NCBI GenBank assembly: GCA_963711835.1
Contig: CAVQFQ010000017.1
Coordinates: forward strand, 320,001-384,000
Source of the DNA: an uncultured delta proteobacterium
GTDB taxonomy: Bacteria; Desulfobacterota; RBG-13-43-22
Length of the DNA stretch: 64,000 nucleotides
Reading direction: 5' to 3'
In this document: positions 1 through 64,000 of the stretch, in pieces
Numbering within the stretch: position 1 is the first letter of the stretch
Layout: the number at the start of each line of letters is the position of its first letter
Translations under genes and position numbers: made by a program
The notes under the pieces: generated by a model
The model's database searches: none
The model's input: only the letters and a program-made list of their open reading frames with translations
Told to the model about the DNA's origin: nothing

Positions 1-847
1 AGGCGATCAATTTATCCTCTTGAACCAGACGGGCCAAGTCATTTTTGATGGCCTTGGTACGCTCTTCAAGGCGTAAGGAAAGTTCTTGGGTGATATCCTT
101 GAAGATCTCCAGGACCTGAATGACTTCACCTCGTTGATTGACAACCGGGAAGGTGGTCACGTCGCAAAAATGGGCCTTGCCCGAGGCATCAACATGCTCA
201 TGGATGGCATGGGCCGATTTTCCGGTCATGACCGTTTCCACCATGGGGCAGGGCGTTTCGAGGCTGTCGCAGGGGGTTAAGGATTGATGGGTAATCTGAA
301 AACAGAAACGGTCCTTGGCCTCATCGGCGGTTATTCCGGCTTGGCGACAGGCCCCCTCGTTGATCTGAATGATCCGGTAGTTGAGGTTCAAGACCATGAT
401 GGCTTCGCGGGTGGCTTCGGTCAGGGATCGCGCCAGCGAGCTCAGCAGGCTGAATTCATCTTCCCTTTGATCCAGGTGCTGCCCCAGGGAAAGGATCTCA
501 TGAAAGAAAGAAAAGGCATTGTGATCGATGAGGCCCACCGATGTCGGTTTGCCGGCGGCCACTTCTTGGATTAACTGGTTATTGTCAGACAATTCCAAGA
601 TTAAATTGAGGCCTTTGAGAGAATAAAGATCATGAAAATCGGAAGTCGTGAAGAGATCCCTGCGTTTTGCCTTTTGGATACCCGGGGCCTCCGGATTGGG
701 GTCGGCCACCCCGACGATTTCCAATCCCAGCCTGCCGAGGGTATCGGTATCATATTCTTGAAGAAGGGCCAAACAGCGCTGTCCGCCTCCAACAATGGCT
801 AGTCGCAGTGTGGCGGGACGGGGACCAGGATTTGCGGTAGAGGGCAC
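1..847 (-). CDS. Sensor protein, probably a histidine kinase (partial, runs off the left edge): N-terminal Rossmann-like domain + PAS domain
   Basis: Not in the ORF track; translated by hand from GTG at 847 (GGAG 8 nt upstream). It reads LAIVGGGQRC...IVGVADPNPEAPG, then PAS-like FCFQITHQSLTPC...PCPMVET...EIFKDIT, then LVQEDKLIA, the typical lead-in to a HisKA H-box. The frame is open to position 1. Confidence 0.8.
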   Translation of the reverse strand, partial: MPSTANPGPRPATLRLAIVGGGQRCLALLQEYDTDTLGRLGLEIVGVADPNPEAPGIQKAKRRDLFTTSDFHDLYSLKGLNLILELSDNNQLIQEVAAGKPTSVGLIDHNAFSFFHEILSLGQHLDQREDEFSLLSSLARSLTEATREAIMVLNLNYRIIQINEGACRQAGITADEAKDRFCFQITHQSLTPCDSLETPCPMVETVMTGKSAHAIHEHVDASGKAHFCDVTTFPVVNQRGEVIQVLEIFKDITQELSLRLEERTKAIKNDLARLVQEDKLIA

Positions 848-918
848 TTTTTTTTCTCCATAAATTGTCTTTGGCCACCGGGTTTAGAGGACAACCCTGA
901 AGCATTAACCGAAGCGAG

Positions 919-1698
919 TCAGTAACCGGACAACTCCCCAACAATGGCCTGGGCATAGTGTCGGCGGGCACAGGCCGGACAGAGGTCCCGCTCCACTTTT
1001 AGCCCCTCCTCGAGATCGGAACGGTTGGTTACATAATCGATGAACCGCTGGGTGTGGTAATAGGTCCCGCAGCTCCGGCAAGAAACGAGGGTCTGCCGGC
1101 TGATGGTGTTGTCTTTCAAAAATATCCGGCGCTGGTCTTCCTGATCCTCCGCATGGATGGCATCGGCTGGGCAGAGGTTGACGCAGGTGGCGCAGCCGAT
1201 GCAGGTCTCGGAAAGTTTGCCGAACTCGGCGGTGACCCGCTTCTTTTGCCCTCGGCCGGCAAAGCACAGGGCGGAGACGCCGATTTTATCCCGGCAGACC
1301 CGCACGCAGAGGCCGCAGCGGACACAGTTGTCGCTCTGGTCGGTGGGGAAACGGGTGGATTCCACCCCGTATTTCCGGGCCAGTTCGAGCAGGGGCTTTG
1401 AATCCGGGGCCCTTCCCAGGAGCAATTCAAAGACAACCTTACGGGATTGCCGGACCAGAGGTGTATCCGTTTCGACCACCAGGCCCGGAGAAACCGCCAA
1501 CGTACAGGAGGCAATAAGCTGCCGCCGCAACATGGGCCCTTCGGCCTCTACGACACACAGGCGGCAGGCCCCGTAGGGTCCTAAGGCTTCGTGGAAACAG
1601 AGGGTAGGGATGTCGATGCCTTCTGACCGGGCTATTTCAAGGACGGTTTTATTGTCCTCAACCTGGAAGGATTTTTTATTAAGTATTATCTCTACCAT
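919..1698 (-). CDS. 2Fe-2S/4Fe-4S subunit (NuoG/HoxU/HydA N-terminal-like, no catalytic domain)
   Basis: Motifs IPTLCFH..GACRLCVVE..ASC, CVRCGLCVRVC and CIGCATCVNLCP. Start moved to ATG 1698, just downstream of the upstream gene's stop. Confidence 0.85.
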   Translation of the reverse strand: MVEIILNKKSFQVEDNKTVLEIARSEGIDIPTLCFHEALGPYGACRLCVVEAEGPMLRRQLIASCTLAVSPGLVVETDTPLVRQSRKVVFELLLGRAPDSKPLLELARKYGVESTRFPTDQSDNCVRCGLCVRVCRDKIGVSALCFAGRGQKKRVTAEFGKLSETCIGCATCVNLCPADAIHAEDQEDQRRIFLKDNTISRQTLVSCRSCGTYYHTQRFIDYVTNRSDLEEGLKVERDLCPACARRHYAQAIVGELSGY

Positions 1699-1699
1699 T

Positions 1700-4600
1700 T
1701 TATTCTCCCAGATCGCAGCGCAGGCAGCGCTTGGCTTCATTTCGACAATCCAGTTCGCTCAATCCAAGTTCGACGACGCAAAAATCCCTAATACGCTTAA
1801 CCGGTTCCTCCTCCGGCAGGCCGGGCCGCTTCAGGCTTTCTATCTCCTCCTCACTAACCGGGAGAGCTTCGATTCGTTCCCTCGGAGTGGGTATCTTCAC
1901 CTTTTCTTCCAAGGGCTCCCCCTGAAGGAAGCGGTGAATCGATCGGGCCGCCTGTTTGCCGGCTGCCACGGCTTCCACCACCGTGGCCGGTCCGGTGACA
2001 TTGTCTCCGCCGGCAAAGAGGCCGGGGATATTGGTGGCCAAATGAATGGGATGGGCCTCTACCAGACCGCGGCGTGAGTAGGCCAGACTTTCTCCGCCCA
2101 GGTTTAAGGCCAACGGCTCAGGGACCTGTCCGATGGCTTTGATGACTCCATCGATGGGCAGGGTGGTTTCCGAACCGGCAACCGGAATAGGACGTCTTCT
2201 TCCTGAGGCATCCGGCTCCCCCAGGGCCATGGCGATACAGACGATCCCGGTCAGGTTTTGATCATCCCCCAGGATCTCAACCGGCTGGGTCAGGTAGCTG
2301 ATTTCAATCCCCTCTTCCTTGGCCTGGATAATTTCATCGGCATAGGCAGGCATCTCGGCCTCGGTGCGGCGGTAGAGGATGGCCACCGAACTGCCCTGGC
2401 GCAAGGCGGTTCGGGCCGCATCCATGGCTACATTTCCGCCGCCTATCACGGCGATCCTTTTCCCCAGGGCGACCTTTTCTCCCAGGGCGACCCGTTTTAA
2501 AAATTCCACCCCCGAATAGACGCCCGGCAGGTCTTCCCCTTTTATTCCTAAGCGTACCTCCTGATGGGCCCCGCCGGCCAGAAAAAAGGCCTGGAATCCC
2601 TCCTTCTTCAGGTCATCCAGCGAGATGTCCCGGCCGATACAGGTCCCGGTTTTAAACCGGGCCCCCAGTCGGGCAATGGCCTGGATGTCAAATTCCAGGA
2701 CCTCCCTGGGGAGGCGGTAGCTGGGTATGCCGACCCGGAGCATGCCCCCTAAAACCGGCAGGGCTTCGAAGACCGTAACGGGATATCCCTGCCGGGTAAG
2801 GTAGTAAGCGGCTGTCAGGCCTGCCGGACCGGACCCGATAACGGCCACCTTTTGGGTATGAACCGGGTTGGTCCGTGGCTGCACTTCCCGGTGCTCCCGG
2901 ACAAAGTCGGCTACGAACCGTTTTAAGGATTTGATGGAAATGGACTGGTCCACTTCCCCTCGGCGGCACTGCAGTTCGCAGGGTGCGGGACAGACATAGC
3001 CGCACACGGCAGGCAATGGGTTGTCTTCCCGGATCAGGTTCAGGGCCTCCTCATACCGGCCATGACCGATCAGGGAAACATAGCTGGGCACGTCGATGCC
3101 TGCCGGGCAGGCAAACTGGCATGGGGCCGGGGAGAGGCGCTTACAGACCCGGGCCGGACAGGTTTTTTCTTTGATGTGGGCCTCATATTCATCCCGGAAA
3201 TATTTTAGGGTAGAGAGCACCGGGTTCGGAGCTGTCTTCCCCAGGCCGCAGAGGGCGGCCTCCTTGACTACCAGACAGAGTTCTTCTAAGAGAGGCAGGT
3301 GTTCTTCGGTACCTCGACCCTGGGTGATGTCGTCCAGGAGTTTGACCAGTCTCCCGGGTTCCCTCCCGGCAGGGGGTGCATTTGCCGCAGGATTCATCCA
3401 TACAGAAAGAGACGAAGAACTTGGCCACATCCACCATACAGGTATCTTCATCCATAACCACCATACCCCCAGACCCGACGATAGAACCGAGGGCGGTCAG
3501 GTTCTCATAATCCACGGGCACATCAATATGACTGTAAGGGATGCAGCCTCCGGAAGGGCCGCCAGTCTGAACGGCTTTATATTTTTTCTCATTCGGGATA
3601 CCGCCTCCTATGTCATAAATGATTTCGCGCAGAGGTATCCCCAAGGGGACCTCTACCAAGCCGGTATTGCGGATCTTTCCTACCAGAGAAAAGATCTTGG
3701 TTCCTTTAGATTTTTCGGTTCCGATGGCAGCGAACCAGGATGATCCGTTCTGGATGATCTTGGGGACCGTGGCCCAGGTCTCAACATTGTTGATGTTGGT
3801 AGGCTTGCCCCATAAGCCGCTTTGGGCGGGGAAGGGAGGCCGGGGACGGGGTTCCCCGATCTGATCTTCCAGGGAGGCGATTAGGGCTGTTTCCTCCCCG
3901 CAGACAAAGGCCCCGGCGCCTAATTTTACCTGGACCTCAAAGTCAAAACCGGAACCAAGAATGTCTTTCCCGAGGAACCCTTTCTCCCGGGCCTGCCGGA
4001 TGGCCAATTGAAGCCTGTCAACTGCCAAGGGATATTCCGCCCGGATGTAGACAATACCTTCTGTGGCGCCTATAGCATAAGCCCCGATAATCATTCCTTC
4101 AATGACCGCATGGGGATCCCCTTCAATAGTTGATCGGTCCATAAAGGCGCCCGGATCTCCCTCGTCGGCATTGCAAATGATGTATTTTTGATTACCCGGG
4201 GAGCGCCGGCAGGCCTCCCATTTGAAACCTGTCGGAAAACCTGCTCCTCCACGTCCTCTCAGCCCGGAGGCCTTGATTTCGGCAATTATTTCTTCGGGCT
4301 GCAATGCGGTCAGGGCTTTTTCTGCCGCCTGATATCCCCCGACGGATAGGTAGGCCTCTATGTCCTCCGGGTCGATTTGGCCGCAGTGAACCAGCACCAG
4401 TTTCTTTTGTTTCCCATGAAAAGTGGCATATTCCGGACCTACTTGCCATTCGGCTATGGGCTGGCCTTTTAGAATGTGTTCTTCAATTATCCTTTCCACC
4501 ATGTCAGGGGTAACGAATTGATAAGTTGTTGCTTTGCCCTCAATAATGATATCCACCAGTACATCTTTAGCGCAAAAACCCCGGCAGCCTACCTTATGGC

Positions 4601-4826
4601 TCTGGCATCTTTTCTTAAACTGTACGGGTAGTTTCTTACCCTTAAGTCCTTTCTTAAAGGCCTCGAGGACCTCCGCCCCGCCAGCGGCAATCCCTCCGGT
4701 GCCCAGACAGACTTTGATCAGGATTGAAGAAGGGAGAGGCTGGGAAGATTTCCTCTCGGTGATTACCTTTGCCTTCCTCGTACGGAGTGTTTTTTTTGAA
4801 CCGGTTTTGCTGCCCTTGATAACCAC
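1700..4826 (-). CDS. NuoF/HydB-like FMN/NADH subunit fused to a GltD/NfnB-like FAD oxidoreductase; one apparent +1 frameshift near 3350-3357
   Basis: ORF 3189..4826 has [36 protein letters not shown] and [15 protein letters not shown] 1700..3451 continues [21 protein letters not shown], then [27 protein letters not shown] and EAKRCLRC. Removing one base in CGGGAGACTGG joins the two frames. Confidence 0.85.
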
Positions 4827-4839
4827 TATCTTCCCCTTG

Positions 4840-5292
4840 TCATTTGTATTTTTTCAGTATTTCTTGAACCTGGTTTTGGTTCACATTCCCAAGGGTGTGC
4901 TTGTTGATGATCATGACCGGGGCCAGGCTGCAGGCTCCTACACAACGGACGGTTCCCAACGTAAAATTCATGTCCTCGGAGGTTTCCCCTTCATCCAGGC
5001 CCAGTTTCTTTTTCACCTCGCTCAAGATTCGAGGAGAACCCTTGACATGGCAGGCTGTCCCCAGGCACACATTCACTTGGTACCTTCCTTTCGGGGTCAG
5101 GCTGAAGAAATGATAAAAGGTGGCCATGCCGTAGAGTTGAGTCAGCGGGATTTTTGTCTTTTCAGAGAGATAGCGCAGGGCTTCTTCGGGCAGATAATTG
5201 AAAAGGGATTGAACCTCGTGTAGGATCGAGATCAGATTTCCTTTGGTTTCGGGATAGTTTTCAAGGATGAGATCAATTTCCTTTGACTCCAT
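4840..5292 (-). CDS. NuoE/HydC-like 2Fe-2S subunit
   Basis: ATFYHFF, VCLGTACHVKG and CVGACSLAP motifs; AGGAG upstream. Confidence 0.9.
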   Translation of the reverse strand: MESKEIDLILENYPETKGNLISILHEVQSLFNYLPEEALRYLSEKTKIPLTQLYGMATFYHFFSLTPKGRYQVNVCLGTACHVKGSPRILSEVKKKLGLDEGETSEDMNFTLGTVRCVGACSLAPVMIINKHTLGNVNQNQVQEILKKYK

Positions 5293-5435
5293 TACAGCCT
5301 CTCCTTAGTTTAGGACGGACCTGATAAATAAGACAGCCGTGGAAGAGCTTGTGGACTTTTTCAAGTGGAGTTTATTTTATTGATGACTTCAATCACCGGA
5401 GGTTCAGGGATGATATGGCCGGAGGGAGCTTGCCG

Positions 5436-7574
5436 TCAAAGAGAGGCTTTGCTAACCCGGACTAGGCATTCGGTTAGATTGTTCCCTCCTCCCACAGGAT
5501 CATAGCGGGTCAGAAAACCCTTTTGCAGGCGCTGGTCGGCCATGCCCCGTTTATAGGCCCGGGTCTGGAGGGGTACGGTCCGCCCAAAACCGTGGTACAT
5601 GAATACGGCCTCCGGATCAATAAAGGGAGTGACCGAGGCTCGCCCCTGAATATGATAGCCGTTGCTTTCCACTTGAACCGGATCCCCATGACTCAACCCC
5701 ATTTGTTGAGCGGCCCGGGGATGGATCCAAAGGGTGTTTTCCGGCATGATCTCATGGAGCAGGGGGTTGTTCATGGTGTGGGCATGGTTATGCATGGCAG
5801 GCCGGCCAAAGAACAACCGGAATTCCCCGGGGGCCAGTTCAGGGGGGTCTTTAAACGCGGCCAGGCTGGGGAATCCCGCCTCGTTAAGAAGAGAGGACTC
5901 CAATTCAATTTTTCCAGAAGGGGTCTTGAATTTCAAGCCTTCCCGGCGATCCCAGAGGACCGGCTTTTCAGTCAGAACGACCAGGCCCTTTTCACGAATC
6001 CGCTCCAGGGGGATTCCTGTATCCTCTAATTGATAGCGCCAGATATCCTCTATGGTTTCGAAGTCAAAGTATTGGCCGGCACCCAAACGGCGGGCCAATT
6101 CTTTGAAGATCCACCAGGCCGGACGGGCATCGAACCGGGGGGCTACGGCCTGGTCGCGCATGGCTATATTGGGCTTAAGCCCGCTTTTATCCGCCAGGAT
6201 ATTGGCCCGTTCCAGATAGGTGGCCTCCGGCAGGATGACATCGGCAAACCAGCCTGTTTCACTATAGTTGACATCGATCGAAACCAGGAGCTTCAGCTTT
6301 TCATAGGCCCGGATCTGGGCCTCCGGATCGGGGAGCGCTGAAAGAGGGTCATGACGGTAAGTGATATAAGCCCCCACCGGGTAAGGATCCCCGCTTTCCA
6401 GGGCCGGGAAAAGAAGATGCAGAAGCCCTGCGCCCGGATCAAAGTGTTTATACCTCCAGCCCGCTCCATCCACCCGTTTTTCTTCTACCTTGGGGATTCG
6501 GTCCGCCAGCTTTTTTAGGCCGTTGCGTCCGGCGTCCTTGGCCTCTTTGGCAATAATCAACCCTCCCGGGGTTTCAATAGCCCCCAAAAGGGCATTCAAA
6601 AGGTAACTGGACCGGCTGGTATAAAAGGATTGCCCGTGGCGGGCGACCATCCAGCCGGGATGGAAAATAACCTGTGGGGCGTCGGCGGCGATCTCTCGAA
6701 CGAAGGCCCGGATCTCTCCGGCCGGTACACCGGTCTTGGTCTCGGCCCACTCCGGGGTCTTACCCCGGACCAGGTCCCTGATGGTCTCCAGCCCCAGACA
6801 CCAGCGGGCAACAAAATCCTTATCATACAGGTTTTCTTCCAGGATCTGCTGGATAAAGGCCAGATTCAGGGCATATTCGGTATTGGGCCTGATTTGCCAA
6901 AACCGGGTCGCTTTGCTGGCGGTCACGGTGGCCCTGATATCAATGTAGGTGCATTTGGCGCCCCGGTCGATGGCCTTCATAAATTCCTTGGCTTCCTTCA
7001 CCTGCAAAGATTCAAGGAGATTGCGCCCGAACAGGACGATGTGGTTGGTGTTCTTGATGTCATAGCTGAAACCCGTCCGGCCGAGACCAAAGATGCTCTT
7101 GGCCGCATGGTGAGCATTTCTCCCGCAGGTGCAATCGTGGTCAAAATAATTGGGTGATCCCAGGGCCTTCAAAAAACTCTTGGTCAGATCGGTAAAGGGT
7201 CCACCCCGGTCCGAGAGGACGATCCCCCGCCCGCCATATTCGTTAATGACTTCTTTTAATTTGGCGGCTACGTAATCCAGGGCCTCCTCCCAGCCGGCCG
7301 CCCGCCATTGTCCACTGCCCCGGGGGCCGGTCCGGATCATGGGCTGCTGGGGACGTTCGTCATCATATTCGAAGGCCAGCCCGGCCGATCCTTTGGCGCA
7401 CAAGCTGGTTTCCATGGCCTGGTCATGAGGATTACCCTGGATCCAGACAACCCGTCCATTCTCAACTTCCACCTGAATCGGGCAACGGACTGCACACATA
7501 CCGCATATGCTGTAGACCGTCCTCCGAGCGGACTGATCTATCCCGGCAACATTGGGGGCTTTACTCGACTTCAT
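5436..7574 (-). CDS. Molybdopterin oxidoreductase catalytic subunit, PsrA/PhsA (polysulfide/thiosulfate reductase)-like, no Tat signal
   Basis: CGMCAVRC...LCAKG N-terminal 4Fe-4S motif, GSPNYFDHDCTCG (Cys Mo-ligand region) and ADVILPEATYLER. Start placed at ATG 7574 after AAGGAG. No twin-arginine peptide is evident. Confidence 0.85.
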   Translation of the reverse strand: MKSSKAPNVAGIDQSARRTVYSICGMCAVRCPIQVEVENGRVVWIQGNPHDQAMETSLCAKGSAGLAFEYDDERPQQPMIRTGPRGSGQWRAAGWEEALDYVAAKLKEVINEYGGRGIVLSDRGGPFTDLTKSFLKALGSPNYFDHDCTCGRNAHHAAKSIFGLGRTGFSYDIKNTNHIVLFGRNLLESLQVKEAKEFMKAIDRGAKCTYIDIRATVTASKATRFWQIRPNTEYALNLAFIQQILEENLYDKDFVARWCLGLETIRDLVRGKTPEWAETKTGVPAGEIRAFVREIAADAPQVIFHPGWMVARHGQSFYTSRSSYLLNALLGAIETPGGLIIAKEAKDAGRNGLKKLADRIPKVEEKRVDGAGWRYKHFDPGAGLLHLLFPALESGDPYPVGAYITYRHDPLSALPDPEAQIRAYEKLKLLVSIDVNYSETGWFADVILPEATYLERANILADKSGLKPNIAMRDQAVAPRFDARPAWWIFKELARRLGAGQYFDFETIEDIWRYQLEDTGIPLERIREKGLVVLTEKPVLWDRREGLKFKTPSGKIELESSLLNEAGFPSLAAFKDPPELAPGEFRLFFGRPAMHNHAHTMNNPLLHEIMPENTLWIHPRAAQQMGLSHGDPVQVESNGYHIQGRASVTPFIDPEAVFMYHGFGRTVPLQTRAYKRGMADQRLQKGFLTRYDPVGGGNNLTECLVRVSKASL

Positions 7575-7811
7575 TCCCGTCTCCTTCCAAAAAATGGAAC
7601 GTGGTTTTTTATGAAAATTTATTCTAAATGGCCTCTCCAAATGATGTCAAGGTCAAAAATGGCCATTTTGCAATAGCCATTAAAAGGGATTATAATTTGA
7701 TGGACGATTAGAGGGCAGCTATGATAAAAAATTAATATAAGCATAGATGAACCTTTGGGAAATTGTGACTGTTGAGCGCAACCAATACCCCTATAAGACA
7801 GGAGAAGAGAT

Positions 7812-8324
7812 ATGAGTATTTACTACCTGTCCCATGATCCCAAGAATTGTATTAACTGCTATTCTTGCGAAATCCACTGTAAAACAAAGAACAACCTCCA
7901 GGTCGGCCCCCGTTTCTGCCAAATTGTCTCCGTAGGACCCAAGTTGGTGAAGGGCCTACCCAAATTAGGGCTGGTTTTTATGCCCTGCTTCCATTGTGAA
8001 AGACCCTGGTGTGTTTCAGCCTGCCCGACCGGGGCCATGCAAAAGCGTCCCAAAGACGGGATCGTCTTTGTAGATTCCACCTTGTGCGTTGGCTGTAAAA
8101 GCTGTATCACTGCCTGTCCCTGGGGGGCGCCGCAGTGGAATCCGGATACAGGCAAGGCCATTAAATGCGATTACTGTAAGGATCGGGTGGATGCCGGCTT
8201 GAAACCGGCCTGTGTCACTAAGTGCCTGACCCAATGCCTGGATTTCGGCCAGGTTACCGATGAGGCGACACAAAAGAAACGGGATCGTTTTGCCAAGGCG
8301 GTGGCCTTTGACCTGGCGGATTAG
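7812..8324 (+). CDS. 4x[4Fe-4S] electron-transfer subunit (PsrB/DmsB-like)
   Basis: CINCYSCEIHC, CFHCERPWCVSACP, CVGCKSCITACP and KCDYC..PACVTKC. Confidence 0.9.
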   Translation: MSIYYLSHDPKNCINCYSCEIHCKTKNNLQVGPRFCQIVSVGPKLVKGLPKLGLVFMPCFHCERPWCVSACPTGAMQKRPKDGIVFVDSTLCVGCKSCITACPWGAPQWNPDTGKAIKCDYCKDRVDAGLKPACVTKCLTQCLDFGQVTDEATQKKRDRFAKAVAFDLAD

Positions 8325-8391
8325 GATAAGAGAGTTGGGCTGGGGGTGATCACGGTAGGACCCTTTAAACCCATAAAGGAAACCATAAAAA

Positions 8392-8763
8392 ATGGCTGAA
8401 ATAAAATTTTATAAAGAACATACCTGGGTGCGTCCGGAAGGCGATATCGGGACCGTCGGTTTGTCTCATTATGCCCAGGAGCAGATGGGCCAGATTATCT
8501 ATGTCGATCTGCCTGAGGAAGGCCGGGAGATTACCGCTGGAGAAGAATTCGGAGCCCTGGAATCCAACAAGGTAGCTTCCGATCTGATCGCCCCGGTCAG
8601 CGGGGAAGTCCTCGAATCCAACCCGGCCCTTGAAAACCAGCCGGCCTTAATCAATGATTCCCCTTATGATCAGGGTTGGATAACGAAAGTCAGGCTCAGC
8701 AGCCCGGAAGAACTGGACGGCTTGATGGATGAAGCAGCCTATCTGAAGTTGGTTTCAGGATAA
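8392..8763 (+). CDS. gcvH: Glycine cleavage H-like lipoyl carrier protein
   Basis: HTWV..VGLSHYAQ..ESNKVASDLIAPVSG..INDSPYDQGW; the lipoyl Lys is retained. Confidence 0.9.
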   Translation: MAEIKFYKEHTWVRPEGDIGTVGLSHYAQEQMGQIIYVDLPEEGREITAGEEFGALESNKVASDLIAPVSGEVLESNPALENQPALINDSPYDQGWITKVRLSSPEELDGLMDEAAYLKLVSG

Positions 8764-8780
8764 GTTAAGGCCTATAAAGT

Positions 8781-10223
8781 ATGAGCAAGCGAATCGGCAT
8801 CATCGGCGCCGGACCGGGAGGTTACATCGCCGCTATCCGGGCGGCTCAGTTGGGGGCCCAGGTGACGGTGGTCGAACAGGAGGCCGTCGGCGGCTGCTGT
8901 TTGAACTGGGGCTGCATTCCCACCAAAACCATCAGAACTACCGCCGAGACCCTGGAGCGCTTTCACCGGGCCAGGGAGCTGGGGATTGATCTGGAGGGGG
9001 GCTTTCGGCCCAATATGGAGCGGATCATGGCCCGGAAAAACGAGGTCATCGCCATCCTGGCTCAGGGCATCAAAAAGATTTTTGAAAGCTATCGGATCGC
9101 CTTTCTTGAGGGGACGGCAACGGTCAGGGATCCGAACACCTTATCGGTTACGGGAAAGGATGGAAGCCGACAAGAACTGCGGGTGGACAACATCATCCTG
9201 GCCTCCGGATCCAGACCGCTGGACTTCCCGGCCTTTCCTTTTGACGGCCGCCATATCCTGTCCAGCAATGACGCCCTGCTCTTGAAAGAGGTCCCCGAGT
9301 CCCTCCTGGTCGTCGGCGGCGGGGTCATCGGCTGCGAATTCGCTTTTATTTTCAGTCTCCTGGGATCCCAGGTGACCGTCGTGGAGGCCCTGTCCCGGGT
9401 GATCGGCCTGCCTTCCATCGACGAAGACTGTTCGGCTGTTATCCTGCGGGAGATGAAGAAGCGCAAGATCAAGGTCTATCTGGATAAGACCATCGAAAAA
9501 ACCGAGATCCAAAACGGCCGGGTCAAGGCCCGCATCGGCCCTTCGCCTTTTTTAACCGAGGCCAGGGAAAAAGACAAAAAGCCCATCGAGCTGGAAATCC
9601 ACAAGGTGCTGGTCTCCATCGGCCGGCAATCCAATACGGATGATCTTGGGCTGGACCGGGTTGGCGTGGCCCTGGATGATCGGGGCTGGATCAAGGCCAA
9701 TGACCGGCTGGAAACCAATGTCCCCGGCATCTATGCCATCGGAGATGCCTTGGGTCCGGCCAGGATCATGCTGGCCCATGTGGCCTCCACTGAGGGCATC
9801 GCGGCCTCGGAAAATATCATGGGAGGCCAACGCGTCATGGATTACCAAGTGGTGCCCTCGGGTATTTTCACCTTTCCCGAGGTGGCTAATGTGGGCCTGA
9901 CCGAGCTGCAAGCCCGGGAGCGGGGCTTGGAATGGCGTTCCGACAGCTTTCAATTCCGGACCCTGGGCAAACCCCAGGCCATGGGAGAGATCGTGGGCCA
10001 GGTCAAAATTGTCTCGGACAACAGGACGCGGAAGATTTTAGGGGTTCATATCGCCGGACCCCAGGCCACGGATCTGATCGCCGAAGGAGCGCTGGCCATG
10101 CAACTGGGGGCCACGGTTGAGGACCTGGCCCATACTATCCACGCCCATCCCACCCTGGCCGAGGCCGTCATGGAGGCGGCCCATAAGGCCCTGGGCACCG
10201 GCCTGCACGGATTAAAAGAATAG
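8781..10223 (+). CDS. lpdA: Dihydrolipoyl dehydrogenase (E3)
   Basis: GAGPGGY, GGCCLNWGCIPTK redox disulfide, GGGVIGCE and C-terminal HAHPTLAE. Confidence 0.93.
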   Translation: MSKRIGIIGAGPGGYIAAIRAAQLGAQVTVVEQEAVGGCCLNWGCIPTKTIRTTAETLERFHRARELGIDLEGGFRPNMERIMARKNEVIAILAQGIKKIFESYRIAFLEGTATVRDPNTLSVTGKDGSRQELRVDNIILASGSRPLDFPAFPFDGRHILSSNDALLLKEVPESLLVVGGGVIGCEFAFIFSLLGSQVTVVEALSRVIGLPSIDEDCSAVILREMKKRKIKVYLDKTIEKTEIQNGRVKARIGPSPFLTEAREKDKKPIELEIHKVLVSIGRQSNTDDLGLDRVGVALDDRGWIKANDRLETNVPGIYAIGDALGPARIMLAHVASTEGIAASENIMGGQRVMDYQVVPSGIFTFPEVANVGLTELQARERGLEWRSDSFQFRTLGKPQAMGEIVGQVKIVSDNRTRKILGVHIAGPQATDLIAEGALAMQLGATVEDLAHTIHAHPTLAEAVMEAAHKALGTGLHGLKE

Positions 10224-10379
10224 AACGGATGACGGATATCGGATGTCTGATACCAGCTGGCGGATGTCAGATGCAGGATATTTAGCTTACGGAATTATTA
10301 CCCGGGATCTGGGAGGGTTTAAAAAGGCCAAGATCCCGGTCTATTCACCTTCCGAGTTTATCCAGGCATTCTTCCCTTC

Positions 10380-11435
10380 TTAGCTCTTATCACTCACCCC
10401 CGCCGATTCAAAGGTGGCCATCTCGTTATAGATCTTGACCGCCGCCTCAATGATGCCCATGGCCAGGGCCGCTCCGGTTCCCTCGCCCAGCCGCAGGCGC
10501 AGGTCCAGTATCGGCTCGACCTTGAAAATTCTTAAGAAAGTGGCGTGGCCCGCCTCCTCGGAACGGTGGCTGAAAAATAAGTAGTCCCGGACCTCGGGAG
10601 CTATTCGACAGGCCGCCAGGGCCCCGGCCGAGGAGATAAACCCGTCCACAACCACAGGGATGCGGAGCGAGGCCGCTCCCAAACAGAGACCGGTGATCCC
10701 GGCGATCTCCAGTCCTCCCAGGGCGGCCAGGGTGCTCAGGGGATCCCCCAGCCTTTTTTGATTTACCTTTATGGCCTTTTTAATAACCTCTATTTTGTGG
10801 TTCAGCCTGGCTTCGTCGATCCCGGTGCCGCACCCGGTGATATCCTCGACCGGACAGGGAAGCAGGACTGCGAAAAGGGCCGAAGAAGCGGTGGTGTTGG
10901 CGATCCCCATATCCCCGGTGCCGATGAGGCTAACGCCGTCGCGGGCCGCTTCCCGGGCTAATTCAATGCCGGCCTCCACGGCCTGAACCGCTTCCTCCAA
11001 TTTCATGGCCGGCTTCCTGGCGATATTGTCGGTCCCGGATCTGATTTTTCTGCGAACCAGGCCGGTGACATCCTCCAGGGGATCATCCACCCCCATATCC
11101 ACCACACACAACTCGGCCCCGATATGCCGGGCCAGGACGTTAATGGCCGCCCCCCCGGACAACATATTCCTGACCATCTGGGGGGTGACCTCCTTGGGAT
11201 AGGCCGATACCCCTTCCACCGCCACGCCATGGTCGCCGCCAAAGGTAACAATCCTTTTTTTGCCCAATCGGGGCCGGGTGGTCTGGGTAATAAGGCCATA
11301 CTGGACGGCCAGGTCTTCCAGCCGTCCCAAGCTTTTGGGCGGCTTGGTCAACCGGTCGAGATGGGCTCGAAGCGACGGTTCCAGGCTGAAGTCCACCGGC
11401 TTTATGGACTGGACGGTTTCATTTACTTTATTCAT
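10380..11435 (-). CDS. cobT: Nicotinate-nucleotide--dimethylbenzimidazole phosphoribosyltransferase
   Basis: [30 protein letters not shown] and LRLGEGTGA motifs; lies downstream of a B12 riboswitch. Confidence 0.95.
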
Positions 11436-11471
11436 AAAGGTTCCTCCTTAAATAAACGGAAATCAAAGCTG

Positions 11472-11514
11472 AAAATAAAAAGGCCCCCTTCTTCATGGAA
11501 GAAAGGAGCCCTTT
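11472..11514 (-). terminator. Intrinsic terminator / attenuator in the cobT leader
   Basis: On the minus strand, GGCTCCTTTCTTC-loop-GAAGAAGGGGGCC is followed by a U-rich tract, between the riboswitch and cobT. Confidence 0.7.
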
Positions 11515-11544
11515 ACCATCAGGTTCCTGGTCTGCGCACAGCCT

Positions 11545-11716
11545 CCTGGTCGTCTTCTGGCTTCCCCGGTCTTTAACCGGCCTTCCCATCCCGCTTAGGC
11601 GGGACAGTGGCCGGACTGGTTAAAAGACTTCTCTCCCTGTTAGAAGAAAAGCGGGGTTACAGCGGCGGGACCGCCACGGATTCGCACCGTGTTCCGTTAC
11701 CGGCAGGCTATACCGT
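11545..11716 (-). ncRNA. Cobalamin riboswitch (ends approximate)
   Basis: The minus strand contains GGAACACGGTGCGAATCCGTG, CCCGCCGCTGTAA, GCCACTG...GGGAAGGC and the B12-box-like AAGCCAGAAGAC, upstream of cobT. Confidence 0.9.
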
Positions 11717-11789
11717 AATCAACAAATTTTTAACTCGACTCCCGAAGATTGTCAATAAAAAAAATAGGGGACGTTGGTGCAGAAAGTGC

Positions 11790-11818
11790 TTGACTAAGTT
11801 GGACTTTAACGTTACTAT
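11790..11818 (+). promoter_or_regulatory. Sigma70-like promoter of the RAYT gene (probably leaderless)
   Basis: TTGACT-17 nt-TACTAT, ending 7 nt before ATG 11826; no SD sequence. Confidence 0.6.
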
Positions 11819-11825
11819 ATACATT

Positions 11826-12815
11826 ATGCCCAGATCAGCACGATTAGATGCGCCGGGGGTGTTGCACCATGTAATCGGACGTGGAATTGAGGGGAGACCC
11901 ATCTTTCCCTCCGGTAAGGATGGGGAGGACTTTATTTCTCGTCTATCCGCTCTGGTTGATACGCAGGCCATGGACGTTTACGCCTGGGCTTTATTGCCTA
12001 ACCATTTTCATCTTCTCTGCAAAACTAAACACAAACCATTGGCCTGGAGTATGCGCAAGCTTCTCACCGGCTATGCCGTCAATTTTAATAAAAGATATAA
12101 AAGGCAGGGGCATCTATTCCAGAATCGTTATAAATCCATCGTCTGCCAGGAAGAAGCCTATTTATTGGAGCTGGTCCGGTATATTCATCTGAATCCTTTG
12201 CGGGCGCGACTGGTTGATCGCCTGCATGAATTGAACTATTATCCCTGGTCGGGGCATTCCGCCCTGTTAGGGCGAAGAAACAGACCGTGGCAGGATATTA
12301 ATTATGTTCTTGGCTATTTTGGAAAAGGAAATATCGGCCCTAAAAAATACCTGCAATTCATTAAAGAAGGAATGGTTCAAGGCAAAAGGCCTGATTTAGT
12401 CGGAGGGGGTCTTATCCGCAGTTCGGGGGGATGGTCCGAGGTCTTAAGTCTCAGAAAACGGGGAGAGAAGGAAGCCAGTGATCAGAGAATCTTGGGTGAG
12501 GGAGATTTTGTGGAAAAGGTTTTATCCGAAGCCACCAATTTTCAGAAGGAGGTTTTGGGCCTGAACAAGAAAAAATTGGATCTGCCTAATTTGGCTTCAA
12601 GGATTAGCGCTCGGCAGGGGATTTCTCTGGATGAACTTCTATCCGCCAGCCTCAGAAAGGAGATCGTCGAAGCCCGCCGGGTTTTGGCTTGGCTTGCAGT
12701 AAAGGTCTTGAGGTACTCCGGGGCGGAAGTCGCCCGCTACCTGGGCGTAACGAGTTCCTGTATAAATCGGTCCCTGTCCAGGGGAGATAGTCCCAAGCAG
12801 GAAGAATACTTATGA
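11826..12815 (+). CDS. REP-associated tyrosine transposase (RAYT / Y1_Tnp) with C-terminal HTH-like extension
   Basis: MPRSARLDAPGVLHHVIGRG, HUH motif in PNHFHLL, GHLFQNRYKS and RYIHLNPLRA (catalytic Tyr). Confidence 0.9.
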   Translation: MPRSARLDAPGVLHHVIGRGIEGRPIFPSGKDGEDFISRLSALVDTQAMDVYAWALLPNHFHLLCKTKHKPLAWSMRKLLTGYAVNFNKRYKRQGHLFQNRYKSIVCQEEAYLLELVRYIHLNPLRARLVDRLHELNYYPWSGHSALLGRRNRPWQDINYVLGYFGKGNIGPKKYLQFIKEGMVQGKRPDLVGGGLIRSSGGWSEVLSLRKRGEKEASDQRILGEGDFVEKVLSEATNFQKEVLGLNKKKLDLPNLASRISARQGISLDELLSASLRKEIVEARRVLAWLAVKVLRYSGAEVARYLGVTSSCINRSLSRGDSPKQEEYL

Positions 12816-14551
12816 GCCTGGAAGCAATCCCTGCACCAACGTCCCCTAAATTGGTGGGCCTTAATTTGGGGTTGGTTCCTTTTAGGGAGGCCTGGGAGTT
12901 GCAGAAAGAATGGGCGGCGCAGCGGCGGGAGGGGACATTGCCGGACGGATTGATTCTGCTGGAACATCCGCCGGTCTTGACCCTGGGCCGGTGGGGGAAA
13001 AAGGAAAATCTTAAGGTCTCGGCCGATTATTTAAAGCAGAAAAACATGGCTCTGATCCGCTGCGAACGGGGAGGAGAGATCACCTACCATGGTCCGGGAC
13101 AGTTGGTGGGCTACCCCATCTTGAGGTTGCAGTCATTCCAGCTCGGCGTCAGGACCTATGTCAGCCGTCTGGAGGAAGTCCTGATCAACACCCTGTTTGA
13201 TTTTGGTCTGGTCGCCGGTCGCCGGGAAGGATTTCCGGGTGTCTGGATCAACCAGCATAAGATCGCTTCTATCGGGATTGCCGTCCAAAAGGGCATTGCT
13301 TTTCATGGCTTTGCCCTGAACTACGCCCCTGATTTGGACCACTTCCGCCTCATCACCCCGTGCGGCTTGCCGGGTGTTGAAATGACCTCCATAGAAGCCA
13401 TGACCGGCAGACCCTTAGACCCTCATTATTTAAGGGAACGGGTGACCCGCAATTTCGGAGAGGTCTTCGGGGCTGAAATAGTCCCGGTAAGCCTTGAGGC
13501 TTTAAATCTGGAAACTGTGTCGCAATTACCAAAACGTCATTCCGGACGAGATCCGGAATCCATCCCGCCGAAGGCGGGACTGGATCCCGGCTCCCTTGGC
13601 CGGGATGACGAATTAAGACGCAGTCTTCAGCTAAAAAAGCCCCTCTGGCTCAAAAAAAAGATCCCTTCGGCAGGTTCCAGCGCCCAGGTCAAGGCCCTGA
13701 TCCGGAAGGGCGGGCTGCATACCGTTTGCCGGGAAGCCCAGTGCCCCAATCAGGGGGAATGTTTCAGCCGGGGAACGGCCGCCTTTCTGCTCATGGGAGA
13801 CCGCTGTACGCGCTGCTGTACTTTCTGTGCCGTGTCGCCCGGCCTTCCGAACCCATTAAACCCGGATGAACCGGCAGAGATCGCCCGGGCCGTAAAGAAG
13901 ATGGGGCTTTCCTATGCGGTCCTGACCTCGGTCACCCGGGACGATCTGTCTGACGGCGGGGCCGGCCATTTTTGTGAAACCATCGAGGCTATCGGCCGGA
14001 TCGTGCCTCAAACACAGGTCGAATGTCTCATCCCCGACTTCCAGGGATCGAAATCGTCCCTGGATCTGGTAGCCCGGACCGATCCGGCTGTCATCAATCA
14101 TAACCTGGAAACCGTGGAGCGTCTCTATCCCTCGGTGCGGCCAGGAGCGGATTTCAAACGCTCCCTCCAACTTATCGGATATCTCAAAGAAACTTTTCCC
14201 GGGCTATTGACCAAATCAGGGATTATGGTAGGATTGGGAGAGACCCGGGAGGAGACCAGGAGGGTCTTGGAGGATCTCCGGGATCAGGGCTGCGCCATCC
14301 TGACCATCGGCCAGTATCTGCAGCCTTCTCCAAAACATCATCCGGTAGTGCGATATGTTCCTCCCGATGAATTTGCAGGATGGGAGGAAGAGGCCTGCCA
14401 ACTGGGCTTTAAAGCCGTGGCCTGCGGTCCTTTTGTTCGCAGCTCCTTTGAGGCCGAAGGCCTTTATGCCAAGGCGGGGTCCAGCCCGCCCCGGCGGATC
14501 GGCGACCCCTCCCCCATCGGGGAGGAGAAAATATTTTGTTGCCTATCCTGA
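12812..14551 (+). CDS. lipB-lipA: Fused octanoyltransferase LipB - lipoyl synthase LipA
   Basis: N-half: LEHPPVLTLG, RGGEITYHGPGQLVGYPI, KIASIG, HGFALN, PCG. C-half: CREAQCPNQGEC, CTRCCTFC, NHNLETV, GQYLQPS, VRSS. Confidence 0.92.
   Translation: MSLEAIPAPTSPKLVGLNLGLVPFREAWELQKEWAAQRREGTLPDGLILLEHPPVLTLGRWGKKENLKVSADYLKQKNMALIRCERGGEITYHGPGQLVGYPILRLQSFQLGVRTYVSRLEEVLINTLFDFGLVAGRREGFPGVWINQHKIASIGIAVQKGIAFHGFALNYAPDLDHFRLITPCGLPGVEMTSIEAMTGRPLDPHYLRERVTRNFGEVFGAEIVPVSLEALNLETVSQLPKRHSGRDPESIPPKAGLDPGSLGRDDELRRSLQLKKPLWLKKKIPSAGSSAQVKALIRKGGLHTVCREAQCPNQGECFSRGTAAFLLMGDRCTRCCTFCAVSPGLPNPLNPDEPAEIARAVKKMGLSYAVLTSVTRDDLSDGGAGHFCETIEAIGRIVPQTQVECLIPDFQGSKSSLDLVARTDPAVINHNLETVERLYPSVRPGADFKRSLQLIGYLKETFPGLLTKSGIMVGLGETREETRRVLEDLRDQGCAILTIGQYLQPSPKHHPVVRYVPPDEFAGWEEEACQLGFKAVACGPFVRSSFEAEGLYAKAGSSPPRRIGDPSPIGEEKIFCCLS
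13508..13630. mobile_element. 123-bp MITE-like element with a CGTC-REP pair, in frame within the LipB-LipA linker
   Basis: Outer imperfect IR CTGGAAACTGTGTCGCAATT / AATTAAGACGCAGTCTTCAG; inner CGTCATTCCGG..CCGGAATCCA and CTGGATCCCGG..CCGGGATGACG. Confidence 0.75.
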
Positions 14552-14672
14552 TGGTCAGGAATAAATTCTTAAGAATACAGGGTATAAGAATCTGAAGTTG
14601 AATTACCCCTTTCAAAAGGGTACAATACCGTTTAAAAATTAATGTCCGGAACGTGATCAGGAGGTAGATCCT

Positions 14673-15170
14673 ATGTCTCTGAAAAGAAGCCACCAGGGGA
14701 GAAAATGCATCCGCGGGGGGCTCATCCTGCTCGGTCTATTCTTATTTTTTGGCACCCTATCCTGCAATTCCGGAACCGGCAGCAGCACCAGTACTACCTC
14801 AACCGGTGGGGGAGGAGGGGTAGGCTGGACGATTTCAGTCAAGACCACCACCAACACCGTTTCCTTATCCCTGAATCAGACTACCTCGGTCATTGTCCAG
14901 GTCAAAGACGGCGCCGGCGGGCCGGCCCCTAAAGGGACACGTATCTGCGTCTCCGTCGCCCGGGGTACGATTTGGGTCGATGAGATCGGGAAAGACGAAC
15001 CGGTTATTACCGGATGCGCCCCTACCGGCAATGATATCGGGCAATTGATGGGGACTTATGTTCCGAACCGAGGCAATACTCAAGATAATCCATTCGCACC
15101 GGGGCATGATTATATCGATGCCTCTTCCCAGGGGGTTTTTGGAACAGTGACTATAAATGTAGTTCCCTAA
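14673..15170 (+). CDS. Putative lipoprotein with an Ig-like (invasin/Big-like) domain
   Basis: Basic N-terminus, hydrophobic stretch, TLSC lipobox-like motif, Ser/Thr/Gly linker and beta-rich domain (VIVQVKDGAGGP). Confidence 0.6.
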   Translation: MSLKRSHQGRKCIRGGLILLGLFLFFGTLSCNSGTGSSTSTTSTGGGGGVGWTISVKTTTNTVSLSLNQTTSVIVQVKDGAGGPAPKGTRICVSVARGTIWVDEIGKDEPVITGCAPTGNDIGQLMGTYVPNRGNTQDNPFAPGHDYIDASSQGVFGTVTINVVP

Positions 15171-15186
15171 TGTAAGGAGGTGCCTA

Positions 15187-16446
15187 ATGGTCAAACGATT
15201 TTTTTATTTGTTCCTGGTCTTTTTAGTTCCGACTTTATTTCTGGTATTCCTTGAAAAAGACGCTCCTCAGGCCCTGCCCTCGGCCGGCGCTGCCGGGGAA
15301 CAAAAGGCCCCGGCCCCTTCGGGCGGGCCGGGTGCAGTGACCATCCAGGCGGACAAGGCCTCGTTGAACAACGGCGGAACCCTGACCGTTACAGGCCAGG
15401 CCCCGGCCGGCAAACCGGTTTATCTGGAGATTTTCGCCGAAAAAAAGGTGCGGGCCAATCTTTTCGACAACAAGAAAGATGAAAAGACCGGACAAATCCC
15501 TTACATTCTCTATTTGACCGATGAGATGCCCGGTTATTACAAGATCATCGTGCCCAAGGACCAGCAGGGGAAACTGGAGGTCGTAAAGAAAGAAGGCCGG
15601 AAATGGTCTTTTTCCAAGGCCCTCAAAGACCTGGGTGCGGATGTGGCCTACAGCGCTCCGGGCAGCATAAAAATTGATAAATATAAGGCCTCCATTCTGG
15701 CCAGCATCATCGGGTCCCGCGGGGAACTGTTGCCGGCCATGGATCCCCAGGAAAACAAAAGGCGGTCCATGCAATTAGTCAAGTCCCGCTTCCGGAATGT
15801 GGATAAGGTCCTGGCGGCTGCCGTGGAAACCAATCCCGACGGGACCTATAAGGCCACCTTCAATATCCGGTCCGGTTTGCCGGACGGTCGATACACCATC
15901 GTAGCGACAGCGGGTAAAGACCTTAAAAGCCAACCCCTGACCTTTGAAAACAAGATCAGCTTCCCCACCCTTTACCTCAGCAACGCCGGGACCAGCCTCA
16001 ATCTGTTCTGGCCCTTTTTGCTTACCCTGGCCATCGCCATCTTCGGGGTCCTCATGGGCGCCGGTGGCGGATTTATTCTAAATCCCCTCCTGGTCCTGAT
16101 CTGGCCTCTGCCCCACAATGTGGTGGCCGGCACGGTTATGCCCACCGTGGCTTTTTCCCAGGCCAGCGGCATCTATAATTACTCCAAGATCAAGTTCATC
16201 AACTGGAAAGTGGGGGTCATCGTCGGCTGCTCCATGCTGGCCGGCGGATTCATCGGCCCCAAGTTGACCGAACTTCTTACTTTGGATCAATACAAGTTTA
16301 TCTTCGGCTGGATCCTTCTGGTCCTGGCGGTCCTGCTCTTCTGGCAGACCACCAAGAGTTATGTGAATAAGAACAAGAAGGAGCAGGCCATCCTGAAAGA
16401 ATTCAAGAAACGAGCCGAAGAAGCGGCCAAAGGCAAAAAGGGTTAA
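15187..16446 (+). CDS. TauE/SafE (TSUP) exporter, N-terminal half, with a large extracytoplasmic domain
   Basis: Signal/anchor, about 250-aa soluble region, then GVLMGAGGGFILNP..VAGT..INWKVG transmembrane repeat. Confidence 0.8.
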   Translation: MVKRFFYLFLVFLVPTLFLVFLEKDAPQALPSAGAAGEQKAPAPSGGPGAVTIQADKASLNNGGTLTVTGQAPAGKPVYLEIFAEKKVRANLFDNKKDEKTGQIPYILYLTDEMPGYYKIIVPKDQQGKLEVVKKEGRKWSFSKALKDLGADVAYSAPGSIKIDKYKASILASIIGSRGELLPAMDPQENKRRSMQLVKSRFRNVDKVLAAAVETNPDGTYKATFNIRSGLPDGRYTIVATAGKDLKSQPLTFENKISFPTLYLSNAGTSLNLFWPFLLTLAIAIFGVLMGAGGGFILNPLLVLIWPLPHNVVAGTVMPTVAFSQASGIYNYSKIKFINWKVGVIVGCSMLAGGFIGPKLTELLTLDQYKFIFGWILLVLAVLLFWQTTKSYVNKNKKEQAILKEFKKRAEEAAKGKKG

Positions 16447-16471
16447 TCCGGGTTTAAGTTAGGAGGAGGAT

Positions 16472-16864
16472 ATGGAAATAGATTTCTGGGGACAAAAATT
16501 CAAGGTCAATATGGTCATCGGCTGCATCGGGGGATTTATCATTGCCATAGTGGCTTCCATGTTCGGTTTCGGGGGCGGGCCTTTTATGATGCCCCTGATG
16601 GCCCTGGGCATGGGACTGCCCATGTATGTGGTGGTGGGAAGTTCTCTTTTGGCCATCTTTTTCAACACCGTCATCGGTTCCCTGCAGCATTACCGTTTCG
16701 GAAATTTTGATTTCCTGTTTTTCCTGATCATGTTCCCGGCGGCCATCCTGGGCGGCTACATCGCCCCGCAGATCGCCAAGCGGGTCAGCCCCCTATGGAT
16801 CAAGCGCATTGCCGCCGCGGGACTGGTGATTCTGGGCCTGATTTTACTGGGCGTGATTTTTTGA
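16472..16864 (+). CDS. TauE/SafE (TSUP) exporter, second half
   Basis: ASMFGFGGGPFMMP..VVGSSL repeat; has its own strong RBS AGGAGGAGG. Confidence 0.8.
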   Translation: MEIDFWGQKFKVNMVIGCIGGFIIAIVASMFGFGGGPFMMPLMALGMGLPMYVVVGSSLLAIFFNTVIGSLQHYRFGNFDFLFFLIMFPAAILGGYIAPQIAKRVSPLWIKRIAAAGLVILGLILLGVIF

Positions 16865-16917
16865 CGAAGGTTGAAAGAAAACAGGGGCGGGTCTTCTATA
16901 CGGAAGCCCCGCTCCAC

Positions 16918-17367
16918 TTATCCAGCTTTATTACTCGGGTTGAATGTCTGAAAAATAAAATCAACCGGCCTGAGAATCAAGGTTTCCCCGATCTTCTTGC
17001 GATAGAAGTCACGAAAATCCCTGGCATTGCCCGTTATAAAAAAATCCATTCCATGGTAGAGGGCTGTGGTCAGGATAATGCGGTCATTAAGAGGGAGGGT
17101 TTCCAATTCTTTGTTTTTAAATCGGATGAGAATATCATCCAGGACCGTAGATTTGTTGATTAATCCTTTGAGGAAGGACAGATGTTCCGGTTTTTTCCTC
17201 TCCATGTTCCAAACTGCCTCTTTCAAGACTAATTCTGAAATGAAGATATCAAAGCCCCCCCTGCTCCGGAGCTCATAAATCAGGTGAGATCTGGAACCGC
17301 CCTTTCCCGAGTAGGCGGCTGAGAATAAAACATTGCTGTCCAGAAAAACTTTTAAATTTTTTCCCAC
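16918..17367 (-). CDS. PIN-domain toxin (VapC-like)
   Basis: VFLDSNVLFSA...E...NDRIIL...FITGNARDF; overlaps the antitoxin gene. Confidence 0.85.
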   Translation of the reverse strand: MGKNLKVFLDSNVLFSAAYSGKGGSRSHLIYELRSRGGFDIFISELVLKEAVWNMERKKPEHLSFLKGLINKSTVLDDILIRFKNKELETLPLNDRIILTTALYHGMDFFITGNARDFRDFYRKKIGETLILRPVDFIFQTFNPSNKAG

Positions 17368-17615
17368 CTGGCCAGAGCCTTTTTCTTTTCCCCTGCCTTC
17401 AGGAGATCCTCTTTTGCCAATTCCTGGATAAACTCATCGGAAAAGGCCCTCACGGTGATGGTGAGGGCCGGTTTAACCACAATCCCTTGTTCGGTTAGTT
17501 CCAGAAGCACCGGAGATTTAGGTTTAATTCCCATTTTGTCCCTATATCGTTTAGGAAGAGTTATCTGCCCTCTTTCACCTACCATGACTGTTTCCACCCA
17601 ATCGTACCCCCTCAC
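17352..17615 (-). CDS. AbrB/MazE-family antitoxin
   Basis: VGERGQITLPKRYRDKMGI swapped-hairpin motif, upstream of the PIN gene. Confidence 0.85.
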   Translation of the reverse strand: MRGYDWVETVMVGERGQITLPKRYRDKMGIKPKSPVLLELTEQGIVVKPALTITVRAFSDEFIQELAKEDLLKAGEKKKALARWEKI

Positions 17616-17673
17616 TTTTCAGTAAATTCAATAATACATACTTTCCGTAAGTAAGTAAATAGCTATTTTTGGT

Positions 17674-17817
17674 TAGTGTAGTGTCTCAGACAAGTCTTTA
17701 CAACGTCTTAAAGAGCAGTCATTCCCGCGGAAGCGGGAATCCAGAAATAAAAAAACTGGATTCCGGGTCAAGCCCGGAATGACGGCACTGTAAAGCCATT
17801 ACGGAGACACTACATTA
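17674..17817. mobile_element. MITE-like element carrying a CGTC-REP pair
   Basis: Outer IR TGTAGTGTCTC-8nt-CTTTACA / TGTAAAG-8nt-GAGACACTACA. Inner GTCATTCCCGCGGAAGCGGGAATCCAG (17718-17744) and CTGGATTCCGGGTCAAGCCCGGAATGACG (17756-17784). Confidence 0.75.
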
Positions 17818-19688
17818 GGATCAGGGATAATTACCTTGGTTAAAGAAACCATAAATTCGCCCGCCTTTTGCACCCCGATCACCCGGGTTCCCGGAATCTC
17901 TTTTCCCTGATCATCAAAAAATAAGACCGCCGGTGGGCCGAAGAGGCCGAACTGCTTAAGCAGGGCCTCGGTTTCGGCCGTGTTCCGGGTGACATCGGCT
18001 TTGATCAAGGTCAGCCCCTTAAGTGCCTGTTGTACTTTTGGATCGGCAAAGGTGAAGCGCTCCAATTCCTTGCAGGCCGTGCACCAGTCCGCGCTCACAT
18101 AGAGCATCACCGGCCGGCCGGATGCCTCTTTTAAAAATCTCTCCAGTTCTCCGAGACTAGTCAGGGATTGAAAGGCAGGCATTGAGGTTGGAGGTTGGAG
18201 GTTGGAGGCGGGAGGAAAATTCTTGCGGTCCAGTCGGTTCAGTCCTGGACCTGATCTCGGATAAGGGCTGCAACAGGTCTTTCCCTCCCGAAAGGGCCCC
18301 AATGATCAAAACAATTCCGACCAATAAAACAAGGACGCCGATTCCCTTCCGGAATTTGGCCCATCCACCGGCCGGGACAGGCAAGGGATCGAGGGAATTT
18401 AAATAGATCGAGCTGATAATCAGTAAGGCCCCCCAGAGAAATAGGGTGACCGGACCGGGTATAACCGGGGAGACGATCCAGACGGCTACACCCAACAGGA
18501 TCCAGCCGAAGAAGGCCTTGATGGCCATCATCCACTCCCCGGCCCGGGGCAGCAGAAAGCCGGCCGAGGTTCCCAGGATCAGGAGCGGCACCCCCATTCC
18601 CAGGGCCAGGGAAAAAAGGGCCGTCCCGCCCAGCCAGACATCCTGGTGCCGGCTGATATAAATAAGGGCCCCGGCCAGGGGCGCAGTGACACAGGGGCCG
18701 ATAATCAGACCTGAAAGCACCCCCATGATAAAGACCCCCAGAAAAGTGCCGGCCTTTCGTTTGTTGCCGGCGGCGGTCATTTTACCCAGGAAGGAACCGG
18801 GGAGCTGTAAATCATACCATCCGAACATGGACAGGGCCAGGGCGACAAAGATCAGGGCAAAACTTCCCAAAACCCAGGGATTCTGCAAAGCGGAGGCGAT
18901 AAGTCGGCCCGATAAACCGGCCGCCACCCCGGCGGCCGTATAGGTCAGGGCCATGCCCAGGACATAGGTCAGGGAAAGGAGAAAAGACCGGATTTTTGTG
19001 GCTTCTTGGCCCTGGGCCACGATAATTCCCGAAAGGATGGGGATCATGGGAAAGACGCAGGGAGTCAGGGACAAGAGCAGGCCCAGTCCGAAAAAGGTCA
19101 GGATAACCATGAAGAAATTTTTCCGGCTGAAGAGCCCGGAGATATCACCGCCGATCCCTTTTCTCCATCGATGTCTTGCTTACTTGGGGCTGTCCCCTCC
19201 CCGGCGGGAGGGGATGAGGGGAGGTTGAATGGCGGAGACGCGGGGAGGGGGGACGCGGAGAGGGAAGAAAGATCGAGCTGAAACTTCTGCACCTTCGGCG
19301 GATAGCACAGCCCGGCATCGGAACAGCCCTGATAGGCGATGGAAAGGGCCAGGGTCTGTTTTTCCTTGGGTCGGCCTTTAAAGGGGAGTTGGACCGAAAC
19401 CGTATCCCGGTAAATTTGGGTGGATCCGAAATAAGGATCTTTTTTGACCCGGCCCTTCGGAAGTGCTACCGGTTCCAGGGAAAATTCCTCGGGCAGGAGG
19501 GCAAACTTTAATTTGTCCCGGTAAAGATAGTACCCCTCGGCGATGCGGACCGTTACTTCTATGCGGTCCGGCTGGGCGATCCGGGCCTGTATCTGAAAGG
19601 CCTGTTCGGGTTTAAGAGGCTGGCTGTTTCCCAGTGAAGGTAAAAAGAATGAAAGAATAAGGAGCAGAGAAAAAATTAGGTTGGCCAT
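17799..19688 (-). CDS. dsbD: Thiol:disulfide interchange protein DsbD, split into three ORFs by two frameshifts (about 19156 and 18200)
   Basis: Alpha domain GYYLYR..YQGCSDAGLCYPP, beta domain LTPCVFPMIP..GPCVTAP and gamma domain ADWCTACK lie in consecutive overlapping frames. Confidence 0.85.
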
Positions 19689-19734
19689 GGAGGCGTATTG
19701 AATAATGTATTATTTTAGCTGATAAATCATTTAA

Positions 19735-19821
19735 AAATCCCTCCCAACCTCCCTTTGATAAAGGGAGGGGACTATTGGAAGGATTCCCCCCCCTTTGAGA
19801 AAGGGGGGAAAGGGGGGATTT
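19735..19821. repeat. C/G-tract palindromic repeat (CCCTTTG..AAAGGG family)
   Basis: Two hairpins, CCTCCCTTTGATAAAGGGAGG and CCCCCCTTTGAGAAAGGGGGG, inside AAATCC...GGATTT; related to 52446-52492. Confidence 0.7.
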
Positions 19822-19918
19822 GTCGAAAGGTTTTTCAAGTCCTAAGGGACGGTTTTAAGAATCTCTTCGGCATTTTTCAGGTAAGGCAGGGCTTCCGTCA
19901 TCATCACGTCCTATTTTT

Positions 19919-20335
19919 TTACTGCTTATAAACAAAGATGCTCACATAGGCGATGGCCCCACGGTAGGAGGCGGTAACCTGATCCACGACGCTGGTTTGA
20001 GTAGTGGTGGTGCTGGCCGCCGGGGCCGTGTAAACCGCGTGGGACACCCCGCCGTCCAATGGGGTGGCCACTGAAAAGGTCCCGCCCTGGGTGGAGGAAT
20101 AGGTGATGGCTGTGGTGGAGGAATCATTGACCGGGTTTCCGGAGGCGTCCTTCACGGAGACGATCAGGGTAGACTGCCCCCCATAGGGAATGGTGGTGTT
20201 AGTGGCCGTCAGGCTCATGGTATATCCGGAGCCCGAACCATATCCGCTGGAACTGAGGGTGTTGGAAGAACAGCCGGCAAAACCCAAAAGAGCCAAAAGA
20301 GCGACGATCCAAAACCAGGTTTTAATGTGGGACAT
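19919..20335 (-). CDS. Putative lipoprotein with an Ig-like domain
   Basis: FAGC lipobox, Ser/Gly linker, LIVSVKDASGNPV. Confidence 0.7.
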   Translation of the reverse strand: MSHIKTWFWIVALLALLGFAGCSSNTLSSSGYGSGSGYTMSLTATNTTIPYGGQSTLIVSVKDASGNPVNDSSTTAITYSSTQGGTFSVATPLDGGVSHAVYTAPAASTTTTQTSVVDQVTASYRGAIAYVSIFVYKQ

Positions 20336-20349
20336 TTTTCCCTCCGTTA

Positions 20350-20826
20350 TTAAAGAAATAATGATACGATCGTGGATCCCTTGATTATCGTCGGACCTAA
20401 GACGGTGGCCGTGATTACCGTATCCCCGGAAATCCCTCCGGTGGCCGTAAAGGTGGTGGTGAAAAGGCCCCCGGCCGCCAGCCCGCTTTGAGGTTCCAGG
20501 GTGCCCCCCAGGCTGGAGCTCATGAAGACCTGCCCTTCGGCCCTCCGGCCGCTGCTGTCGGTTACCACCACGATAATGGTGGTGGTCCCGCTGAAGGCCG
20601 AAATACTGTTGCTACTGGCCGTCACCGAAACCGAGGCCGGGGCCCCGCCGGCGCTTCCCGACCCGGTTTGGGTTCCGCTGCTGTAGCTTTCCTTATCGTT
20701 ATTGGAGGAGCCGCAGCCTAAACTTAAAAACAAGAGTATGAATAGGGCACAAATCCCCGGGCCGGGAAACAGCTGCTGTTTTTTTAATTTTAAGGAGAAC
20801 ATGGAGGTATGATTAACGTGTGCCAA
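20350..20826 (-). CDS. Putative lipoprotein with an Ig-like domain (start uncertain, possibly 20802)
   Basis: SLGC lipobox, Ser/Gly linker, IIVVVTDSSGR. Confidence 0.65.
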   Translation of the reverse strand: MAHVNHTSMFSLKLKKQQLFPGPGICALFILLFLSLGCGSSNNDKESYSSGTQTGSGSAGGAPASVSVTASSNSISAFSGTTTIIVVVTDSSGRRAEGQVFMSSSLGGTLEPQSGLAAGGLFTTTFTATGGISGDTVITATVLGPTIIKGSTIVSLFL

Positions 20827-21102
20827 AAAAATAGTCTTTCACCTAAAGCTAATCCGAAAAATTCGGAAAGGTCTTTGCCACCGACACGCACAGACAGCCT
20901 GGCGGCGACCTGCCGCCAGGCTCCCGGCAGGTAAAAACAGTGCCTGGCCAAGAGCTAAAAAAATAGTGAGTGTCTTACTCGCGCCGGACCTAATTCTTTT
21001 TCCCGTCAATCTTATTTCTTTTTTAAAATTTGTCAAGAAATTAGCATGGCAGAAAGGCCGAAAAACTAAACCCTTGAAGCTCGAATTTCCCTAAAAAAAT
21101 AC

Positions 21103-21131
21103 TTGACAAAACCCCCTCAACTTGCTATGGA
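21103..21131 (+). promoter_or_regulatory. Putative sigma70 promoter of the porin gene
   Basis: TTGACA-17 nt-TATGGA with an extended TG. Confidence 0.45.
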
Positions 21132-21255
21132 TAGACCAAAAGCTATGACTAAAAAAGGGGGTGGTGCCCGGTCTGGATAATAAAAGTTAGTTATATCAGT
21201 AGGTTGTATAGAAAAAGAGATTAAAAAAACACAATTAACAAGGAGAAAAGAGACG

Positions 21256-22476
21256 ATGAAAAAATTAGCGATTATTGCTTTGGTTTTAGGGTTGGCGGTC
21301 GCTTTCGCGGTGCCCGCCTTTGCCTTTAAAATCGAAGGCGCCAAAGACCAGAAGTTTTATTTCGGCGCCCAGATCTACACGGATATTGGTTGGCAAAATC
21401 GGTCCAAGGAGATGAATAACTGGAACGGCACCGGAAGCAACGGTGACAGTGACCGGAGCGTCATGTTCCTGAACTTTCCCCGTCATTCCCGGCTCCAGGG
21501 TTCGTTTGAGAGCGGTGCCGCTGGTGGATTTTTTGATGTCCGCTTAGGCCGTGACAACGTTTCCAGCCATGAACAGGGGGATGCCCCCAATGCCGCCGAC
21601 AAGAACAACCAGTTGAATTATATTGAAGCGGCCCAACTCTACGGCTGGTACACGTTCGGCAATTGCAAGATCATGGCCGGTAAGATGGACGGCAGTATCC
21701 TGGCCATGACCCCCGCGCAGAACCTCGGGTTTAATACCAACAACCATATAGCCGGCTTCGGCTGGGGCGCCATTTACGATGACCGGGCCGCCCAGCTCCG
21801 TTTTGTCCAGAATATCTCCAAGGCGTTCGGCTGGCAGATCTCCCTGGTTCAACCCAACGTCTATGAGTATGGCTTGGGATTGGGCTCGAACGACAGCTAT
21901 GCCCAAATCCCTGCGGTTCACGTCAAGTTTAACCTGAACTTCGGACCGGTCAGCCTCTTCCCCGGCGGGTTCTATGGAACGGTTAAATGGGACAATGTGC
22001 CTAATAACTGGGATAATAGCCTTCAGTATTGGTATGTGCAGTTACCGGTGCGGGTTATGGCCGGCCCCTTCACTGGGTTATTCCAGCTCGGCTACGGCCA
22101 GAACCTGGCGGGTGGTACCTCGCCCCCACTCAGCTTGCAGAGTGGCTATTGGTCCCCTATCCGCGGTGCCGATGGGAAAATTCAAAACGCCACAGGTTGG
22201 GCTGGTTTTTTTGATTTGAGTTTCAACGCCGGCGCGGTCATCCCTCACCTTTATTTCGGTTATGATAATCCGAAAAATAGTGACGCCTGGAAGGTTGGAG
22301 ATGACTATAACGCCAGGATGATGTATGGCGCCAGCGTCCTGATCCCTTTGCATGAAAACTTTGCCCTGTCCCCGGAAATCACCTACTATGACTATGGCAA
22401 GGTACCGGGCAATGCCGCCAAACCGGATATCGGCAAGGAGTGGTTGGCTGGTGTGCAGTTCCGGTTCGTGTTTTAA
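21256..22476 (+). CDS. Outer-membrane beta-barrel (porin-like) protein
   Basis: Signal peptide ending PAFA, aromatic/Gly-rich alternating strands and C-terminal QFRFVF. Confidence 0.8.
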   Translation: MKKLAIIALVLGLAVAFAVPAFAFKIEGAKDQKFYFGAQIYTDIGWQNRSKEMNNWNGTGSNGDSDRSVMFLNFPRHSRLQGSFESGAAGGFFDVRLGRDNVSSHEQGDAPNAADKNNQLNYIEAAQLYGWYTFGNCKIMAGKMDGSILAMTPAQNLGFNTNNHIAGFGWGAIYDDRAAQLRFVQNISKAFGWQISLVQPNVYEYGLGLGSNDSYAQIPAVHVKFNLNFGPVSLFPGGFYGTVKWDNVPNNWDNSLQYWYVQLPVRVMAGPFTGLFQLGYGQNLAGGTSPPLSLQSGYWSPIRGADGKIQNATGWAGFFDLSFNAGAVIPHLYFGYDNPKNSDAWKVGDDYNARMMYGASVLIPLHENFALSPEITYYDYGKVPGNAAKPDIGKEWLAGVQFRFVF

Positions 22477-22508
22477 TCTAACTTAAACAACTTAACCTAA
22501 ACCCACAG

Positions 22509-22541
22509 ACCCTGGAGGGGCAACCTTCCAGGGTTTTTTTT
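22509..22541 (+). terminator. Intrinsic terminator
   Basis: ACCCTGGAGG-loop-CTTCCAGGGT followed by a T-run. Confidence 0.85.
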
Positions 22542-22565
22542 GCCGAAATCATTTTTAAAGTGGTA

Positions 22566-22594
22566 TTGACGGGGTGACAGGCACCTGTTAATAT
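22566..22594 (+). promoter_or_regulatory. vapBC promoter with a palindromic operator
   Basis: TTGACG-17 nt-TAATAT; ACAGG-CA-CCTGT palindrome in the spacer. Confidence 0.55.
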
Positions 22595-22624
22595 GCCTTT
22601 AGAGTACGCGTTAAGGAGGCATCA

Positions 22625-22840
22625 ATGAGAACGACATTGGCCATCAAAGACCAGCTCCTGGAGGAGGCCAAGGTCCTTTCCGGGGCCAGAACTAAAAAGG
22701 AGACCGTAGAGATCGCTTTAGATGAATTTGTCAGGAGGAGAAGGGCAAAAAAATTGATGGACCTGGAAGGCCAGGTGGAATTTGCCCGGACCCTGGATGA
22801 TTTTTTAAAACAAAGGAGAAAAGATGTTCCTTATCGATAG
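22625..22840 (+). CDS. vapB: VapB-family antitoxin
   Basis: MRTTLAIKDQLL..TKKETVEIAL ribbon-helix-helix pattern; overlaps vapC. Confidence 0.85.
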   Translation: MRTTLAIKDQLLEEAKVLSGARTKKETVEIALDEFVRRRRAKKLMDLEGQVEFARTLDDFLKQRRKDVPYR

Positions 22841-23216
22841 TTCTGCCTGGATAGAATATTTCAGGCCGAAAGGATCTCCCAAGGTAAAAGAAAGGGTCCG
22901 GGAAATTCTAAAAAAGGAAGAAGCGGCCACCTGCGGCATTGTGATCGTTGAATTATTGAGGGGTGCCACAGATAAAAAAATCTATCAGTCTCTTAGAGAA
23001 GCCCTTTTAGCCCTTCCTCAAACCCCCTTAAATGATTCGGTGATTCAAAGGGCGGCCGAATGGGGCTTCTTGGTAGACCGTAAACTCAAGACCGTCCCGA
23101 CTACGGACCTTTTGATCGGCGCCTCCGCCTATAAAAAGGCAACGGTCCTGCACTGTGATAAGGATTTCGAGCTGCTGGCTTCGACCTTTGGTTTGGAACA
23201 GGAACGATGCCGGTAA
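22824..23216 (+). CDS. vapC: VapC PIN-domain toxin
   Basis: LIDSSAWI..ELLRGA..DLLIGA..HCDKDF. Confidence 0.88.
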   Translation: MFLIDSSAWIEYFRPKGSPKVKERVREILKKEEAATCGIVIVELLRGATDKKIYQSLREALLALPQTPLNDSVIQRAAEWGFLVDRKLKTVPTTDLLIGASAYKKATVLHCDKDFELLASTFGLEQERCR

Positions 23217-23251
23217 ACACTAACCCAAGATAAGGGATGTAAGAATCAAAA

Positions 23252-24721
23252 ATGCAAAATCGGGGACATCCCCAGATTTGGTATGAGATCAACACCTGGG
23301 TCTGGCTGCATGATCTAAGCCGTCGCTACGGGCGAGAGATAACCCTGGGTGATGTTCCCGAAGCGGAATGGGAGGCCCTGGCCGAGCTGGGGGTGGAGGC
23401 CGTCTGGTTCATGGGGGTTTGGGAACGAAGCCCGGCCGGGCTGGTTATCGCCCTGGAAAACAAGGCCCTGCTTTCCGAATTTCGCCGGGCGCTGCCGGAT
23501 TTTAAACCGGAAGACGCGCTGGGCTCGGCTTACTGTGTGCGCCGTTATCGGGTGGATGACCGCCTGGGCGGGCCCCAGGGATTGGCCCGGGCCCGCGAGC
23601 AGTTGGCCAGGCGGGGGATCGGGCTGCTCCTGGATTTTGTCCCCAATCACGTAGCCCGTGATCACCCCTGGATTTCCGAGCATCCGGACTATTTCATCCA
23701 GGGCCAGACCGAAGACCTCAGCTTGAGCCCCGGGGAATTCTTCCCAGTCAAAGACTGGATCATTGCCTGCGGCCGGGATCCTTATTTCCCGCCCTGGCAG
23801 GATGTGGCCCAGGTCAATGCCTTTCATCCCGGTCTCCGCCGGGCAGCCCAAGACACCTTAATTGAGATCGCCGGCCAGTGCGACGGGGTCCGCTGCGACA
23901 TGGCCATGCTCCTGATAAATCCTGTTTTCGGGCATACCTGGGGCCGGCGGGCCGGTCAGGAACCGGCCCTGGATTATTGGCCTGAGGTGATTCAGGGCGT
24001 CCGGAAGCATTTTCCGGACTTCCTTTTTATAGCCGAAGTTTACTGGAACCTGGAGTTGGAACTGCAGCAGCAGGGCTTCGACTTCTGCTATGACAAGCGG
24101 CTTTATGACCGGCTGGAGCAGGGTCCGGCCGAGAGCGTCGGGCGCCATCTCCGGATGGATCCGGCCTGCCAGCAGAAGCTGGTCCGTTTTATCGAAAACC
24201 ATGACGAACCCCGGGCTGCGGCCGTCTTCCCTTGGCCGAAGCACAGGGCCGCGGCGGTGATCAGCACCACGCTGCCGGGGGCCAGACTTTTTTATGAAGG
24301 ACAGTTCGAGGGACGAAAGATCAGGCCGCCCGTCTTCCTGAGGCGCCGACCCCAGGAAACCATAGACCAGGAGGTGCTGGTATTTTACCGGCGTTTATTG
24401 GAGGCCCTCCAACTGCCGGCCATCCGGGAAGGGGAGTGGACTCTCTGCGAGCGGGCCGGCTGGCCGGACAACCAAAGTTTTCTGAACCTCCTGACCTGGT
24501 GCCGGCGCCGGGAAGGGGCGCGGGTCCTGATCGTGGCCAATTTCTCGGATCAGCCTTCCCAGGGGCGGGTACGGTTGCCCTGGACTGATCCGGCCGGCGG
24601 CACCAGGCGGCTGACCGATTTCTTCACCGGGGAGGTATTCGAGCGGGAGGGCCGTGAGATGGAGGATCCGGGCTTATACGTGGATCTTGAGGCTTGGGGC
24701 TTCCATTTTTTTCTTTTTTAG
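23252..24721 (+). CDS. Alpha-amylase family glycoside hydrolase (GH13)
   Basis: DFVPNH, DGVRCDMA, AEVY and FIENHDE catalytic regions. Confidence 0.88.
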   Translation: MQNRGHPQIWYEINTWVWLHDLSRRYGREITLGDVPEAEWEALAELGVEAVWFMGVWERSPAGLVIALENKALLSEFRRALPDFKPEDALGSAYCVRRYRVDDRLGGPQGLARAREQLARRGIGLLLDFVPNHVARDHPWISEHPDYFIQGQTEDLSLSPGEFFPVKDWIIACGRDPYFPPWQDVAQVNAFHPGLRRAAQDTLIEIAGQCDGVRCDMAMLLINPVFGHTWGRRAGQEPALDYWPEVIQGVRKHFPDFLFIAEVYWNLELELQQQGFDFCYDKRLYDRLEQGPAESVGRHLRMDPACQQKLVRFIENHDEPRAAAVFPWPKHRAAAVISTTLPGARLFYEGQFEGRKIRPPVFLRRRPQETIDQEVLVFYRRLLEALQLPAIREGEWTLCERAGWPDNQSFLNLLTWCRRREGARVLIVANFSDQPSQGRVRLPWTDPAGGTRRLTDFFTGEVFEREGREMEDPGLYVDLEAWGFHFFLF

Positions 24722-24725
24722 GTAA

Positions 24726-25145
24726 CCCATTAGGCCTAACTTAAGAGCCGAGGGTTTCTCTGACGTCATTCCGGCGAAAGCCGGAATCCAGGGAGCCACC
24801 AGTGAATAAACAACCAGTGGTATATATTCTGGCAAGTAAAAGAAATGGAACTCTTTATATTGGTGTGACTTCAGATCTTGTCAAAAGGGTATGGGAGCAC
24901 AAAAACAATATGGTTGAAGGGTTTACCAAACGCTATGGTGTCCATCAGTTGGTTTGGTATGAATTGCACGAGGGCATGGGATCGGCTATTCAGCGGGAGA
25001 AGCAACTGAAAGAATGGAAGCGCAAGTGGAAACTTGAATTAATTGAGGGTGCCAATCGAAATTGGCAGGATTTGTATTATTTGATTGTCTGACTGGATTC
25101 CGGCTTTCGCCGGAATGACGCTACGCCTAAGTTAGCGCTTATGGG
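24726..25145 (+). mobile_element. 420-bp element: outer TIRs + perfect CGTC-REP inverted pair + GIY-YIG nuclease gene
   Basis: Inner 28/28 IR at 24764-24791 / 25093-25120; outer 16/20 IR at 24726-24745 / 25126-25145. Confidence 0.75.
24802..25092 (+). CDS. Stand-alone GIY-YIG nuclease family protein
   Basis: VYILAS..TLYIGVTSDLVKRVWEH..FTKRY..AIQREKQLK..N: GIY/YIG, Arg and Glu retained. GTG start with GGAG upstream. Confidence 0.9.
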   Translation: MNKQPVVYILASKRNGTLYIGVTSDLVKRVWEHKNNMVEGFTKRYGVHQLVWYELHEGMGSAIQREKQLKEWKRKWKLELIEGANRNWQDLYYLIV

Positions 25146-25194
25146 ATGGAGGGGAGAGAGATAAGTCTCTGTTATTCACCCCCACCTCTCCGCC

Positions 25195-25264
25195 GCGGCG
25201 GACTCCCCCCTCTGAGGGGGACGGCCATGAGCCGGGTCAAAGAGGAAAATTTCAATTATCTTTG
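25195..25264 (+). repeat. 70-bp dispersed structured repeat, copy 1
   Basis: 69/70 identical to 58073-58142. Confidence 0.85.
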
Positions 25265-25354
25265 TTTAGCCCTTTGAAAAGGCCCGCCTCTTTCAGGCCG
25301 GCCAATTAGGCATCGGGTAAAAAAGCACATAGCGCCTATGGAACAGGGTTGGGC

Positions 25355-26650
25355 ATGAAAGAGAACAAATTTTACGACATCCACTGCCATGCCATGAATC
25401 TCAGCCACCCCAATCTGCTGGCTTTTCTGAACCGTTATTCCATCCTCAAAAGTCTAACGCTCCATCAATGGTTACCTTTCGGAACCTTCTTTTTTGGGAA
25501 GAACTTCATTAAAATTAAAAACCTCCTGTCCGTGATGGAAAATGACCTGGGGGATTTCTTCCTGATCATGGAAAACTGCCTGAAGGACCCGGATAATCCC
25601 ATGCTGCAAGGTGCCCTCTTCAGGGTTGGTGACCGGGACTACGGCAAAGTGGTCCTGACCCCTCTGGTGATTGATTTCGGGACCAAAGGAGGCCGGGATC
25701 CGGATATCCACTACAGCCAGTTGTCCGAGAAGCCGGTGGTCGAGCAGGTTATCGATCTTTTTAACGGGATCAGGAGGTATCGGGAAAAGAGCCGGGAAAA
25801 AATCTTTGAAATTTTTCCCTTCCTGGGGTTGAATACCCGGAATTATTTCCTGGAGGCGAAGAAAGAGGGCCCGAGGGATTCTTCTCATTTGGCAGCGGAA
25901 GAGACAAAAAACACCCTCCCCAACCTGCTTGAAAAATACTTCGGTGATTATCAGGCTTCCCCGGCAGCCTTGCTGACCCGAATGGGGGAATTCGATGGAA
26001 ATATGGAGCAGATGACCAGCAACTTTTTTGCCGGGATCAAGCTCTATCCTCCCCTGGGCTTCGATCCCTGGCCGGAGAAGAATGGGGAGGAACTGGAGAA
26101 GGTCCGCTATCTTTACGAATTTTGTTCCGGAAAAAAGATCCCCCTGACGGTTCACTGCTGCGACCAGGGTTTTGTAACCATTCCCGACAGGGAGGTGAAA
26201 GCCTTTACCAATCCCTCCAAGTGGGAACCGGTATTGAAACGGTATCCTGCGCTAAAAATCAACCTGGCCCATTTCGGCAAACAGGGCAAACGCCTGGGCA
26301 TCTTCAGGCAAACGAATTGGCAGAAGACCATCCTGAAGCTTATGGCGGAATATGAGAACGTTTACACGGACTTCGCCAATAACGGCCTGGATGACCAATC
26401 CTATCGATCGTTAAGGGCCTTAATCGAGGCTTCAGCAAGGCGATTCAGCCCCGGGTTTAAGGAAAAACTGACCCGGCGTATCCTCTTCGGCTCGGATTTT
26501 ATGATCAACCTGCTCCGGATGGATTCCTATAATCAATACCTGGGCTTATTTTCCGGAACAAAATGGCTGACCCCGGAGGAGAAAGAGCTCTTCGGCTGCC
26601 TTAATCCGGAGCGATTTCTATTTTCGGATCATCTTCAAAAAAGCCGCTGA
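25355..26650 (+). CDS. Amidohydrolase-family (TIM-barrel metallohydrolase) protein
   Basis: DIHCH, KLYPPLG, VHC, NLAHFG and LFGSDF metal-ligand motifs. Confidence 0.8.
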   Translation: MKENKFYDIHCHAMNLSHPNLLAFLNRYSILKSLTLHQWLPFGTFFFGKNFIKIKNLLSVMENDLGDFFLIMENCLKDPDNPMLQGALFRVGDRDYGKVVLTPLVIDFGTKGGRDPDIHYSQLSEKPVVEQVIDLFNGIRRYREKSREKIFEIFPFLGLNTRNYFLEAKKEGPRDSSHLAAEETKNTLPNLLEKYFGDYQASPAALLTRMGEFDGNMEQMTSNFFAGIKLYPPLGFDPWPEKNGEELEKVRYLYEFCSGKKIPLTVHCCDQGFVTIPDREVKAFTNPSKWEPVLKRYPALKINLAHFGKQGKRLGIFRQTNWQKTILKLMAEYENVYTDFANNGLDDQSYRSLRALIEASARRFSPGFKEKLTRRILFGSDFMINLLRMDSYNQYLGLFSGTKWLTPEEKELFGCLNPERFLFSDHLQKSR

Positions 26651-26705
26651 GGATAGAGGCTTCAAGGTACCCCAGGCGAGGCCGGGAAAAAAGGAAGGGG
26701 TGACG

Positions 26706-27203
26706 ATGGAAAAATATGTCAAGCTGGCCAAGAAGCTGGCCATGGTGGATGCCCGAATCATTTCACCCCGGGAAATCGTTTTTGATATCCGGGCCATTTT
26801 AAAATGCCGCTGGGGCTGTGAAGATTATTTTAAGGAGGATGTCCGCTGCCATACCCGGGGCACATCCTTTCAGGAACGGGTGGCCATGATCAACCAATAT
26901 CATCAGGTCCTGGTCATCCAGTCCCATGAGGCCAGGGCCTTGAGTCAGGCCGCACTAAAAATAGAAAGGGCGGCTTTTCTGGACGGGCATTACTTTGCCT
27001 TTGCCGTCCGGACCTGCAACCTCTGCCGGGCATGTGCGGTTCAAGAGGGGCTGGCCTGCCCGACCCCGGAAAAAATTAGACCCTGCGATCAAAGCTTCGG
27101 GATTGATGTCTATAAGACCGTCCGAAATTTAGGCTGGCCCTGTGAAGTCCTCCGGAATAAAGATGGGCTTCAAAATCGCTATGGTTTTGTGTTGATTGAC
27201 TGA
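26706..27203 (+). CDS. DUF2284-like Cys-rich metal-binding protein
   Basis: KCRWGC..C..CNLCRAC..CPTPEKIRP..GIDVYKTV. Confidence 0.75.
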   Translation: MEKYVKLAKKLAMVDARIISPREIVFDIRAILKCRWGCEDYFKEDVRCHTRGTSFQERVAMINQYHQVLVIQSHEARALSQAALKIERAAFLDGHYFAFAVRTCNLCRACAVQEGLACPTPEKIRPCDQSFGIDVYKTVRNLGWPCEVLRNKDGLQNRYGFVLID

Positions 27204-27259
27204 AGGCGGGCGGTCGTACAAATCAGGGGAGGGGCCTTTGGGTGCAGGCGAGTAAAAGC

Positions 27260-27295
27260 AAAAAGGGGGTTGAAATGGTTTCAACCCCCTTTTTT
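27260..27295. terminator. Bidirectional intrinsic terminator
   Basis: AAAAAGGGGGTTGAAA-TGG-TTTCAACCCCCTTTTT between convergent genes. Confidence 0.85.
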
Positions 27296-27318
27296 AGTTG
27301 CTTGTAAGTTGGTGGCTC

Positions 27319-27522
27319 TTACAGGGTTTTTACATTGACCGCTGCCGGTCCTTTGTTGCCCTGCTCGATGTCAAAGCTTACCCGCTGGCCCTCATAGAGC
27401 GTACGGAAGCCCTGCATTTCGATAGCCGAATGATGGATAAAAACATCCTTCTCCTGACCATCGACCTCGATAAAGCCAAAGCCTTTGTTCTCATTGAACC
27501 ACTTTACGCGTCCTTCTGGCAT
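27319..27522 (-). CDS. csp: Cold-shock protein
   Basis: [29 protein letters not shown]. Upstream TTGACA-17-TATTAT (27711-27683) implies a long 5' UTR. Confidence 0.95.
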
Positions 27523-28126
27523 AGTCGTATTCCTCCTCCTGAAATATTTCTCAAGTTGGGATACGACCTAAAAATAAAAGGCATCGACCTGAAAAGCTTC
27601 GATGCCTTGAACTGTCGACTTAATCACCAACTCCGACCGCCACCCTGTCCCGAAAGGGTGAATGACGGATTTACTGCGTGTTATAATAAATGCTGGAAAA
27701 GGTTATGTCAAGTTTTTTTTCAACAGGAATCGGGTGCGGCTCATAAAATATATTACTTATAGATATCATTAGATATTTTTGCCAATAGTACCTTTGGAAT
27801 TTTTTTGTTTGTTTTTTGGCAAAGAAAGTTTCTTGCATACCTGCAACTCCTTATCAGCTAAGGATTTGCGACAAATGAATGGCTGTTCAACTTTTTTTGC
27901 CACAGACACACGCAGACAAAGGCGGACATTTTTTTAGCCGGGCGACTTGCCCGGCTAAAGAGCCATCGCTGACGCGAACAGACATGCTCGTTAAGTTGAT
28001 ATTGCTCGTTAGCCCAAGTCTTTAGTGCCCGAAGGACGGACGGTTAGGGTAGCGGCAGGTCGCTGTCCCGCTGCAAGCGGGATCCTGCCGTTGTCTTTGG
28101 CAAAAATCTTTTCCAAATCTTTCGGG

Positions 28127-28588
28127 TTAGGAGTTAAGGGACGATCTAATATCTTCGGCAATGGAATGAATAAGACCGGGAAGTTTTTCCAGTAAAGGGG
28201 GGGATAATTCTTCCCCGAAGGAAACCGGATTTTCTATTTCAATCCCGTAAATTCCGGCAACCTCCGGCATCTGGAGTCCCAGGCTCTTCCCTAATTCGAG
28301 CAAATCAAAAAAATCCAAGCCATGGGAGGAGAAAAGGTGCCTGGCTCCCTCTCCCGATGGTACTTTTTTCAATTCACCAGGATCGTTTTTACCTGAAACC
28401 AAGGCGTCGATCAGAAAGAGTTTTTCATATCCCTTTAAATGATCCAGTAGATTAAGACCCACCATCTGGGTGGTCGCTACCTGGGCATTCGGAATTTTTC
28501 CCTCGAGGGCCCGAGCGATGCATAACCCCACCCCGTCGTCGGACAGGATGGGGTTTCCCATTCCTAAGATCAAGGTCTTCATGGTCAT
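28127..28588 (-). CDS. Hydrogenase maturation protease
   Basis: LGMGNPILSDDGVG, IDA and SSH motifs; follows the large subunit. Confidence 0.9.
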   Translation of the reverse strand: MTMKTLILGMGNPILSDDGVGLCIARALEGKIPNAQVATTQMVGLNLLDHLKGYEKLFLIDALVSGKNDPGELKKVPSGEGARHLFSSHGLDFFDLLELGKSLGLQMPEVAGIYGIEIENPVSFGEELSPPLLEKLPGLIHSIAEDIRSSLNS

Positions 28589-30051
28589 TAAGGTCGGGTA
28601 ATGGTTCGGATTACAACCCCCTTTTTATCTCGGATGGTAACGGTCAGGGGTATGTGTCCCGGCAGGGAGTGCGTGGCGCAGGACAAACAAGGGTCATAGG
28701 CCCTGAAGGCCATTTCCACCCGATTTAACAGTCCCTCCTTTACCTCGGTTCCCCGAATAAATTCCTGGGCGGCTTTTTTTACCGATAAACAGATAGGCGC
28801 GGCATTATTTTGGGTGGCTACAATCAGGTTAACCTTGGTTATTATCCCCTTATCATCCGTTTCATAGTCATGGAAAAGCGTACCCCGCGGGGCTTCTACG
28901 CACCCCACCCCTTTTCGGGTTAATTTCAAGTTCATATTACGGATATCTTTGCTGGTTAATAAAGGATCATTGGCAATGATCTGGTTGTGCTCGGCGGCCT
29001 GAAGGGCGCAAATTAGGCGGGCCCAGTGCATGGCCAGGGTATGATGGGCGGGTTTGCCGCCCAGGGTATCGAACATCTGCTCATATTCCTTTTGAGCCAG
29101 GGGGGTAGCCATGCCATCGGCCACATTGAGCCTGGCCAAAGGGGCTACGCGGTAGAGAGAGGTCCCTTCCCCTTCGATTAATCCTTTCCAGCCGAGTTTT
29201 CGTAAATGATTCAGCTTAATATAGGTCCAGGGTTCGACCCATTCACCGATGTGTTCTACATAGTCCTTGGGATCGAAGAGGGCGAATTCGTTCCCTTTGG
29301 GATCAATAACGCGAACCTTACCGTCATAAAAGGATACCTTTTTGTTCTCGTCTACCAGGGACATATAGTAGGTCTTCAGGTTATAAGCGTCACTGAGGAT
29401 CATATCCAGGTATTCCTTATTCCCAAGTACGACGTCTTTAAATAACTGCATGGCAAACTGGGCGAATTCAACGGAATAATCCGTGGTTTCCTTGATCCAT
29501 TTCCTTTCGTCCTCGGTTATGCCCCGAGGAACCCCCCCGGGCAGCCCTCCTTCCGGATGCGGGGCCTTGGAGAAGATCAATTTAATGATCTCCCGGTTCC
29601 TTTTGCGGACCTCGATGACTTTAGAGCCGATCTCCAGGCCGACTTTTCCCAGGACCCCCAAGATATTCCTTTCTGAAGGATCGGCATCAGGCCCAAGTAC
29701 AAAATCCGGGGCAGCCAAAAAGAAAAAATGGATATAATGATCTTCGACATAGAAAGCGTTGAACTCGAGCTGTCGGATTAATTTGGCCGTCGGGGTGGGT
29801 TCGACCCCATACAGGGCATCCAGGGCCTTGGTGGCGGCCATGTGGTGAGCCGAAGGACAGACGCCACAAATGTTCGGGACGATCCGGGTCATTTCCTCTG
29901 CCGGTCTTCCCAGACAAAACCGTTCAAAACCCCGCAACTCAGCCACCTGCCAGAAGGCGTCATCAACTTGCCCCTGGTCGTTAAGAAAAATCTCTATTTT
30001 CCCATGGCCCTCCAGTCGCGTTATCGGATTGATCGTTATTTTTCCTGGCAT
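28588..30051 (-). CDS. mvhA: [NiFe]-hydrogenase large subunit, group 3 (MvhA-like)
   Basis: TRLEGHG, L1 ICGVC, EAPRG and L2 DPCLSCATH plus a cleavable tail. Confidence 0.9.
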   Translation of the reverse strand: MPGKITINPITRLEGHGKIEIFLNDQGQVDDAFWQVAELRGFERFCLGRPAEEMTRIVPNICGVCPSAHHMAATKALDALYGVEPTPTAKLIRQLEFNAFYVEDHYIHFFFLAAPDFVLGPDADPSERNILGVLGKVGLEIGSKVIEVRKRNREIIKLIFSKAPHPEGGLPGGVPRGITEDERKWIKETTDYSVEFAQFAMQLFKDVVLGNKEYLDMILSDAYNLKTYYMSLVDENKKVSFYDGKVRVIDPKGNEFALFDPKDYVEHIGEWVEPWTYIKLNHLRKLGWKGLIEGEGTSLYRVAPLARLNVADGMATPLAQKEYEQMFDTLGGKPAHHTLAMHWARLICALQAAEHNQIIANDPLLTSKDIRNMNLKLTRKGVGCVEAPRGTLFHDYETDDKGIITKVNLIVATQNNAAPICLSVKKAAQEFIRGTEVKEGLLNRVEMAFRAYDPCLSCATHSLPGHIPLTVTIRDKKGVVIRTITRP

Positions 30052-30053
30052 TT

Positions 30054-31037
30054 TTATTCCTCCATCTCTTTCCTGGGCTTCATCCTCCCCAAGATTGAAG
30101 AGGGTTGGGTAAAACGATAAAAATATCCCGCGGGATCAACGAGGGAATCGATTACCTCTCGTATCTCCTCATCTTTTTCGGCTTTGATTAAAGAGGCCAA
30201 GGCAGACAGATATTTGGGGCCGGCCCCCACTACCCCTGGAGGAGGACCGAAGCAGCCTCGGCAGGGAACGTTGGTCTGGATACAGCTTTCCCCACACCCG
30301 GTACGGGTTACCGGGCCCAGACAAAGGATACCCTCAGCCAGAAAACAGGCATTGGGATCCGCCTCCACTTCATGGATCCTTTTAAATTGCTTAATTTCTA
30401 TCCGGTGGGGTTTCAATTTATTGCGTGGGCAGGTGTCGCATAAGGCCGTACGGGGTGCCAGGGTGGACCCTTTGGGAGGGAGGTCGCCGGCAATGACGGC
30501 ATTGACGGCACTGGCAATCAAACCCGGCGGAGGCGGACATCCGGGCAGATAAAAATCTACATCGATGAGCAGGTCCAGACAATAGACATGTTCATAAAAT
30601 TCCGGAAGAGTCAAGACCTTGCCATTGATCCGGGTTTCTGTTTGGGGGAACTTGGTTTCGGGGTTCACTACCGTAGGGGCATCCCGATAGACCCAGTTAA
30701 AGATATCTTCCTTGCTTGTAAAGTTGGCCAGGCCGGCTGTTCCTCCAAAACAGGCGCAGGCCCCTAAGGCTAAAACCAGTTTAGATTTTTTTCTGAGGAG
30801 CTTGGCGATTTCTTCATGATCAGAATTTCTCACCGCTCCGGAAAGGATACTCAAGGTGATTTCTTCATCCTTCAGGGATTCTATGTGACTATATTTAAAA
30901 TCCATAGCCACCGGCCAGAGAACAATATCTACGGCCTGGGCTACCTCCAGAAGGGTTTCATTTAAGTCCACTATGGATTCATCGCATCCGGCACAGGCAC
31001 TTAACCAATAGATGGCTACTTTGGGCTTATCAGCCAT
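30054..31037 (-). CDS. mvhG: [NiFe]-hydrogenase small subunit (MvhG-like)
   Basis: CAGC, GACACFGG, LPGCPP, CDTCP..CFL..CLGP..C..C..PCRGC. Confidence 0.88.
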   Translation of the reverse strand: MADKPKVAIYWLSACAGCDESIVDLNETLLEVAQAVDIVLWPVAMDFKYSHIESLKDEEITLSILSGAVRNSDHEEIAKLLRKKSKLVLALGACACFGGTAGLANFTSKEDIFNWVYRDAPTVVNPETKFPQTETRINGKVLTLPEFYEHVYCLDLLIDVDFYLPGCPPPPGLIASAVNAVIAGDLPPKGSTLAPRTALCDTCPRNKLKPHRIEIKQFKRIHEVEADPNACFLAEGILCLGPVTRTGCGESCIQTNVPCRGCFGPPPGVVGAGPKYLSALASLIKAEKDEEIREVIDSLVDPAGYFYRFTQPSSILGRMKPRKEMEE

Positions 31038-31054
31038 TTTGCATTCCTCCTTTT

Positions 31055-31450
31055 TTACAGCCGCTTGATCGGACCAAGTTTGGTAAGGGTTTTCTCCATC
31101 TTAGTTATCAGGGGAGGGATACTTTTCCCCTCGGGGTCCAGGGAAAATTTCATTTCAACCCTTTGCGGTTCAATGCCAAAAGTTTCTAGGACCTTGCGAA
31201 GGAGAAGCACTTTTTTCTTGGTCTGAATGTTCCCATCCTGATAGTGACAATGACCCTCGGAGCAGCCCAAAATCAGAACCCCATCGGCTCCTGAACGGAA
31301 GGCCTTAAGGATATGACTGGTATCGATCTTGCCGCTGCAGACCACAGGTATCCAGTTGGCGATCCTGGATGCCCGGCCAGATTCTCCGGAAAGATAGTCC
31401 CAACCGAACTTGCAGGAAAAACATACTAACTTAGGATTATATTCTGCCAT
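31055..31450 (-). CDS. mvhD: MvhD-like 2Fe-2S subunit
   Basis: FSC..VCSGKID..GADGVLILGC..CHY..GN. Confidence 0.85.
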   Translation of the reverse strand: MAEYNPKLVCFSCKFGWDYLSGESGRASRIANWIPVVCSGKIDTSHILKAFRSGADGVLILGCSEGHCHYQDGNIQTKKKVLLLRKVLETFGIEPQRVEMKFSLDPEGKSIPPLITKMEKTLTKLGPIKRL

Positions 31451-31470
31451 GTCCCATCTCCTATGCTGAT

Positions 31471-33261
31471 TTATAGCGAGGCATATACTGCTTTGATTCT
31501 GTTTTCCATATTATCCCCTACCAACTTCCTGGCGTCGGAGGGGCAAGCCACAACGCACATCCCGCAGGATTTGCACTTGAAGGTGTCGGTAAATGAAATC
31601 CTTCTGGTTTCAACATCCTTGAGTTGGGCCGCATCATAGTTGCAGACCGAGACACAAATACCACAACCGCAACAGCGGTCTTTATTGACTTCAACGGTGG
31701 GTAAGGACTCCTGGATGCCAATGGAGAGGCAGGCCTTGCAGGAGATACAAGGCCCGCAGCTCAAACACCTCCTGGCCTCGTCAATAGCTTCCGGCAAGGT
31801 AAATCCTCTTTCAAATATCTGAAAATGCATTCTTTTTTCCGGCGGGATCCAGAGGACCTCCGGTTCGGTTAGATAATGGCTTCGCCGGGGAATGTCTTGG
31901 GCCTCATACACCCTTGGGCTGATTTCTTTCAGACTCAGGCCGCGTAAATACCGTTCAATCGATTCGGCCGCAATCAAACCATCCTTCTGGGCATCGGCCA
32001 TAAAGCCGATCCTCCTGAGATCACCGCCAATGAAAATCCACTCCTTTTTTAGGCTCTGCAAAGTCACCGGGTCGACAACCAAGGCCCCCTTTTCATCCAA
32101 AAGGTCCTCGGCCTGTAAAGCCGCCCTATCCGCCCCTTGGCCGACGGTAATGATTAAGATATCTCCTTCCACGGTGATGGTGTCGGAAAGGTCAAACTGC
32201 GGATTAAACCCCGTCTCGTCAAAGACACCGGCACAGCGGGGACATTCAATTTTTTGAATCCGTCCGCTCTCCCCGAGAATTTTGCTTACCCCGCGGGAAT
32301 ATAAAATGTGGATCCCTTCCTCCCAGGCCCCCCTGATTTCTTCCCAGTCGGCCGGTATATGGTCCTTTGACTTCTTATCCTCGCATTCCAAACAGATTAT
32401 GGTAGTCTCTCCGCCGAGTCTTCGGGCCGACCTGGCTACGTCAAAGGCCACGTTGCCGCCGCCGATAACCAGGACTTTTTTGCCCACGAAGTAATTTGGT
32501 CTAATCTCGCCGTGACTGACTTCATAAAGAAAGGTAGTTCCGTACATAATCCCTGAAAGCGATTGGTCCTCCACCTTTTCTCTGCCGAAGGTCAGGGTTC
32601 TCGGAGCCGGGGTGCCTTTGGCAATAAAGAAGGCTTTGTAGCCTTCGTTTCTTAGTTTTTCCAGGGTCAATTTTCCTTCACCCACGTTGGCATTGTATTT
32701 AACGTCGATACCCGCAATGCGGACGAGATTATCGATGGCCGAGGTTAATACTTTCTCGGGCAAACGATACCGGGGTATCAACCATAGAGCCCCACCCAAG
32801 CGGTCGGAGGCCTCGAACAGAGTCACCCGATAGCCTCTTTTGCTGAGATCAAAGGCGCACATCAGCCCTCCGGGTCCTCCACCGACAACGGCGACGTTCT
32901 CTTTTTGTTTTATAAGGTTAAACTCTTCTTTCTGATTTAAATAGACGGTGTAGGTATCCGAAATGAATCTCTTTAAGAGCCTTCTTCGGATGGCGCCCCC
33001 CTTGGCCTGGTAATTACATTCCAGTTCGCATAAACCACAGACATACCCGCAGACGGTGAACAAGGGATTTTTTTCAAAGAGGTAGTCCCCGATCTGAATA
33101 ATGCCATCGCGGGCTAATTCCAGATCATCCGGAAGGAGCGAAATGAGAATATTGGTCCTTTGGATGTCTTCATTAATGGGACACTGCATCTGGCAGGGAG
33201 GTAAGAACTGCTTTACTGCCGGTTCCACACTGGCCAGACCTTGATGGATAGATTTCCACAT
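31471..33261 (-). CDS. GltD/NfnB-like FAD oxidoreductase with a C-terminal HdrA-like 2x[4Fe-4S] domain
   Basis: PPCQMQCP, CGYVC..CE..C, GGGPGG, GGGNVAFD, EARRCLSCG, CCGCGICVSVC and CKSCGMCVVACP. Start placed at ATG 33261 after AGGAGG. Confidence 0.85.
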   Translation of the reverse strand: MWKSIHQGLASVEPAVKQFLPPCQMQCPINEDIQRTNILISLLPDDLELARDGIIQIGDYLFEKNPLFTVCGYVCGLCELECNYQAKGGAIRRRLLKRFISDTYTVYLNQKEEFNLIKQKENVAVVGGGPGGLMCAFDLSKRGYRVTLFEASDRLGGALWLIPRYRLPEKVLTSAIDNLVRIAGIDVKYNANVGEGKLTLEKLRNEGYKAFFIAKGTPAPRTLTFGREKVEDQSLSGIMYGTTFLYEVSHGEIRPNYFVGKKVLVIGGGNVAFDVARSARRLGGETTIICLECEDKKSKDHIPADWEEIRGAWEEGIHILYSRGVSKILGESGRIQKIECPRCAGVFDETGFNPQFDLSDTITVEGDILIITVGQGADRAALQAEDLLDEKGALVVDPVTLQSLKKEWIFIGGDLRRIGFMADAQKDGLIAAESIERYLRGLSLKEISPRVYEAQDIPRRSHYLTEPEVLWIPPEKRMHFQIFERGFTLPEAIDEARRCLSCGPCISCKACLSIGIQESLPTVEVNKDRCCGCGICVSVCNYDAAQLKDVETRRISFTDTFKCKSCGMCVVACPSDARKLVGDNMENRIKAVYASL

Positions 33262-33340
33262 GAGTATCCATCCTCCTTTCTGAGGTTGCCTTTTTAGTGA
33301 TGAAATTGTTAATAGAAATATATATCTTTGTGAAAGAATT

Positions 33341-33356
33341 ATCAATATCCGTGCCA
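33341..33356 (-). promoter_or_regulatory. Putative sigma54 (-24/-12) promoter of the hydrogenase operon
   Basis: TGGCACGGATATTGAT: perfect -24 box and correct spacing; the -12 box is TTGA rather than TTGC. Confidence 0.5.
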
Positions 33357-33576
33357 CAAAAGAGGTTGTCTAAAAATAATCAAGGGGCAAAAAAATGCAG
33401 TTAAATCAAATAGAAATAATTTCTCAAGAAAAACCTTCTCAGGAGGAGATGTTAAGAAAGTCTCCTAAAAGTTTCATTAGCGATTAAACAAGAGACAATT
33501 TGAATTCCAGTGGTACAGTTGACAGTTTAAGGGGTTCACGGATATACTATTCAAAAAATCCGGAAGGAAGAAAGCC

Positions 33577-35046
33577 GTGGCAGAGAAACCTGTTCCTATT
33601 TTGATTGCCAAGGGGAAAAAAGATATTTCCATCCTGCCGAAGATGGCCAACCGACATGGTCTGATTGCCGGGGCCACAGGGACAGGCAAGACCGTAACCC
33701 TGAGGGTGCTTGCTGAACAGTTCAGCCGGATGGGGGTGCCGGTCTTTATGGCCGATGTCAAGGGGGACCTCTCCGGGATCTGTCTGCCGGGTGGAGATCA
33801 CCCCAAGGTGAATGAAAGGGTCCGGGAATTGGGTCTAAGCGACTTTACCTTTGAAGGATACCCGGTTGTTTTTTGGGATGTTTATGGAGAACAGGGACAT
33901 CCCATACGCACCACGGTGTCGGAGATGGGCCCGCTTCTCTTGAGCCGCATCTTGAACCTGAACGATGTCCAAAGCGGGGTACTCAGCCTGGTCTTTAAGG
34001 TGGCTGATGACCAAGGCCTGTTATTACTGGACCTCAAAGACCTGCGGTCCATGGTTCAGTTTGTGGGCGATCAGGCCGGGCAGTTCCGGACGGTTTATGG
34101 GAATATTTCCCCGGCCAGCATCGGGGCCATCCAGCGAAATCTCCTGAACCTCGAGGAGCAGGGGGGAGACCGGTTGTTCGGCGAACCGGCCTTAGTTTTG
34201 CAGGACTTCATGCAAACCGATTCCCAGGGCCGGGGTATGATCAACATCCTGACGGCTGACCAATTGATGCAATCTCCACGCACCTATGCCACCCTTTTGC
34301 TCTGGATGCTTTCGGAACTTTTCGAACAACTCCCTGAAGTAGGAGATCCTCCGAAACCCAAGCTGATTTTTTTCTTTGATGAAGCCCATCTGCTGTTTAG
34401 CGACCTGCCTGAAGTCCTGGAAGAAAAAATCGAGCAGGTAGTGCGCATCATTCGATCCAAGGGCGTAGGTATCTATTTTGTAACCCAGAATCCTTTGGAC
34501 CTTCCCGAAAAGGTCTTGGGCCAGTTGGGCAACCGGGTGCAACATGCCCTGCGGGCCTTTACTCCCAAGGACCAAAAAACCGTTAAAGCAGCAGCCGAAA
34601 CCTTCCGGGCCAATCCTACCCTGGATGTGGTTGAGGCTATTATGGAGCTGGGGGTGGGCGAAGCCCTGGTCTCCGTGCTGGACGAAAAAGGTTCCCCCAC
34701 GATGGTAGAACGATCCTTGATCGTTCCTCCGAGGAGCCGCCTTAATCCTTTAAGTGTCGAGGAACGGAGCCGGATTATTCAAAATACCCCCTGGTACGGC
34801 CACTATGAAAAGACGGTAGACCGAGAATCGGCCTATGAGAAACTAAAGGTCAGGGCGGAGCAGATTCAAGCTGCTTCCGAAGATGAGGCCACGGCAAAGC
34901 GGACCCAAAAGGAACCCCGATCTCAAACCGGGACTCTGGTACAAGCTATGGCCAAAAGCGCCGCCCATGCCATCGGCAGCCAGATTGGCCGGCAGATTAT
35001 TCGGGGCGTACTGGGGTCATTATTCGGCGGGGGCCGGCGGAAATAA
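33577..35046 (+). CDS. HerA-like ATPase (DUF853/YjgR family)
   Basis: [38 protein letters not shown] and QHALRAFTP. Confidence 0.9.
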
Positions 35047-35129
35047 GAAAATCGGCTTTACTTTTTTCCGGGTCTCATTTACTTTTAAGCATCACAATTT
35101 TTTTATTAAAAGAAAAGGAGGTAGGGGAG

Positions 35130-35447
35130 ATGAAGCGAATTCTATTGGTCATGGCAGCGGTTGTTTTGTTTGCAACCTGGGCTTTCGCCGGTGCGCCCAA
35201 GGGCTATCAGGTAACCGGGCCGGTGCTGGACATCAAAGATGATGTCATTACCGTCCAAAAAGGGGATGACAAATGGGAACTGGCCAAGGACAAAGATACC
35301 AAAGTGACGGGTGATCTGAAGGTGGGGTCCAAGGTATTGATCCAATATCAAATGAAGGCCAGTAGTATCGAAGTAAAGGATGCCGCGAAGAAAGAAGAAC
35401 CCAAGAAAGCGGAGCCTAAAAAGGAAGAACCCAAGAAGAAAAAATAA
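35130..35447 (+). CDS. Small secreted protein with a Lys/Glu/Pro-rich repeat tail
   Basis: Signal peptide ending AFA, beta-rich core, KKEEP/KKAEP/KKEEP tail, strong RBS. Confidence 0.75.
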   Translation: MKRILLVMAAVVLFATWAFAGAPKGYQVTGPVLDIKDDVITVQKGDDKWELAKDKDTKVTGDLKVGSKVLIQYQMKASSIEVKDAAKKEEPKKAEPKKEEPKKKK

Positions 35448-35533
35448 GTCCAACGTTTAAGGGGCAGCGGCCTTGCAGTTCATAGAGGCCGTTGCTCCTT
35501 TTGCCGCTTTCCCCCCAAAGGTCCATTCCGAAT

Positions 35534-35947
35534 TCATCTCTTTCCGTCTTGGTTACGATAAGATCCCTGGGCATCTTGGATGTGGGCGATAAGTTCGGCC
35601 ACCATGTTTTTCAAGGGTTCAGGATTGAGAAAATCTCCGGCCCAGGCATAGGCCTGAAGGAGACGGAATAGGCCGCTCCAGAGGCTTTCAAATCCTTCCC
35701 GGCCGGGTTGACAAACCTGACCGATGGGGCAGAGATTGCAGGCATTGCGGGATTCCAGATCCAGACAGAAGGGGATCGGGACCTGGGCGGCTTCCAGGAT
35801 GCTGACAAAATCCTCCTGGGAAAAGGCTGTGGCCAGGAAGGATTGAATGCGGAACCATTTGTCCAGAACCAGCCGGAAGGGGTCTTCCTGCCTTTGGTGC
35901 CGGGCATGCATCTCTTCAGAGGTCATCAGTTTTACTTCTTTGATCAT
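35534..35947 (-). CDS. Hypothetical protein with a Cys cluster
   Basis: FC-x8-CNLCPIGQVC; fills the gap with plausible composition. Confidence 0.6.
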   Translation of the reverse strand: MIKEVKLMTSEEMHARHQRQEDPFRLVLDKWFRIQSFLATAFSQEDFVSILEAAQVPIPFCLDLESRNACNLCPIGQVCQPGREGFESLWSGLFRLLQAYAWAGDFLNPEPLKNMVAELIAHIQDAQGSYRNQDGKR

Positions 35948-36171
35948 AGGGTGAATCCTGTTAGGCTAGATTCTTGCGTCTTTTGGTCCGAGAGTTTATC
36001 TCTAACTTTCCAAAATCAAGTGTAGGGGGGGACCCCCCTAGACTATTTCTTCAGGATTTTAAAAAAAATTGCAAATATCTTTGGTTAGGGTTTCAGAATG
36101 ATGGCCGGGAAGGCCGCCTGCAGCCAACCTTTTTATCTTAGCACGACCCCCATTTCTTTAAAACAAAAATG

Positions 36172-36502
36172 GAGTTTGTCCCAACGTTACGTGATTTTTA
36201 AGCCATCCATTCATAGAGGGCTTCGGGGGTCTTGATTTCAAGGTTGTCCGAAAGGTAATCCGTAGCCCCAACCCGGCCCGAATTTCTAAGTTGGTAGGGA
36301 GCCGGGCATTCACCCAGGACGATAAATCGCTTTGGTGTTGGCCTGTTTCTAAACCCCATTATAAACTTCCTGCCCGGGTTCAGGCTGCCAGTGTTTTGGC
36401 GGACAATCCTTGAAATCAAGACCCCTGAAGCCCTTTAAGGTGATTTTATATTTTAAGGCGCTAGTCCTTCGGTTTGGGAATCACGTAACTTTGGGACTAG
36501 CC
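36172..36502. mobile_element. About 330-bp MITE-like element, copy A
   Basis: Terminal IR GTCCCAA(C/A)GTTACGTGATT and inner IR AGGGCTTC.GGGGTCTTGATTTCAAGG; homologous to 40748-41140 in inverted orientation. Confidence 0.8.
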
Positions 36503-36665
36503 GCAAAAAAGATAGGACGAAACAGGGGCGCGGCGCTCTTAGGGAGCACCTGCCGGGAATTATTACCGTCTTACCATAGGATAGAAAGTTTGATATACTA
36601 TAAAAAGAAAGGGTTGTTTCGTTAGGCTGCGGCCCATTCAAGAAAATGGTTAAGAGGAGGATGTG

Positions 36666-37253
36666 ATGGCTAAACGGTTTAAACTTGGATTGCTTTGTTT
36701 TTTGTTGCTTTTGATGTTTTCAGGCTGCGGCTATAATACCATTCAAACCAACGAGGAGGGGGTCAAGGCCGCCTGGGGGGATGTGGAGGCGACCTATCAA
36801 AGGAGGAATGATTTGATACCCAATCTGGTGGAAGTCGTTAAGACCTATGCCAAACACGAGAAAGAGACGCTGACGGCTGTTACGGAAGCCAGGGCCAAGG
36901 TCGGAACTATTCAGGCGGGTAAGGAGCTCCTGAACGACCCCCAGGCCTTCAAGCAGTTTCAGGAGGCCCAGTCCGGCATGAGCAGCGCCCTTTCCCGTTT
37001 GCTGGTGGTGGCGGAAAACTATCCGGATCTCAAGGCCAATCAGAATTTTCTCGACCTTCAGCATCAACTGGAAGGAACGGAAAACCGGATCAATGTGGCC
37101 CGGGGCCGCTATAACAAAGCCGTTGAGGTGTTCAATTCCTCCATCCGAATTTTCCCCAACAGCCTGACCAATAAGTTTTTATTGGGTTTGAAACTCAAGG
37201 AACCTTTTAAGGCCGAAGCCGGGGCCGAAAAGGCGCCGCAGGTGAAATTTTGA
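36666..37253 (+). CDS. lemA: LemA family protein
   Basis: [34 protein letters not shown]. Confidence 0.93.
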
Positions 37254-37401
37254 TCCAACCCTCCCCTCAATTCCGCCTCGGCGGATCTTCTTCCCCTCCG
37301 ACTCGGCTGAGCTCGTCGGAGGCCATCCAGGCCTTTCCCCCGGCCTGTCTGCCTGGACTGCCGAAGCAGGCGGGAGAGGGAAGAGAGAGGGGAAAGGGAT
37401 A

Positions 37402-38271
37402 ATGAAAACAAGAGCGGCCCTGCTGATCTTTCTTATTCTTTGCCAACCTCTCTTTTCCTTTGCCTTGGAAGTTCCCAAACTCCAGGGCCATATCAATGAT
37501 TATGCCGGGATGATTTCCCCGGCGACCGAAAGCCGCCTGGCGGAGGAATTAAAGGCCTTTGAAGAGAGCGATTCCACCCAGATCGTAATTCTGACCGTCC
37601 CCTCGTTGGAAGGGGAAAATATCGAAAGCTTCGGGATCAAGGTAGCCGAAGCCTGGAAGATCGGGCAAAAAAATAAAGACAACGGCCTGATCCTGATTGT
37701 GGCTAAAGAAGAGCGCAAGATCCGGATCGAGGTGGGAAAAGGATTGGAAGGGCGCCTGACGGATTTGCTGGCCGGGAGGATCATTGATCTCTCCATAAAG
37801 CCCAGATTCAAAAGGGGGGACTTTGAGGGCGGATTCACGGCCGGTGTTTCCTCTCTGATTGACGCCGCTCGGGGAGAATTTAAAGCCGGGGATCATCCCG
37901 GCGCCAAAAATGAAAAAGGCCTGCCTTCCTTCTTTACCCTGTTCATTGTACTGGGGGTCGCCCTGTTGGTCCTGGGAAGCCTTTCCCGTGTTTTGGGAGG
38001 GGCGGTCGGGGCCTTGGGGCTGCCTCTGATTATGCAGGGTATCCTCTCTTTGAAGCTTCTAACCCTCGTCCTGTTCGGCCTGCTGGGTCTGGCCATTGGG
38101 ATTATGTTGCCGGCCCTTTTTTCATTGGGCGGCCTCCAGGGCCGGGGCGGCTTATGGTCCGGTGGAGGTTTTTTCGGATCCGGCGGCGGAGGGAGCAGCG
38201 GGGATTGGGGCGGGGGGTTCAGCGGTGGAGGAGGGGACTTCGGAGGCGGAGGCGCTTCCGGGGACTGGTAA
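37402..38271 (+). CDS. TPM-domain protein (YgcG-like) with a Gly-rich tail
   Basis: NDYAGMIS, WKIG..DNGL, RIEVGKGLEG, C-terminal FGGGGASGDW. Confidence 0.9.
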   Translation: MKTRAALLIFLILCQPLFSFALEVPKLQGHINDYAGMISPATESRLAEELKAFEESDSTQIVILTVPSLEGENIESFGIKVAEAWKIGQKNKDNGLILIVAKEERKIRIEVGKGLEGRLTDLLAGRIIDLSIKPRFKRGDFEGGFTAGVSSLIDAARGEFKAGDHPGAKNEKGLPSFFTLFIVLGVALLVLGSLSRVLGGAVGALGLPLIMQGILSLKLLTLVLFGLLGLAIGIMLPALFSLGGLQGRGGLWSGGGFFGSGGGGSSGDWGGGFSGGGGDFGGGGASGDW

Positions 38272-38320
38272 TCAACTAAAGGGTTCAAGGGTCCAAGGAT
38301 TCGAGGGGTCGAGGGAAAAT

Positions 38321-38567
38321 CAGGCTGCCGGCGTTTTGGCGGATAATCCTCGAAATCAAGACCCCGTAAACCCTCTATACTACTAATGTGTATTTTCTCT
38401 AACTTTTATTAAACTTTTTTGTGATAGGTCTTCAACCTGTTTGGATCATTCGAATTTTGGTCATTTGAATTTGTTTCGTATTTCGAATTTCGTGCTTCGG
38501 ATTTGATTGCGGCTTTGCCGCGCTGAGAATGGATAGCTTAAAAATTAGGTAACGTTGGGACAAACTC
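38321..38567. mobile_element. Partial/degenerate copy of the 36172 MITE family
   Basis: 38321-38374 matches the internal arm of copy A; 38536-38567 is a near-perfect inverted copy of 36172-36203. Confidence 0.65.
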
Positions 38568-38574
38568 TAAAGTT

Positions 38575-39206
38575 ATGAACGCTGAAAATTTTTTTAGTCG
38601 GGAAGAAAAGGATAGGTTATAAAAAAAACAACCCGAAAGGTTGAGACCCGAACCATGGGAGAGATCGCGGTCATGGTAGTCGATCGCAGCGATCCTTACC
38701 TGGAGGCTGAAATAGGCGGCGGTGTTCTTCTGGGAAGTCTCCTGAGTATAGCGGTGACCCTATTATTTTTTCATTCCTCCCTCTGGACCTATATCCCCTT
38801 GAGTCTGGTGTTATTCTTTCCCTTTCGCTGGATTATAGCCGGAACCCCCGGTCTCAAAAGGATTTTTATCCTTCCCTTAAAAAAAGAGGAGTCTGTTCGA
38901 AAAAGAGCCCTGCTGGCTTTTTATGAAAAAGGCCTGTACCGGACCCGGCTCAATACAGGGGTCTTGTTTTTCATTTCCTTATTGGAGAAAAAGGTCTGGG
39001 TCCTGGCGGATAAGGGCATTTACGAGAAAATTCAGCAGGAGACCCTGGACCGATTCGCCGATAACGTATCGCAGGGAATCAGACTGGGGCGGGCCTGTGA
39101 GACCTTGTGTCAGGCCATAGAGGAGATGGGGGAACGGCTGGCCGAACATTTTCCCCTAATAGAAGGGGATATAGATGAGTTGCCGGATGAAGTCTTAACC
39201 GAATAA
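38575..39206 (+). CDS. TPM-domain membrane protein (third gene of the lemA operon); apparent frameshift near 38617
   Basis: MNAENFFSREEKDR stops at TAA, while another frame continues IKKTTRKVETRTMGEIAVMVV..TGVLFFIS..ADKGI..ELPD. Confidence 0.75.
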
Positions 39207-39288
39207 ATAAATGATTCATATCTCCCACCCCCCAGAACACCTGTTCACTCGAGTTCAGACCGATTGCTAACCTACCCAACCCACTGCG

Positions 39289-40620
39289 ATGGTGAAGGAT
39301 ACAGAACTTAAAATAAAATCCAAGAAGCGGGTGATCCTGTTTACCCGCTACCCGATTCCGGGAAAGACCAAGACCCGTCTTATCCCTGCCCTGGGGCCGG
39401 AGGGTTCTTGTGATCTGCACCGTCACCTGGTTCATCACCTGCTCCGGATGCTTAAGCCTTATACGGATTCAAGCCAGATTTCCCTGGAAATTCGTTTCGA
39501 AGGGGGGACCTGTTCCCTGATGGAACAATGGCTGGGAGTCGGTCTTTCGTATGTCCCCCAGGGAGAGGGTGATTTGGGTCTGCGCATGGAGCGGGCTTTT
39601 GATGAGGCTTTTAACAAAGGCGATGAACGGGTGGTCCTGATCGGCAGTGATTGTCCGGCCCTGACCGGAAGGCAATTGGATGAAGCCCTGGCCGGGCTCA
39701 ACCAGAAGGATCTCGTCCTGGGTCCGGCCCAAGATGGAGGCTATTATCTTGTCGGCCTGCGACACCGGGCGCCGGGCTTATTTCAGAATAGGCCCTGGGG
39801 GACCGATCAGGTGCTGACAGAAACCCGGCAGGCGGCTGAAAGACAGGGCCTGAAGATCCTCTTATTGGAAAGCCTTTCGGATGTGGATCGCCCTGAGGAT
39901 CTTTCTTGCTGCCCAAAGACCTTTTTCTCCCGGACAGCCCCGCAGGCGGAGATGTCAATTATCATCCCGGCCTTGAATGAAGAGGTTTTTCTCGACGACA
40001 CCCTGGCCGGCATTCCCAAGGACCCGGACCTGGAAGTGATCGTCGTTGACGGCGGCAGCCGGGATAGGACCAGGGAACTGGCCTCGGCAGCCGGAGCCGG
40101 TCTCATTTCAAGCCTGCCGGGACGGGCCAGACAGATGAACACAGGGGCCAGGGCGGCCCGGGGCAGGGTCCTGCTTTTCCTTCATGCCGATACCCGGCTG
40201 CCTCAGGGATTCCGGGATCATGTCGGCCGGGTGCTGTCCGGTCCGGGGGTGGCGGCCGGGGCCTTTCAATTATCCATTACCCCCTCTCTTCCGGGTTTGA
40301 AAACCATTGAGCGCTTGGCCAACTGGCGCTCCAAGGTCCTCCAGTTGCCGTATGGGGACCAAGCCCTGTTCCTGGAGGCAGCTCTATTTCACAGTCTTGG
40401 AGGATACGCCGAATTGCCTATCATGGAGGACCTGGACCTGATTCAACGGCTGCGCCGATGCGGCCGTATTGCCATAGCCCCGATTCCCGTTGTTTCATCG
40501 TCCCGCCGCTGGCAGGCTGAGGGGATCTGGAAAAGGACCTGGAAAAATCAGGTGATCCTGATCGGTTATTTTGGGGGAGTTTCCACCGGCCGTTTGGCCC
40601 GCTGGTATCACCGAAAATAG
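39289..40620 (+). CDS. Fused glycosyltransferases (TIGR04282/DUF2064-like + TIGR04283/GT2-like)
   Basis: N-half: PGKTKTRL, QGEGDLGLRM, IGSDCP, LGPAQDGGYYL, DVDRPED. C-half: IIPALNEE, VDGGS, GRARQMN, FLHADT, YGDQ, MED. Confidence 0.85.
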   Translation: MVKDTELKIKSKKRVILFTRYPIPGKTKTRLIPALGPEGSCDLHRHLVHHLLRMLKPYTDSSQISLEIRFEGGTCSLMEQWLGVGLSYVPQGEGDLGLRMERAFDEAFNKGDERVVLIGSDCPALTGRQLDEALAGLNQKDLVLGPAQDGGYYLVGLRHRAPGLFQNRPWGTDQVLTETRQAAERQGLKILLLESLSDVDRPEDLSCCPKTFFSRTAPQAEMSIIIPALNEEVFLDDTLAGIPKDPDLEVIVVDGGSRDRTRELASAAGAGLISSLPGRARQMNTGARAARGRVLLFLHADTRLPQGFRDHVGRVLSGPGVAAGAFQLSITPSLPGLKTIERLANWRSKVLQLPYGDQALFLEAALFHSLGGYAELPIMEDLDLIQRLRRCGRIAIAPIPVVSSSRRWQAEGIWKRTWKNQVILIGYFGGVSTGRLARWYHRK

Positions 40621-40747
40621 ACCGGCCATTTCTTTAGAAAACAACGATCTGCCTATCGATCCCAGGTTGAACCGTAATGCCCGTAATAAGCCTTTTTTGA
40701 ATGGAGATTGCATTTTCTTCCCGATGAATTATAATAATAAAACTTTT

Positions 40748-41140
40748 GGGATAGTCCCAAAGTTACGTGATTCTCAAACCGAAGGAGTAGCCTCTTAAAA
40801 TATTAAGTTACCCCAAAGGGCTTCAGGGGTCTTGATTGCAAGGATTGTCCGCCAAAACGCCGGCAGTCTGAACCCGGGCAGGAAGTTTATAATGGGGTTT
40901 AGAAACAGGCCGACACCAAAGTCCCGCCTTTGGCGGGATGAATGCTTGGCTCCCAACCAACTTAGTCCGCCGCGGCGGACGGGCCGGGTTCTTCGCATCC
41001 AAAACAATGCTCAGTCCCACTCCTGCGGAGTGGATCCCAGTTTGGGGCTACGGATTACCGTTCGGACAACCTTGCAATCAAGACCCCTGAAGCCCTCAGC
41101 GAATGGTTGCTTAAAAATCACGTGACCTTGGGACAGCCTC
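40748..41140. mobile_element. About 390-bp MITE-like element, copy B (inverted relative to copy A, with internal insertions)
   Basis: Same terminal and inner IRs as 36172-36502 and the shared core CTGAACCCGGGCAGGAAGTTTATAATGGGGTTTAGAAACAGGCC. Confidence 0.8.
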
Positions 41141-41168
41141 AAACTTTTTGATTCAGAAAGGACACGCC

Positions 41169-41417
41169 ATGCCGCCCGTCAAAATGTATACTTTAAGTAC
41201 CTGCAGCCACTGTAGAAATACAAAAAAATTTTTGAATGACTGCGGGGTGGCCTATGATTTTGTGGATGTGGACCTCCTCCAGGGAGAGGAACGGGCCGCC
41301 ATGATCGAAGAGGTCAAAAAATATAATCCCAATTGTTCTTTTCCCACTCTGCTGATCGGAGATAAAGTCATCGTCGGCCACCGGGAAGACGAAATCAAGG
41401 AGGCCCTGGGTCTATGA
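41169..41417 (+). CDS. Glutaredoxin-like protein (NrdH/Grx)
   Basis: YTLSTCSHC and SFPTLLIG; ATGA overlap with the next gene. Confidence 0.88.
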   Translation: MPPVKMYTLSTCSHCRNTKKFLNDCGVAYDFVDVDLLQGEERAAMIEEVKKYNPNCSFPTLLIGDKVIVGHREDEIKEALGL

Positions 41418-41749
41418 ACGAGGTGGAACAACTCCAGGCCATGCTGAAGAAAGTCCAGGAACCCAAGGGCTATTTTTTCAACCAGGATAGAGAAAGGGTT
41501 ATTGATCTCCTGGCCGCTCTCCTGGAAAATAAAAGGCGCTACGGATATATGTGCTGTCCCTGCCGTCTGGCCTCCGGAGACAGAAAACTGGATGAAGACA
41601 TCATCTGCCCCTGCCGCTACCGGGAGGAAGATGTAAAGGAATATGGGAGTTGTTACTGTAATCTTTATGTATCTCAGGATTGGAATCAGGGCCGGACAGC
41701 CCATGTCTATGTCCCGGAGCGGCGGCCTTTATCCAAACTGCCCTATTGA
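41414..41749 (+). CDS. Ferredoxin:thioredoxin reductase catalytic subunit-like protein
   Basis: CPCR..CPC..CYC motifs. Confidence 0.9.
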   Translation: MNEVEQLQAMLKKVQEPKGYFFNQDRERVIDLLAALLENKRRYGYMCCPCRLASGDRKLDEDIICPCRYREEDVKEYGSCYCNLYVSQDWNQGRTAHVYVPERRPLSKLPY

Positions 41750-41934
41750 GGAGGTCCTCTATCAAAGGTCCAACCGGCGGCAACCGAGAATTTTTTCAAC
41801 ATACCTTTACAAAGATAGCCCGAATGCTTAGTATAAAAATGCTAATTAGAAAGGGAGGTTAGCTTTTTTATTAGATCAGGAACCGGTAAGGATTCGTTGA
41901 AAAGAAAAAGCGATCCTGCCCGCTGTCCCGGTCA

Positions 41935-42192
41935 ACCTCGAAGTTGCATAAAAATTGATCGATAAAGGGTTTTTTCTAAATTAAAACGGTGTGTCCTAAC
42001 GATTTCAGAGTTGAGATCGAAATTCACTCCAGGTGAGGTTTGGCGTCCTAAAAAGTATCGATCAATTTTTACCCTTCGGGAAAGTCTGGGAAGCCGCATC
42101 TCCTTTGTTGTCCAGGGCTCGCGGTATGCATATACAGCTTCGCCCTGGACGCCTCGGATCTGCAACTTCCGAAACTTTTGCAACATCGAGGT
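41935..42192. mobile_element. 258-bp structured MITE-like element upstream of iscU
   Basis: 13/14 terminal IR ACCTCGA(A/T)GTTGCA; perfect internal 16-bp IR at 41949-41964 / 42056-42071; GTCCAGGGC/GCCCTGGAC stem. Confidence 0.6.
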
Positions 42193-42238
42193 CAAGAGGA
42201 TTTCAGGGGATCATCAATTTTATTCGGAGGAGGCGACC

Positions 42239-42760
42239 ATGTATTCCAGCACCGTAATGGATCATTTTAAGAACCCTCGCAATGTGGGGGAAATTGAGAA
42301 GGCCGATGGGATCGGGGAAGTGGGAAATCCTCTCTGCGGGGATATGATGACCATTTACCTCAAGATCGAAGAGGAAAAAATCAAGGATATAAAATTCAAA
42401 ACCTTCGGCTGCGGAGCCGCCATTGCCGTTTCCAGCATGTTGACTGAAATGGCCAAGGGAAAAACCCTGGATGACGCCAAGAAGATTACCAACAAATCGG
42501 TGGCCGAAGCCCTGGAGGGATTGCCCAAAAACAAGCTCCATTGCTCCAACTTGGGGGCCGACGCCTTACATATGGCGATTCAGGATTATGAAGACAAAAA
42601 AGCCGGCATTGTCAGGCCTAAACCCAAAAGGGAAGATAAGCTTGAGCATATCCATGTTCACAAAGAGGGTGAGAAGTGTTATTGTCCCTACTGTAATATA
42701 GAGGTCACGGAACAATCGGCCGTATGTGTCGGATGCGGCGCCACCTTAAAGCCGGCCTAA
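42239..42760 (+). CDS. iscU: Fe-S cluster scaffold IscU/NifU-N with a C-terminal zinc-ribbon-like motif
   Basis: YSSTVMDHFKNPRNVG, GNPLCGD, FGCGAAIA, KLHCS; tail CPYC..CVGCG; GGAGG before ATG 42239. Confidence 0.92.
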   Translation: MYSSTVMDHFKNPRNVGEIEKADGIGEVGNPLCGDMMTIYLKIEEEKIKDIKFKTFGCGAAIAVSSMLTEMAKGKTLDDAKKITNKSVAEALEGLPKNKLHCSNLGADALHMAIQDYEDKKAGIVRPKPKREDKLEHIHVHKEGEKCYCPYCNIEVTEQSAVCVGCGATLKPA

Positions 42761-42785
42761 CCTGATCGGCCGAGGAAACGGAATA

Positions 42786-43958
42786 ATGAAGATGATCAAC
42801 TTAGATTATATTTCAGCCAATCCCCTCCTGCCCGAAGTCCAGGAAGCCATGATCGAGGCCATCCGGAACAATTACGGAAATCCCTCCAGCCCTCACCAGG
42901 TAGGGGACTTGGCGGCCGAAGCCCTTGAAAAGGCCCGTGCTTCCGTAGCCTGTTTACTAAACTGCCCAGAATCCAAGGAGATCGTTTTTACCTCGGGGGG
43001 TACGGAAGCGATCAATCAGGCCGTCAAGGGAGTCGCCTTGGCCAACGCCAAAAAGGGAAAGCATATCGTCACCTCCAACATCGAACACAATGCCGTGCTG
43101 CGTACGCTGCGCCGCCTGCGAATGATGGACTATAAAGTTTCCTCGGTGGAAGTGGATCAAAACGGGCGGGTAAATCCGGCTGATGTGGCCAAGGCTATTA
43201 CCGACCAGACCATTCTGGTGACCATTATGCACAGTAATAATGAAATCGGCACCATCCAGCCCATCGAGGAAATCGCCCAAATCACCCGCGAGAAAAAAAT
43301 TCCCCTGCATTGTGACGGCGTGACTTCCGTGGGGGTGGTTCCCATGGATGTTCAAAAGCTGGGGGTGGATCTGCTCAGTTTTTCAGCCAACCAGTTCTAT
43401 GGTCCTTCCGGGGTCGGGGCCCTTTATATAAGGCAAGGCACGGTTCTCTGGCCTCTGCTGGATGGGGGGGTCCAGGAAAATAATAAACGGGCCGGGACCG
43501 AAAATCTGATCGGGATCATCGGCCTGGGGGTGGCCGCCGATTTGGCGGTCCGTGACCTGGAGATCCGCACCCGGCAGACCCTTAAGCTGAAGAAGAAATT
43601 GATTCAGGGCTTAACCGAAAAAGTTGAAGATATCTTTATCAATGGGCACCCGGACCTTTCGTTGCCCAATCTGGTATCCGTTTCCATAAAATATATCGAA
43701 GGGGAAGGGATTGTCCTAATGCTGGACGAGGAAAAAATCCTGGTTTCCACCCGTTCGGCCTGTGCGGCCGGGGCCCTGCAGGCCTCACATGTATTGCTGG
43801 CTATCGGAAGAGAGTTTGCCGACGCCCAGGGAACCCTGGTCATTACCTTCGGCCAGGAGACCTCCGAGGCCGATATCGATCGTTTTCTGGACGTCTTAAA
43901 AACGGTGGTCCAGACCTTGCGGGAAATGTCCCCGCTTTACAAAAAAGGGACCAAATAA
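42786..43958 (+). CDS. iscS: IscS/NifS-family protein lacking the PLP-binding lysine
   Basis: GNPSS, FTSGGTEA, IEHNAV, NNEIGTIQP, RAGTEN and SAC are present, but SANQFYGP replaces SAHKFYGP. Confidence 0.88.
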   Translation: MKMINLDYISANPLLPEVQEAMIEAIRNNYGNPSSPHQVGDLAAEALEKARASVACLLNCPESKEIVFTSGGTEAINQAVKGVALANAKKGKHIVTSNIEHNAVLRTLRRLRMMDYKVSSVEVDQNGRVNPADVAKAITDQTILVTIMHSNNEIGTIQPIEEIAQITREKKIPLHCDGVTSVGVVPMDVQKLGVDLLSFSANQFYGPSGVGALYIRQGTVLWPLLDGGVQENNKRAGTENLIGIIGLGVAADLAVRDLEIRTRQTLKLKKKLIQGLTEKVEDIFINGHPDLSLPNLVSVSIKYIEGEGIVLMLDEEKILVSTRSACAAGALQASHVLLAIGREFADAQGTLVITFGQETSEADIDRFLDVLKTVVQTLREMSPLYKKGTK

Positions 43959-43960
43959 GA

Positions 43961-44098
43961 TTGATGGATTCGTAAAAAGTCACCAAAGCCGTCACCCCGG
44001 CGAAAGCCGGGGTCCAGAACTACGTGAATTTACTGGATTCCCGTTTTCACGGGAATGACGTAAATGGGCTTTCGATGATTTTTTCTGCAACGTTTAGG
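43961..44098. mobile_element. MITE-like element carrying a CGTC-REP pair, with mismatched (chimeric) ends
   Basis: REP pair at 43990-44060. The left 21 bp are identical to 50393-50413; the right end resembles the reverse complement of 52402-52427. Confidence 0.7.
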
Positions 44099-44128
44099 AT
44101 AACATAGGGAAGAAAAGGAGAACGTCAT

Positions 44129-44329
44129 ATGACCCGGGTTAAAATCAAAGGCATGAGCTGTAACCACTGCGTTATGGCCGTGTCCAAAGCTTTAAAAGAA
44201 ATCGAGGGCCTTGAGGAGGTCAACGTGGATCTGGCCAAAGGGGAGGCAACCTTTACCGAAGCGAAGCCGGTTGATCCGCTATTAATCAAGGAACGGATTA
44301 AGAAAGCAGGCTATGAGGTAGCGTCCTGA
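44129..44329 (+). CDS. copZ: CopZ-like heavy-metal chaperone
   Basis: [13 protein letters not shown] motif, AGYEV end. Confidence 0.88.
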
Positions 44330-44351
44330 AAGACAACGAAAGGAGAGAAAA

Positions 44352-44510
44352 ATGGATCGATATATTTGTTCGGTTTGCGGCTATATTTACGATCCGGCCA
44401 ACGGGGATCCCGACAGCGGGATAAAGGCCGGGACCCGATTCGAGGACCTGCCTGAGGATTGGACCTGCCCAATCTGCGGGGCTACCAAAGATAAGTTTGA
44501 AAAGGAATAA
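44352..44510 (+). CDS. Rubredoxin (52 aa, not in the ORF track)
   Basis: Hand translation: [52 protein letters not shown]; AGGAG RBS. Confidence 0.95.
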
Positions 44511-44538
44511 AGGGGACCAGGCCGAGGCTAAACGCATC

Positions 44539-45636
44539 ATGAAAAAAAAAGGCCATTCCCCTGAGTCCGATCGCGAATGGGTGATCCTCAAGGGGGCTAT
44601 TGAAAATACCAATGAAGGCTTCGTCACCATCGGCGAAGACCATAAGGTGATCATTTTTAATAAAGCCGCCGAGAAGATCTTCGGAGTCAGCCGCGAGGAA
44701 GTGCTCGGCAGGGATTTGGGCCTCATTTTAACCTCGGAGTGCAATCAGGGACATAAGGAAGCGGTTTCCCGTTATTTGGCCAACCGAAAACCTAAACTGA
44801 TCGGCCATCAAAGCGAGTTCCAGACGGCCCGGCCCAATGGGGAGGTTTTCCCCTTATCCATTTCCTTTTCGGTCTCGGAAGTGTCCGGTAAATTATATTT
44901 CACTGGTCTGATCCAAGACTTGACCGAGACCAAGGCCCTTCAGGAACAGGTGGCCCGATCGGAGCGACTGGCTGCTGTGGGTCAACTGGTGGCCGAAATC
45001 ACCCATGAGATCAAAAACCCTTTAGTGATGATCGGAGGATTTGCCCGGCAGTTGATTCGAAGCATCCCGGATGAAAAAAGCCAATCCAAGCTGAAGGTCA
45101 TCGCCGAGGAGGTCCAGCGCCTGGAAAAATTGATCCTGGAACTCCGGGAGGTTTACCGGCCCAAGAGCCTTGCTTTTGAACCTTTGAACCTTATGCAGTT
45201 GTTGGAAGAGGTCTATTTCCTTTCCAGAGAGGATTGTGAAAAAGGGAATATCCAGATCCGGCTGTTGAAAATGAAGCGGCCTATTCGAATTGAAGGAGAC
45301 CCGGAGAAGTTGAAACAGGTCTTTTTGAATTTAATCCGCAACGCCATGGAAGCCATGGAAAAAGGCGGCAGTCTGATTATCAAACCCAAGGTGGTTAAAG
45401 ACAAGGTGGAGATCTTCATCGAGGATACCGGTCCGGGTATTTCTCAAAAGGACCAGGAAAAGCTATTCACCCCGTTCTTTACGACCAAAAGCAAAGGAAC
45501 CGGCCTGGGACTTTGCGTCTCCAAGAGGATTATCGAAGACCACCCGGGCAGCACCCTGCGCCTGGACAGCGTGGAGGGCAAAGGGACCGTCGTCAAAATC
45601 ACCCTGCCTCTTTACCAAAAGGCAAAAAAGGCTTAA
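44539..45636 (+). CDS. PAS-domain sensor histidine kinase
   Basis: FNKAAEKIFG PAS motif, HEIKNPL, NLIRNA, DTGPG and GTGLGL. Confidence 0.9.
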   Translation: MKKKGHSPESDREWVILKGAIENTNEGFVTIGEDHKVIIFNKAAEKIFGVSREEVLGRDLGLILTSECNQGHKEAVSRYLANRKPKLIGHQSEFQTARPNGEVFPLSISFSVSEVSGKLYFTGLIQDLTETKALQEQVARSERLAAVGQLVAEITHEIKNPLVMIGGFARQLIRSIPDEKSQSKLKVIAEEVQRLEKLILELREVYRPKSLAFEPLNLMQLLEEVYFLSREDCEKGNIQIRLLKMKRPIRIEGDPEKLKQVFLNLIRNAMEAMEKGGSLIIKPKVVKDKVEIFIEDTGPGISQKDQEKLFTPFFTTKSKGTGLGLCVSKRIIEDHPGSTLRLDSVEGKGTVVKITLPLYQKAKKA

Positions 45637-45690
45637 GAAAGCCTCCCGGCCCGGGACGAGAAAAAAATAGTAAGGGATGAGGTGTAACCA

Positions 45691-46878
45691 ATGAAACCGG
45701 TAGAAGTCAGTAAAGATATTTATTGGGTGGGAGTCGTTGACTGGAATATTCGCGATTTTCATGGCTATGCCACCCCGATGGGCTCGACCTATAATGCCTA
45801 TCTGATCCTGGATGACAAAGTCACCTTGATTGATACGGTCAAGAAGGAATTTGCCGATCAGTTACTCGAACAGATCAGTGCGATTATTGATCCGAAAAAA
45901 ATCGACACTGTCATCAGCAATCACACCGAGATGGATCATTCCGGTGGGTTGCCTCGGGTTATGCATAAGATCGGGGAGGATAAACCCCTTTATTGTTCCA
46001 AAGTAGGGCAGAAAAATCTGTCCCTCCATTTCAGGGAAAAATGGAATTACCGACCGGTGGAAAGCGGCGGAGAATTAAGCCTGGGGAAAAAGACCTTAAC
46101 CTTTCTGGAAACCCGGATGCTCCACTGGCCGGACAGCATGTTTACCTATGTCAAGGAAGACCAGCTTCTTTTTTCCAGCGATGCTTTCGGCCAGCATTAT
46201 GCCGGTCTGGAACGCTTTGACGACCAGGTCGGCGAGGCCATCATGCCTCAGGCCCTGAAATATTTTGCCAATATCCTGTTGCTTTACGCTCCTTTGGTTC
46301 TTCAGTTGGTGGAAAAGGTGGCCCAGATGAAACTGGCCATCAAGACCATTTGTCCCGACCACGGGATCATCTGGAGAAAAGATCCGGGGAAAATTATTCA
46401 GGCCTACGTGGACTGGAGCACTCAAAAACCCAAAAAGAAGGCCGTGGTGGTCTATGATACCATGTGGCACAGCACCCAAAAAATGGCCGAGTCCATAGTG
46501 GACGGCCTGGCCAAAGAAGGGATCGAGGCCAGGCCCATGCACCTCCGGACCAACCATCGCAGCGACATTATAACCGAAATCCTGGATGCCGGGGCCGTCG
46601 TGGTCGGTTCTCCCACCTTAAACAACGGTCTTTTCCCCACCGTCAGTGACTTCCTGACTTATATGAAAGGCCTGAAGCCGAAAAAGAAAATAGCCGCGGC
46701 CTTTGGTTCATTTGGCTGGAGCGGGGAGGCCGTCAAGCTGATCAACAAAGAACTGGAAGAGATGAAATTCGACCTGATTGATCCTGGCCTGAAGATTCAA
46801 TTCGTACCCGATTCGGATGGCCTGGAAGCGGCTTTTCAATTGGGTTGCAAAATCGGGCAGGCCCTTCATAAAAATTGA
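45691..46878 (+). CDS. fprA: Flavodiiron protein (rubredoxin:oxygen/NO oxidoreductase)
   Basis: NHTEMDH, LHWPDS, SSDAFG, PDHG and flavodoxin domain (GSFGWSG). Confidence 0.93.
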   Translation: MKPVEVSKDIYWVGVVDWNIRDFHGYATPMGSTYNAYLILDDKVTLIDTVKKEFADQLLEQISAIIDPKKIDTVISNHTEMDHSGGLPRVMHKIGEDKPLYCSKVGQKNLSLHFREKWNYRPVESGGELSLGKKTLTFLETRMLHWPDSMFTYVKEDQLLFSSDAFGQHYAGLERFDDQVGEAIMPQALKYFANILLLYAPLVLQLVEKVAQMKLAIKTICPDHGIIWRKDPGKIIQAYVDWSTQKPKKKAVVVYDTMWHSTQKMAESIVDGLAKEGIEARPMHLRTNHRSDIITEILDAGAVVVGSPTLNNGLFPTVSDFLTYMKGLKPKKKIAAAFGSFGWSGEAVKLINKELEEMKFDLIDPGLKIQFVPDSDGLEAAFQLGCKIGQALHKN

Positions 46879-47002
46879 TAGGATTCCCTCTCCCGACGAG
46901 GCAGAACGGATCCGCCTAAGCGGCTCGGCCTGAGTTCACCGGCAAGTGCCGCAGATAGATCTGATGGCCGGCTGGCTTGGGAGGGGAAGCGAGGGGAAAG
47001 TT

Positions 47003-47980
47003 ATGACAGGGAGCGGCATCAGGACCGGTTTCGCTGCTTCAATTTTGTTTTTTTTGGTCTTTCCTTTTTTCCAGGTAGGGTCGGAAGCCCTTTCCCAGGA
47101 AAAAAGGGACGCGGTTTACCGCAAGGTCTTTGACCTTGATCTGCCCTATGGCCAAGGCCCAGGCGCCCTGGGACTCCAGGACCGGCTCGACCAGCCGCCT
47201 CGAGGGCCGGAGTCCTTCAGCTCCGATGCCGAGGGCAATCTTTACCTTTGCGATACCGTTAATCGAAAGATAAGCATCTGGTCACCCCTCCGAAGATTCT
47301 TCACTGAAATTCTCCTACCGACCGATATAAGCCCCAATGATATTGTTCTCGACAGCCGGGGACGGCTTTATATTTTTGACGACCATAATGGAAAACTTTA
47401 CCAGCTCGATAAGTCGGGCAGTATTTTAAAAACCGTAGCGGTAGATCATACCCGCCGCTGGAGCCGGGGTCCGATTCATATTGTGGGAGATCTGATTTAT
47501 ATGGCCGGCGGCGATCAGGAGGACATCCTGATCGGAAAAATTGAAACCGGGATGCTGAAGGAATTGGCTGCCGCAGTCCCTTCCGCCATACCCGGCCGAG
47601 GTATCCATGGGGCCAGCGGCAGGCGGTATTTCCTGCGTCTGATCAAAGGGAAGGGGGCGACCGTTGAAATAGTCCAGCCGAGCGGTGTCTTGGTTCAGTC
47701 TTTGGAGTTGGCCCAGCCCAAGTTGCTGACCATCCAATTTTTAGGAGAGGATCAGAAGGAGAATTTTTATCTTCAGACCGAGTCCTTAGAAAATGAAGCT
47801 CTCATTCTGGAGGTTCAAAAATTTAATGCCCGAGGGGACTATCTGACTTCTATCCGGATTCCCGAAAATAACTACCAGCTCTGGTCCGTGAAGCTTCTTG
47901 CGGTAGACGAAAAAGGAACGGTTCATCAATTTTTGCCCACCCGGGACAAGGGCAAGCTAACGAGCTTCGGCTCCGAATAG
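47003..47980 (+). CDS. Secreted beta-propeller-like (NHL-type) protein
   Basis: Signal peptide; repeats GPESF..GNLYLCD and PNDIVLD..GRLYIFD. Confidence 0.6.
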   Translation: MTGSGIRTGFAASILFFLVFPFFQVGSEALSQEKRDAVYRKVFDLDLPYGQGPGALGLQDRLDQPPRGPESFSSDAEGNLYLCDTVNRKISIWSPLRRFFTEILLPTDISPNDIVLDSRGRLYIFDDHNGKLYQLDKSGSILKTVAVDHTRRWSRGPIHIVGDLIYMAGGDQEDILIGKIETGMLKELAAAVPSAIPGRGIHGASGRRYFLRLIKGKGATVEIVQPSGVLVQSLELAQPKLLTIQFLGEDQKENFYLQTESLENEALILEVQKFNARGDYLTSIRIPENNYQLWSVKLLAVDEKGTVHQFLPTRDKGKLTSFGSE

Positions 47981-47991
47981 GTTATCAATAG

Positions 47992-49819
47992 ATGCCCTTC
48001 CCGAAATTCAGACACCTCTTGAATATCATTCTACTGGGGCTAGGGGGCGGCTTTGTGCTGCTGCCTTCCAATGGAGCGGCCTGGACGGGAGATCCCTGGG
48101 GACCGATTACCAGGGATCAGGTTATTGCCGCGGCCATTGAAATGGTCGATTTGCAATGGAGCCCCAACCGGAATATCACCAACTGGCAAGGCTGGGGCTA
48201 TTATGACGAAAATGGCTATTACATTGAATTTGCAACCTATTTTCGAAGGGACGTGATTTACACCGGCATTGCCTATACCCGGCGGGATCCTCAAGAAAAT
48301 TGGGATGAATTTTATTATGCTGTGACGAACACGGCCGGGGGAAACACGGCCTATGGGGTCGATTGTTCCGGTTTTGTTTCCGTAAGCTGGGGGTTGCCGA
48401 AAAGATATAATTCCGGGGATTTGGAATGTGACGCCGTTAATGCCCGCCACGATTGCTCCAATTACAGGTGGTTGACCGACGATTACGTGGTATCCCTGGC
48501 CGGGTTTGGCCAGGCCTTCAACGTAAACCTCTTGCCCGGGGATGCCCTGAATTACCCCGGCCATCACACTTTCCTTTTCAACCGCTATCTCGACAGCGGC
48601 ACTATAGAGGCCATGGAGCAGCTTCCCTCTGCTCCCCGGAGGAGTACCTGGGCTTACAGCCAATTGATCGATTACCGGCCCATACGAAGACAAATGATCA
48701 CCAACACCCATAGTTGGGATTTCGATGCTCCAAACAACCCCAAGGAAGGCTGGACCGCGGTCAATGCCGAACAATTTTTTGCTGAGAACGGCCTCTTAAT
48801 AATCGAACCCCGGGGCTTCAGATCCCCAGGTCATTAGCCCCCCCATTGTTGAAAATCCGGCCAATTCAAATATTGTCCAGATCCGCATGGCCAGCAATGC
48901 CCCGGACGGACAGGGCGCGGTGTACTTTACGGTCCAGGGAAGTTCAAATTTTTCGGAGGACAAAAAAGTTCCTTTTTCGGTGGTCAATGAACCGGGGGGA
49001 ACGGCCCGCTTTTACGAATATGTGGTGCCCATGTTGATCAACCCGAATTGGGCGGGGACCATTACCCGAATCCGGATCGATCCCTCCGATACCGGGATTC
49101 CAGGAAGCGGCTATGACGCCGTCGGATTCGATTATATTAAATTAACCCACTCTTCCCTGGTGACCGGCAATCAAGCCTCGTCGGCCGGGAATTCCGGAAA
49201 CAAAACCGCCACCCCCGGCCAGATGTTCACGGCCTGGTTCGATGTTAAGAACACCGGGTCTTCGGTCTGGTCAGGAGACCTTGGCTATGCCCTGGGATGG
49301 GTCTCCGGCGGCAGCGCTCCTTCTCACGCTTGGATCGGCCTGTTGCCCGGTGAGCTGATTAAGCCCGGGGAAATAAGAAGATGGAACCTCACTTTTACTG
49401 CTCCCCTATCTCCGGGGCTTAATACCATTACCTGGCAGATGGCCCAAGATCTGGTGCAGCGCTTCGGAGATCCTCTGGCCTTAACCCTGATCGTAGTGAC
49501 CGATGTTCCTCAAGCTGCCAACAATTTAATGGTTTCAAAAGGAGACTATCCTTTTGCCGTTCACCTGGGATGGTCGGCCTCTTCGGATGCTGATGGATAT
49601 AAGATATTCCGCAGGGAAGGGACCGCAGACTATGCCTTGATCGGGACTACCGGGGCCGTGCTGTTTAATGACCGGACAGCTGATGTGGGAAAGACCTACG
49701 ACTATTGCGTTAAAGCCTATAATGTAATCGGTGACGGCCCGGATGTTTGTGACAGTGGTTTCTATTCGCTTGCCCCCCAGACCATCATTTACATTCCTTT
49801 TATTCTAAATGAACCCTGA
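47992..49819 (+). CDS. Secreted NlpC/P60-like protein with Ig/FN3-like domains; apparent +1 frameshift at 48808-48811
   Basis: GVDCSGFVS..GHHTFLF catalytic pattern. Removing one C joins it to ORF 48887..49819 (VKNTGSSVW, FN3-like YDYCVKAYN), which ends IYIPFILNEP. Confidence 0.7.
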
Positions 49820-49937
49820 AAAGGCCTTTCCTCCTTTCCCTGTTTAAAAAAATCCTCACTTAAATAAGTTTCTTTTAAAAAAAATTAATATGTGCTATTA
49901 TCCATCCGGCACATTATAGAGAAGACAATTCTAAATT

Positions 49938-50379
49938 ATGGGTCGTTTTCCTTCCGCCATGAGTTTGTTTGTAGTGGTTCATCTCCTGATTCTTTTGTGG
50001 CTCCCTCTTCTCTGGGCCGGCTCCGAGGGGTTTAAGGGCCGAATGGGAGGCCCCTGTGAATACAATCAGTACCGGGGGAAGGCCCGGATTGCATCCATCA
50101 AGGGGTTGCCGGAACCAAATCAGGGCCGGGAGAAATTCGAGGTAAAGTTTATTTTTCTGCCGGAGGAAGAGATCAAGGAATCCTTTGCCCGGGTGGAAGG
50201 CCGGGAATTTCTTGCTGCTCCTGGCCAATTCCACCTACCCGGAAGGCCCTTTCCTGGATCGTTATCAGATCAAGCCGGGCAGGGTCTTTGACTGTATCTT
50301 GAAAGTGATCAGGAAGGGGACCTGTACGCCAATGTTGTTTGATTTCCCCGGTATCAATCTGTCGGATTATGAAAAATAA
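49938..50379 (+). CDS. Hypothetical secreted protein; apparent frameshift near 50210
   Basis: GGPCEY N-part and GTCTP C-part lie in adjacent frames and join by deleting one T. Confidence 0.55.
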
Positions 50380-50392
50380 AAAGAAACCTGAC

Positions 50393-50530
50393 TTGATGGA
50401 TTCGTAAAAAGTCGCTGAAAGCTCATTTTTGTCATCCCCGTGAAAACGGGAATCCAGTATTTTTAATTAGTTACACATGGCTTGGATTCCCGCCTGCGCG
50501 GGAATGACGACTTTTTACGAACTTGTCTAA
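50393..50530. mobile_element. MITE-like element carrying a CGTC-REP pair
   Basis: Perfect 14-bp IR TTCGTAAAAAGTCG / CGACTTTTTACGAA enclosing GTCATCCCCGTGAAAACGGGAATCCAG..TGGATTCCCGCCTGCGCGGGAATGACG. Confidence 0.8.
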
Positions 50531-50558
50531 CTTAACTGTTTGAAAAAGGAGAGTTAAT

Positions 50559-52401
50559 ATGAAAAAAATCATCAGACCTTTACTGGCGCTTTTCTTTTTC
50601 TGTACCCTGTTTGGGATTACGTTTAGTCAACCGGTGCTGGCCAATGATTATGAAACCCTGAATGCCTCCATCATGCGGCCGGATCCGAGCTGACCTTGAT
50701 GGACTGGATTCAAAAGTCCAAAGAGGCCCCCAAGACCGTCATAGATGAGGATATTAAGCAGAAGGTCATACAATTCATGGCGGAAGGGATTGGGGCTTCC
50801 AATAGCTTGTTAAGCCATATCAGTTATATCCCGGCGGAACGCCAACAAGGAAACTGCGGGAATTGCTGGAACTGGGCCGGGACCGGGGTTATGGAAGTGG
50901 CCCTGGATGTGCAAGGTGTTGCCAAAAATCGTCTTTCAACGCAATATCTCAATTCCTGTAAAACCGATCAATTTGCCTGTTGCGGGGGCTGGTTGTCCAC
51001 CTATGCCAACTGGTACGCCCAGTCAGCACAAAAGAAGGCGATTCCCTGGTCCAATACCAACGCTTCCTATGCTGATGCCAATGCCGATTGCCGGAATGCA
51101 TCCAGTGCTCGCTCCTGTGGAAGTATTAGTACAACGCCCAACTATCCCATCAACGCTATCACCATGGAAACAGTTCCGGTTGTTGCCGGCAACCAGGTGC
51201 AGACCATCGCCAACATAAAGAGTGTCATTGACGGAATCCCAAACAGGGCCATCTGGTTTGGCTTTTTTCTGCCCAACCAGACGTCCTGGGATAATTTTTT
51301 TAATTTCTGGAACAATCAGAATGAAAGCGCCGTCTTCAATATGAGCGGCTATTGCGGCCAGACCTATGACCAAAACGGAGGGGGCCACGCCGTCGTCCTC
51401 GTAGGTTATAACGACAGCGTCGCTGAACCTTACTGGGAATTTTTAAACAGTTGGGGAACGGCCAACGGCAACCGTCCTAACGGCCTTTTCCGGATCAGAA
51501 TGAACATGAATTATGATTGCCAGTATAATTTTAGTAGCGGACCCGACGACGCCTTCTACTGGCAGACGCTGAATGTGCAATTCCAGGGGACCCCAACCCA
51601 ATGCACCTATTCCATCTCCCCGCAGAGCGAGTATGTCTCTGCCAGCGGCGGAACCCGAACGGTCAATGTGACCGCCAGTCTTGGCAGTTGCACCTGGACC
51701 GCCAGTGAATCCTTAGGTTGGGTTACCCTCAACAATTCAAGCGGGACGGGCAATGGAAGCGTTTCCTATACCGTGGCCGCCAATTCCGGCCCTCAACGGA
51801 GCGGAACCATTATCATTGCCGGCCAGACCTATACCGTCACCCAGGAGGGTACCGGCGGAACGGGAAGTCCAATCTTCTGAGGAATTACGGCTTTGAAGAT
51901 GGTGACTATGTTGCATTGGGTAGATTCTGGACTCTAGGATCATTTGGGATTTTCCCTGCGATCTCGGCAGCCACCTTTTGCGCTTATGACGGGAACTGGC
52001 TGGCCTGGTTGGGAGGATATCATAACGCTCAGGATGATATCTATCAGGTAGGTTTATATCCCGTGCCACCGCCACCAGGAAAAGCAATGGGATTAAGATT
52101 TATGTATGCCATAGGAACGAACGAATTACCGGGGACCCCCTATGATTTTCTTAAAGTGTATATTTCGAACGCCAGTGATCCCTATAATGACTGGGAAATG
52201 CTGCTTTCATTAAGCAACCTGGATGCTACGAATGGCTGGCGCCCCAGTCCTCTTTTAAGGATTCCACCGGCCTTTATTGGAAAAAACGTCTGGATTGAAT
52301 TTTACGGCACAACCGATTCGTCTAATAACACGAATTTTTTTATCGATAATGTCGTACTGGCTGAATTTAATTTTTTTTACCTGCCGCTTATACTGAAATA
52401 A
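50559..52401 (+). CDS. Secreted papain-like (C1A) cysteine protease + BACON-like domain + C-terminal domain; apparent frameshifts near 50690 and 51863
   Basis: Signal peptide from ATG 50559 (AGGAG), QQGNCGNCW, GGHAV, NSWG, CTWTAS..WVT..SGTGNGSV; ends FFYLPLILK. Confidence 0.75.
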
Positions 52402-52445
52402 CCTAAACGTTGCAAAAAAATTATCGATTAACCGACTCACCTACA

Positions 52446-52492
52446 AAATCCCCCGCTGCCCCCCTTTGTCAAAGGGGGGCAGCGGGGGATTT
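52446..52492. repeat. Perfect 22-bp-stem hairpin between convergent genes
   Basis: AAATCCCCCGCTGCCCCCCTTT-GTC-AAAGGGGGGCAGCGGGGGATTT. Confidence 0.85.
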
Positions 52493-52568
52493 ATTAAAGC
52501 GGTGACCTTCACCTTGGGTAAAATCCTCCGAGCAGATTAAAAAACCTTATGTTGTCGATTAACCCCAC

Positions 52569-53432
52569 CTATTTCTTCTTATACTCATACCACCCCGCGC
52601 CGGTTTTGCGTCCCAGACGGCCGGCGCGGATCATGTTTTTCAGCAGGGTAGGGGCGACCCACTTGCTTTCCTTGTTCAGTTCGTTATAGAAATAATCGGA
52701 AACGTATTTAGCGATATCGACACCCGTCAGGTCCATCAATTCAAAAGGCCCCATGGGATAGTTGAGCCCAAGCTTAACGGCCTTATCCACGTCCTCGGGC
52801 GTGGCAATCCCTTCCTGAACGATATTGATGGCCTCGAGCATATGAGGGATCATGATTCGGTTGACGATAAACCCCGGGGAATCTATCTTGACTTCCACGG
52901 TTTCCTTGCCCATCTTTTTGGCCAAATCGGTCGTAACCTGAACGGTTTCGTCGTTAGTATGAAAGCCGCGGATGACCTCCACCAGACGCATCAAGGGGAC
53001 GGGATTAAAGAAATGCATCCCGACCACCTTTTCGGGTCGCCGGGTAGCCACGGCGATCTCGGTAATGGACATGGAAGAGGTATTGGTGCCTAAAATGACT
53101 TCCGGCCGGCAGATGCCGTCCAATTCCTTAAAGACGGATTTTTTTAAATTCAGGTCCTCGATTACGGCCTCGACGACAAAATCCACATCCTTCAGATCGG
53201 TCATGTTGATCGTGCCTTTGATCCGGCCCAAAACGACGTTCTTCTGTTCTTCGGTCATTTTGCCTTTTTCAACGCTTTTGCTCAAAAAACGATTGATATT
53301 TTTTAGACCGTTTTCCACAAAACGCTCCTCAACATCCCGCATGACCACCTCACAACCAATCTGAGCCGCTATCTGGGCAATCCCATTGCCCATGGTGCCG
53401 GCGCCGACAACCCCAAGCTTCTTTATTTCCAT
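52569..53432 (-). CDS. hbd: 3-hydroxybutyryl-CoA dehydrogenase
   Basis: GAGTMGNGIA, VEAVIE, TNTSS, GMHFFNP, PGFIVNR and PMGP. Confidence 0.93.
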   Translation of the reverse strand: MEIKKLGVVGAGTMGNGIAQIAAQIGCEVVMRDVEERFVENGLKNINRFLSKSVEKGKMTEEQKNVVLGRIKGTINMTDLKDVDFVVEAVIEDLNLKKSVFKELDGICRPEVILGTNTSSMSITEIAVATRRPEKVVGMHFFNPVPLMRLVEVIRGFHTNDETVQVTTDLAKKMGKETVEVKIDSPGFIVNRIMIPHMLEAINIVQEGIATPEDVDKAVKLGLNYPMGPFELMDLTGVDIAKYVSDYFYNELNKESKWVAPTLLKNMIRAGRLGRKTGAGWYEYKKK

Positions 53433-53635
53433 TGGATAGAACCTCCTTTGAATTTTTTCCCGAGACTACAACAGAACCCGCCCTTTTGTCAATTCCGACC
53501 GGATCATCATCCATCGGAGCCATAAACATGGATTCCGGAACCTGCCCGCTCCCGGCCCCCTAACCACTTGACAGAATTAACAGAAGTCGCTAATGAATAG
53601 TTAATCTTCTTTATTTTTCATTACAAAGGCAACCC

Positions 53636-54304
53636 ATGGCCCAGTCCATCCCCAGGGAATTATTAGCCGCCTTTAATGATCCCGGCACGGGAACAGCCAT
53701 CCCCTGGGAAAACTATCTCCTTAACTCGGACTATCCACTTGGCAGTCGCCGGGCCTTATGGCTTGAATTTTTATTGAGGGCCGGGCCGGAGCGTTTTAAA
53801 GAAGGCTGGCAGCAATTACCCGTTGAAGATCGGAAAAGGTTGGGCTGCCTGATTTTGGAAGGCTATCTTTTTCAGCCCCTGGTAATCCCTATCTGGCCGG
53901 AAAAAAAGAACGGGCTCCCGGCCGGTCCTCTAAAGACCTACCGGGAGGGCGGGATACTCCGGGTGGAATCCCTTTCGGAGATTAATGGTCTTCCGCGCTA
54001 TTATTATCCTCTGGCCCATAACCGGCTTTGGCCTGTCTTGTTGCCTTTAATCCGGGAAGGGCTTTTTAATGTCCAAGGGCTCCCGGCGCTTCTTCAATCC
54101 ACCTTGAGGCTGGCTTCCCGATCCGGATTAAAGAAAATTCGGGATCGCCTTCAGGAAATCCAATCCCATGTTTTAAAAGAAAGGCCTATACCGGTTGAAG
54201 CCTTTGATCCTCCCCGAATTAAAAAAGCGGAAACCGGGGTTCCAAAGCCCCCCAAGGCGAGGAAAAAAAGCAAAGGCCCAACAGGGCAAATGAAACTTTG
54301 GTAG
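53636..54304 (+). CDS. Hypothetical protein
   Basis: Long ORF filling the gap, downstream of a TTGACA box; no recognised motif. Confidence 0.6.
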   Translation: MAQSIPRELLAAFNDPGTGTAIPWENYLLNSDYPLGSRRALWLEFLLRAGPERFKEGWQQLPVEDRKRLGCLILEGYLFQPLVIPIWPEKKNGLPAGPLKTYREGGILRVESLSEINGLPRYYYPLAHNRLWPVLLPLIREGLFNVQGLPALLQSTLRLASRSGLKKIRDRLQEIQSHVLKERPIPVEAFDPPRIKKAETGVPKPPKARKKSKGPTGQMKLW

Positions 54305-54382
54305 GCTGGTCCGAGGACGGTTTATTAGTCTTTATCGTTTGGGGGTCGAGGTTAAAAACTCACGGCGTTTTCCATCAGCCTA

Positions 54383-54958
54383 TCAGGCATGCCCGACTGT
54401 ATCGGTTAAGAGGCTTAGGTCGATTCCCAATAGTTTGGCGGCGTTTCCCCAACGTTTTTCAATAGGGGTGTTAAAAAGAATGGCCTCGTCTACAGGACAG
54501 GTTAACCAGGCATTGGCCATGATTTCGGACTCCAATTGACCCGGTCCCCAACCGGCACAACCCAGGGCGATGAGAAAGGATTCGGGACCTTTCCCCTTGG
54601 CCAGGGCCTCCAGAATATCTTTGGAGTTGCTCAAGGCCAGGGAGGGCGTGACCGGGTGAAATCCTTCCCATCCGAACGGCGGGCCATGAAGAATAAAAAC
54701 TTGGCCTTTATGCACCGGCCCTCCCAGGTGTATGGGAAGGGATTGGGTGGCCGGGTTGGATGGTAATCCCAATTCCTGGAAAACTGCATTGCTGTTCAAA
54801 TCGTCATAGACCCGGTTGATTACCAGACCTAAGGCCCCGTCCGGGGTGTGTTCACAAATGCAAGTGACTGTTTGATAAAAATTCGGATCCACCAGACTGG
54901 GCATGGCGATTAGAAAATGACCTTTTAGAGACGTACGGTTGCCTATTCCTGAACGCAT
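54383..54958 (-). CDS. yqgE: YqgE/AlgH family protein
   Basis: LIAMPSLVDPNF, GLVINR, GGPV, GCAGWGPGQLESE, GHA end. Confidence 0.92.
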   Translation of the reverse strand: MRSGIGNRTSLKGHFLIAMPSLVDPNFYQTVTCICEHTPDGALGLVINRVYDDLNSNAVFQELGLPSNPATQSLPIHLGGPVHKGQVFILHGPPFGWEGFHPVTPSLALSNSKDILEALAKGKGPESFLIALGCAGWGPGQLESEIMANAWLTCPVDEAILFNTPIEKRWGNAAKLLGIDLSLLTDTVGHA

Positions 54959-55140
54959 AGCTCCTCGTCCCCGTAAACCTGATTTTATTTTAGGGGGAGT
55001 TGGGTAGGTTGTCAAGAAATGCCTTTTTCTCGCCTGACCGGACCTCTGAGGGGAATTGACCCCTTTCAGGAAGATAGGCTATTTTTATGAGAGCTCTCTC
55101 TCCCGGGTTGGTCATCGTCAAAAGGAAGGAGAAGAACAAT

Positions 55141-55467
55141 ATGAGTCAACGAAAAATCCTGGTTAAGTACAAGGAGTCTCATGATTACCGGAAAGGAGCG
55201 GCCTCGGGGGTCTTCGGGGGGCCTACCCCGGCCGGGGGATTGATGTGTAATTTTTTTCTTGAAACGCGGGCTGTTCCCGACCAGGTGGAAATCGAAATTG
55301 ATTCGAGCGGTGCAGCGATTGAAAAACCCGTGACGGAGGAGGGGCAGGAGGTGTTTATCCGCGAAATCCTCTTCGGAGTTCTCCTGAGTCCCCAGGTGGC
55401 CCGATCCATCGGAGACTGGCTGATCCAGCGCTCGCGGGAAATGATGGAAAAACCCATACTGCAATGA
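55141..55467 (+). CDS. Hypothetical protein (DUF3467-like)
   Basis: GVFGGPTP..NFFLE..LSPQVARSIGDWL; AGGAG RBS. Confidence 0.6.
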   Translation: MSQRKILVKYKESHDYRKGAASGVFGGPTPAGGLMCNFFLETRAVPDQVEIEIDSSGAAIEKPVTEEGQEVFIREILFGVLLSPQVARSIGDWLIQRSREMMEKPILQ

Positions 55468-55540
55468 AAAAGGATCCCAGGATCCACGGCTTCCGGGGTT
55501 CGAGTAAGGAAAACCCTGCTCGCTCTTGAGTCCTTGACCC

Positions 55541-56137
55541 CTAAAAGCTTATGACCTTTTCAGCTACCTGCAGGCTGGTCACAATATCGAGCATATTGGT
55601 GGTTTCCCCGACCTGTTTCTTTTCCAGGAGGCCGAAATGATTAAGGCAGGTCCCGCAGACCAGGATGGATACCCCTTCGGATTCCAGTTCTTTCAAAGGT
55701 TCCAACGCCTCGGCCCCTTCCACTGTCAGCTTGACCCCTGAATTCAAAAAGACCAGTCGCCACAGGGAAGGCCCCATTTCCTTCAAGGTCTTAAGGAAGT
55801 TCTGCATGAGCAAGGCGCCCAATTGGTCATCCCCACGGCCGATCTTGTCCTGGACGATCAGAACCATGAGCTTCTCGGGGGCTGCCAATTCTTCTGATGT
55901 TGAAAGAGAGCATCCGGCAGACTCCTCTTTTTTCCCGGTGACCTTATAGCCCGCACCGGAACCTTCAATGGAAGCTGCAAATCCCCGTGTTCCGAGAAAT
56001 CGTTCCACGTTTTGAGCGGCTGCCGGGTTGTCCACCAGGACCGATAAAGTCTGGGTTTTGGGATAGGTCTCTAAAAAGGTCTTGGTTTCCAGGACGGGTT
56101 GAGGACAGCTCAGCCCCAGACAGTCTACCGTTTCCAT
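55541..56137 (-). CDS. yedF: Sulfurtransferase-like selenium metabolism protein YedF (TusA + DsrE domains)
   Basis: DCLGLSCPQPV, IGRGDDQLG, FLNSGVKL, CGTCL and TNM. Confidence 0.88.
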   Translation of the reverse strand: METVDCLGLSCPQPVLETKTFLETYPKTQTLSVLVDNPAAAQNVERFLGTRGFAASIEGSGAGYKVTGKKEESAGCSLSTSEELAAPEKLMVLIVQDKIGRGDDQLGALLMQNFLKTLKEMGPSLWRLVFLNSGVKLTVEGAEALEPLKELESEGVSILVCGTCLNHFGLLEKKQVGETTNMLDIVTSLQVAEKVISF

Positions 56138-56296
56138 AGGGATCAGGCTCCTTAACTAAGATTAGGTGATAGTAATCCGATCTATTCGGGATTGGTTTTA
56201 ACTTAGTAAAACCCCAGAAGAAAAGTCAAATAGGAAATGATAGGGAAAGTGGCAATATATGATAGTTTTTCCCTATGGTGTCGGCAGCGATTTCTT

Positions 56297-58003
56297 TTAT
56301 AGGGGCGTATAGGTGGAGTGATTTACTTCCGAATCAGGTTCTTTTTGATCGCGGATTTTGGCTAAGTCCAGGCAGCGAATGCCCTTCGATAATTCCTCAA
56401 AAATCGTCAGGTCAATCTCCCGGACCATTTCACTGAGTTGTTGGAGGCTGTTCAACAACTCCAAATGAAGATTGCTGGTCTCTTCGGTTTCTCTAACGCC
56501 TTCGGACAAGCGGTGGATGTGGTTTTGGCGGTACTCCCGGATCAAAGCAATGATTCGAGGGTGCTCGCCAAGGGTCTCTTCGGCCAGACAGGAGTTGTTT
56601 TGAACCAGGGCCTTATGGGTCATGCGCATGACCCGGGTCAGCCTGCCGACCAGGACCAGCAACTCTTCTTTCCCGAAAGAAGAAAAGTGAATGCCCTGGC
56701 TCAACTTGGATTCGATTCGGTATTTGACATCCCGTTCGACCACATCATTTATTTTTTCCAGACTATCCAGGATATGGATCAAGCCCATGGCGTAGGCATG
56801 CTCTTCCCGGTTTAGGGGCTGGCGAAGAACCCGGGTCAGGTATTCCATGGCGGCCTTAAACAAGACATCCATAACTTTCTCCCGGTAGACAATGCGCTCC
56901 AAAAATTCCACATTGCTGCTCTCCAGGGACCGTTTGATATACCAGACCATGCGCAGGGTGCCGGCGGAGAGCCGGATCGTTTCCTTGTGAGCCAAACCGA
57001 TCGCTACCGAAGGCATGGTGATGACTTCTTCCCGCAGATACTTGGGCTCCAGTTCCGGGATTCTTTTATCGGGCAGGATTTTTTCGATGAGACGTGATCC
57101 CAGATTGCTGAAAGGCAGAAAAAGGGCGGTCAGGCCGACGTTGAAGAAAGTATGGGCATTGGCCACCTGGAAGGCCGTCGAAGAAGTTAAGGAAGCCAAA
57201 AAGAGGCTGAACCAGGGGACAAACGGAAAAAGCAGGACCGTCCCTCCCAGTTTGGAGAAAAAATGGGCTAAGGCAACCCGCTGGGCCTCACGGCGCGATC
57301 CCAGGCTGGCCAGGAGGGCCGTGAAAGAGGTCCCCACATTGCTGCCCAGCAGGATATAAATAGCGGCGTTTAAATCCAATAAATGATAACCGGCCAGCAC
57401 CATGACAATGCCCAGGACGGCCGCACTGCTGTGGACCAAAAAAGTAACCAGCGCCGAAACCAGGACCGCCAGCAGAGACCAGCGGCTGACCAAAAGCAGG
57501 ACTTGGCTGAATTCGGGAAGTTCTTGCAGGGGCTTAAGGCAGTCCCCGATTATTTTAAGCCCCAGGAATAAAAAACCAAACCCGATTACGGCTTGGCCGA
57601 TGCGTTTGTAGCGGTCTCTCTTGGCGAAGAAAACGACCGGGGCTCCCAGGCCGACGAACAGGAAAGATAATTCGGTAAACTTAAGGGCGATCAACTGGGC
57701 CGTGACGGTAGTTCCAATATCGGCTCCGAGGATGACCGGCATGGACTGCCTGAGGGTTATTACGGCCGCATTAGTCAAGCCGACCAGGATCACGGTAGTG
57801 GCGGTACTGCTCTGAAAAAGGACAGTAATGACGGCACCGGCCAGGACCCCCAGCAAGGGCTTTTTGGTCACCGATTCCAGGAGGGCGCGGAGCTGGCGTC
57901 CTAAGATCTTCTGCAATCCATCGCCCATGACCTGGATGCCGTAGAGCAGGATGCCGATTCCACCGAAGAAGCCCAGAAAAGTTGTCAACCATAAACGGTT
58001 CAA
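56297..58003 (-). CDS. Na+/Pi cotransporter family protein with a PhoU-like C-terminus
   Basis: QSSTAT..GADIGTT and HSSAA..GSNVGT repeats, ANAHTFFN. Confidence 0.9.
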   Translation of the reverse strand: MNRLWLTTFLGFFGGIGILLYGIQVMGDGLQKILGRQLRALLESVTKKPLLGVLAGAVITVLFQSSTATTVILVGLTNAAVITLRQSMPVILGADIGTTVTAQLIALKFTELSFLFVGLGAPVVFFAKRDRYKRIGQAVIGFGFLFLGLKIIGDCLKPLQELPEFSQVLLLVSRWSLLAVLVSALVTFLVHSSAAVLGIVMVLAGYHLLDLNAAIYILLGSNVGTSFTALLASLGSRREAQRVALAHFFSKLGGTVLLFPFVPWFSLFLASLTSSTAFQVANAHTFFNVGLTALFLPFSNLGSRLIEKILPDKRIPELEPKYLREEVITMPSVAIGLAHKETIRLSAGTLRMVWYIKRSLESSNVEFLERIVYREKVMDVLFKAAMEYLTRVLRQPLNREEHAYAMGLIHILDSLEKINDVVERDVKYRIESKLSQGIHFSSFGKEELLVLVGRLTRVMRMTHKALVQNNSCLAEETLGEHPRIIALIREYRQNHIHRLSEGVRETEETSNLHLELLNSLQQLSEMVREIDLTIFEELSKGIRCLDLAKIRDQKEPDSEVNHSTYTPL

Positions 58004-58072
58004 TGAAGACCTCCGTCGGCTATTTTACAATCAGTACCGGTCTAACGCGTTAGGTAAGCCACCAAATCCTCT

Positions 58073-58142
58073 GCGGCGGACTCCCCCCTCTGAGGGGGAC
58101 GGCCATGAGCCGGGTCAAAGAGGAAAATTTCAATTCTCTTTG
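58073..58142 (+). repeat. 70-bp dispersed structured repeat, copy 2
   Basis: 69/70 identical to 25195-25264. Confidence 0.85.
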
Positions 58143-58302
58143 GTTCGTAATTATTCCTGATAGCATACAATGCGGCTCATTTCAAGAAAACCAAGGCCGA
58201 AGAAGCGGAGGGCGCCAAAACCATTTTCCGAATGGTGAAGCAGAAAAAAATACCCAAGCGGCTTCAACTTGACTTTTCCCCTCGGAAAAATTAGAAAAGA
58301 AA

Positions 58303-60204
58303 ATGAACCACCATGCAGAAAGGACGCTGATGTACCAAAAGAAGCTGATTACCGTAGGCGAGGCCTTAAAGACCATTAAAAAGGGGAGCCGGATTTTTAT
58401 CGGCTGCGGCTGCGGCGAGCCGCAATTCCTGGTGGAAAATCTGGTGGCCCAAGCCGATAAAATGTACGATGTGGAAATTCTGCATGTGCTCTCCATACGT
58501 GATCCGGGCTATACCGCCGCCCGGCTGGGAGGGCATTTCAGGGTCCAGAGCTTCTTTGTTGCCGGCCGGGGGGCCCGAGAAGCGGTCTGGGAAGGCCGAG
58601 CGGAATACATCCCCATTTTTATCTCCGATATCCCCCGTCTATTGAATGACCGGCGACTCGAGATTGATACAGCCTTTATCCAAGTTTCCCCGCCGGACAA
58701 AAATGGCTTTATGAGCTTGGGGATTGCCGTAGATGTGGCCAAGGAAGCCATCGAGGCGGCCGAAAAGGTTGTCGTCCAAGTCAATCCGGCTATGCCCGTC
58801 ACCTTTGGCGACAGTTTTATCCATATCAGCGAAGTGGATTATATCGTGGAACAGGAGGAGCCCCTTTTGGAAGTGGTTTCTCCCCATCTGTCTGAAAGGG
58901 ATATGCTCATCGGCCGTAATGTGGCCCGTCTCATAGAGGATGGATCAACGATTCATGCTGATTTGGGCCACCTTCCGGCAGCGGCCCTACACTGCCTAAA
59001 AGACAAAAAGGAGCTTGGGGTCCACACCGACATGCTTACCCCGGCCTATTTGGATCTGATCCGGTCAGGGGTGATCACCAACCGGAAAAAGGAAATCAAC
59101 CGGAAGAAGGTAGTGGCCTCCTATTGTCTGGGAAACAAGGAGCTGTTTGATTTTGTACATCTTAATCCCTTTGTGGAATTTTACCCCATCGCCTATACCA
59201 ATAATCCCCAGGTGATCGGCCAGCACGAGCAGATGATTTCCATTCATGAGGCCATGGAAGTGGATTTTACCGGGATGGTCTGCGCCTCGGTTCAGCAAAA
59301 TAAAATTTTCTCCGGCATTGGGGGCTTGGTGGATTTTATGCGGGGTACCTGGCAATCCAAAAAAGGAAAATTTATTATGGCCCTCCATTCCATTTCCTCG
59401 GACGGCCGGGATTCCCGCATCGTCCCCTCACTTGCGCCCGGGTCAGGCATCATCGCCAGCCGGGCCGCCGTAAGCTATGTCGTAACCGAATTCGGCTCGG
59501 TAAATCTGCACGCCAAATCCCTTCGGGACCGGGCCCTGGCCATGATTGAAATAACGCATCCCAAATTCCGCCAAGAATTTCTGAATCGAGCCAAGGACGA
59601 AGGACTCCTGGCTCATGGAGAACCCATCACCTTTCAAACTGCGATGCCTTATCCTCAGGAACTGGAAAGGAAGATATCCGCAGAAGGTGAAGTTATGATC
59701 ATTCGTCCGGCCAAACCGACCGATGTCAGGATCATCCAGGAATTTTTTTACGGTCTCAATGACCACGATATTTATTTTCGCTTTTTGAGGTCCAGGCGGG
59801 CCTTCCCCCGGGAAGAGATGGCGGCCATGGCCGACATTGATTACCACAATAAAATGACCCTGTTGTGCCTCACCGGCGAGGTAGGGTTTGAAAAAGTCAT
59901 TTCCATCTGCCGCTACATCTCGGTTGCCGAAAAGGACATGGTTGAAATAGATATTGCAGTGGCCGAAGAGTATCGCCAGAAGGGCATCGGCAAGGCTATG
60001 CTGGAAAAGATCTTTGCGATTGCCCATGAAAAAGGGTTTAAGGGCATCATGGCCAATGTGGATTACGACAACCCGAAAATGCTCCATCTGCTGAAACAAT
60101 TGGGATATAACCTGCGGGCCGCCCTGGATCATGGGGTCTATGAAATAGAAATCCTTTTTGAGGAGAAGTCCGACGATCCTTCCTTTGTAGTCACCTATAC
60201 CTGA
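58303..60204 (+). CDS. Acetyl-CoA hydrolase/transferase-like domain fused to a GNAT acetyltransferase
   Basis: QVSPPD..SLG, SGIGG.VDF.RG and VVTEFG; C-terminal IYFRF..IDY..YRQKGIG. Confidence 0.88.
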   Translation: MNHHAERTLMYQKKLITVGEALKTIKKGSRIFIGCGCGEPQFLVENLVAQADKMYDVEILHVLSIRDPGYTAARLGGHFRVQSFFVAGRGAREAVWEGRAEYIPIFISDIPRLLNDRRLEIDTAFIQVSPPDKNGFMSLGIAVDVAKEAIEAAEKVVVQVNPAMPVTFGDSFIHISEVDYIVEQEEPLLEVVSPHLSERDMLIGRNVARLIEDGSTIHADLGHLPAAALHCLKDKKELGVHTDMLTPAYLDLIRSGVITNRKKEINRKKVVASYCLGNKELFDFVHLNPFVEFYPIAYTNNPQVIGQHEQMISIHEAMEVDFTGMVCASVQQNKIFSGIGGLVDFMRGTWQSKKGKFIMALHSISSDGRDSRIVPSLAPGSGIIASRAAVSYVVTEFGSVNLHAKSLRDRALAMIEITHPKFRQEFLNRAKDEGLLAHGEPITFQTAMPYPQELERKISAEGEVMIIRPAKPTDVRIIQEFFYGLNDHDIYFRFLRSRRAFPREEMAAMADIDYHNKMTLLCLTGEVGFEKVISICRYISVAEKDMVEIDIAVAEEYRQKGIGKAMLEKIFAIAHEKGFKGIMANVDYDNPKMLHLLKQLGYNLRAALDHGVYEIEILFEEKSDDPSFVVTYT

Positions 60205-60226
60205 AAGCAGGGTAGGGTCTTAAAAT

Positions 60227-60283
60227 TTGACTTCCCTTTTAAGATCCAATATTATTCAATTATCAAACATTGTTCGATAATTG
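60227..60283 (+). promoter_or_regulatory. Sigma70 promoter with an overlapping palindromic operator
   Basis: TTGACT-17-TATTAT (60227-60255), immediately followed by CAATTATCAAACA-T-TGTTCGATAATTG (12/13 IR). Confidence 0.7.
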
Positions 60284-60409
60284 CAGTTCTTAATAAACCT
60301 CCCCGTAGTCCCGCTGTGAGCGGGAGGGGATAGAGGGGGAGGAGACTAAGAGGTTCCCAGTAGCGAGTTGCGGGGAATAATCAAGTTTAATTAAAAGAAG
60401 GGTTAAGTC

Positions 60410-61246
60410 ATGCTGGAGGATTTGAAAGAAAAGGTGGCCCTGGTGACCGGGGCCGGCAAGAGGACCGGAATCGGCTATGCCATTGCCAAGAAGTTGGCCT
60501 CCCTGGGGACCCATGTGGTTGTGGCTGATTTGGGGAACCTGGCCCAGGAAAGCGGCGAAGTGGCCTTCGGAAGCCTGGAGGAGATGGAGAGCATCGCCGG
60601 GGAATTGAAGCAGGATTTCGGCGTCCGGAGCCTGGGGGTACCGCTGGATGTCTCCCGCAGCGATTCGATCGATCACATGGTAAAAGCCCTAAAGGATCAC
60701 TATGGGGCTATCGATATCCTCTGCAATAATGCCGGGGCTTCTTTCGGAGTCCCCAACAGCGTGGTGACCTACGATGAGGCGGCCTGGATGAAGACCATCG
60801 AGGTCAACCTGCACGGGGTTTTCCGGGTTTCCCGGGCCGTCCTGCCCCTGATGATGGGCCGACCCGGAAGCATTATCAACACGGCCTCCCGGGCCGGAAA
60901 GGTGCCTCCGATTTTTAACGGGGCCTATGCCGTGGCCAAGGCCGGGGTCATCATGTTGACCAAGGTTATGGCCAAGGAACTGGCCGGGGCCGGGATCCGG
61001 GTCAATGCCATCTGTCCGGGACAGATCCAGACCGATCTGGAAAAATGGCGCTTTGAGCTGGAGGCCCGTTTCTTCGGAAGCACGGTGGAGGAGCGGGAGC
61101 AAGAGATGTGCAAAACCATTCCCTTGGGACGCATCGGCTCCACCGAGGAGGTGGCTAATCTGGCGGCCTTTTTGGCCTCCGAGGCCTCCTCGTATATGAC
61201 CGGCCAAGCCATTAATGTGACCGGCGGCCAATTGATGGAACTATGA
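60410..61246 (+). CDS. Short-chain dehydrogenase/reductase
   Basis: TGAG..GIG, NNAG, YAVAK and VNAICPG. Confidence 0.92.
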   Translation: MLEDLKEKVALVTGAGKRTGIGYAIAKKLASLGTHVVVADLGNLAQESGEVAFGSLEEMESIAGELKQDFGVRSLGVPLDVSRSDSIDHMVKALKDHYGAIDILCNNAGASFGVPNSVVTYDEAAWMKTIEVNLHGVFRVSRAVLPLMMGRPGSIINTASRAGKVPPIFNGAYAVAKAGVIMLTKVMAKELAGAGIRVNAICPGQIQTDLEKWRFELEARFFGSTVEEREQEMCKTIPLGRIGSTEEVANLAAFLASEASSYMTGQAINVTGGQLMEL

Positions 61247-61272
61247 AATAAATTCAGATTATTACCGTTATT

Positions 61273-61350
61273 ACCGCAAAGGCGCAAAGGACGCAAAGAA
61301 ATCACCTAAGAAGAAAAGATTTATCTTTGCGTCCTTTGCGCCTTTGCGGT
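61273..61350. repeat. Perfect 27-bp inverted repeat built of GCAAAG-containing 8-9-mers
   Basis: ACCGCAAAGGCGCAAAGGACGCAAAGA / TCTTTGCGTCCTTTGCGCCTTTGCGGT. Confidence 0.85.
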
Positions 61351-61369
61351 GAATCCTAAGGAGGAGAAG

Positions 61370-63064
61370 ATGGAAGCTGTAACCGGAGCTGCCTTAGCCG
61401 CCGAAGCCTTGATCGAAAGGGAGATCCCTTACATTTTTACCTTAAGCGGCGGGCATATTACCCCTATTTATCAATACCTGGAAAACTCACCGATTAAACT
61501 CTTCGACACCCGCCATGAACAGGCCGCTGTTTTCATGGCCGAGGCCTGGGGCCGCCTGACCCGCAACCCGGGAGTGGCCATGGTTACCGCCGGGCCGGGC
61601 TTCACCAATGCCCTGACGGCGGTTGCCAACGCCCGTCTGGCCAATTCTCCTCTGGTGCTTCTATCCGGCTGTGTCGGGCTCGAATGCAACGAAAAGCTGG
61701 ATCTCCAGGATATGCGCCAGGCCCCGGTTATCGAGCCCATGGTCAAAAAGGCCTTGATCTGCCACAAGCCCGAACGGGTCCATGAATTCGTGGATCTGGC
61801 CTTCCGAACGGCCCGAAGCGGCCGGCCGGGTCCGGTTTATCTGGAGCTGCCAGTGGATGTCTTGAACAGCCAGGCCCCTTCATCGGCTATCAAAAAGACC
61901 CATACCCGGGTCGAGTCCCGCCCGATGGATCCGGACCAGTGCCGAAAAATACTGGGGATGATCCAGGAGGCCGAGCGGCCGATCGTCATCGCCGGAAGCG
62001 GCGCCTGGTATTCCGATGCCGAAAAGGAATTAGTCTCTTTCGTCGAAAAAACCGGCCTTCCGGTCTTTACCTCCAGCCTGGGCCGGGGTACTATTTCCGA
62101 CAGCCATCCCCTCTGTTTTGAATCCTCTCTGGCCATCCGCCCCGGAGCGGCCATGTTCGCCAATATGAATGCCGATCTGGTCCTTTTTTTAGGTGCCCGC
62201 ATGAGTCTCTTTTACATCTTTGGGGACCTCTTTAATCCGAGCGCTAAAATCATTCAGGTGGATATCGAAGCCGAGGAAATAGGCCGCAACCGAACCATTG
62301 ATCTGGCCGTGGTCAGCGACCTCCAGGCCCTGCTCCGGAACTGCAATAAGATCCTGGAGGAACCCGGAGCCTACCAAGCCCGGCCCGAGCGGTTGGAATC
62401 CTGGGTCTCCTCGTTGCGGGCCGCCCATGAGGAAAATAAATCCTTTTATAAAGCCCCCTGGGAAAGCACCGCCGTGCCCATTCATCCCCTTAGGCTGGCC
62501 GCCGAAATCAATCGCTTCATGGACCGGGAGGGGGATGTCGTTGTAGCCGACGGCGGAGACACCCAGGTCTGGATGGGCATGACCCGCACGATCCGCAGGC
62601 CCGGCCATTACCTGGATTCAGGTTTATACGGCTGCCTGGGCGTGGGCCTGCCCTACGCCAATGCCGCCCGGCTCCTTTACCCCGACCAGCGGGTCTGCCT
62701 GATCACCGGCGACGGCTCGGTGGGCTTTAATTTTATGGAATTTGAAACGGCCCTGCGAAAGCAATTGCCCATTGTGGTGGTGATCAGCAATGACCTGGGC
62801 TGGGGCATGATCCGCCACAGCCAAGAACTGCGCCTGGGCCACGCCATCCCGGATGGAACCTATATCGGCAAAGTGGACTACCACAAAATGGTTGAGGCCC
62901 TGGGTGGCAAAGGGCTTTATGTGGAACGGCCGGAAGATATCCGTCCGGCCCTGGAAGAGGCCTTTACCTCCGGGAAAACAGCCTGCATCAATGTGATGAC
63001 CGATCCGACCACGATCAGCCCGGGCAGCGTAGCCCTGGCAAATCTAGGGGCGTATAAGGCTTAA
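61370..63064 (+). CDS. Thiamine diphosphate-dependent enzyme (acetolactate synthase / 2-hydroxyacyl-CoA lyase-like)
   Basis: RHEQAA, TAGPGFTN, RPGPVYLE and GDGS..SND ThDP motif. Confidence 0.9.
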   Translation: MEAVTGAALAAEALIEREIPYIFTLSGGHITPIYQYLENSPIKLFDTRHEQAAVFMAEAWGRLTRNPGVAMVTAGPGFTNALTAVANARLANSPLVLLSGCVGLECNEKLDLQDMRQAPVIEPMVKKALICHKPERVHEFVDLAFRTARSGRPGPVYLELPVDVLNSQAPSSAIKKTHTRVESRPMDPDQCRKILGMIQEAERPIVIAGSGAWYSDAEKELVSFVEKTGLPVFTSSLGRGTISDSHPLCFESSLAIRPGAAMFANMNADLVLFLGARMSLFYIFGDLFNPSAKIIQVDIEAEEIGRNRTIDLAVVSDLQALLRNCNKILEEPGAYQARPERLESWVSSLRAAHEENKSFYKAPWESTAVPIHPLRLAAEINRFMDREGDVVVADGGDTQVWMGMTRTIRRPGHYLDSGLYGCLGVGLPYANAARLLYPDQRVCLITGDGSVGFNFMEFETALRKQLPIVVVISNDLGWGMIRHSQELRLGHAIPDGTYIGKVDYHKMVEALGGKGLYVERPEDIRPALEEAFTSGKTACINVMTDPTTISPGSVALANLGAYKA

Positions 63065-63205
63065 CCGTGTTAGAGGTTGGAGGACCGTCCGCCTCCGGCG
63101 GACTCGAGGGTGGAGGCAACGGCCTCAAACCTCCAACCTCAATCCTCCAACAGGTTGGGGTGAGTCTGAAAGAATGCCATGAACTTTTTATAGGGGGGAG
63201 GCATT

Positions 63206-64000
63206 ATGAACAAGGTCATTAGTGATTCCGAAGGCTATTTGCTGTCCAAAGGCCATTCCTATTATGTCTTTATCCTCCTTTTTCTGCTCTACTTTTTTGA
63301 CTACGTCGACCGGATGGTGGTGGTCTCGCTTTTCCCCTTCCTGCAGAAGGACTGGGGGCTATCGGATACCCAGTGCGGCATGCTGGTTTCGGCGGTCTAT
63401 TGGGCGATCGTTCTTTTTTCCTTCCCAATTTCGCTGTTGATCGACCGCTGGAGCAGGAAAAAAAGCATCGGCCTCATGGCCATCCTGTGGAGTTTGGCCA
63501 CGGCCGCCTGCGCCTTCACCAGAAATTTCAGCCAACTTTTTGCGGCCCGAACCGCCATCGGCCTCGGCGAGGCCGGGTATGCGCCGGGGGGCACGGCCAT
63601 GATCTCAGCCCTTTTTCCTGAAAAAAAGCGGGCCATGCTGGTGGGCATCTGGAACATCTCTATACCCCTGGGCAGCGCCATTGGCATCGCCCTGGGCGGA
63701 TATATCGCTGTGCATTACGGCTGGCGCCAGGCCTTCGGACTGGTGGCCCTTCCGGGCTTTATCGTTGCGGTGCTTTTCTTTTTTATCCGGGATTATAAAA
63801 CCATTGAACTGGTAAAAACCAAAGAAACAGATAAGGCCTGTCCTGTCCCGACCAAACTAAGCCCCAGGGATGTGGTCCGTGAATTGGCTCGAACCCCATC
63901 CCTGCTCTTGACCTATATCGGTTTTGCCGGCAACACCTTTTTAACCACCTCTCTCTTAAGCTGGCTGCCTACTTTCCTTCATCGCTTTGAAAACCTCCCT
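63206..64000 (+). CDS. MFS transporter (spinster-like; partial, runs off the right edge)
   Basis: Hand translation: LLFLLYFFDYVDRMVV..DWGLSDTQCG..IDRWSRKK..ARTAIGLGEAGYAPGG. Confidence 0.88.
   Translation, partial: MNKVISDSEGYLLSKGHSYYVFILLFLLYFFDYVDRMVVVSLFPFLQKDWGLSDTQCGMLVSAVYWAIVLFSFPISLLIDRWSRKKSIGLMAILWSLATAACAFTRNFSQLFAARTAIGLGEAGYAPGGTAMISALFPEKKRAMLVGIWNISIPLGSAIGIALGGYIAVHYGWRQAFGLVALPGFIVAVLFFFIRDYKTIELVKTKETDKACPVPTKLSPRDVVRELARTPSLLLTYIGFAGNTFLTTSLLSWLPTFLHRFENLP

Follow-up and report, generated by a model that had tools for sequence, protein, structure and literature searches.

An orphan lipoyl module beside genes for a cytoplasmic PhsAB-like enzyme in an uncultured delta proteobacterium of the Desulfobacterota

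The window (the whole stretch of DNA analysed, 64,000 nucleotides of one contig of an uncultured delta proteobacterium of the lineage RBG-13-43-22) encodes a PsrB-like protein, a GcvH-like H protein (hereafter H1) and LpdA, all co-oriented, as an earlier sequence-only reading had described (Table 1). That reading also placed lipB-lipA and a TauE gene downstream; both are present, lipB-lipA as one fused open reading frame and TauE as two genes. GcvH, LpdA, LipA and LipB each score above their own NCBIfam cut-off, and LpdA keeps its redox motif, LipA its radical-SAM motifs and LipB its catalytic motifs intact. The psrA-like gene is divergent from psrB and heads an operon of its own (nuoE, nuoF/gltD and the Fe-S subunit); misassembly as the cause of this divergence was ruled out, as the layout recurs in the metagenome loci L181, L186 and, with fmdE between the two genes, L022. 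The cluster is not one operon: cobT with its riboswitch (minus strand) and the RAYT-type element separate lpdA from lipB. A place for cobT in the module was rejected, since it is absent from the other loci compared except that of G014, where it lies 12 kb from lpdA. The RAYT-type element at the start of lipB and the frameshift in nuoF-gltD may impair this copy of the cluster; nuoF-gltD is a single 1052-aa open reading frame in L022, and an RNA-library contig of a relative has one base fewer at 3349, the frameshift site. RNA libraries of one sediment study contain contigs, most of them 90-99% alike, covering psrA, psrB, lpdA, lipB/A and tauE; being uninformative on strand, level and co-transcription, and possibly including DNA, they were given no weight for mechanism.

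Table 1. Features of the cluster and its flanks, by position in the window.
Feature	Position	Strand	Basis or remark
NuoG-N/HoxU-like 2Fe-2S + 4Fe-4S subunit, flavin diaphorase module	919..1740	-	profile match
NuoF-GltD fusion, NAD(P)H flavoprotein	1700..4826	-	split by one frameshift near 3349
NuoE-like 2Fe-2S subunit	4840..5292	-	profile match
PhsA/PsrA-like Mo/W-bisPGD subunit, predicted cytoplasmic, Tat-less	5436..7574	-	profile and PDB match
Sigma-70-like promoter matches, back-to-back	7621..7696	minus (11/12) and plus (10/12)	consensus match only
PsrB/PhsB-like 4Fe-4S subunit	7812..8324	+	profile match
Orphan H protein, gcvH (H1 clade)	8392..8763	+	lipoyl Lys60, no Cys, pI 4.2
LpdA, dihydrolipoamide dehydrogenase	8781..10223	+	TIGR01350 507 bits (cut-off 409); motifs
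cobT and cobalamin riboswitch	10380..11719	-	outside the module
RAYT/IS200-type element	11765..12848	+	27-nt inverted ends; overlaps lipB start
LipB-LipA fusion (de novo lipoylation)	12812..14551	+	profile match, motifs
Ig-like (Big-1/invasin-like) lipoprotein	14673..15170	+	atlas feature score 0.91, a lead
TauE N-half	15187..16446	+	soluble N-terminal extension
TauE C-half	16472..16864	+	same split kept in relatives
dsbD (three frames here), two further small lipoproteins, porin-like gene	17799..22476		

The host assembly is 89% complete, with a genome GC of about 0.53. The sequence-only reading saw no client dehydrogenase for the lipoyl module, and the window ORFs scanned indeed include no gcvP, gcvT or 2-oxoacid dehydrogenase E1 or E2; genome-wide, this holds for gcvP and gcvT (0 matches each), but there are an E1 alpha/beta pair with no E2 neighbour (contig C4) and one truncated E2 (contig C5). 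This E2, the sole one of the assembly, adjoins a frameshifted sucA in a stretch of GC 0.60-0.70, and sucA/sucB were rejected as the client of the module because of their foreign GC and broken state; the other PF00364 matches carry biotin-type motifs. The lipoyl module is thus an orphan, with neither a glycine-cleavage client nor a native E2 with a lipoyl domain in the assembly. The genome also contains dsrABD-C-MKJ, with no match to aprA; a second lipA-lipB pair (contig C11); acs genes (contig C10, away from gcvH/lpdA); and a second lysine-bearing H protein, H3, in an Hdr operon (contig C21).

H1 scores above canonical GcvH cut-offs (TIGR00527, 137 against 116; NF002270, 149 against 117) and shares with the glycine cleavage H protein its fold family, lipoyl lysine, acidity, LipB/LipA maturation and partner L protein. 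Lys60 is invariant in 18/18 aligned orthologues, within a motif ES[SN]K that differs from the ESVK of glycine cleavage H proteins. In trees, H1 lies outside the gcvP-linked H proteins, although deep nodes are weak, and an AU test argues against its joining the glycine cleavage H protein of its own family (G001; p=0.013, the group having been named after the tree was seen). Orthologues of H1 occur in 20 of the 21 family genomes, never beside gcvP; seven of the 21 possess gcvP, and in all seven another H protein is encoded next to it. H1 was accordingly set apart from canonical GcvH, as its separate clade and the lack of P and T proteins in the assembly indicate. It forms one clade (support 99/95 in one tree and 93/88 in another) with a protein of G202, a genome of family f25, in which the gene order is DUF169-lpdA-hdrC-hdrB-fdhA-tauE-gcvH(H1)-TM protein-lipB-lipA.

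The sequence-only reading pointed to LbpA of the sHdr pathway of sulfur oxidation, likewise a GcvH-like protein that carries lipoyl but works apart from glycine cleavage; a role in holding sulfur or electrons, with recycling through dihydrolipoamide dehydrogenase, has been proposed for it (PMC6067878; PMC10332631). The lipoyl lysine is common to both, but H1 does not fit as an LbpA: it has no cysteine (its orthologues have 0-1), whereas in LbpA two cysteines, near the N- and C-termini, are conserved (PMC6067878); it is acidic (pI 4.22 and net charge -15, for the protein as a whole), whereas LbpA has a basic ligase-facing surface and a higher pI; and it is paired with LipB-LipA rather than sLpl(AB)-LipS1/S2, with no shdr cluster nearby and 29.7 bits for the LipS2 model in the window against a cut-off of 270. 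Moreover, because the neighbour of H1 is a molybdenum enzyme in a DsrAB sulfite reducer, the direction of the pathway is probably reductive. In acetogen Wood-Ljungdahl clusters (PMC8760232), gcvH and lpdA also lie outside a gcv operon, and that gcvH has a similar lysine motif and likewise falls outside the group linked to glycine cleavage; unlike these, the gcvH and lpdA of the host are not in its acs cluster.

The PsrA-like protein has PhsA as its best NCBIfam match (E 2.5e-171; 571, below the cut-off of 694) and 2VPW as its best PDB match (E 5.5e-114), and one of its cysteines aligns to a cysteine of Thermus PsrA that is the Mo ligand there. Like the respiratory PhsABC/PsrABC reductases, the enzyme is predicted to combine a PsrA/PhsA-type catalytic subunit with a cysteine ligand and a 4Fe-4S B subunit; unlike them, it has neither a Tat signal nor an anchor, no C subunit gene being present in the cluster. 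The Tat motif is absent from all 14 clade members checked and present in L044-L047. Cytoplasmic PhsAB-like enzymes of Desulfobacterota similarly consist of a Tat-less A and a B subunit with no membrane anchor, often with TauE, and during thiosulfate disproportionation such a Tat-less pair and TauE rise (PMC13490349). The window enzyme is about 50% identical to those of Thermodesulfatator, Desulfocapsa and Dethiosulfatarculus; those loci differ in showing no lipoyl module.

Of 20 family genomes assessed, 10 have TauE at most 5 kb from H1 or lipB/A, as does G202; none was found near lipoyl genes in the other 10. Three TauE subtypes sit beside lipoyl genes, and G029 has TauE of the G202 type and a rhodanese ahead of psrAB. 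With DsrAB present in the genome and AprA missing, the export of sulfite by TauE that the sequence-only reading put forward seems less probable than the import of a sulfur oxyanion. An atlas search with the N-terminal domain of TauE gave only scores under 0.8.

The gene neighbourhood is conserved within the family of the host, whose members are kin, so that linkage counts are not independent; the metagenome loci L181 and L186 show the arrangement of the window again. The expected synteny of the PsrA-like gene with the module held in part: lpdA lies within 8 kb of Tat-less PhsAB-like psrA, in several gene orders, in nine of the 12 family genomes with both, and gcvH, lpdA and lipB/A occur in the fetched flanks of none of 24 PhsAB-like loci outside the family. 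The psrB-lpdA link outlasts replacement of psrA, PsrB of the window being 79-81% identical to those of G008/G020 and PsrA only 50%. In G114 (family f25), lpdA lies 6 kb from psrAB, and the PsrA groups with host-family sequences. The Psr link of the module is not obligatory in either direction: H1 is away from psrA in genus g4; in G011 and G013 lpdA and psrA are not linked; G003, G010 and G014 (97-100% complete) keep H1, lpdA and lipA with no psrA orthologue; and G010 and G014 (both 100% complete), which keep H1, LpdA and LipB-LipA, have no dsrA or aprA orthologue either. In these two genomes no lipoyl acceptor other than H1 was found, since PF00364 matches a biotin carrier best and the lgt-linked H protein is without the lysine, which implies that H1 and LpdA run a cycle by themselves. 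In G317 a gcvH lies 3.8 kb from psrA, but as the housekeeping ileS-lspA-lgt-gcvH copy it was not counted in favour of the link. The module is a plug-in, elsewhere paired with HdrCB-formate dehydrogenase or DUF169, which has no PDB relative by sequence, and the locus is a new variant of already known orphan H+L systems.

Since the host and its relatives keep a full gene set for making and recycling the lipoyl carrier without the usual user enzymes, a stand-alone NADH-linked shuttle of sulfur or electrons is likely. We tentatively propose, giving the whole reading somewhat less than an even chance, that LipB-LipA, H1 and LpdA form a stand-alone dithiol/disulfide shuttle linked to NAD(H), which probably works with the putative thiosulfate reductase next to it, the cytoplasmic PhsAB-like system. 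Lys60 would be lipoylated by LipB-LipA; LpdA would use NADH to reduce lipoyl-H; thiosulfate or a related sulfur oxyanion would be imported by the TauE-type carrier; PsrA would cleave it with electrons from PsrB and the NuoE/NuoF-GltD/Fe-S diaphorase; dihydrolipoyl-H would take up the sulfane sulfur, release sulfide and revert to the disulfide; and sulfite would pass to DsrAB. Dihydrolipoate is known to accept sulfane sulfur from rhodaneses (PMC6067878). Against the shuttle, PsrA already comes with an operon of its own for flavin-based electron input. Lipoamide, with a potential of -0.29 V (PMC6067878), has little reducing power for thiosulfate, whose potential is about -0.4 V.

An alternative that we consider rather unlikely is a general thiol-redox or antioxidant chain that runs from NADH through LpdA and lipoyl-H1 to a disulfide protein or a peroxidase (OsmC, glutaredoxin/FTR-beta, DsbD, DUF169 or FmdE), the position near psrAB then being synteny passed down by descent. 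It would account for the module in G010 and G014, which persists without dissimilatory sulfur genes, with lipBA-H1 adjoining glutaredoxin-FTR-beta and dsbD and with lpdA after DUF169; a parallel module (gcvH-DGC-OsmC-lpdA-lipA-lplA) exists in G007, G009 and G019. Precedents are the incomplete glycine decarboxylase of Trichomonas, in which H and L form a dithiol electron chain feeding OsmC (PMC7946386), and the GcvH of Hyphomicrobium beside OsmC, for which the same role has been proposed (10.64898/2026.10.01.755906). However, OsmC was not seen beside H1, the one match in the genome being on another contig (C12), and the linked genes are instead PhsAB-like, TauE, HdrCB-Fdh or DUF169; glutaredoxin/FTR-beta lies about 30 kb from the module within the window, and the three TauE subtypes and the G202 operon are left unexplained.

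It is improbable that the module serves the Hdr-linked H3, with LipB-LipA lipoylating and LpdA recycling the H protein of a metVF-hdrA-mvhD-hdrCB-gcvH-FAD oxidase operon, lipoyl-H being the disulfide substrate of HdrB and H1 a scaffold or second HdrB substrate. H3 keeps the lysine and follows hdrB in 13 of the 14 family loci fetched, its operon has no lipA/lipB or lpdA match, H1 itself lies within an hdrCB operon in G202, lipBA-TauE adjoins hdrA-mvhD-metVF genes in G004 and G007, and a GcvH of Culexarchaeia has been proposed as the disulfide of HdrB (10.1101/2022.04.06.487207); yet H1, lpdA and lipA are kept in G003, G010 and G014, which have no H3 match, and H3 could rely on the lipA-lipB pair of C11. 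Least probable is an ordinary client that was missed (either the unassembled 11% contains gcvPT or the E2 of an acetoin/pyruvate dehydrogenase, or the module is used by the lone E1 pair) or a remnant: canonical GcvH scores and the occurrence of gcvP (7/21) and of E2 matches (8/21) among family genomes speak for it, but G003, G008, G009, G010 and G014 have H1, lpdA and lipA with neither gcvP nor E2, gcv operons bring their own H protein in 7/7 cases, and against decay stands the 73-78% identity of LpdA to its counterparts in 14 of the 15 other family genomes where one was matched.

A wider extension of the proposed shuttle is doubtful, namely lipoate-dependent dissimilatory thiosulfate/sulfane reduction as a reductive mirror of sHdr-LbpA, in which a dedicated lipoyl-H would take the sulfane sulfur of a cytoplasmic molybdoenzyme and be recharged by NADH and LpdA; orphan lipoyl-H of at least three lineages (Psr/TauE-, HdrB- and OsmC-linked), this one among them, would then serve the phylum as a protein-bound disulfide currency replacing CoM-S-S-CoB. 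Few lipoate-dependent systems are known so far, and a literature search covering few subscription papers returned no account of this gene combination. The locus bears on what becomes of sulfur and electrons at the anchor-less PhsAB-like enzymes in the cytoplasm of sulfur reducers and disproportionators, and on the disulfide substrate of bacterial HdrB proteins; two small expressible sets (LipB-LipA, H1, LpdA and PsrAB here, and HdrCB-FdhA with an H protein of the same clade in G202) make both questions directly testable in vitro.

Within the family of the host, the gene for the Ig-like lipoprotein often adjoins H1 or lipA, and dsbD, small lipoprotein genes and the porin-like gene are often found near H1.

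Analysis of the assembly agrees with the sequence-only reading that the window holds a lipoyl module (LipB-LipA, the gcvH product H1 and LpdA) without a visible client. The 3.9-Mb assembly, at 89% completeness and 6.4% contamination, holds no match to either gcvT or gcvP. Contig C4 encodes paired E1 alpha and beta subunits with no E2 alongside, and the remaining three PF00364 matches carry biotin-type motifs. The sole E2, on contig C5, was rejected as a native client and read as foreign because it is truncated, adjoins a frameshifted sucA and lies in a stretch of GC 0.60-0.70, whose sucCDAB genes we take to be alphaproteobacteria-like. The high-GC contig starts (C5:1-48000, C4:1-12000, C7:1-8000) are probably contamination or chimeric scaffolds. 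Across all 21 family genomes (gcvT was sought in the window's own assembly alone), orthologues of H1 (at least 53% identity) occur in 20, lipA in 18, lpdA in 16, E2 in 8 (counting the foreign copy) and gcvP in 7, each time with a different H protein adjoining gcvP. H1 and LpdA appear to be kept for their own sake, since five relatives (G003, G008, G009, G010, G014) have H1, lpdA and lipA and lack both gcvP and E2; in G010 and G014, moreover, biotin carriers account for the top PF00364 matches (two weak ones in G014 apart) and the lgt-linked H protein is missing the lipoyl lysine.

H1 exceeds the cut-offs of the GcvH model, and Lys60 is kept in all 18 aligned orthologues. It is not an LbpA of the sHdr pathway: H1 has no cysteines and a pI of 4.2, whereas LbpA is described as having two cysteines, a basic surface and maturation by sLpl(AB)-LipS1/S2 (PMC6067878; 10.64898/2026.10.01.755906; PMC10332631). 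Nor does H1 group with canonical GcvH. Together with the H protein of an operon in G202, from another family (f25), it forms one clade both in a tree of 72 H proteins and in one of 61 (support 99/95 and 93/88), separate in each from gcvP-linked H proteins, with deep branches weakly supported; joining this clade to the H protein of the glycine cleavage system in the relative G001 was rejected by an AU test (p=0.013, the group having been chosen after inspection of the tree). Placement of the GcvH of an acetogen Wood-Ljungdahl cluster (L189) relative to H1 is poorly supported in these deep branches.

All of the genes named by the sequence-only reading are there and intact, in a layout unlike its description: psrA is on the opposite strand, lipB-lipA are fused, TauE (a putative sulfur-oxyanion carrier) is split, and the gap between lpdA and lipB is taken up by cobT, which has a cobalamin riboswitch, and by a RAYT-type element. 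Back-to-back promoter matches lie between psrA and psrB. The nuoF-gltD gene is frameshifted here and a single 1052-aa ORF in locus L022. The 27-nt end motif of the RAYT-type element matches 17 genomic places at up to 5 mismatches. Left of the window, L014:1430-12643 holds two further TauE genes, an Alph_Pro_TM protein, a PEP-synthase-like gene and two-component regulators.

Features of the window, with positions in nucleotides
Feature	Position	Remarks
PsrA-like gene	5436-7574	orientation opposite to psrB; heads operon nuoE, nuoF-gltD, NuoG-like Fe-S gene
psrB-like	7812-8324	
gcvH (H1)	8392-8763	
lpdA	8781-10223	
RAYT-type element	11765-12848	right end overlaps lipB start
LipB-LipA fusion	12812-14551	
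TauE, split in two	15187-16446 and 16472-16864	
AbrB-type antitoxin and PIN-domain pair	16918-17615	directly past tauE
dsbD	17799-19688	three frames here; single 633-aa ORF in locus L085
HdrA-like, MvhD, Mvh-type NiFe hydrogenase genes	28127-33357	minus strand
glutaredoxin, FTR-beta, nifU, nifS, flavodiiron protein	41169-46878	

Conservation of the neighbourhood holds in part. The window arrangement recurs in two metagenome loci (L181, L186), and lpdA lies within 8 kb of psrA, in varying gene orders, in 9 of the 12 family genomes with both genes; but gcvH, lpdA and lipB/A were seen in none of 24 PhsAB-like loci outside the family (flanks 2.8-22 kb; 21 assigned by record title, 3 by handle). 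The family counts overstate independence, because the genomes are kin. The PsrB of the window shares 79-81% identity with the one encoded directly upstream of lpdA in G008 and G020, whereas the window PsrA is only 50% identical to theirs and groups with Desulfarculus-type sequences, which suggests that the psrB-lpdA link outlasted a swap of psrA. Outside the family, G114 (also f25) has lpdA 6 kb from psrAB-gltD, and G202 has a co-directional run of DUF169, lpdA (66% identity), hdrC, hdrB, fdhA, tauE, H1-clade gcvH (63%), a membrane protein, lipB and lipA. This run (L140:8165-19298) continues into an FAD oxidase; a stop directly after the CARL motif interrupts the fdhA frame, as expected of a candidate selenocysteine position. 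Of 20 family genomes assessed, 10 have a TauE gene no more than 5 kb from H1 or lipB/A. Three subtypes fill this place: besides the split type there are the G202 type, seen in G004, and a third in G003 and G020. In G029 a G202-type TauE and its partner are followed by rhodanese and psrAB. Nothing sets this LpdA type apart by itself, since for close lpdA relatives outside the family 8 of the 20 loci fetched have gcv genes nearby.

The closest solved relative of the PsrA-like enzyme is Thermus PsrA (E 5.5e-114), and the enzyme belongs to a Tat-less clade without membrane subunit. By description, it is like the cytoplasmic PhsAB-like pair of Dissulfuribacter, which is reported to go up during thiosulfate disproportionation, as does a TauE with membrane partner (PMC13490349). 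In the family, psrA orthologues occur in 13 of 21 genomes, dsrA in 18 and aprA-family matches in 14. The window's genome has dsrABD, dsrC and dsrMKJ, and no aprA was found in it; its sulfite would then have to come from something other than sulfate.

What these loci would share is a lipoylated H protein that LpdA cycles, placed beside varied disulfide or sulfane-sulfur enzymes. There are precedents: H and L proteins supply OsmC in Trichomonas (PMC7946386), a similar use was weighed for the gcvH/lpdA of acetogens and held to be unlikely in the case of MetVF (PMC8760232), it was proposed for HdrB in Culexarchaeia (10.1101/2022.04.06.487207), and sulfane sulfur from rhodaneses can pass to dihydrolipoate (PMC6067878); the accessible parts of PMC12440151 and PMC13564433 have no bearing on H1's partner. 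Shared gene pattern and precedents together make a stand-alone dithiol shuttle probable. That the PhsAB-like system is its partner in this genome is the reading we rank first, at somewhat less than even odds. We infer all of its chemical steps: LpdA would pass NADH electrons to lipoyl-H1, PsrAB would cleave imported thiosulfate, H1 would take up the sulfane sulfur and let it go as sulfide, and the sulfite product would go to DsrAB. The lipoyl module is real, and its sulfur role plausible and unproven. Both orphan H+L modules and cytoplasmic PhsAB-like enzymes have been described before; the two together did not turn up in the literature searched (mostly open-access, main text only) and may be a new variant on what is known.

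A general thiol or antioxidant chain is a rather unlikely alternative to the PhsAB-linked shuttle. Against a link to psrA, three genomes (G003, G010, G014) keep the module without a psrA orthologue, G010 and G014 also without dsrA and aprA, with DUF169 preceding lpdA and glutaredoxin-FTR-beta preceding lipB-lipA; in genus g4, H1 accompanies lipB-lipA, an Ig-like lipoprotein, dsbD and a porin, not psrA. In G008 the glutaredoxin-to-flavodiiron block stands immediately next to H1, as a partial block does in G010 and G014.

It is decidedly unlikely that the module instead services H3, a second Lys-bearing H protein (motif ESGKWVGR). The H3 lineage is a strong candidate for providing the disulfide on which bacterial HdrB acts. 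The H3 operon, on contig C21 (L016:3421-16324; lineage also in L120-L132, L139, L284-L304), reads metV-metF-hdrA-hdrA-mvhD-hdrC-hdrB-gcvH-FAD oxidase/CCG-(dehydratase)-CoA ligase. In the family, 13 of 14 loci have hdrB next to the H3 gene; among the best 21 outside-family loci, 12 have hdrCB within 1.5 kb and 19 an FAD-oxidase/CCG match. Matches at E<=1e-30 occur in 87 of 401 phylum genomes, the weakest including ordinary GcvH. This lineage is arguably of more interest than the window module. That an ordinary client was simply missed is improbable: the assembly is incomplete, but five relatives also lack gcvP and E2.

Further H-protein and lipoate genes were observed. In G007, G009 and G019 an orphan module, gcvH(ETIK)-DGC protein-OsmC-lpdA-lipA-lipoate ligase (L312:6415-11299, L313, L314), adjoins the arsenite exporter acr3. 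The order ileS-lspA-lgt-gcvH(-sir2) occurs on contig C17 (L015:9631-10892) and in L305-L311; in all 6 family copies read, its H protein no longer has the lipoyl lysine, which is retained in family f18. Proteins of about 300 aa with a Cys-rich N-terminus and a GcvH-like domain (L014:16388-17299, L017:9348-10256, L018:9408-10343) lie beside sigma-54 two-component genes in two of three cases, and one sits 3 kb left of the window. A second lipA-lipB pair (L096:12583-17189, contig C11) lies downstream of acyl-CoA dehydrogenase and amidase genes, and two divergent LplA-like ligases (C6:157433-158530, C15:89007-90191) are encoded within acyl-CoA degradation clusters.

Follow-up and report, generated by a model that had tools for sequence, protein, structure and literature searches.

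On the forward strand of the window, by which is meant the whole 64,000-nucleotide stretch of DNA that was analysed, lies an open reading frame (ORF) in which a LipB-type octanoyltransferase is fused to a LipA-type lipoyl synthase (Table 1). Pfam places a LipB-type catalytic domain at residues 25-215, LIAS_N at 270-311, and a radical SAM domain at 328-489; the NCBIfam lipB and lipA models both score above cut-off; and solved LipB and LipA chains match residues 13-225 and 270-558, respectively. Invariant across 85 aligned homologs are K150, C184, C306/C311/C317, C332/C336/C339, and R543-S544-S545, which I take to be the catalytic motifs of LipB and LipA. Both motif sets, that is, are intact and in a single frame. 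The NCBIfam model for LplA-LipA fusions gives this ORF 378 of 800 bits, i.e., below threshold. Those homologs of the fusion family that are named are Thermodesulfobacteriota or Desulfobacca, a group to which the host probably belongs as well.

Fusions with this same domain order, annotated for example as 'lipoate-protein ligase B/lipoate synthase', are widespread in unrelated phyla, and their linkers are highly variable, spanning 76-162 residues from PCG to the first LipA cysteine. A literature search found no study of the LipB-LipA fusion in the passages that it covered. Many LipB homologs (P0163-P0259) are fused instead to a PF00293 domain, presumably NUDIX. Unlike other LipB-LipA fusions, the one described here has a linker which consists of mobile-element DNA. 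An AlphaFold model built from 85 sequences (pTM 0.60) gives pLDDT mostly above 90 for the two domains and below 50 for residues 243-268, a low value to which the shallow alignment in the linker also contributes. The linker is predicted to be a disordered, flexible tether joining two independently folding enzymes. The source genome, 89% complete and with 6.4% contamination, also holds a second, separate lipA and lipB pair (G000:C11:72472-74198), which is of another lineage and shares 54% and 45% identity with the two halves of the fusion. Because that pair is present, selective constraint on the fusion copy may be relaxed.

The earlier note on this DNA had described a 123-bp, 41-codon stretch of the LipB-LipA linker as a MITE/REP cassette read in frame. 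That stretch (13508-13630) does lie in frame between the intact LipB and LipA domains, its translation is exactly the one quoted, and the open frame suggests that it is indeed translated. Placement precisely between LipB end and LipA start holds insofar as the limits are where identity to the closest relative found, P0004, breaks off and resumes (N232, 41 residues, L274), though an L and a K precede the KPLWL motif. Outer inverted repeats also are present, with refined limits, but their match is incomplete: without gaps, 14 of their first 20 positions pair. The element proper is 117 bp or 39 codons (13511-13627) and is flanked by CTG and CAG. These triplets can be read as a 3-bp target duplication in which one base has changed, or else as the inverted repeats reaching 3 bp further out. 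Three layers are nested within one another: a central 7-bp hairpin, two CGTC-REP units, and the terminal repeats. In the right half of the element only the frame that is used remains open, with frames +1 and +2 running into stops. As DNA, positions 13490-13650 fold with -41.3 kcal/mol (z -5.9); as RNA the element forms a single long hairpin of -66.6 kcal/mol (z -9.0), which none of 200 shuffles equalled.

Table 1. Features of the fusion ORF and of the element in its linker (positions in the window)
Feature	Position	Strand	Remarks
LipB-LipA fusion ORF	12812..14551	+	579 aa; octanoyltransferase 1-232, linker 233-273, lipoyl synthase 274-558
Left flank triplet CTG	13508..13510	+	not in P0004 allele
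Left terminal inverted repeat, IS1182-type	13511..13527	+	one difference from phylum consensus (A13513G), not common to related strains
CGTC-REP unit 1	13535..13562	+	CGTC, 8-bp stem, 5-nt loop, CCA tail; definition from PMC3733652
Central micro-hairpin	13563..13579	.	7-bp stem, GAA loop; motif recurs elsewhere in genome
CGTC-REP unit 2	13581..13610	-	CGTC, 8-bp stem, 7-nt loop, CCA tail
Right terminal inverted repeat	13611..13627	-	three differences from consensus
Right flank triplet CAG (Q273)	13628..13630	+	different linker meets LipA at exactly 13631 in other strains

Just upstream of the fusion is a Y1/RAYT-like transposase gene (11826-12815), which has a C-terminal DnaA-like helix-turn-helix and lies between two 18-bp inverted repeats that match perfectly (11765-11782 and 12831-12848; together 11765-12848). 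Its stop overlaps the predicted fusion ATG. As the right 18-bp repeat encodes fusion residues 7-12, and as P0002-P0004 share the fusion N-terminus, the end of a second element may be translated there as well, or instead the true start may lie downstream. A link between the linker element and this neighbouring gene was considered and rejected, as the gene has its own, different terminal repeats and falls below the NCBIfam RAYT cut-off.

Terminal repeats, REP units and their wider families

At 117 bp, with 17-bp terminal inverted repeats (TIRs) and with no transposase inside, the element has the dimensions by which MITEs are defined (TIRs of 15-30 bp, lengths of 70-300 bp). Its terminal-repeat pattern was found in 31 of 301 genomes of the phylum, against none with the reversed control, and the source genome has one further full copy (on C21) as well as several partial copies. 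Across the phylum 40 repeat-bounded elements were recovered, 37 of them shorter than 300 bp. A 3-bp duplication flanks 22 of these 37, versus 3, 2 and 1 for duplications of 2, 4 and 5 bp. Among the 35 elements with full flanks 21 are duplicated, and 17 of those 21 sites fall inside a stem of at least 6 bp, compared with 2.6% of 2000 positions drawn at random. The targets can be seen to be CGTC REPs or members of a second, C-rich/G-rich palindrome family. Interiors differ greatly between copies, with REP dimers a frequent cargo. An autonomous element with the same ends also exists in a related genome (L131; G216:C107:12-1712): it is 1701 bp long, has a TTT duplication, and encodes a 512-aa IS1182 transposase scoring 343 bits against NF033551 (cut-off 270). 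The family loci are L101-L150, and one genome, G014, has 21 matches to the family's ends.

Since copies across the phylum mostly display 3-bp target duplications and sit within hairpin loops, and since a same-ended autonomous IS1182-family element exists, the linker element is assigned, by sequence, to the MITEs of IS1182 type. The cassette of the earlier note, that is, has been traced through its ends to a mobile family. An IS1182-type MITE family that apparently inserts into the loops of REP hairpins, often with a REP dimer as cargo, is in itself a phylum-wide by-product of this analysis; no description of the family or of this locus was found in a literature search that covered few subscription papers.

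The linker copy is less tidy. Its CTG/CAG flanks differ by one mismatch, i.e., there is no perfect target duplication, and no empty-site allele was found. A hairpin rebuilt for the empty site folds better than shuffles (1.5%), yet 16% of 211 ORF windows fold as well, and it was dropped as support for targeted insertion for that reason. In the 89%-complete genome no intact cognate transposase was found, none with the G216 protein and otherwise only sub-cut-off fragments at a contig end. A pattern scan of genome contigs for left end plus REP start gave 0 matches.

Both REP units conform to type, having a CGTC end, an 8-9-bp stem that starts with AT, and a CCA tail, and by the definitions of PMC3733652 they form a head-head heterodimer. 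Their loops are of 5 and 7 nt versus the 4-5 nt of the definition, to which PMC3733652 allows exceptions. REPs are dispersed in the genome, with 45 of 78 loose pattern hits surviving a hairpin filter, some of them by chance. Of a stricter set of 38 units (33 found by pattern and 5 added manually), 35 are not embedded in an open frame to a depth of at least 40 codons, the exceptions being the linker pair and one match on C6. Further intergenic CGTC-REP units or dimers are seen in the window at 17718-17783, 44034-44059 and 50431-50508, several within other outer inverted repeats. About 11 kb from the element is what looks to be an Ssn-like cassette (24764-25120), in which a 96-aa GIY-YIG gene (24802-25092) has exact SRM/CGTC-REP units on both sides; a similar arrangement occurs at G000:C17:662888-663241.

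Fused and split relatives of the junction

The earlier note had raised the possibility that the insertion created the fusion, and had proposed aligning the locus with the LipB-LipA loci of relatives. So aligned, relatives are found both fused and split, with highly variable linkers, and fused ones that lack the element exist. Creation of the fusion by the element is not borne out, as element-free fused homologs are seen in P0004 and in four genomes of the family. Leaving the linker aside, P0004 has 98% identity (228 of 232 and 113 of 115 residues). Between the same N232 and L274 it has an unrelated linker of 78 aa in which no trace of the element is seen at the protein level, and part of which matches the genome's second palindrome family (tblastn E 3e-4). 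Because P0004 stops at 425 aa, inside LipA, its function is uncertain, and it may be non-functional. In contigs from two other samples (X4, X5), both of which hold the element allele too, a P0004-like linker end meets LipA at exactly 13631.

Ten family genomes have the orthologous group. Four are fused without REP motifs (G010, G014, G018, G019) and six are split (G015, G005, G004, G007, G009, G001); set outside this comparison were G002, which a contig end interrupts, as well as G008, G016, G017 and G020, which are of other lineages. Arrays of 7-bp tandem repeats occupy the lipB-lipA junction in 5 of 5 sister-genus genomes (periodicity 0.86-1.0, versus 0.33-0.57 in five others). In G015 the split falls inside one of these arrays, whereas the four other sister-genus genomes are fused (L031-L034, L040), which suggests that 7-bp repeat number sets the frame there, though an assembly error in G015 may also account for the difference. 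In G009 and G001 (L038, L039) a CGTC-REP cassette with different outer ends sits in the lipB-lipA intergenic spacer, judged by those ends an independent arrival at the orthologous junction. Relatives from metagenomes, 21 loci, were all distant (48-65%), and none were used.

In a concatenated FastTree phylogeny of 43 rows, rooted at the midpoint and without a clade test, this lineage falls together with the sister group, most of which is fused (support 0.95), and P0004 sits inside the element-bearing alleles (0.99). The protein rows of that tree had been picked by length and hence are biased towards fusions. In a LipB-only tree, whose deep support is weak, stand-alone LipBs of the sister group nest among fused ones. 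The fused state is labile, that is, and the parsimony argument for an ancestral fusion is weakened as a consequence. No stand-alone LipB of this lineage was found among proteins of 150-478 aa, where split forms would rank first, and only P0004 exceeded 61% identity among the best 120 listed. Cluster members of P0001-P0004 likewise included no split forms; both are absences from a clustered library and fall short of proof. Residues 195-300, searched against proteins shorter than 318 aa, were uninformative, as 0 of 86 candidates scored.

An insertion that created the fusion here would have removed or bypassed a lipB stop and a lipA start, with element-free fused alleles arising later by replacement or else independently. 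Neither a stop nor a start remnant is seen beside the element, as that would lead one to expect, and the nesting of P0004, the six split genomes of ten, and the interleaving of split and fused forms in the sister group all fit as well. Standing against these points, an element-free linker is joined to LipA at one and the same base, 13631, on two or more backgrounds (P0004 and the loose ends of X4 and X5), and 4 of 5 genomes of the sister genus are fused and lack the element, a grouping supported at 0.95 under a midpoint root with no clade test. A fusion-creating insertion is unlikely on balance, and the fusion probably predates the element, as far as these sequences go. The element may then have replaced an older linker or, just as well, simply inserted into a short, pre-existing junction, and the order of alleles calls for recombination under any reading.

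Alleles of the junction and their reading frames

Contigs of 8 of 22 runs from other samples were compared with the locus, and the figures here are from among the matches listed. One X2 contig (record 20; 13295-13560) spans the left junction with 2 other letters and a 20-nt insert, and shorter left-junction contigs of X3, X4, X5 and X19 have a 1-nt insert. X2 and X6 contigs (records 22; 13592-13760 and 13592-13742) span the right junction with 2 and 1 other letters. None of the matches listed for these eight runs covers the whole element. A single RNA-library contig, of a related strain, also crosses the left junction, weakly, as its short side is only 30 letters. Four independently assembled proteins that are 91-94% identical outside the linker (P0002, P0003, P0121, P0122) have 56-aa versions of the element, in frame. 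Because contigs of other samples span both junctions, and because independent proteins hold longer, frame-compensated versions, misassembly is unlikely, and the stop codon or misassembly for which the earlier note had advised looking was not encountered.

How these longer versions stay in frame emerges when their peptides are set against the element's three frames. P0002 follows frames 0, +1 and 0, and P0003 follows frames 0, +2, +1 and 0, changes which match the +1 and +20 nt insertions of the contigs (indels of P0002-P0004 being deduced from peptides plus contig indels). That both P0002 and P0003 should be in frame has a chance of about one in nine, in a set first gathered by a length-limited search. 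Three allele types hold the reading frame despite indels that are not triplets, and it would seem that out-of-frame alleles are selected against in this lineage. Changes in the flanks are enriched in synonymous codons (16 of 27, 11 of 19, 5 of 9, and 6 of 13, versus 0.24 expected; p 1e-4, 0.002, 0.045 and 0.07, for mixed strains, among matches listed and with no transition correction). P0005, like P0004, is truncated in LipA.

A different reading would have the element kept for a function, its mRNA hairpin pausing ribosomes or directing RNA cleavage between the LipB and LipA domains, or its REP hairpins being cut by an Ssn-type nuclease so as to form a recombination hot spot. The stability of the RNA hairpin (about -67 kcal/mol) is consistent with this, as are the nearby GIY-YIG gene with its exact SRMs and the presence of several junction alleles within single samples. 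Each REP unit moreover is one substitution from the published SRM motif, though by the same token neither is an exact SRM, the exact pattern having 0 matches in the element. Linker sequence and length vary even at 98% identity, the interior of the element is freely remodelled while its terminal repeats decay, and element-free alleles are variable as well, all of which makes such retention for function improbable. Very improbable is that the element is an assembly artefact or a decaying pseudogene with an open frame by chance, as might be thought from the contamination, the second lipA/lipB pair, the lack among the matches listed of an other-run contig spanning the whole element, and the truncations of P0004 and P0005, for against this stand the X2 and X6 junction contigs, the four independently assembled in-frame proteins, the intact catalytic residues, and the synonymous excess.

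A likely passenger in a hypervariable linker

The likely reading of the locus is that the fusion is older than the element and labile, that its linker is hypervariable and collects repeats, and that the element rides there as a tolerated passenger. An IS1182-type transposase would have delivered the MITE to the junction, either by simple insertion into a short junction or by a swap for an older linker. Simple insertion would keep the frame, as 117 plus 3 bp amounts to 40 codons. Micro-hairpin insertions would later have remodelled the interior, those observed preserving the frame, with out-of-frame alleles presumably removed by selection in this lineage. The peptide would serve as the disordered tether that is predicted between the two enzymes, and the junction, given the unrelated repeats found in relatives, may be a sink under low constraint, with recombination exchanging its alleles. 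One may go further and suppose that the lipB-lipA junction is a repeat-driven fusion-fission ‘switch’, with MITEs, REP dimers and 7-bp arrays setting whether one protein or two are made and Ssn-type cutting of REP hairpins driving exchange of linker alleles within populations, though that is doubtful.

In-frame palindromic repeats have been described for Rickettsia as well as for CGTC and GTAG REPs, dimers included (PMC3733652, PMC10969869). Rickettsia palindromic elements (RPEs; Ogata et al. 2000, 2002, as summarised in PMC10969869 and PMC3733652) have many intragenic copies with a conserved peptide, RPE-4 and RPE-6 being CGTC repeats. Like an RPE, as presented in those summaries, the linker element is a palindromic repeat of similar size inserted in frame into a conserved metabolic gene. 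In contrast to RPEs, of the 38 REP units here only the linker pair, plus the one C6 match, lies deep in an ORF, and the peptide frame differs between alleles. The element works like an RPE, that is, but is not classed as one.

CGTC-tagged REPs, also when intragenic, can be read in frame, and Di Nocera, De Gregorio and Rocco (2013, PMC3733652) suggest that an insert of this kind is neutral where it falls in a linker or a loop. The likeness extends to the CGTC, 8-bp stem, loop and CCA tail, to head-head heterodimers with a structured spacer, and to the reading in frame. What differs is that the dimer here is cargo of a TIR-bounded MITE, that one loop is of 7 nt versus the 4-5 described, and that the insertion is at the junction of a fusion, where several alleles occur. 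The present phylum is not named among those listed in that paper, with 0 hits for ‘Desulf’ in the text available.

With respect to insertion, IS1272 is described, in the portion of PMC5678879 consulted, as targeting stem-loops, which it replaces without duplication. The likenesses to IS1182/IS1272 are the terminal repeats, which match those of the NF033551 element, the stem-loop targets, and the loop duplication, which is pathway c of the model in that paper. Unlike IS1272, this MITE family leaves a 3-bp duplication in the loop in most cases, and REP dimers are a frequent cargo; the linker copy itself is without a clean duplication and without a clear target hairpin. IS1272 is taken here to be a member of the IS1182 family. 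As for the NTS/SRM repeats of Ssn GIY-YIG nucleases (Chenal et al. 2025, PMC11893778, seen in part), the hairpin type is the same and an Ssn-like gene with exact SRMs lies in the window, but the linker units, each one base off the SRM, are candidate sites by sequence alone.

The principle of in-frame REP or MITE insertion is already established with Rickettsia RPEs and intragenic CGTC REPs, and the surprise to a specialist is thus modest. The locus is, however, a clean natural case of mobile DNA which, if translated as its open frame suggests, has been turned into protein. It also allows comparison of several alleles of one junction, namely the element, its longer frameshift-rescued versions, an unrelated repeat linker, and split genes, with the consequence that both the tolerance of the linker and the origin of the fusion are directly testable.

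Follow-up and report, generated by a model that had tools for sequence, protein, structure and literature searches.

The window analysed here, a 64,000-nt stretch of a contig from an uncultured delta proteobacterium, carries at 24728–25143 a 416-bp unit in which two hairpins bracket a gene and are separated from the outer ends by spacers of 20 nt (left) and 7 nt (right) (Table 1). A GIY-YIG gene is the only ORF of at least 60 aa overlapping the unit, and no transposase of the DDE or HUH type is encoded within it. In a search of the window, the 28-mer preceding the gene recurs behind it as an exact reverse complement, with no further match at up to three mismatches; two or more matches occurred in 0/100 shuffles. 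In both copies the fold is an 8-bp stem closed by a 4-nt loop (z ∼ −4.3), and the hairpin tags point outward at both ends of the unit. The gene begins with GTG 10 nt past the left hairpin and ends with a TGA set directly against the right one, and an outer repeat (24726–24745 vs. 25126–25145) matches at 16 of 20 positions, so that the architecture described in a first-pass annotation of this DNA is present in every detail. A promoter scan yielded nothing exceeding chance.

A glycosidase gene lies upstream, immediately preceded by a VapB antitoxin and PIN-domain gene pair (22625–23216; Pfam). To the right of the unit, 25144–25225 consists of G-run/C-run repeats like the repeat family targeted by related cassettes, and farther on the reverse strand carries three genes (28127–31037) whose products resemble a NiFe hydrogenase maturation protease and the large and small subunits.

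Table 1. Features of the GIY-YIG unit and the gene-less doublets of the window.
Feature	Position	Strand	Basis
Gene-less doublet, no outer MITE end recognised	13535–13610		
Gene-less doublet (17717–17784) inside "family B" MITE-like ends	17674–17817		
Left IS186/IS421-type terminal inverted repeat, decayed	24728–24743	+	13/16 match to IS186B/IS421 end
20-nt spacer, homologous in many relatives	24744–24763	+	Comparison with relatives' spacers
Predicted top-strand Ssn cut, in the 20-nt spacer	near 24759/24760	+	Inferred from SsnA (PMC11893778)
Left CGTC-tagged hairpin (SRM/NTS type), 8-bp stem, GAAA loop	24764–24791	+	Motif search and fold
Likely Shine-Dalgarno sequence, entered by the 3′ tail of the left hairpin	at the 3′ tail of the left hairpin	+	Read off the sequence
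ssn gene, 96-aa single-domain GIY-YIG nuclease (Y8, Y19, R29, H33, E66)	24802–25092	+	ORF, Pfam, homologue alignment
Right CGTC-tagged hairpin, mismatch-free reverse complement of the left one	25093–25120	−	Motif search and fold
7-nt spacer, of conserved length among relatives	25121–25127	−	Comparison with relatives' spacers
Predicted bottom-strand Ssn cut, in the 7-nt spacer	near 25125/25124	−	Inferred from SsnA
Right IS186/IS421-type terminal inverted repeat, 16/16 match	25128–25143	−	Comparison with IS186B/IS421 end
Gene-less doublet (43990–44060) behind a "family A" MITE-like end (43963–43980)	43963–44060		
133-bp "family A" MITE with doublet (50430–50509)	50395–50527		

GIY-YIG enzymes generally hydrolyse without a covalent intermediate. 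The sole Pfam match of the window protein is to this domain (PF01541, E 1.5e-16, residues 5–78), and at least 7940 of the 8000 candidate proteins scored fall at E ≤ 1e-20. Y8, R29, H33, and E66 are invariant in 85/85 homologues of at least 75% identity, and Y19 is conserved in 83/85. Compared by eye with published primers rather than with full-length SsnA, the protein is identical at 22 of 24 N-terminal residues and at 13 of 17 around E64; in the same partial, primer-derived comparison Y6, Y17, and E64 of SsnA align with Y8, Y19, and E66. Its size, single domain, residues, and SRM hairpins all fit the Ssn nucleases, in which family we place it on sequence grounds. A reading as a GIY-YIG homing endonuclease or Penelope-type enzyme was rejected: the protein has 96 aa, its gene is intergenic, and it scores 20.5 bits against a TIGR01453 cutoff of 56. 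No Ssn structure was found in the PDB, where the only match is UPF0213 BH0048 (E 0.005).

The Ssn family (cd10448) and its NTS/SRM hairpin motifs were defined by Chenal et al. (2025, PMC11893778), who reported SRMs on both sides of 42% of Ssn homologues and an Ssn homologue in 137 of the 169 genomes with more than 200 SRMs. SsnA of Neisseria meningitidis resembles the window protein in being a single-domain GIY-YIG protein of 94–96 aa encoded between inverted 28-nt CGTC-tagged hairpins. It cleaves the tagged strand in a Mg-dependent manner, only as ssDNA and at a distance of a few bases on the 5′ side of the hairpin, and reduces transformation in Neisseria; deletion of ssnA in N. meningitidis raises transformation with NTS-bearing DNA approximately 5-fold (PMC11893778). 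The window hairpin fits the SRM pattern from end to end and the NTS pattern with two mismatches, differing from the Neisseria hairpin at two paired positions of the stem. Repeats of the same tag and stem-loop type, the CGTC-tagged REPs, were earlier described as having no dedicated transposase, and the available text makes no mention of GIY-YIG proteins (Di Nocera et al. 2013, PMC3733652). The first-pass view that these REPs have no assigned enzyme reflects that state of knowledge and is superseded by the partnership and ssDNA cleavage now in print (PMC11893778). Its proposal that this GIY-YIG subfamily is their enzyme partner is borne out: among 71 distinct metagenome homologue loci (80 less nine duplicates of another locus), hairpins flank the gene on both sides in 56 and on at least one side in 67.

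The analogy with RAYT/REPIN systems (REPtrons), which the first pass had offered as new, was likewise already raised by Chenal et al., whose discussion calls NTS-ssnA-NTS IS-like and likens it to REP-associated transposases (PMC11893778). The likeness consists of an enzyme gene between hairpins that are recognised as ssDNA, with gene-less inverted doublets elsewhere. A RAYT, in contrast, is an HUH Y1 tyrosine transposase associated with GTAG tags, whereas the window unit encodes a GIY-YIG hydrolase with CGTC tags, and the activities reported on the Ssn side in the available text comprise cutting and not strand transfer.

The 16-bp core of the outer repeat was found again around the closest homologues, and a scan of the genome collection for this end returned at least 122 stretches. 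Among the matches listed, it stands at both termini of 1324–1385 bp elements with 11-bp direct repeats; the IS4 transposase of one such element (L080) scores 159 bits against NF033592 (cutoff 115) and is 33% identical to the IS186 transposase. The same motif terminates a 1339-bp element in viral contigs, annotated in Escherichia coli genomes as IS186B/IS421, for which 11 of 17 distinct sites show an exact duplication of 10 bp. The "16/20 outer IR" of the unit is, as judged by this identity of ends, the terminal repeat of IS186/IS421, a member of the IS4 family. IS4 subgroups with CAT ends have 10–12 bp repeats and passenger DNA (PMC2266710), and the target site of IS186 is GGGG(N6/N7)CCCC (PMC5009759). 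The cassettes share with E. coli IS186/IS421 an identical 16-bp end, duplications of 10–11 bp, and G/C-run targets; the window unit differs in its length of 416 bp, in having no transposase, in carrying a nuclease and its own hairpins as cargo, and in having lost its duplication.

IS186-type ends also enclose other small modules with repeats of their own (among the matches listed, L086, L091, L076, L079, L120, L073, and L121), including, according to Pfam, a DUF559 nuclease-like gene with C-run/G-run hairpins (L086) and a 23S_rRNA_IVP four-helix-bundle gene with short tandem repeats (L120). Inspection by eye also revealed such ends around what is left of further GIY-YIG genes.

Non-autonomous IS derivatives include MITEs, and mobile insertion cassettes are known for IS231. 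Compared with the published Ssn systems, the window unit is distinguished by its location inside IS186-type ends and its relatives by target duplications, features not described in the available text of PMC11893778. We found no description of Ssn inside IS186-type ends in the literature searched, which included the accessible part of PMC3184786 and consisted largely of work outside subscription journals. We regard the unit as a familiar nuclease-hairpin system carried by a conventional vehicle not described for it in the literature searched, all of its components belonging to known types.

Evidence for movement comes from the relatives, for which ends were analysed at 65 metagenome homologue loci with flanks of at least 150 nt. 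IS186-type ends occur on both sides at 23 of these (≤4 mismatches) and on at least one side at 37 (≤3 mismatches), whereas random 110-nt windows matched the end in 0/3000 cases at three mismatches and 7/3000 at four. The flanking 11-mers just beyond the two ends agree at eight or more positions in 13 of the 23 two-ended cassettes, five of them exactly, as compared with a mean of 1.7 and a maximum of seven cassettes in 10,000 shuffled flank pairings; the other 10 have no clear duplication. Exact 11-bp duplications are found in L041, L043, and L116, and a single genome (G004) contains several copies with different exact duplications (L041 and L043). The flanks of the cassettes are unrelated save for two pairs sharing a site, and their targets are G/C runs, as for the full-size IS elements with the same ends.

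Empty orthologous sites, proposed by the first pass as a check, were sought and one was found for a relative: genome G001 matches the left flank of L003 at 83% over ∼1000 nt and has the target once (9/11 alike) and no cassette. Because the right flank of G001 diverges soon, orthology of this site is supported by the left flank only. For the locus of the window copy itself, no empty site turned up among the genomes compared, none of which belongs to the same genus. At the L003 site in G007 and G009, and at the L043 site in G009, the cassette is absent together with the target hairpin, and these candidates define no junctions.

The spacers between end and hairpin are conserved, measuring 18–24 nt in 32/40 cases on one side and 7 nt in 27/43 on the other, and in L002, L271, and L283 the core is flipped relative to the spacers, their lengths being swapped. 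This suggests a single capture of the core followed by later flipping. Gene-less 87-bp forms (L032 and L038, in G004 and G009) retain both spacers and one fused palindrome, which fits loss of the gene between the repeated stems, the reverse order also being possible. Many hairpins have an extra hairpin of 20–30 nt in their loop with tag, stem, and tail retained (L077, L116, L146, L199, L213, and others). What demonstrably moved in the relatives is an IS186-type cassette that lacks a transposase and carries Ssn as cargo.

Not all homologues are of this kind. No end is found at ≤3 mismatches at 28 of the 65 close homologue loci, and the window's genome has a second Ssn-family gene (L030, C17:662771–663242), 72% identical over 86 residues, which lies between inverted hairpins with another hairpin alongside and has no IS186-type end. 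The stem variant of L030 is nearer to several doublet arms of the window. A quick tree was built for 93 genes, omitting short-flank rows without an end and including three rows obtained through the search for ends. The 49 rows that carry an end are all contained in a single 81-row subtree (SH-aLRT 89, not starred), and no IS186-type end occurs in the remaining 12. The end-presence label requires 21 changes on this tree. Some of the homologues lacking IS186 ends may have moved by another route. No relative turned up in viral contigs, and plasmids gave only two weak matches.

A stem-checked scan of the window's genome found 41 tagged hairpins and none in the reversed-genome control. Because the published SRM pattern discriminates poorly here (48 matches vs. 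21–29 in five random genomes), hairpin counts were taken from the stem-checked scan; the host differs in this number from Ssn systems with hundreds of hairpins. Inverted doublets are dispersed, with four in the window and more on other contigs. The four gene-less doublets reported by the first pass are all present, but the divergence it noted is not decay: seven of the eight arms retain a 7/7 paired stem, and the differences from the gene-flanking hairpin are mostly compensated. The arms are other repeat variants and not decayed copies of that hairpin.

IS186-type ends surround none of the four window doublets (0/4); family A ends adjoin two of them, and family B ends enclose another. The MITE at 50395–50527 has a twin on contig C15 that differs at 5 of 133 bases and includes the ends in the copy, and for 15 of the 41 tagged hairpins a family A or B end lies no more than 70 nt away. 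Family A ends are present in 16/21 family genomes, often around such doublets, and some copies have flanking repeats of 5–6 bp; a search for the IS families from which the A and B ends derive identified none. As the duplicated doublet was copied together with its MITE ends, the visible spread of doublets here also used MITE ends.

These observations bear on the proposal of the first pass that the unit is the autonomous form of a nuclease-driven REP system, according to which the nuclease itself would spread the hairpin-gene-hairpin core and the doublets in a RAYT-like manner, the IS ends being a landing site or second vehicle. Several features are in keeping with it. Given the outward tags, SsnA-type cuts would lie immediately beyond the core on either side, three relatives have the core inverted with respect to its spacers, purifying selection (see below) is strong despite many unrelated gene sites, and many homologues as well as the second gene of this genome have hairpins and no IS186 end. 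The IS-like architecture and the frequency of Ssn homologues in SRM-rich genomes point the same way (PMC11893778). The target duplications and the single empty site nevertheless map to the outer IS ends and not to the hairpins, the conserved spacers indicate one capture rather than repeated landings, and the association of doublets and hairpins with family A and B ends, including the doublet copied with its MITE ends, counts against it as well. For SsnA, moreover, the available text reports only cutting and not strand joining (PMC11893778). We consider nuclease-driven spread unlikely, and the unit is not supported as an autonomous form.

The window copy itself has a perfect right end and three mismatches in the left, and no target duplication, its flanks being alike at 2/11 positions. 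A cognate transposase was not found in the window's genome (G000) by tblastn or HMM, the assembly being 89% complete, nor was an L080-related transposase found with one query in any of 21/21 family genomes, which are incomplete assemblies in which multi-copy IS often remain unassembled. With a decayed left end, no duplication, and no cognate transposase found in its genome, the copy looks stranded, a decayed or rearranged cassette. Homologues of the upstream glycosidase occur in only 2/20 other family genomes; the DNA directly behind these two contains no cassette and was not matched to the downstream gene of the window. Contigs of eight sequencing runs showed no joint skipping the whole cassette among the joints listed (15 of 42 in one case), and joints between two hairpins in these contigs, which have sides shorter than 30 letters and come from other doublets, were discarded as evidence. 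In two RNA libraries no contig spans the gene, a result uninformative for expression. One RNA-library contig (run X14) connects 24820 to 25274 through 11 intervening letters of other sequence; judging by this single contig, a deletion in a related strain may have removed most of the gene along with the right hairpin and end.

The gene in the window is nevertheless intact while the left end has decayed. Against 29 other two-ended cassettes its median dN/dS is 0.10 (range 0.05–0.17), unlike the expectation for inert cargo; the gene is under purifying selection, and hence the nuclease may still have a role in spread. This selection, the outward tags, and the many homologues without IS186 ends all stand against a purely passive cargo. 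In the genus of the G004 and G007 copies (L003, L028, L043, and L045; L015) the gene has a CTG start, with one early stop and two broken copies, and three G004 copies have dN/dS values of 0.25–0.57, on small counts a sign of relaxed selection.

An intact gene beside a decayed end is also what would be seen if the host kept the nuclease as a filter on incoming or replicating ssDNA, as in Neisseria, the IS ends being a fossil of its arrival with no present mobility. The approximately five-fold gain in transformation with NTS-bearing DNA on deletion of ssnA in N. meningitidis provides a precedent (PMC11893778), and two homologues whose ends are nearly gone (L004 and L005) appear to have a common downstream neighbor. 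A retained filter accords less well with the patchy distribution and the broken copies in several relatives, with the G004 copies (different sites, exact duplications, CTG starts, and raised dN/dS on small counts), with the one related-strain contig that has lost most of the gene at the window locus, and with a genome of only 41 hairpins. As the whole explanation we regard it as quite improbable. Neither nuclease-driven spread nor domestication by the host is exclusive of movement by a transposase in trans, with which both are compatible.

We favor, as the probable reading, that the 416-bp unit is an IS186-type cassette which has Ssn as its cargo and no transposase of its own, that an IS4-family transposase acting in trans moved it, and that the nuclease nicks ssDNA beside the hairpins without itself moving the unit. 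By analogy with SsnA, the protein would need an unpaired tagged strand for binding to the hairpin and would cut ∼4 nt 5′ of the CGTC tag, in both spacers. The cassette would insert with the ∼11-bp duplications at G/C-run targets seen in the relatives, the transposase presumably being supplied in trans. IS ends would have captured the hairpin-gene-hairpin core once, long ago; the cassette would then have spread, its ends decaying, its core now and then being inverted and the gene at times being deleted between the two stems. The window copy would now be immobile. Our best guess is that the nuclease is kept intact by its published role, the restriction of hairpin-bearing ssDNA.

A more far-reaching two-tier system can be imagined, although we think it has little chance of being correct. 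Ssn would nick outside the tags and free or copy hairpin-bounded DNA, which would load onto the ends of several IS families and be carried between sites and phyla; IS186-type ends would then be a general shuttle (for Ssn, DUF559, and 23S_rRNA_IVP modules) and Ssn would fill the long-vacant place of a RAYT among the CGTC REPs.

The available text of both the 2013 and the 2025 papers leaves open by what route CGTC-type REPs and their nuclease spread (PMC3733652, PMC11893778). The cassette offers one concrete route, namely transport within IS186-type ends, which the well-studied E. coli transposase should recognise. With such a vehicle it becomes unnecessary to assume that the nuclease is the transposase. 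By analogy with SsnA, the nuclease-hairpin pair is in addition a further candidate for a site-specific ssDNA cutter.
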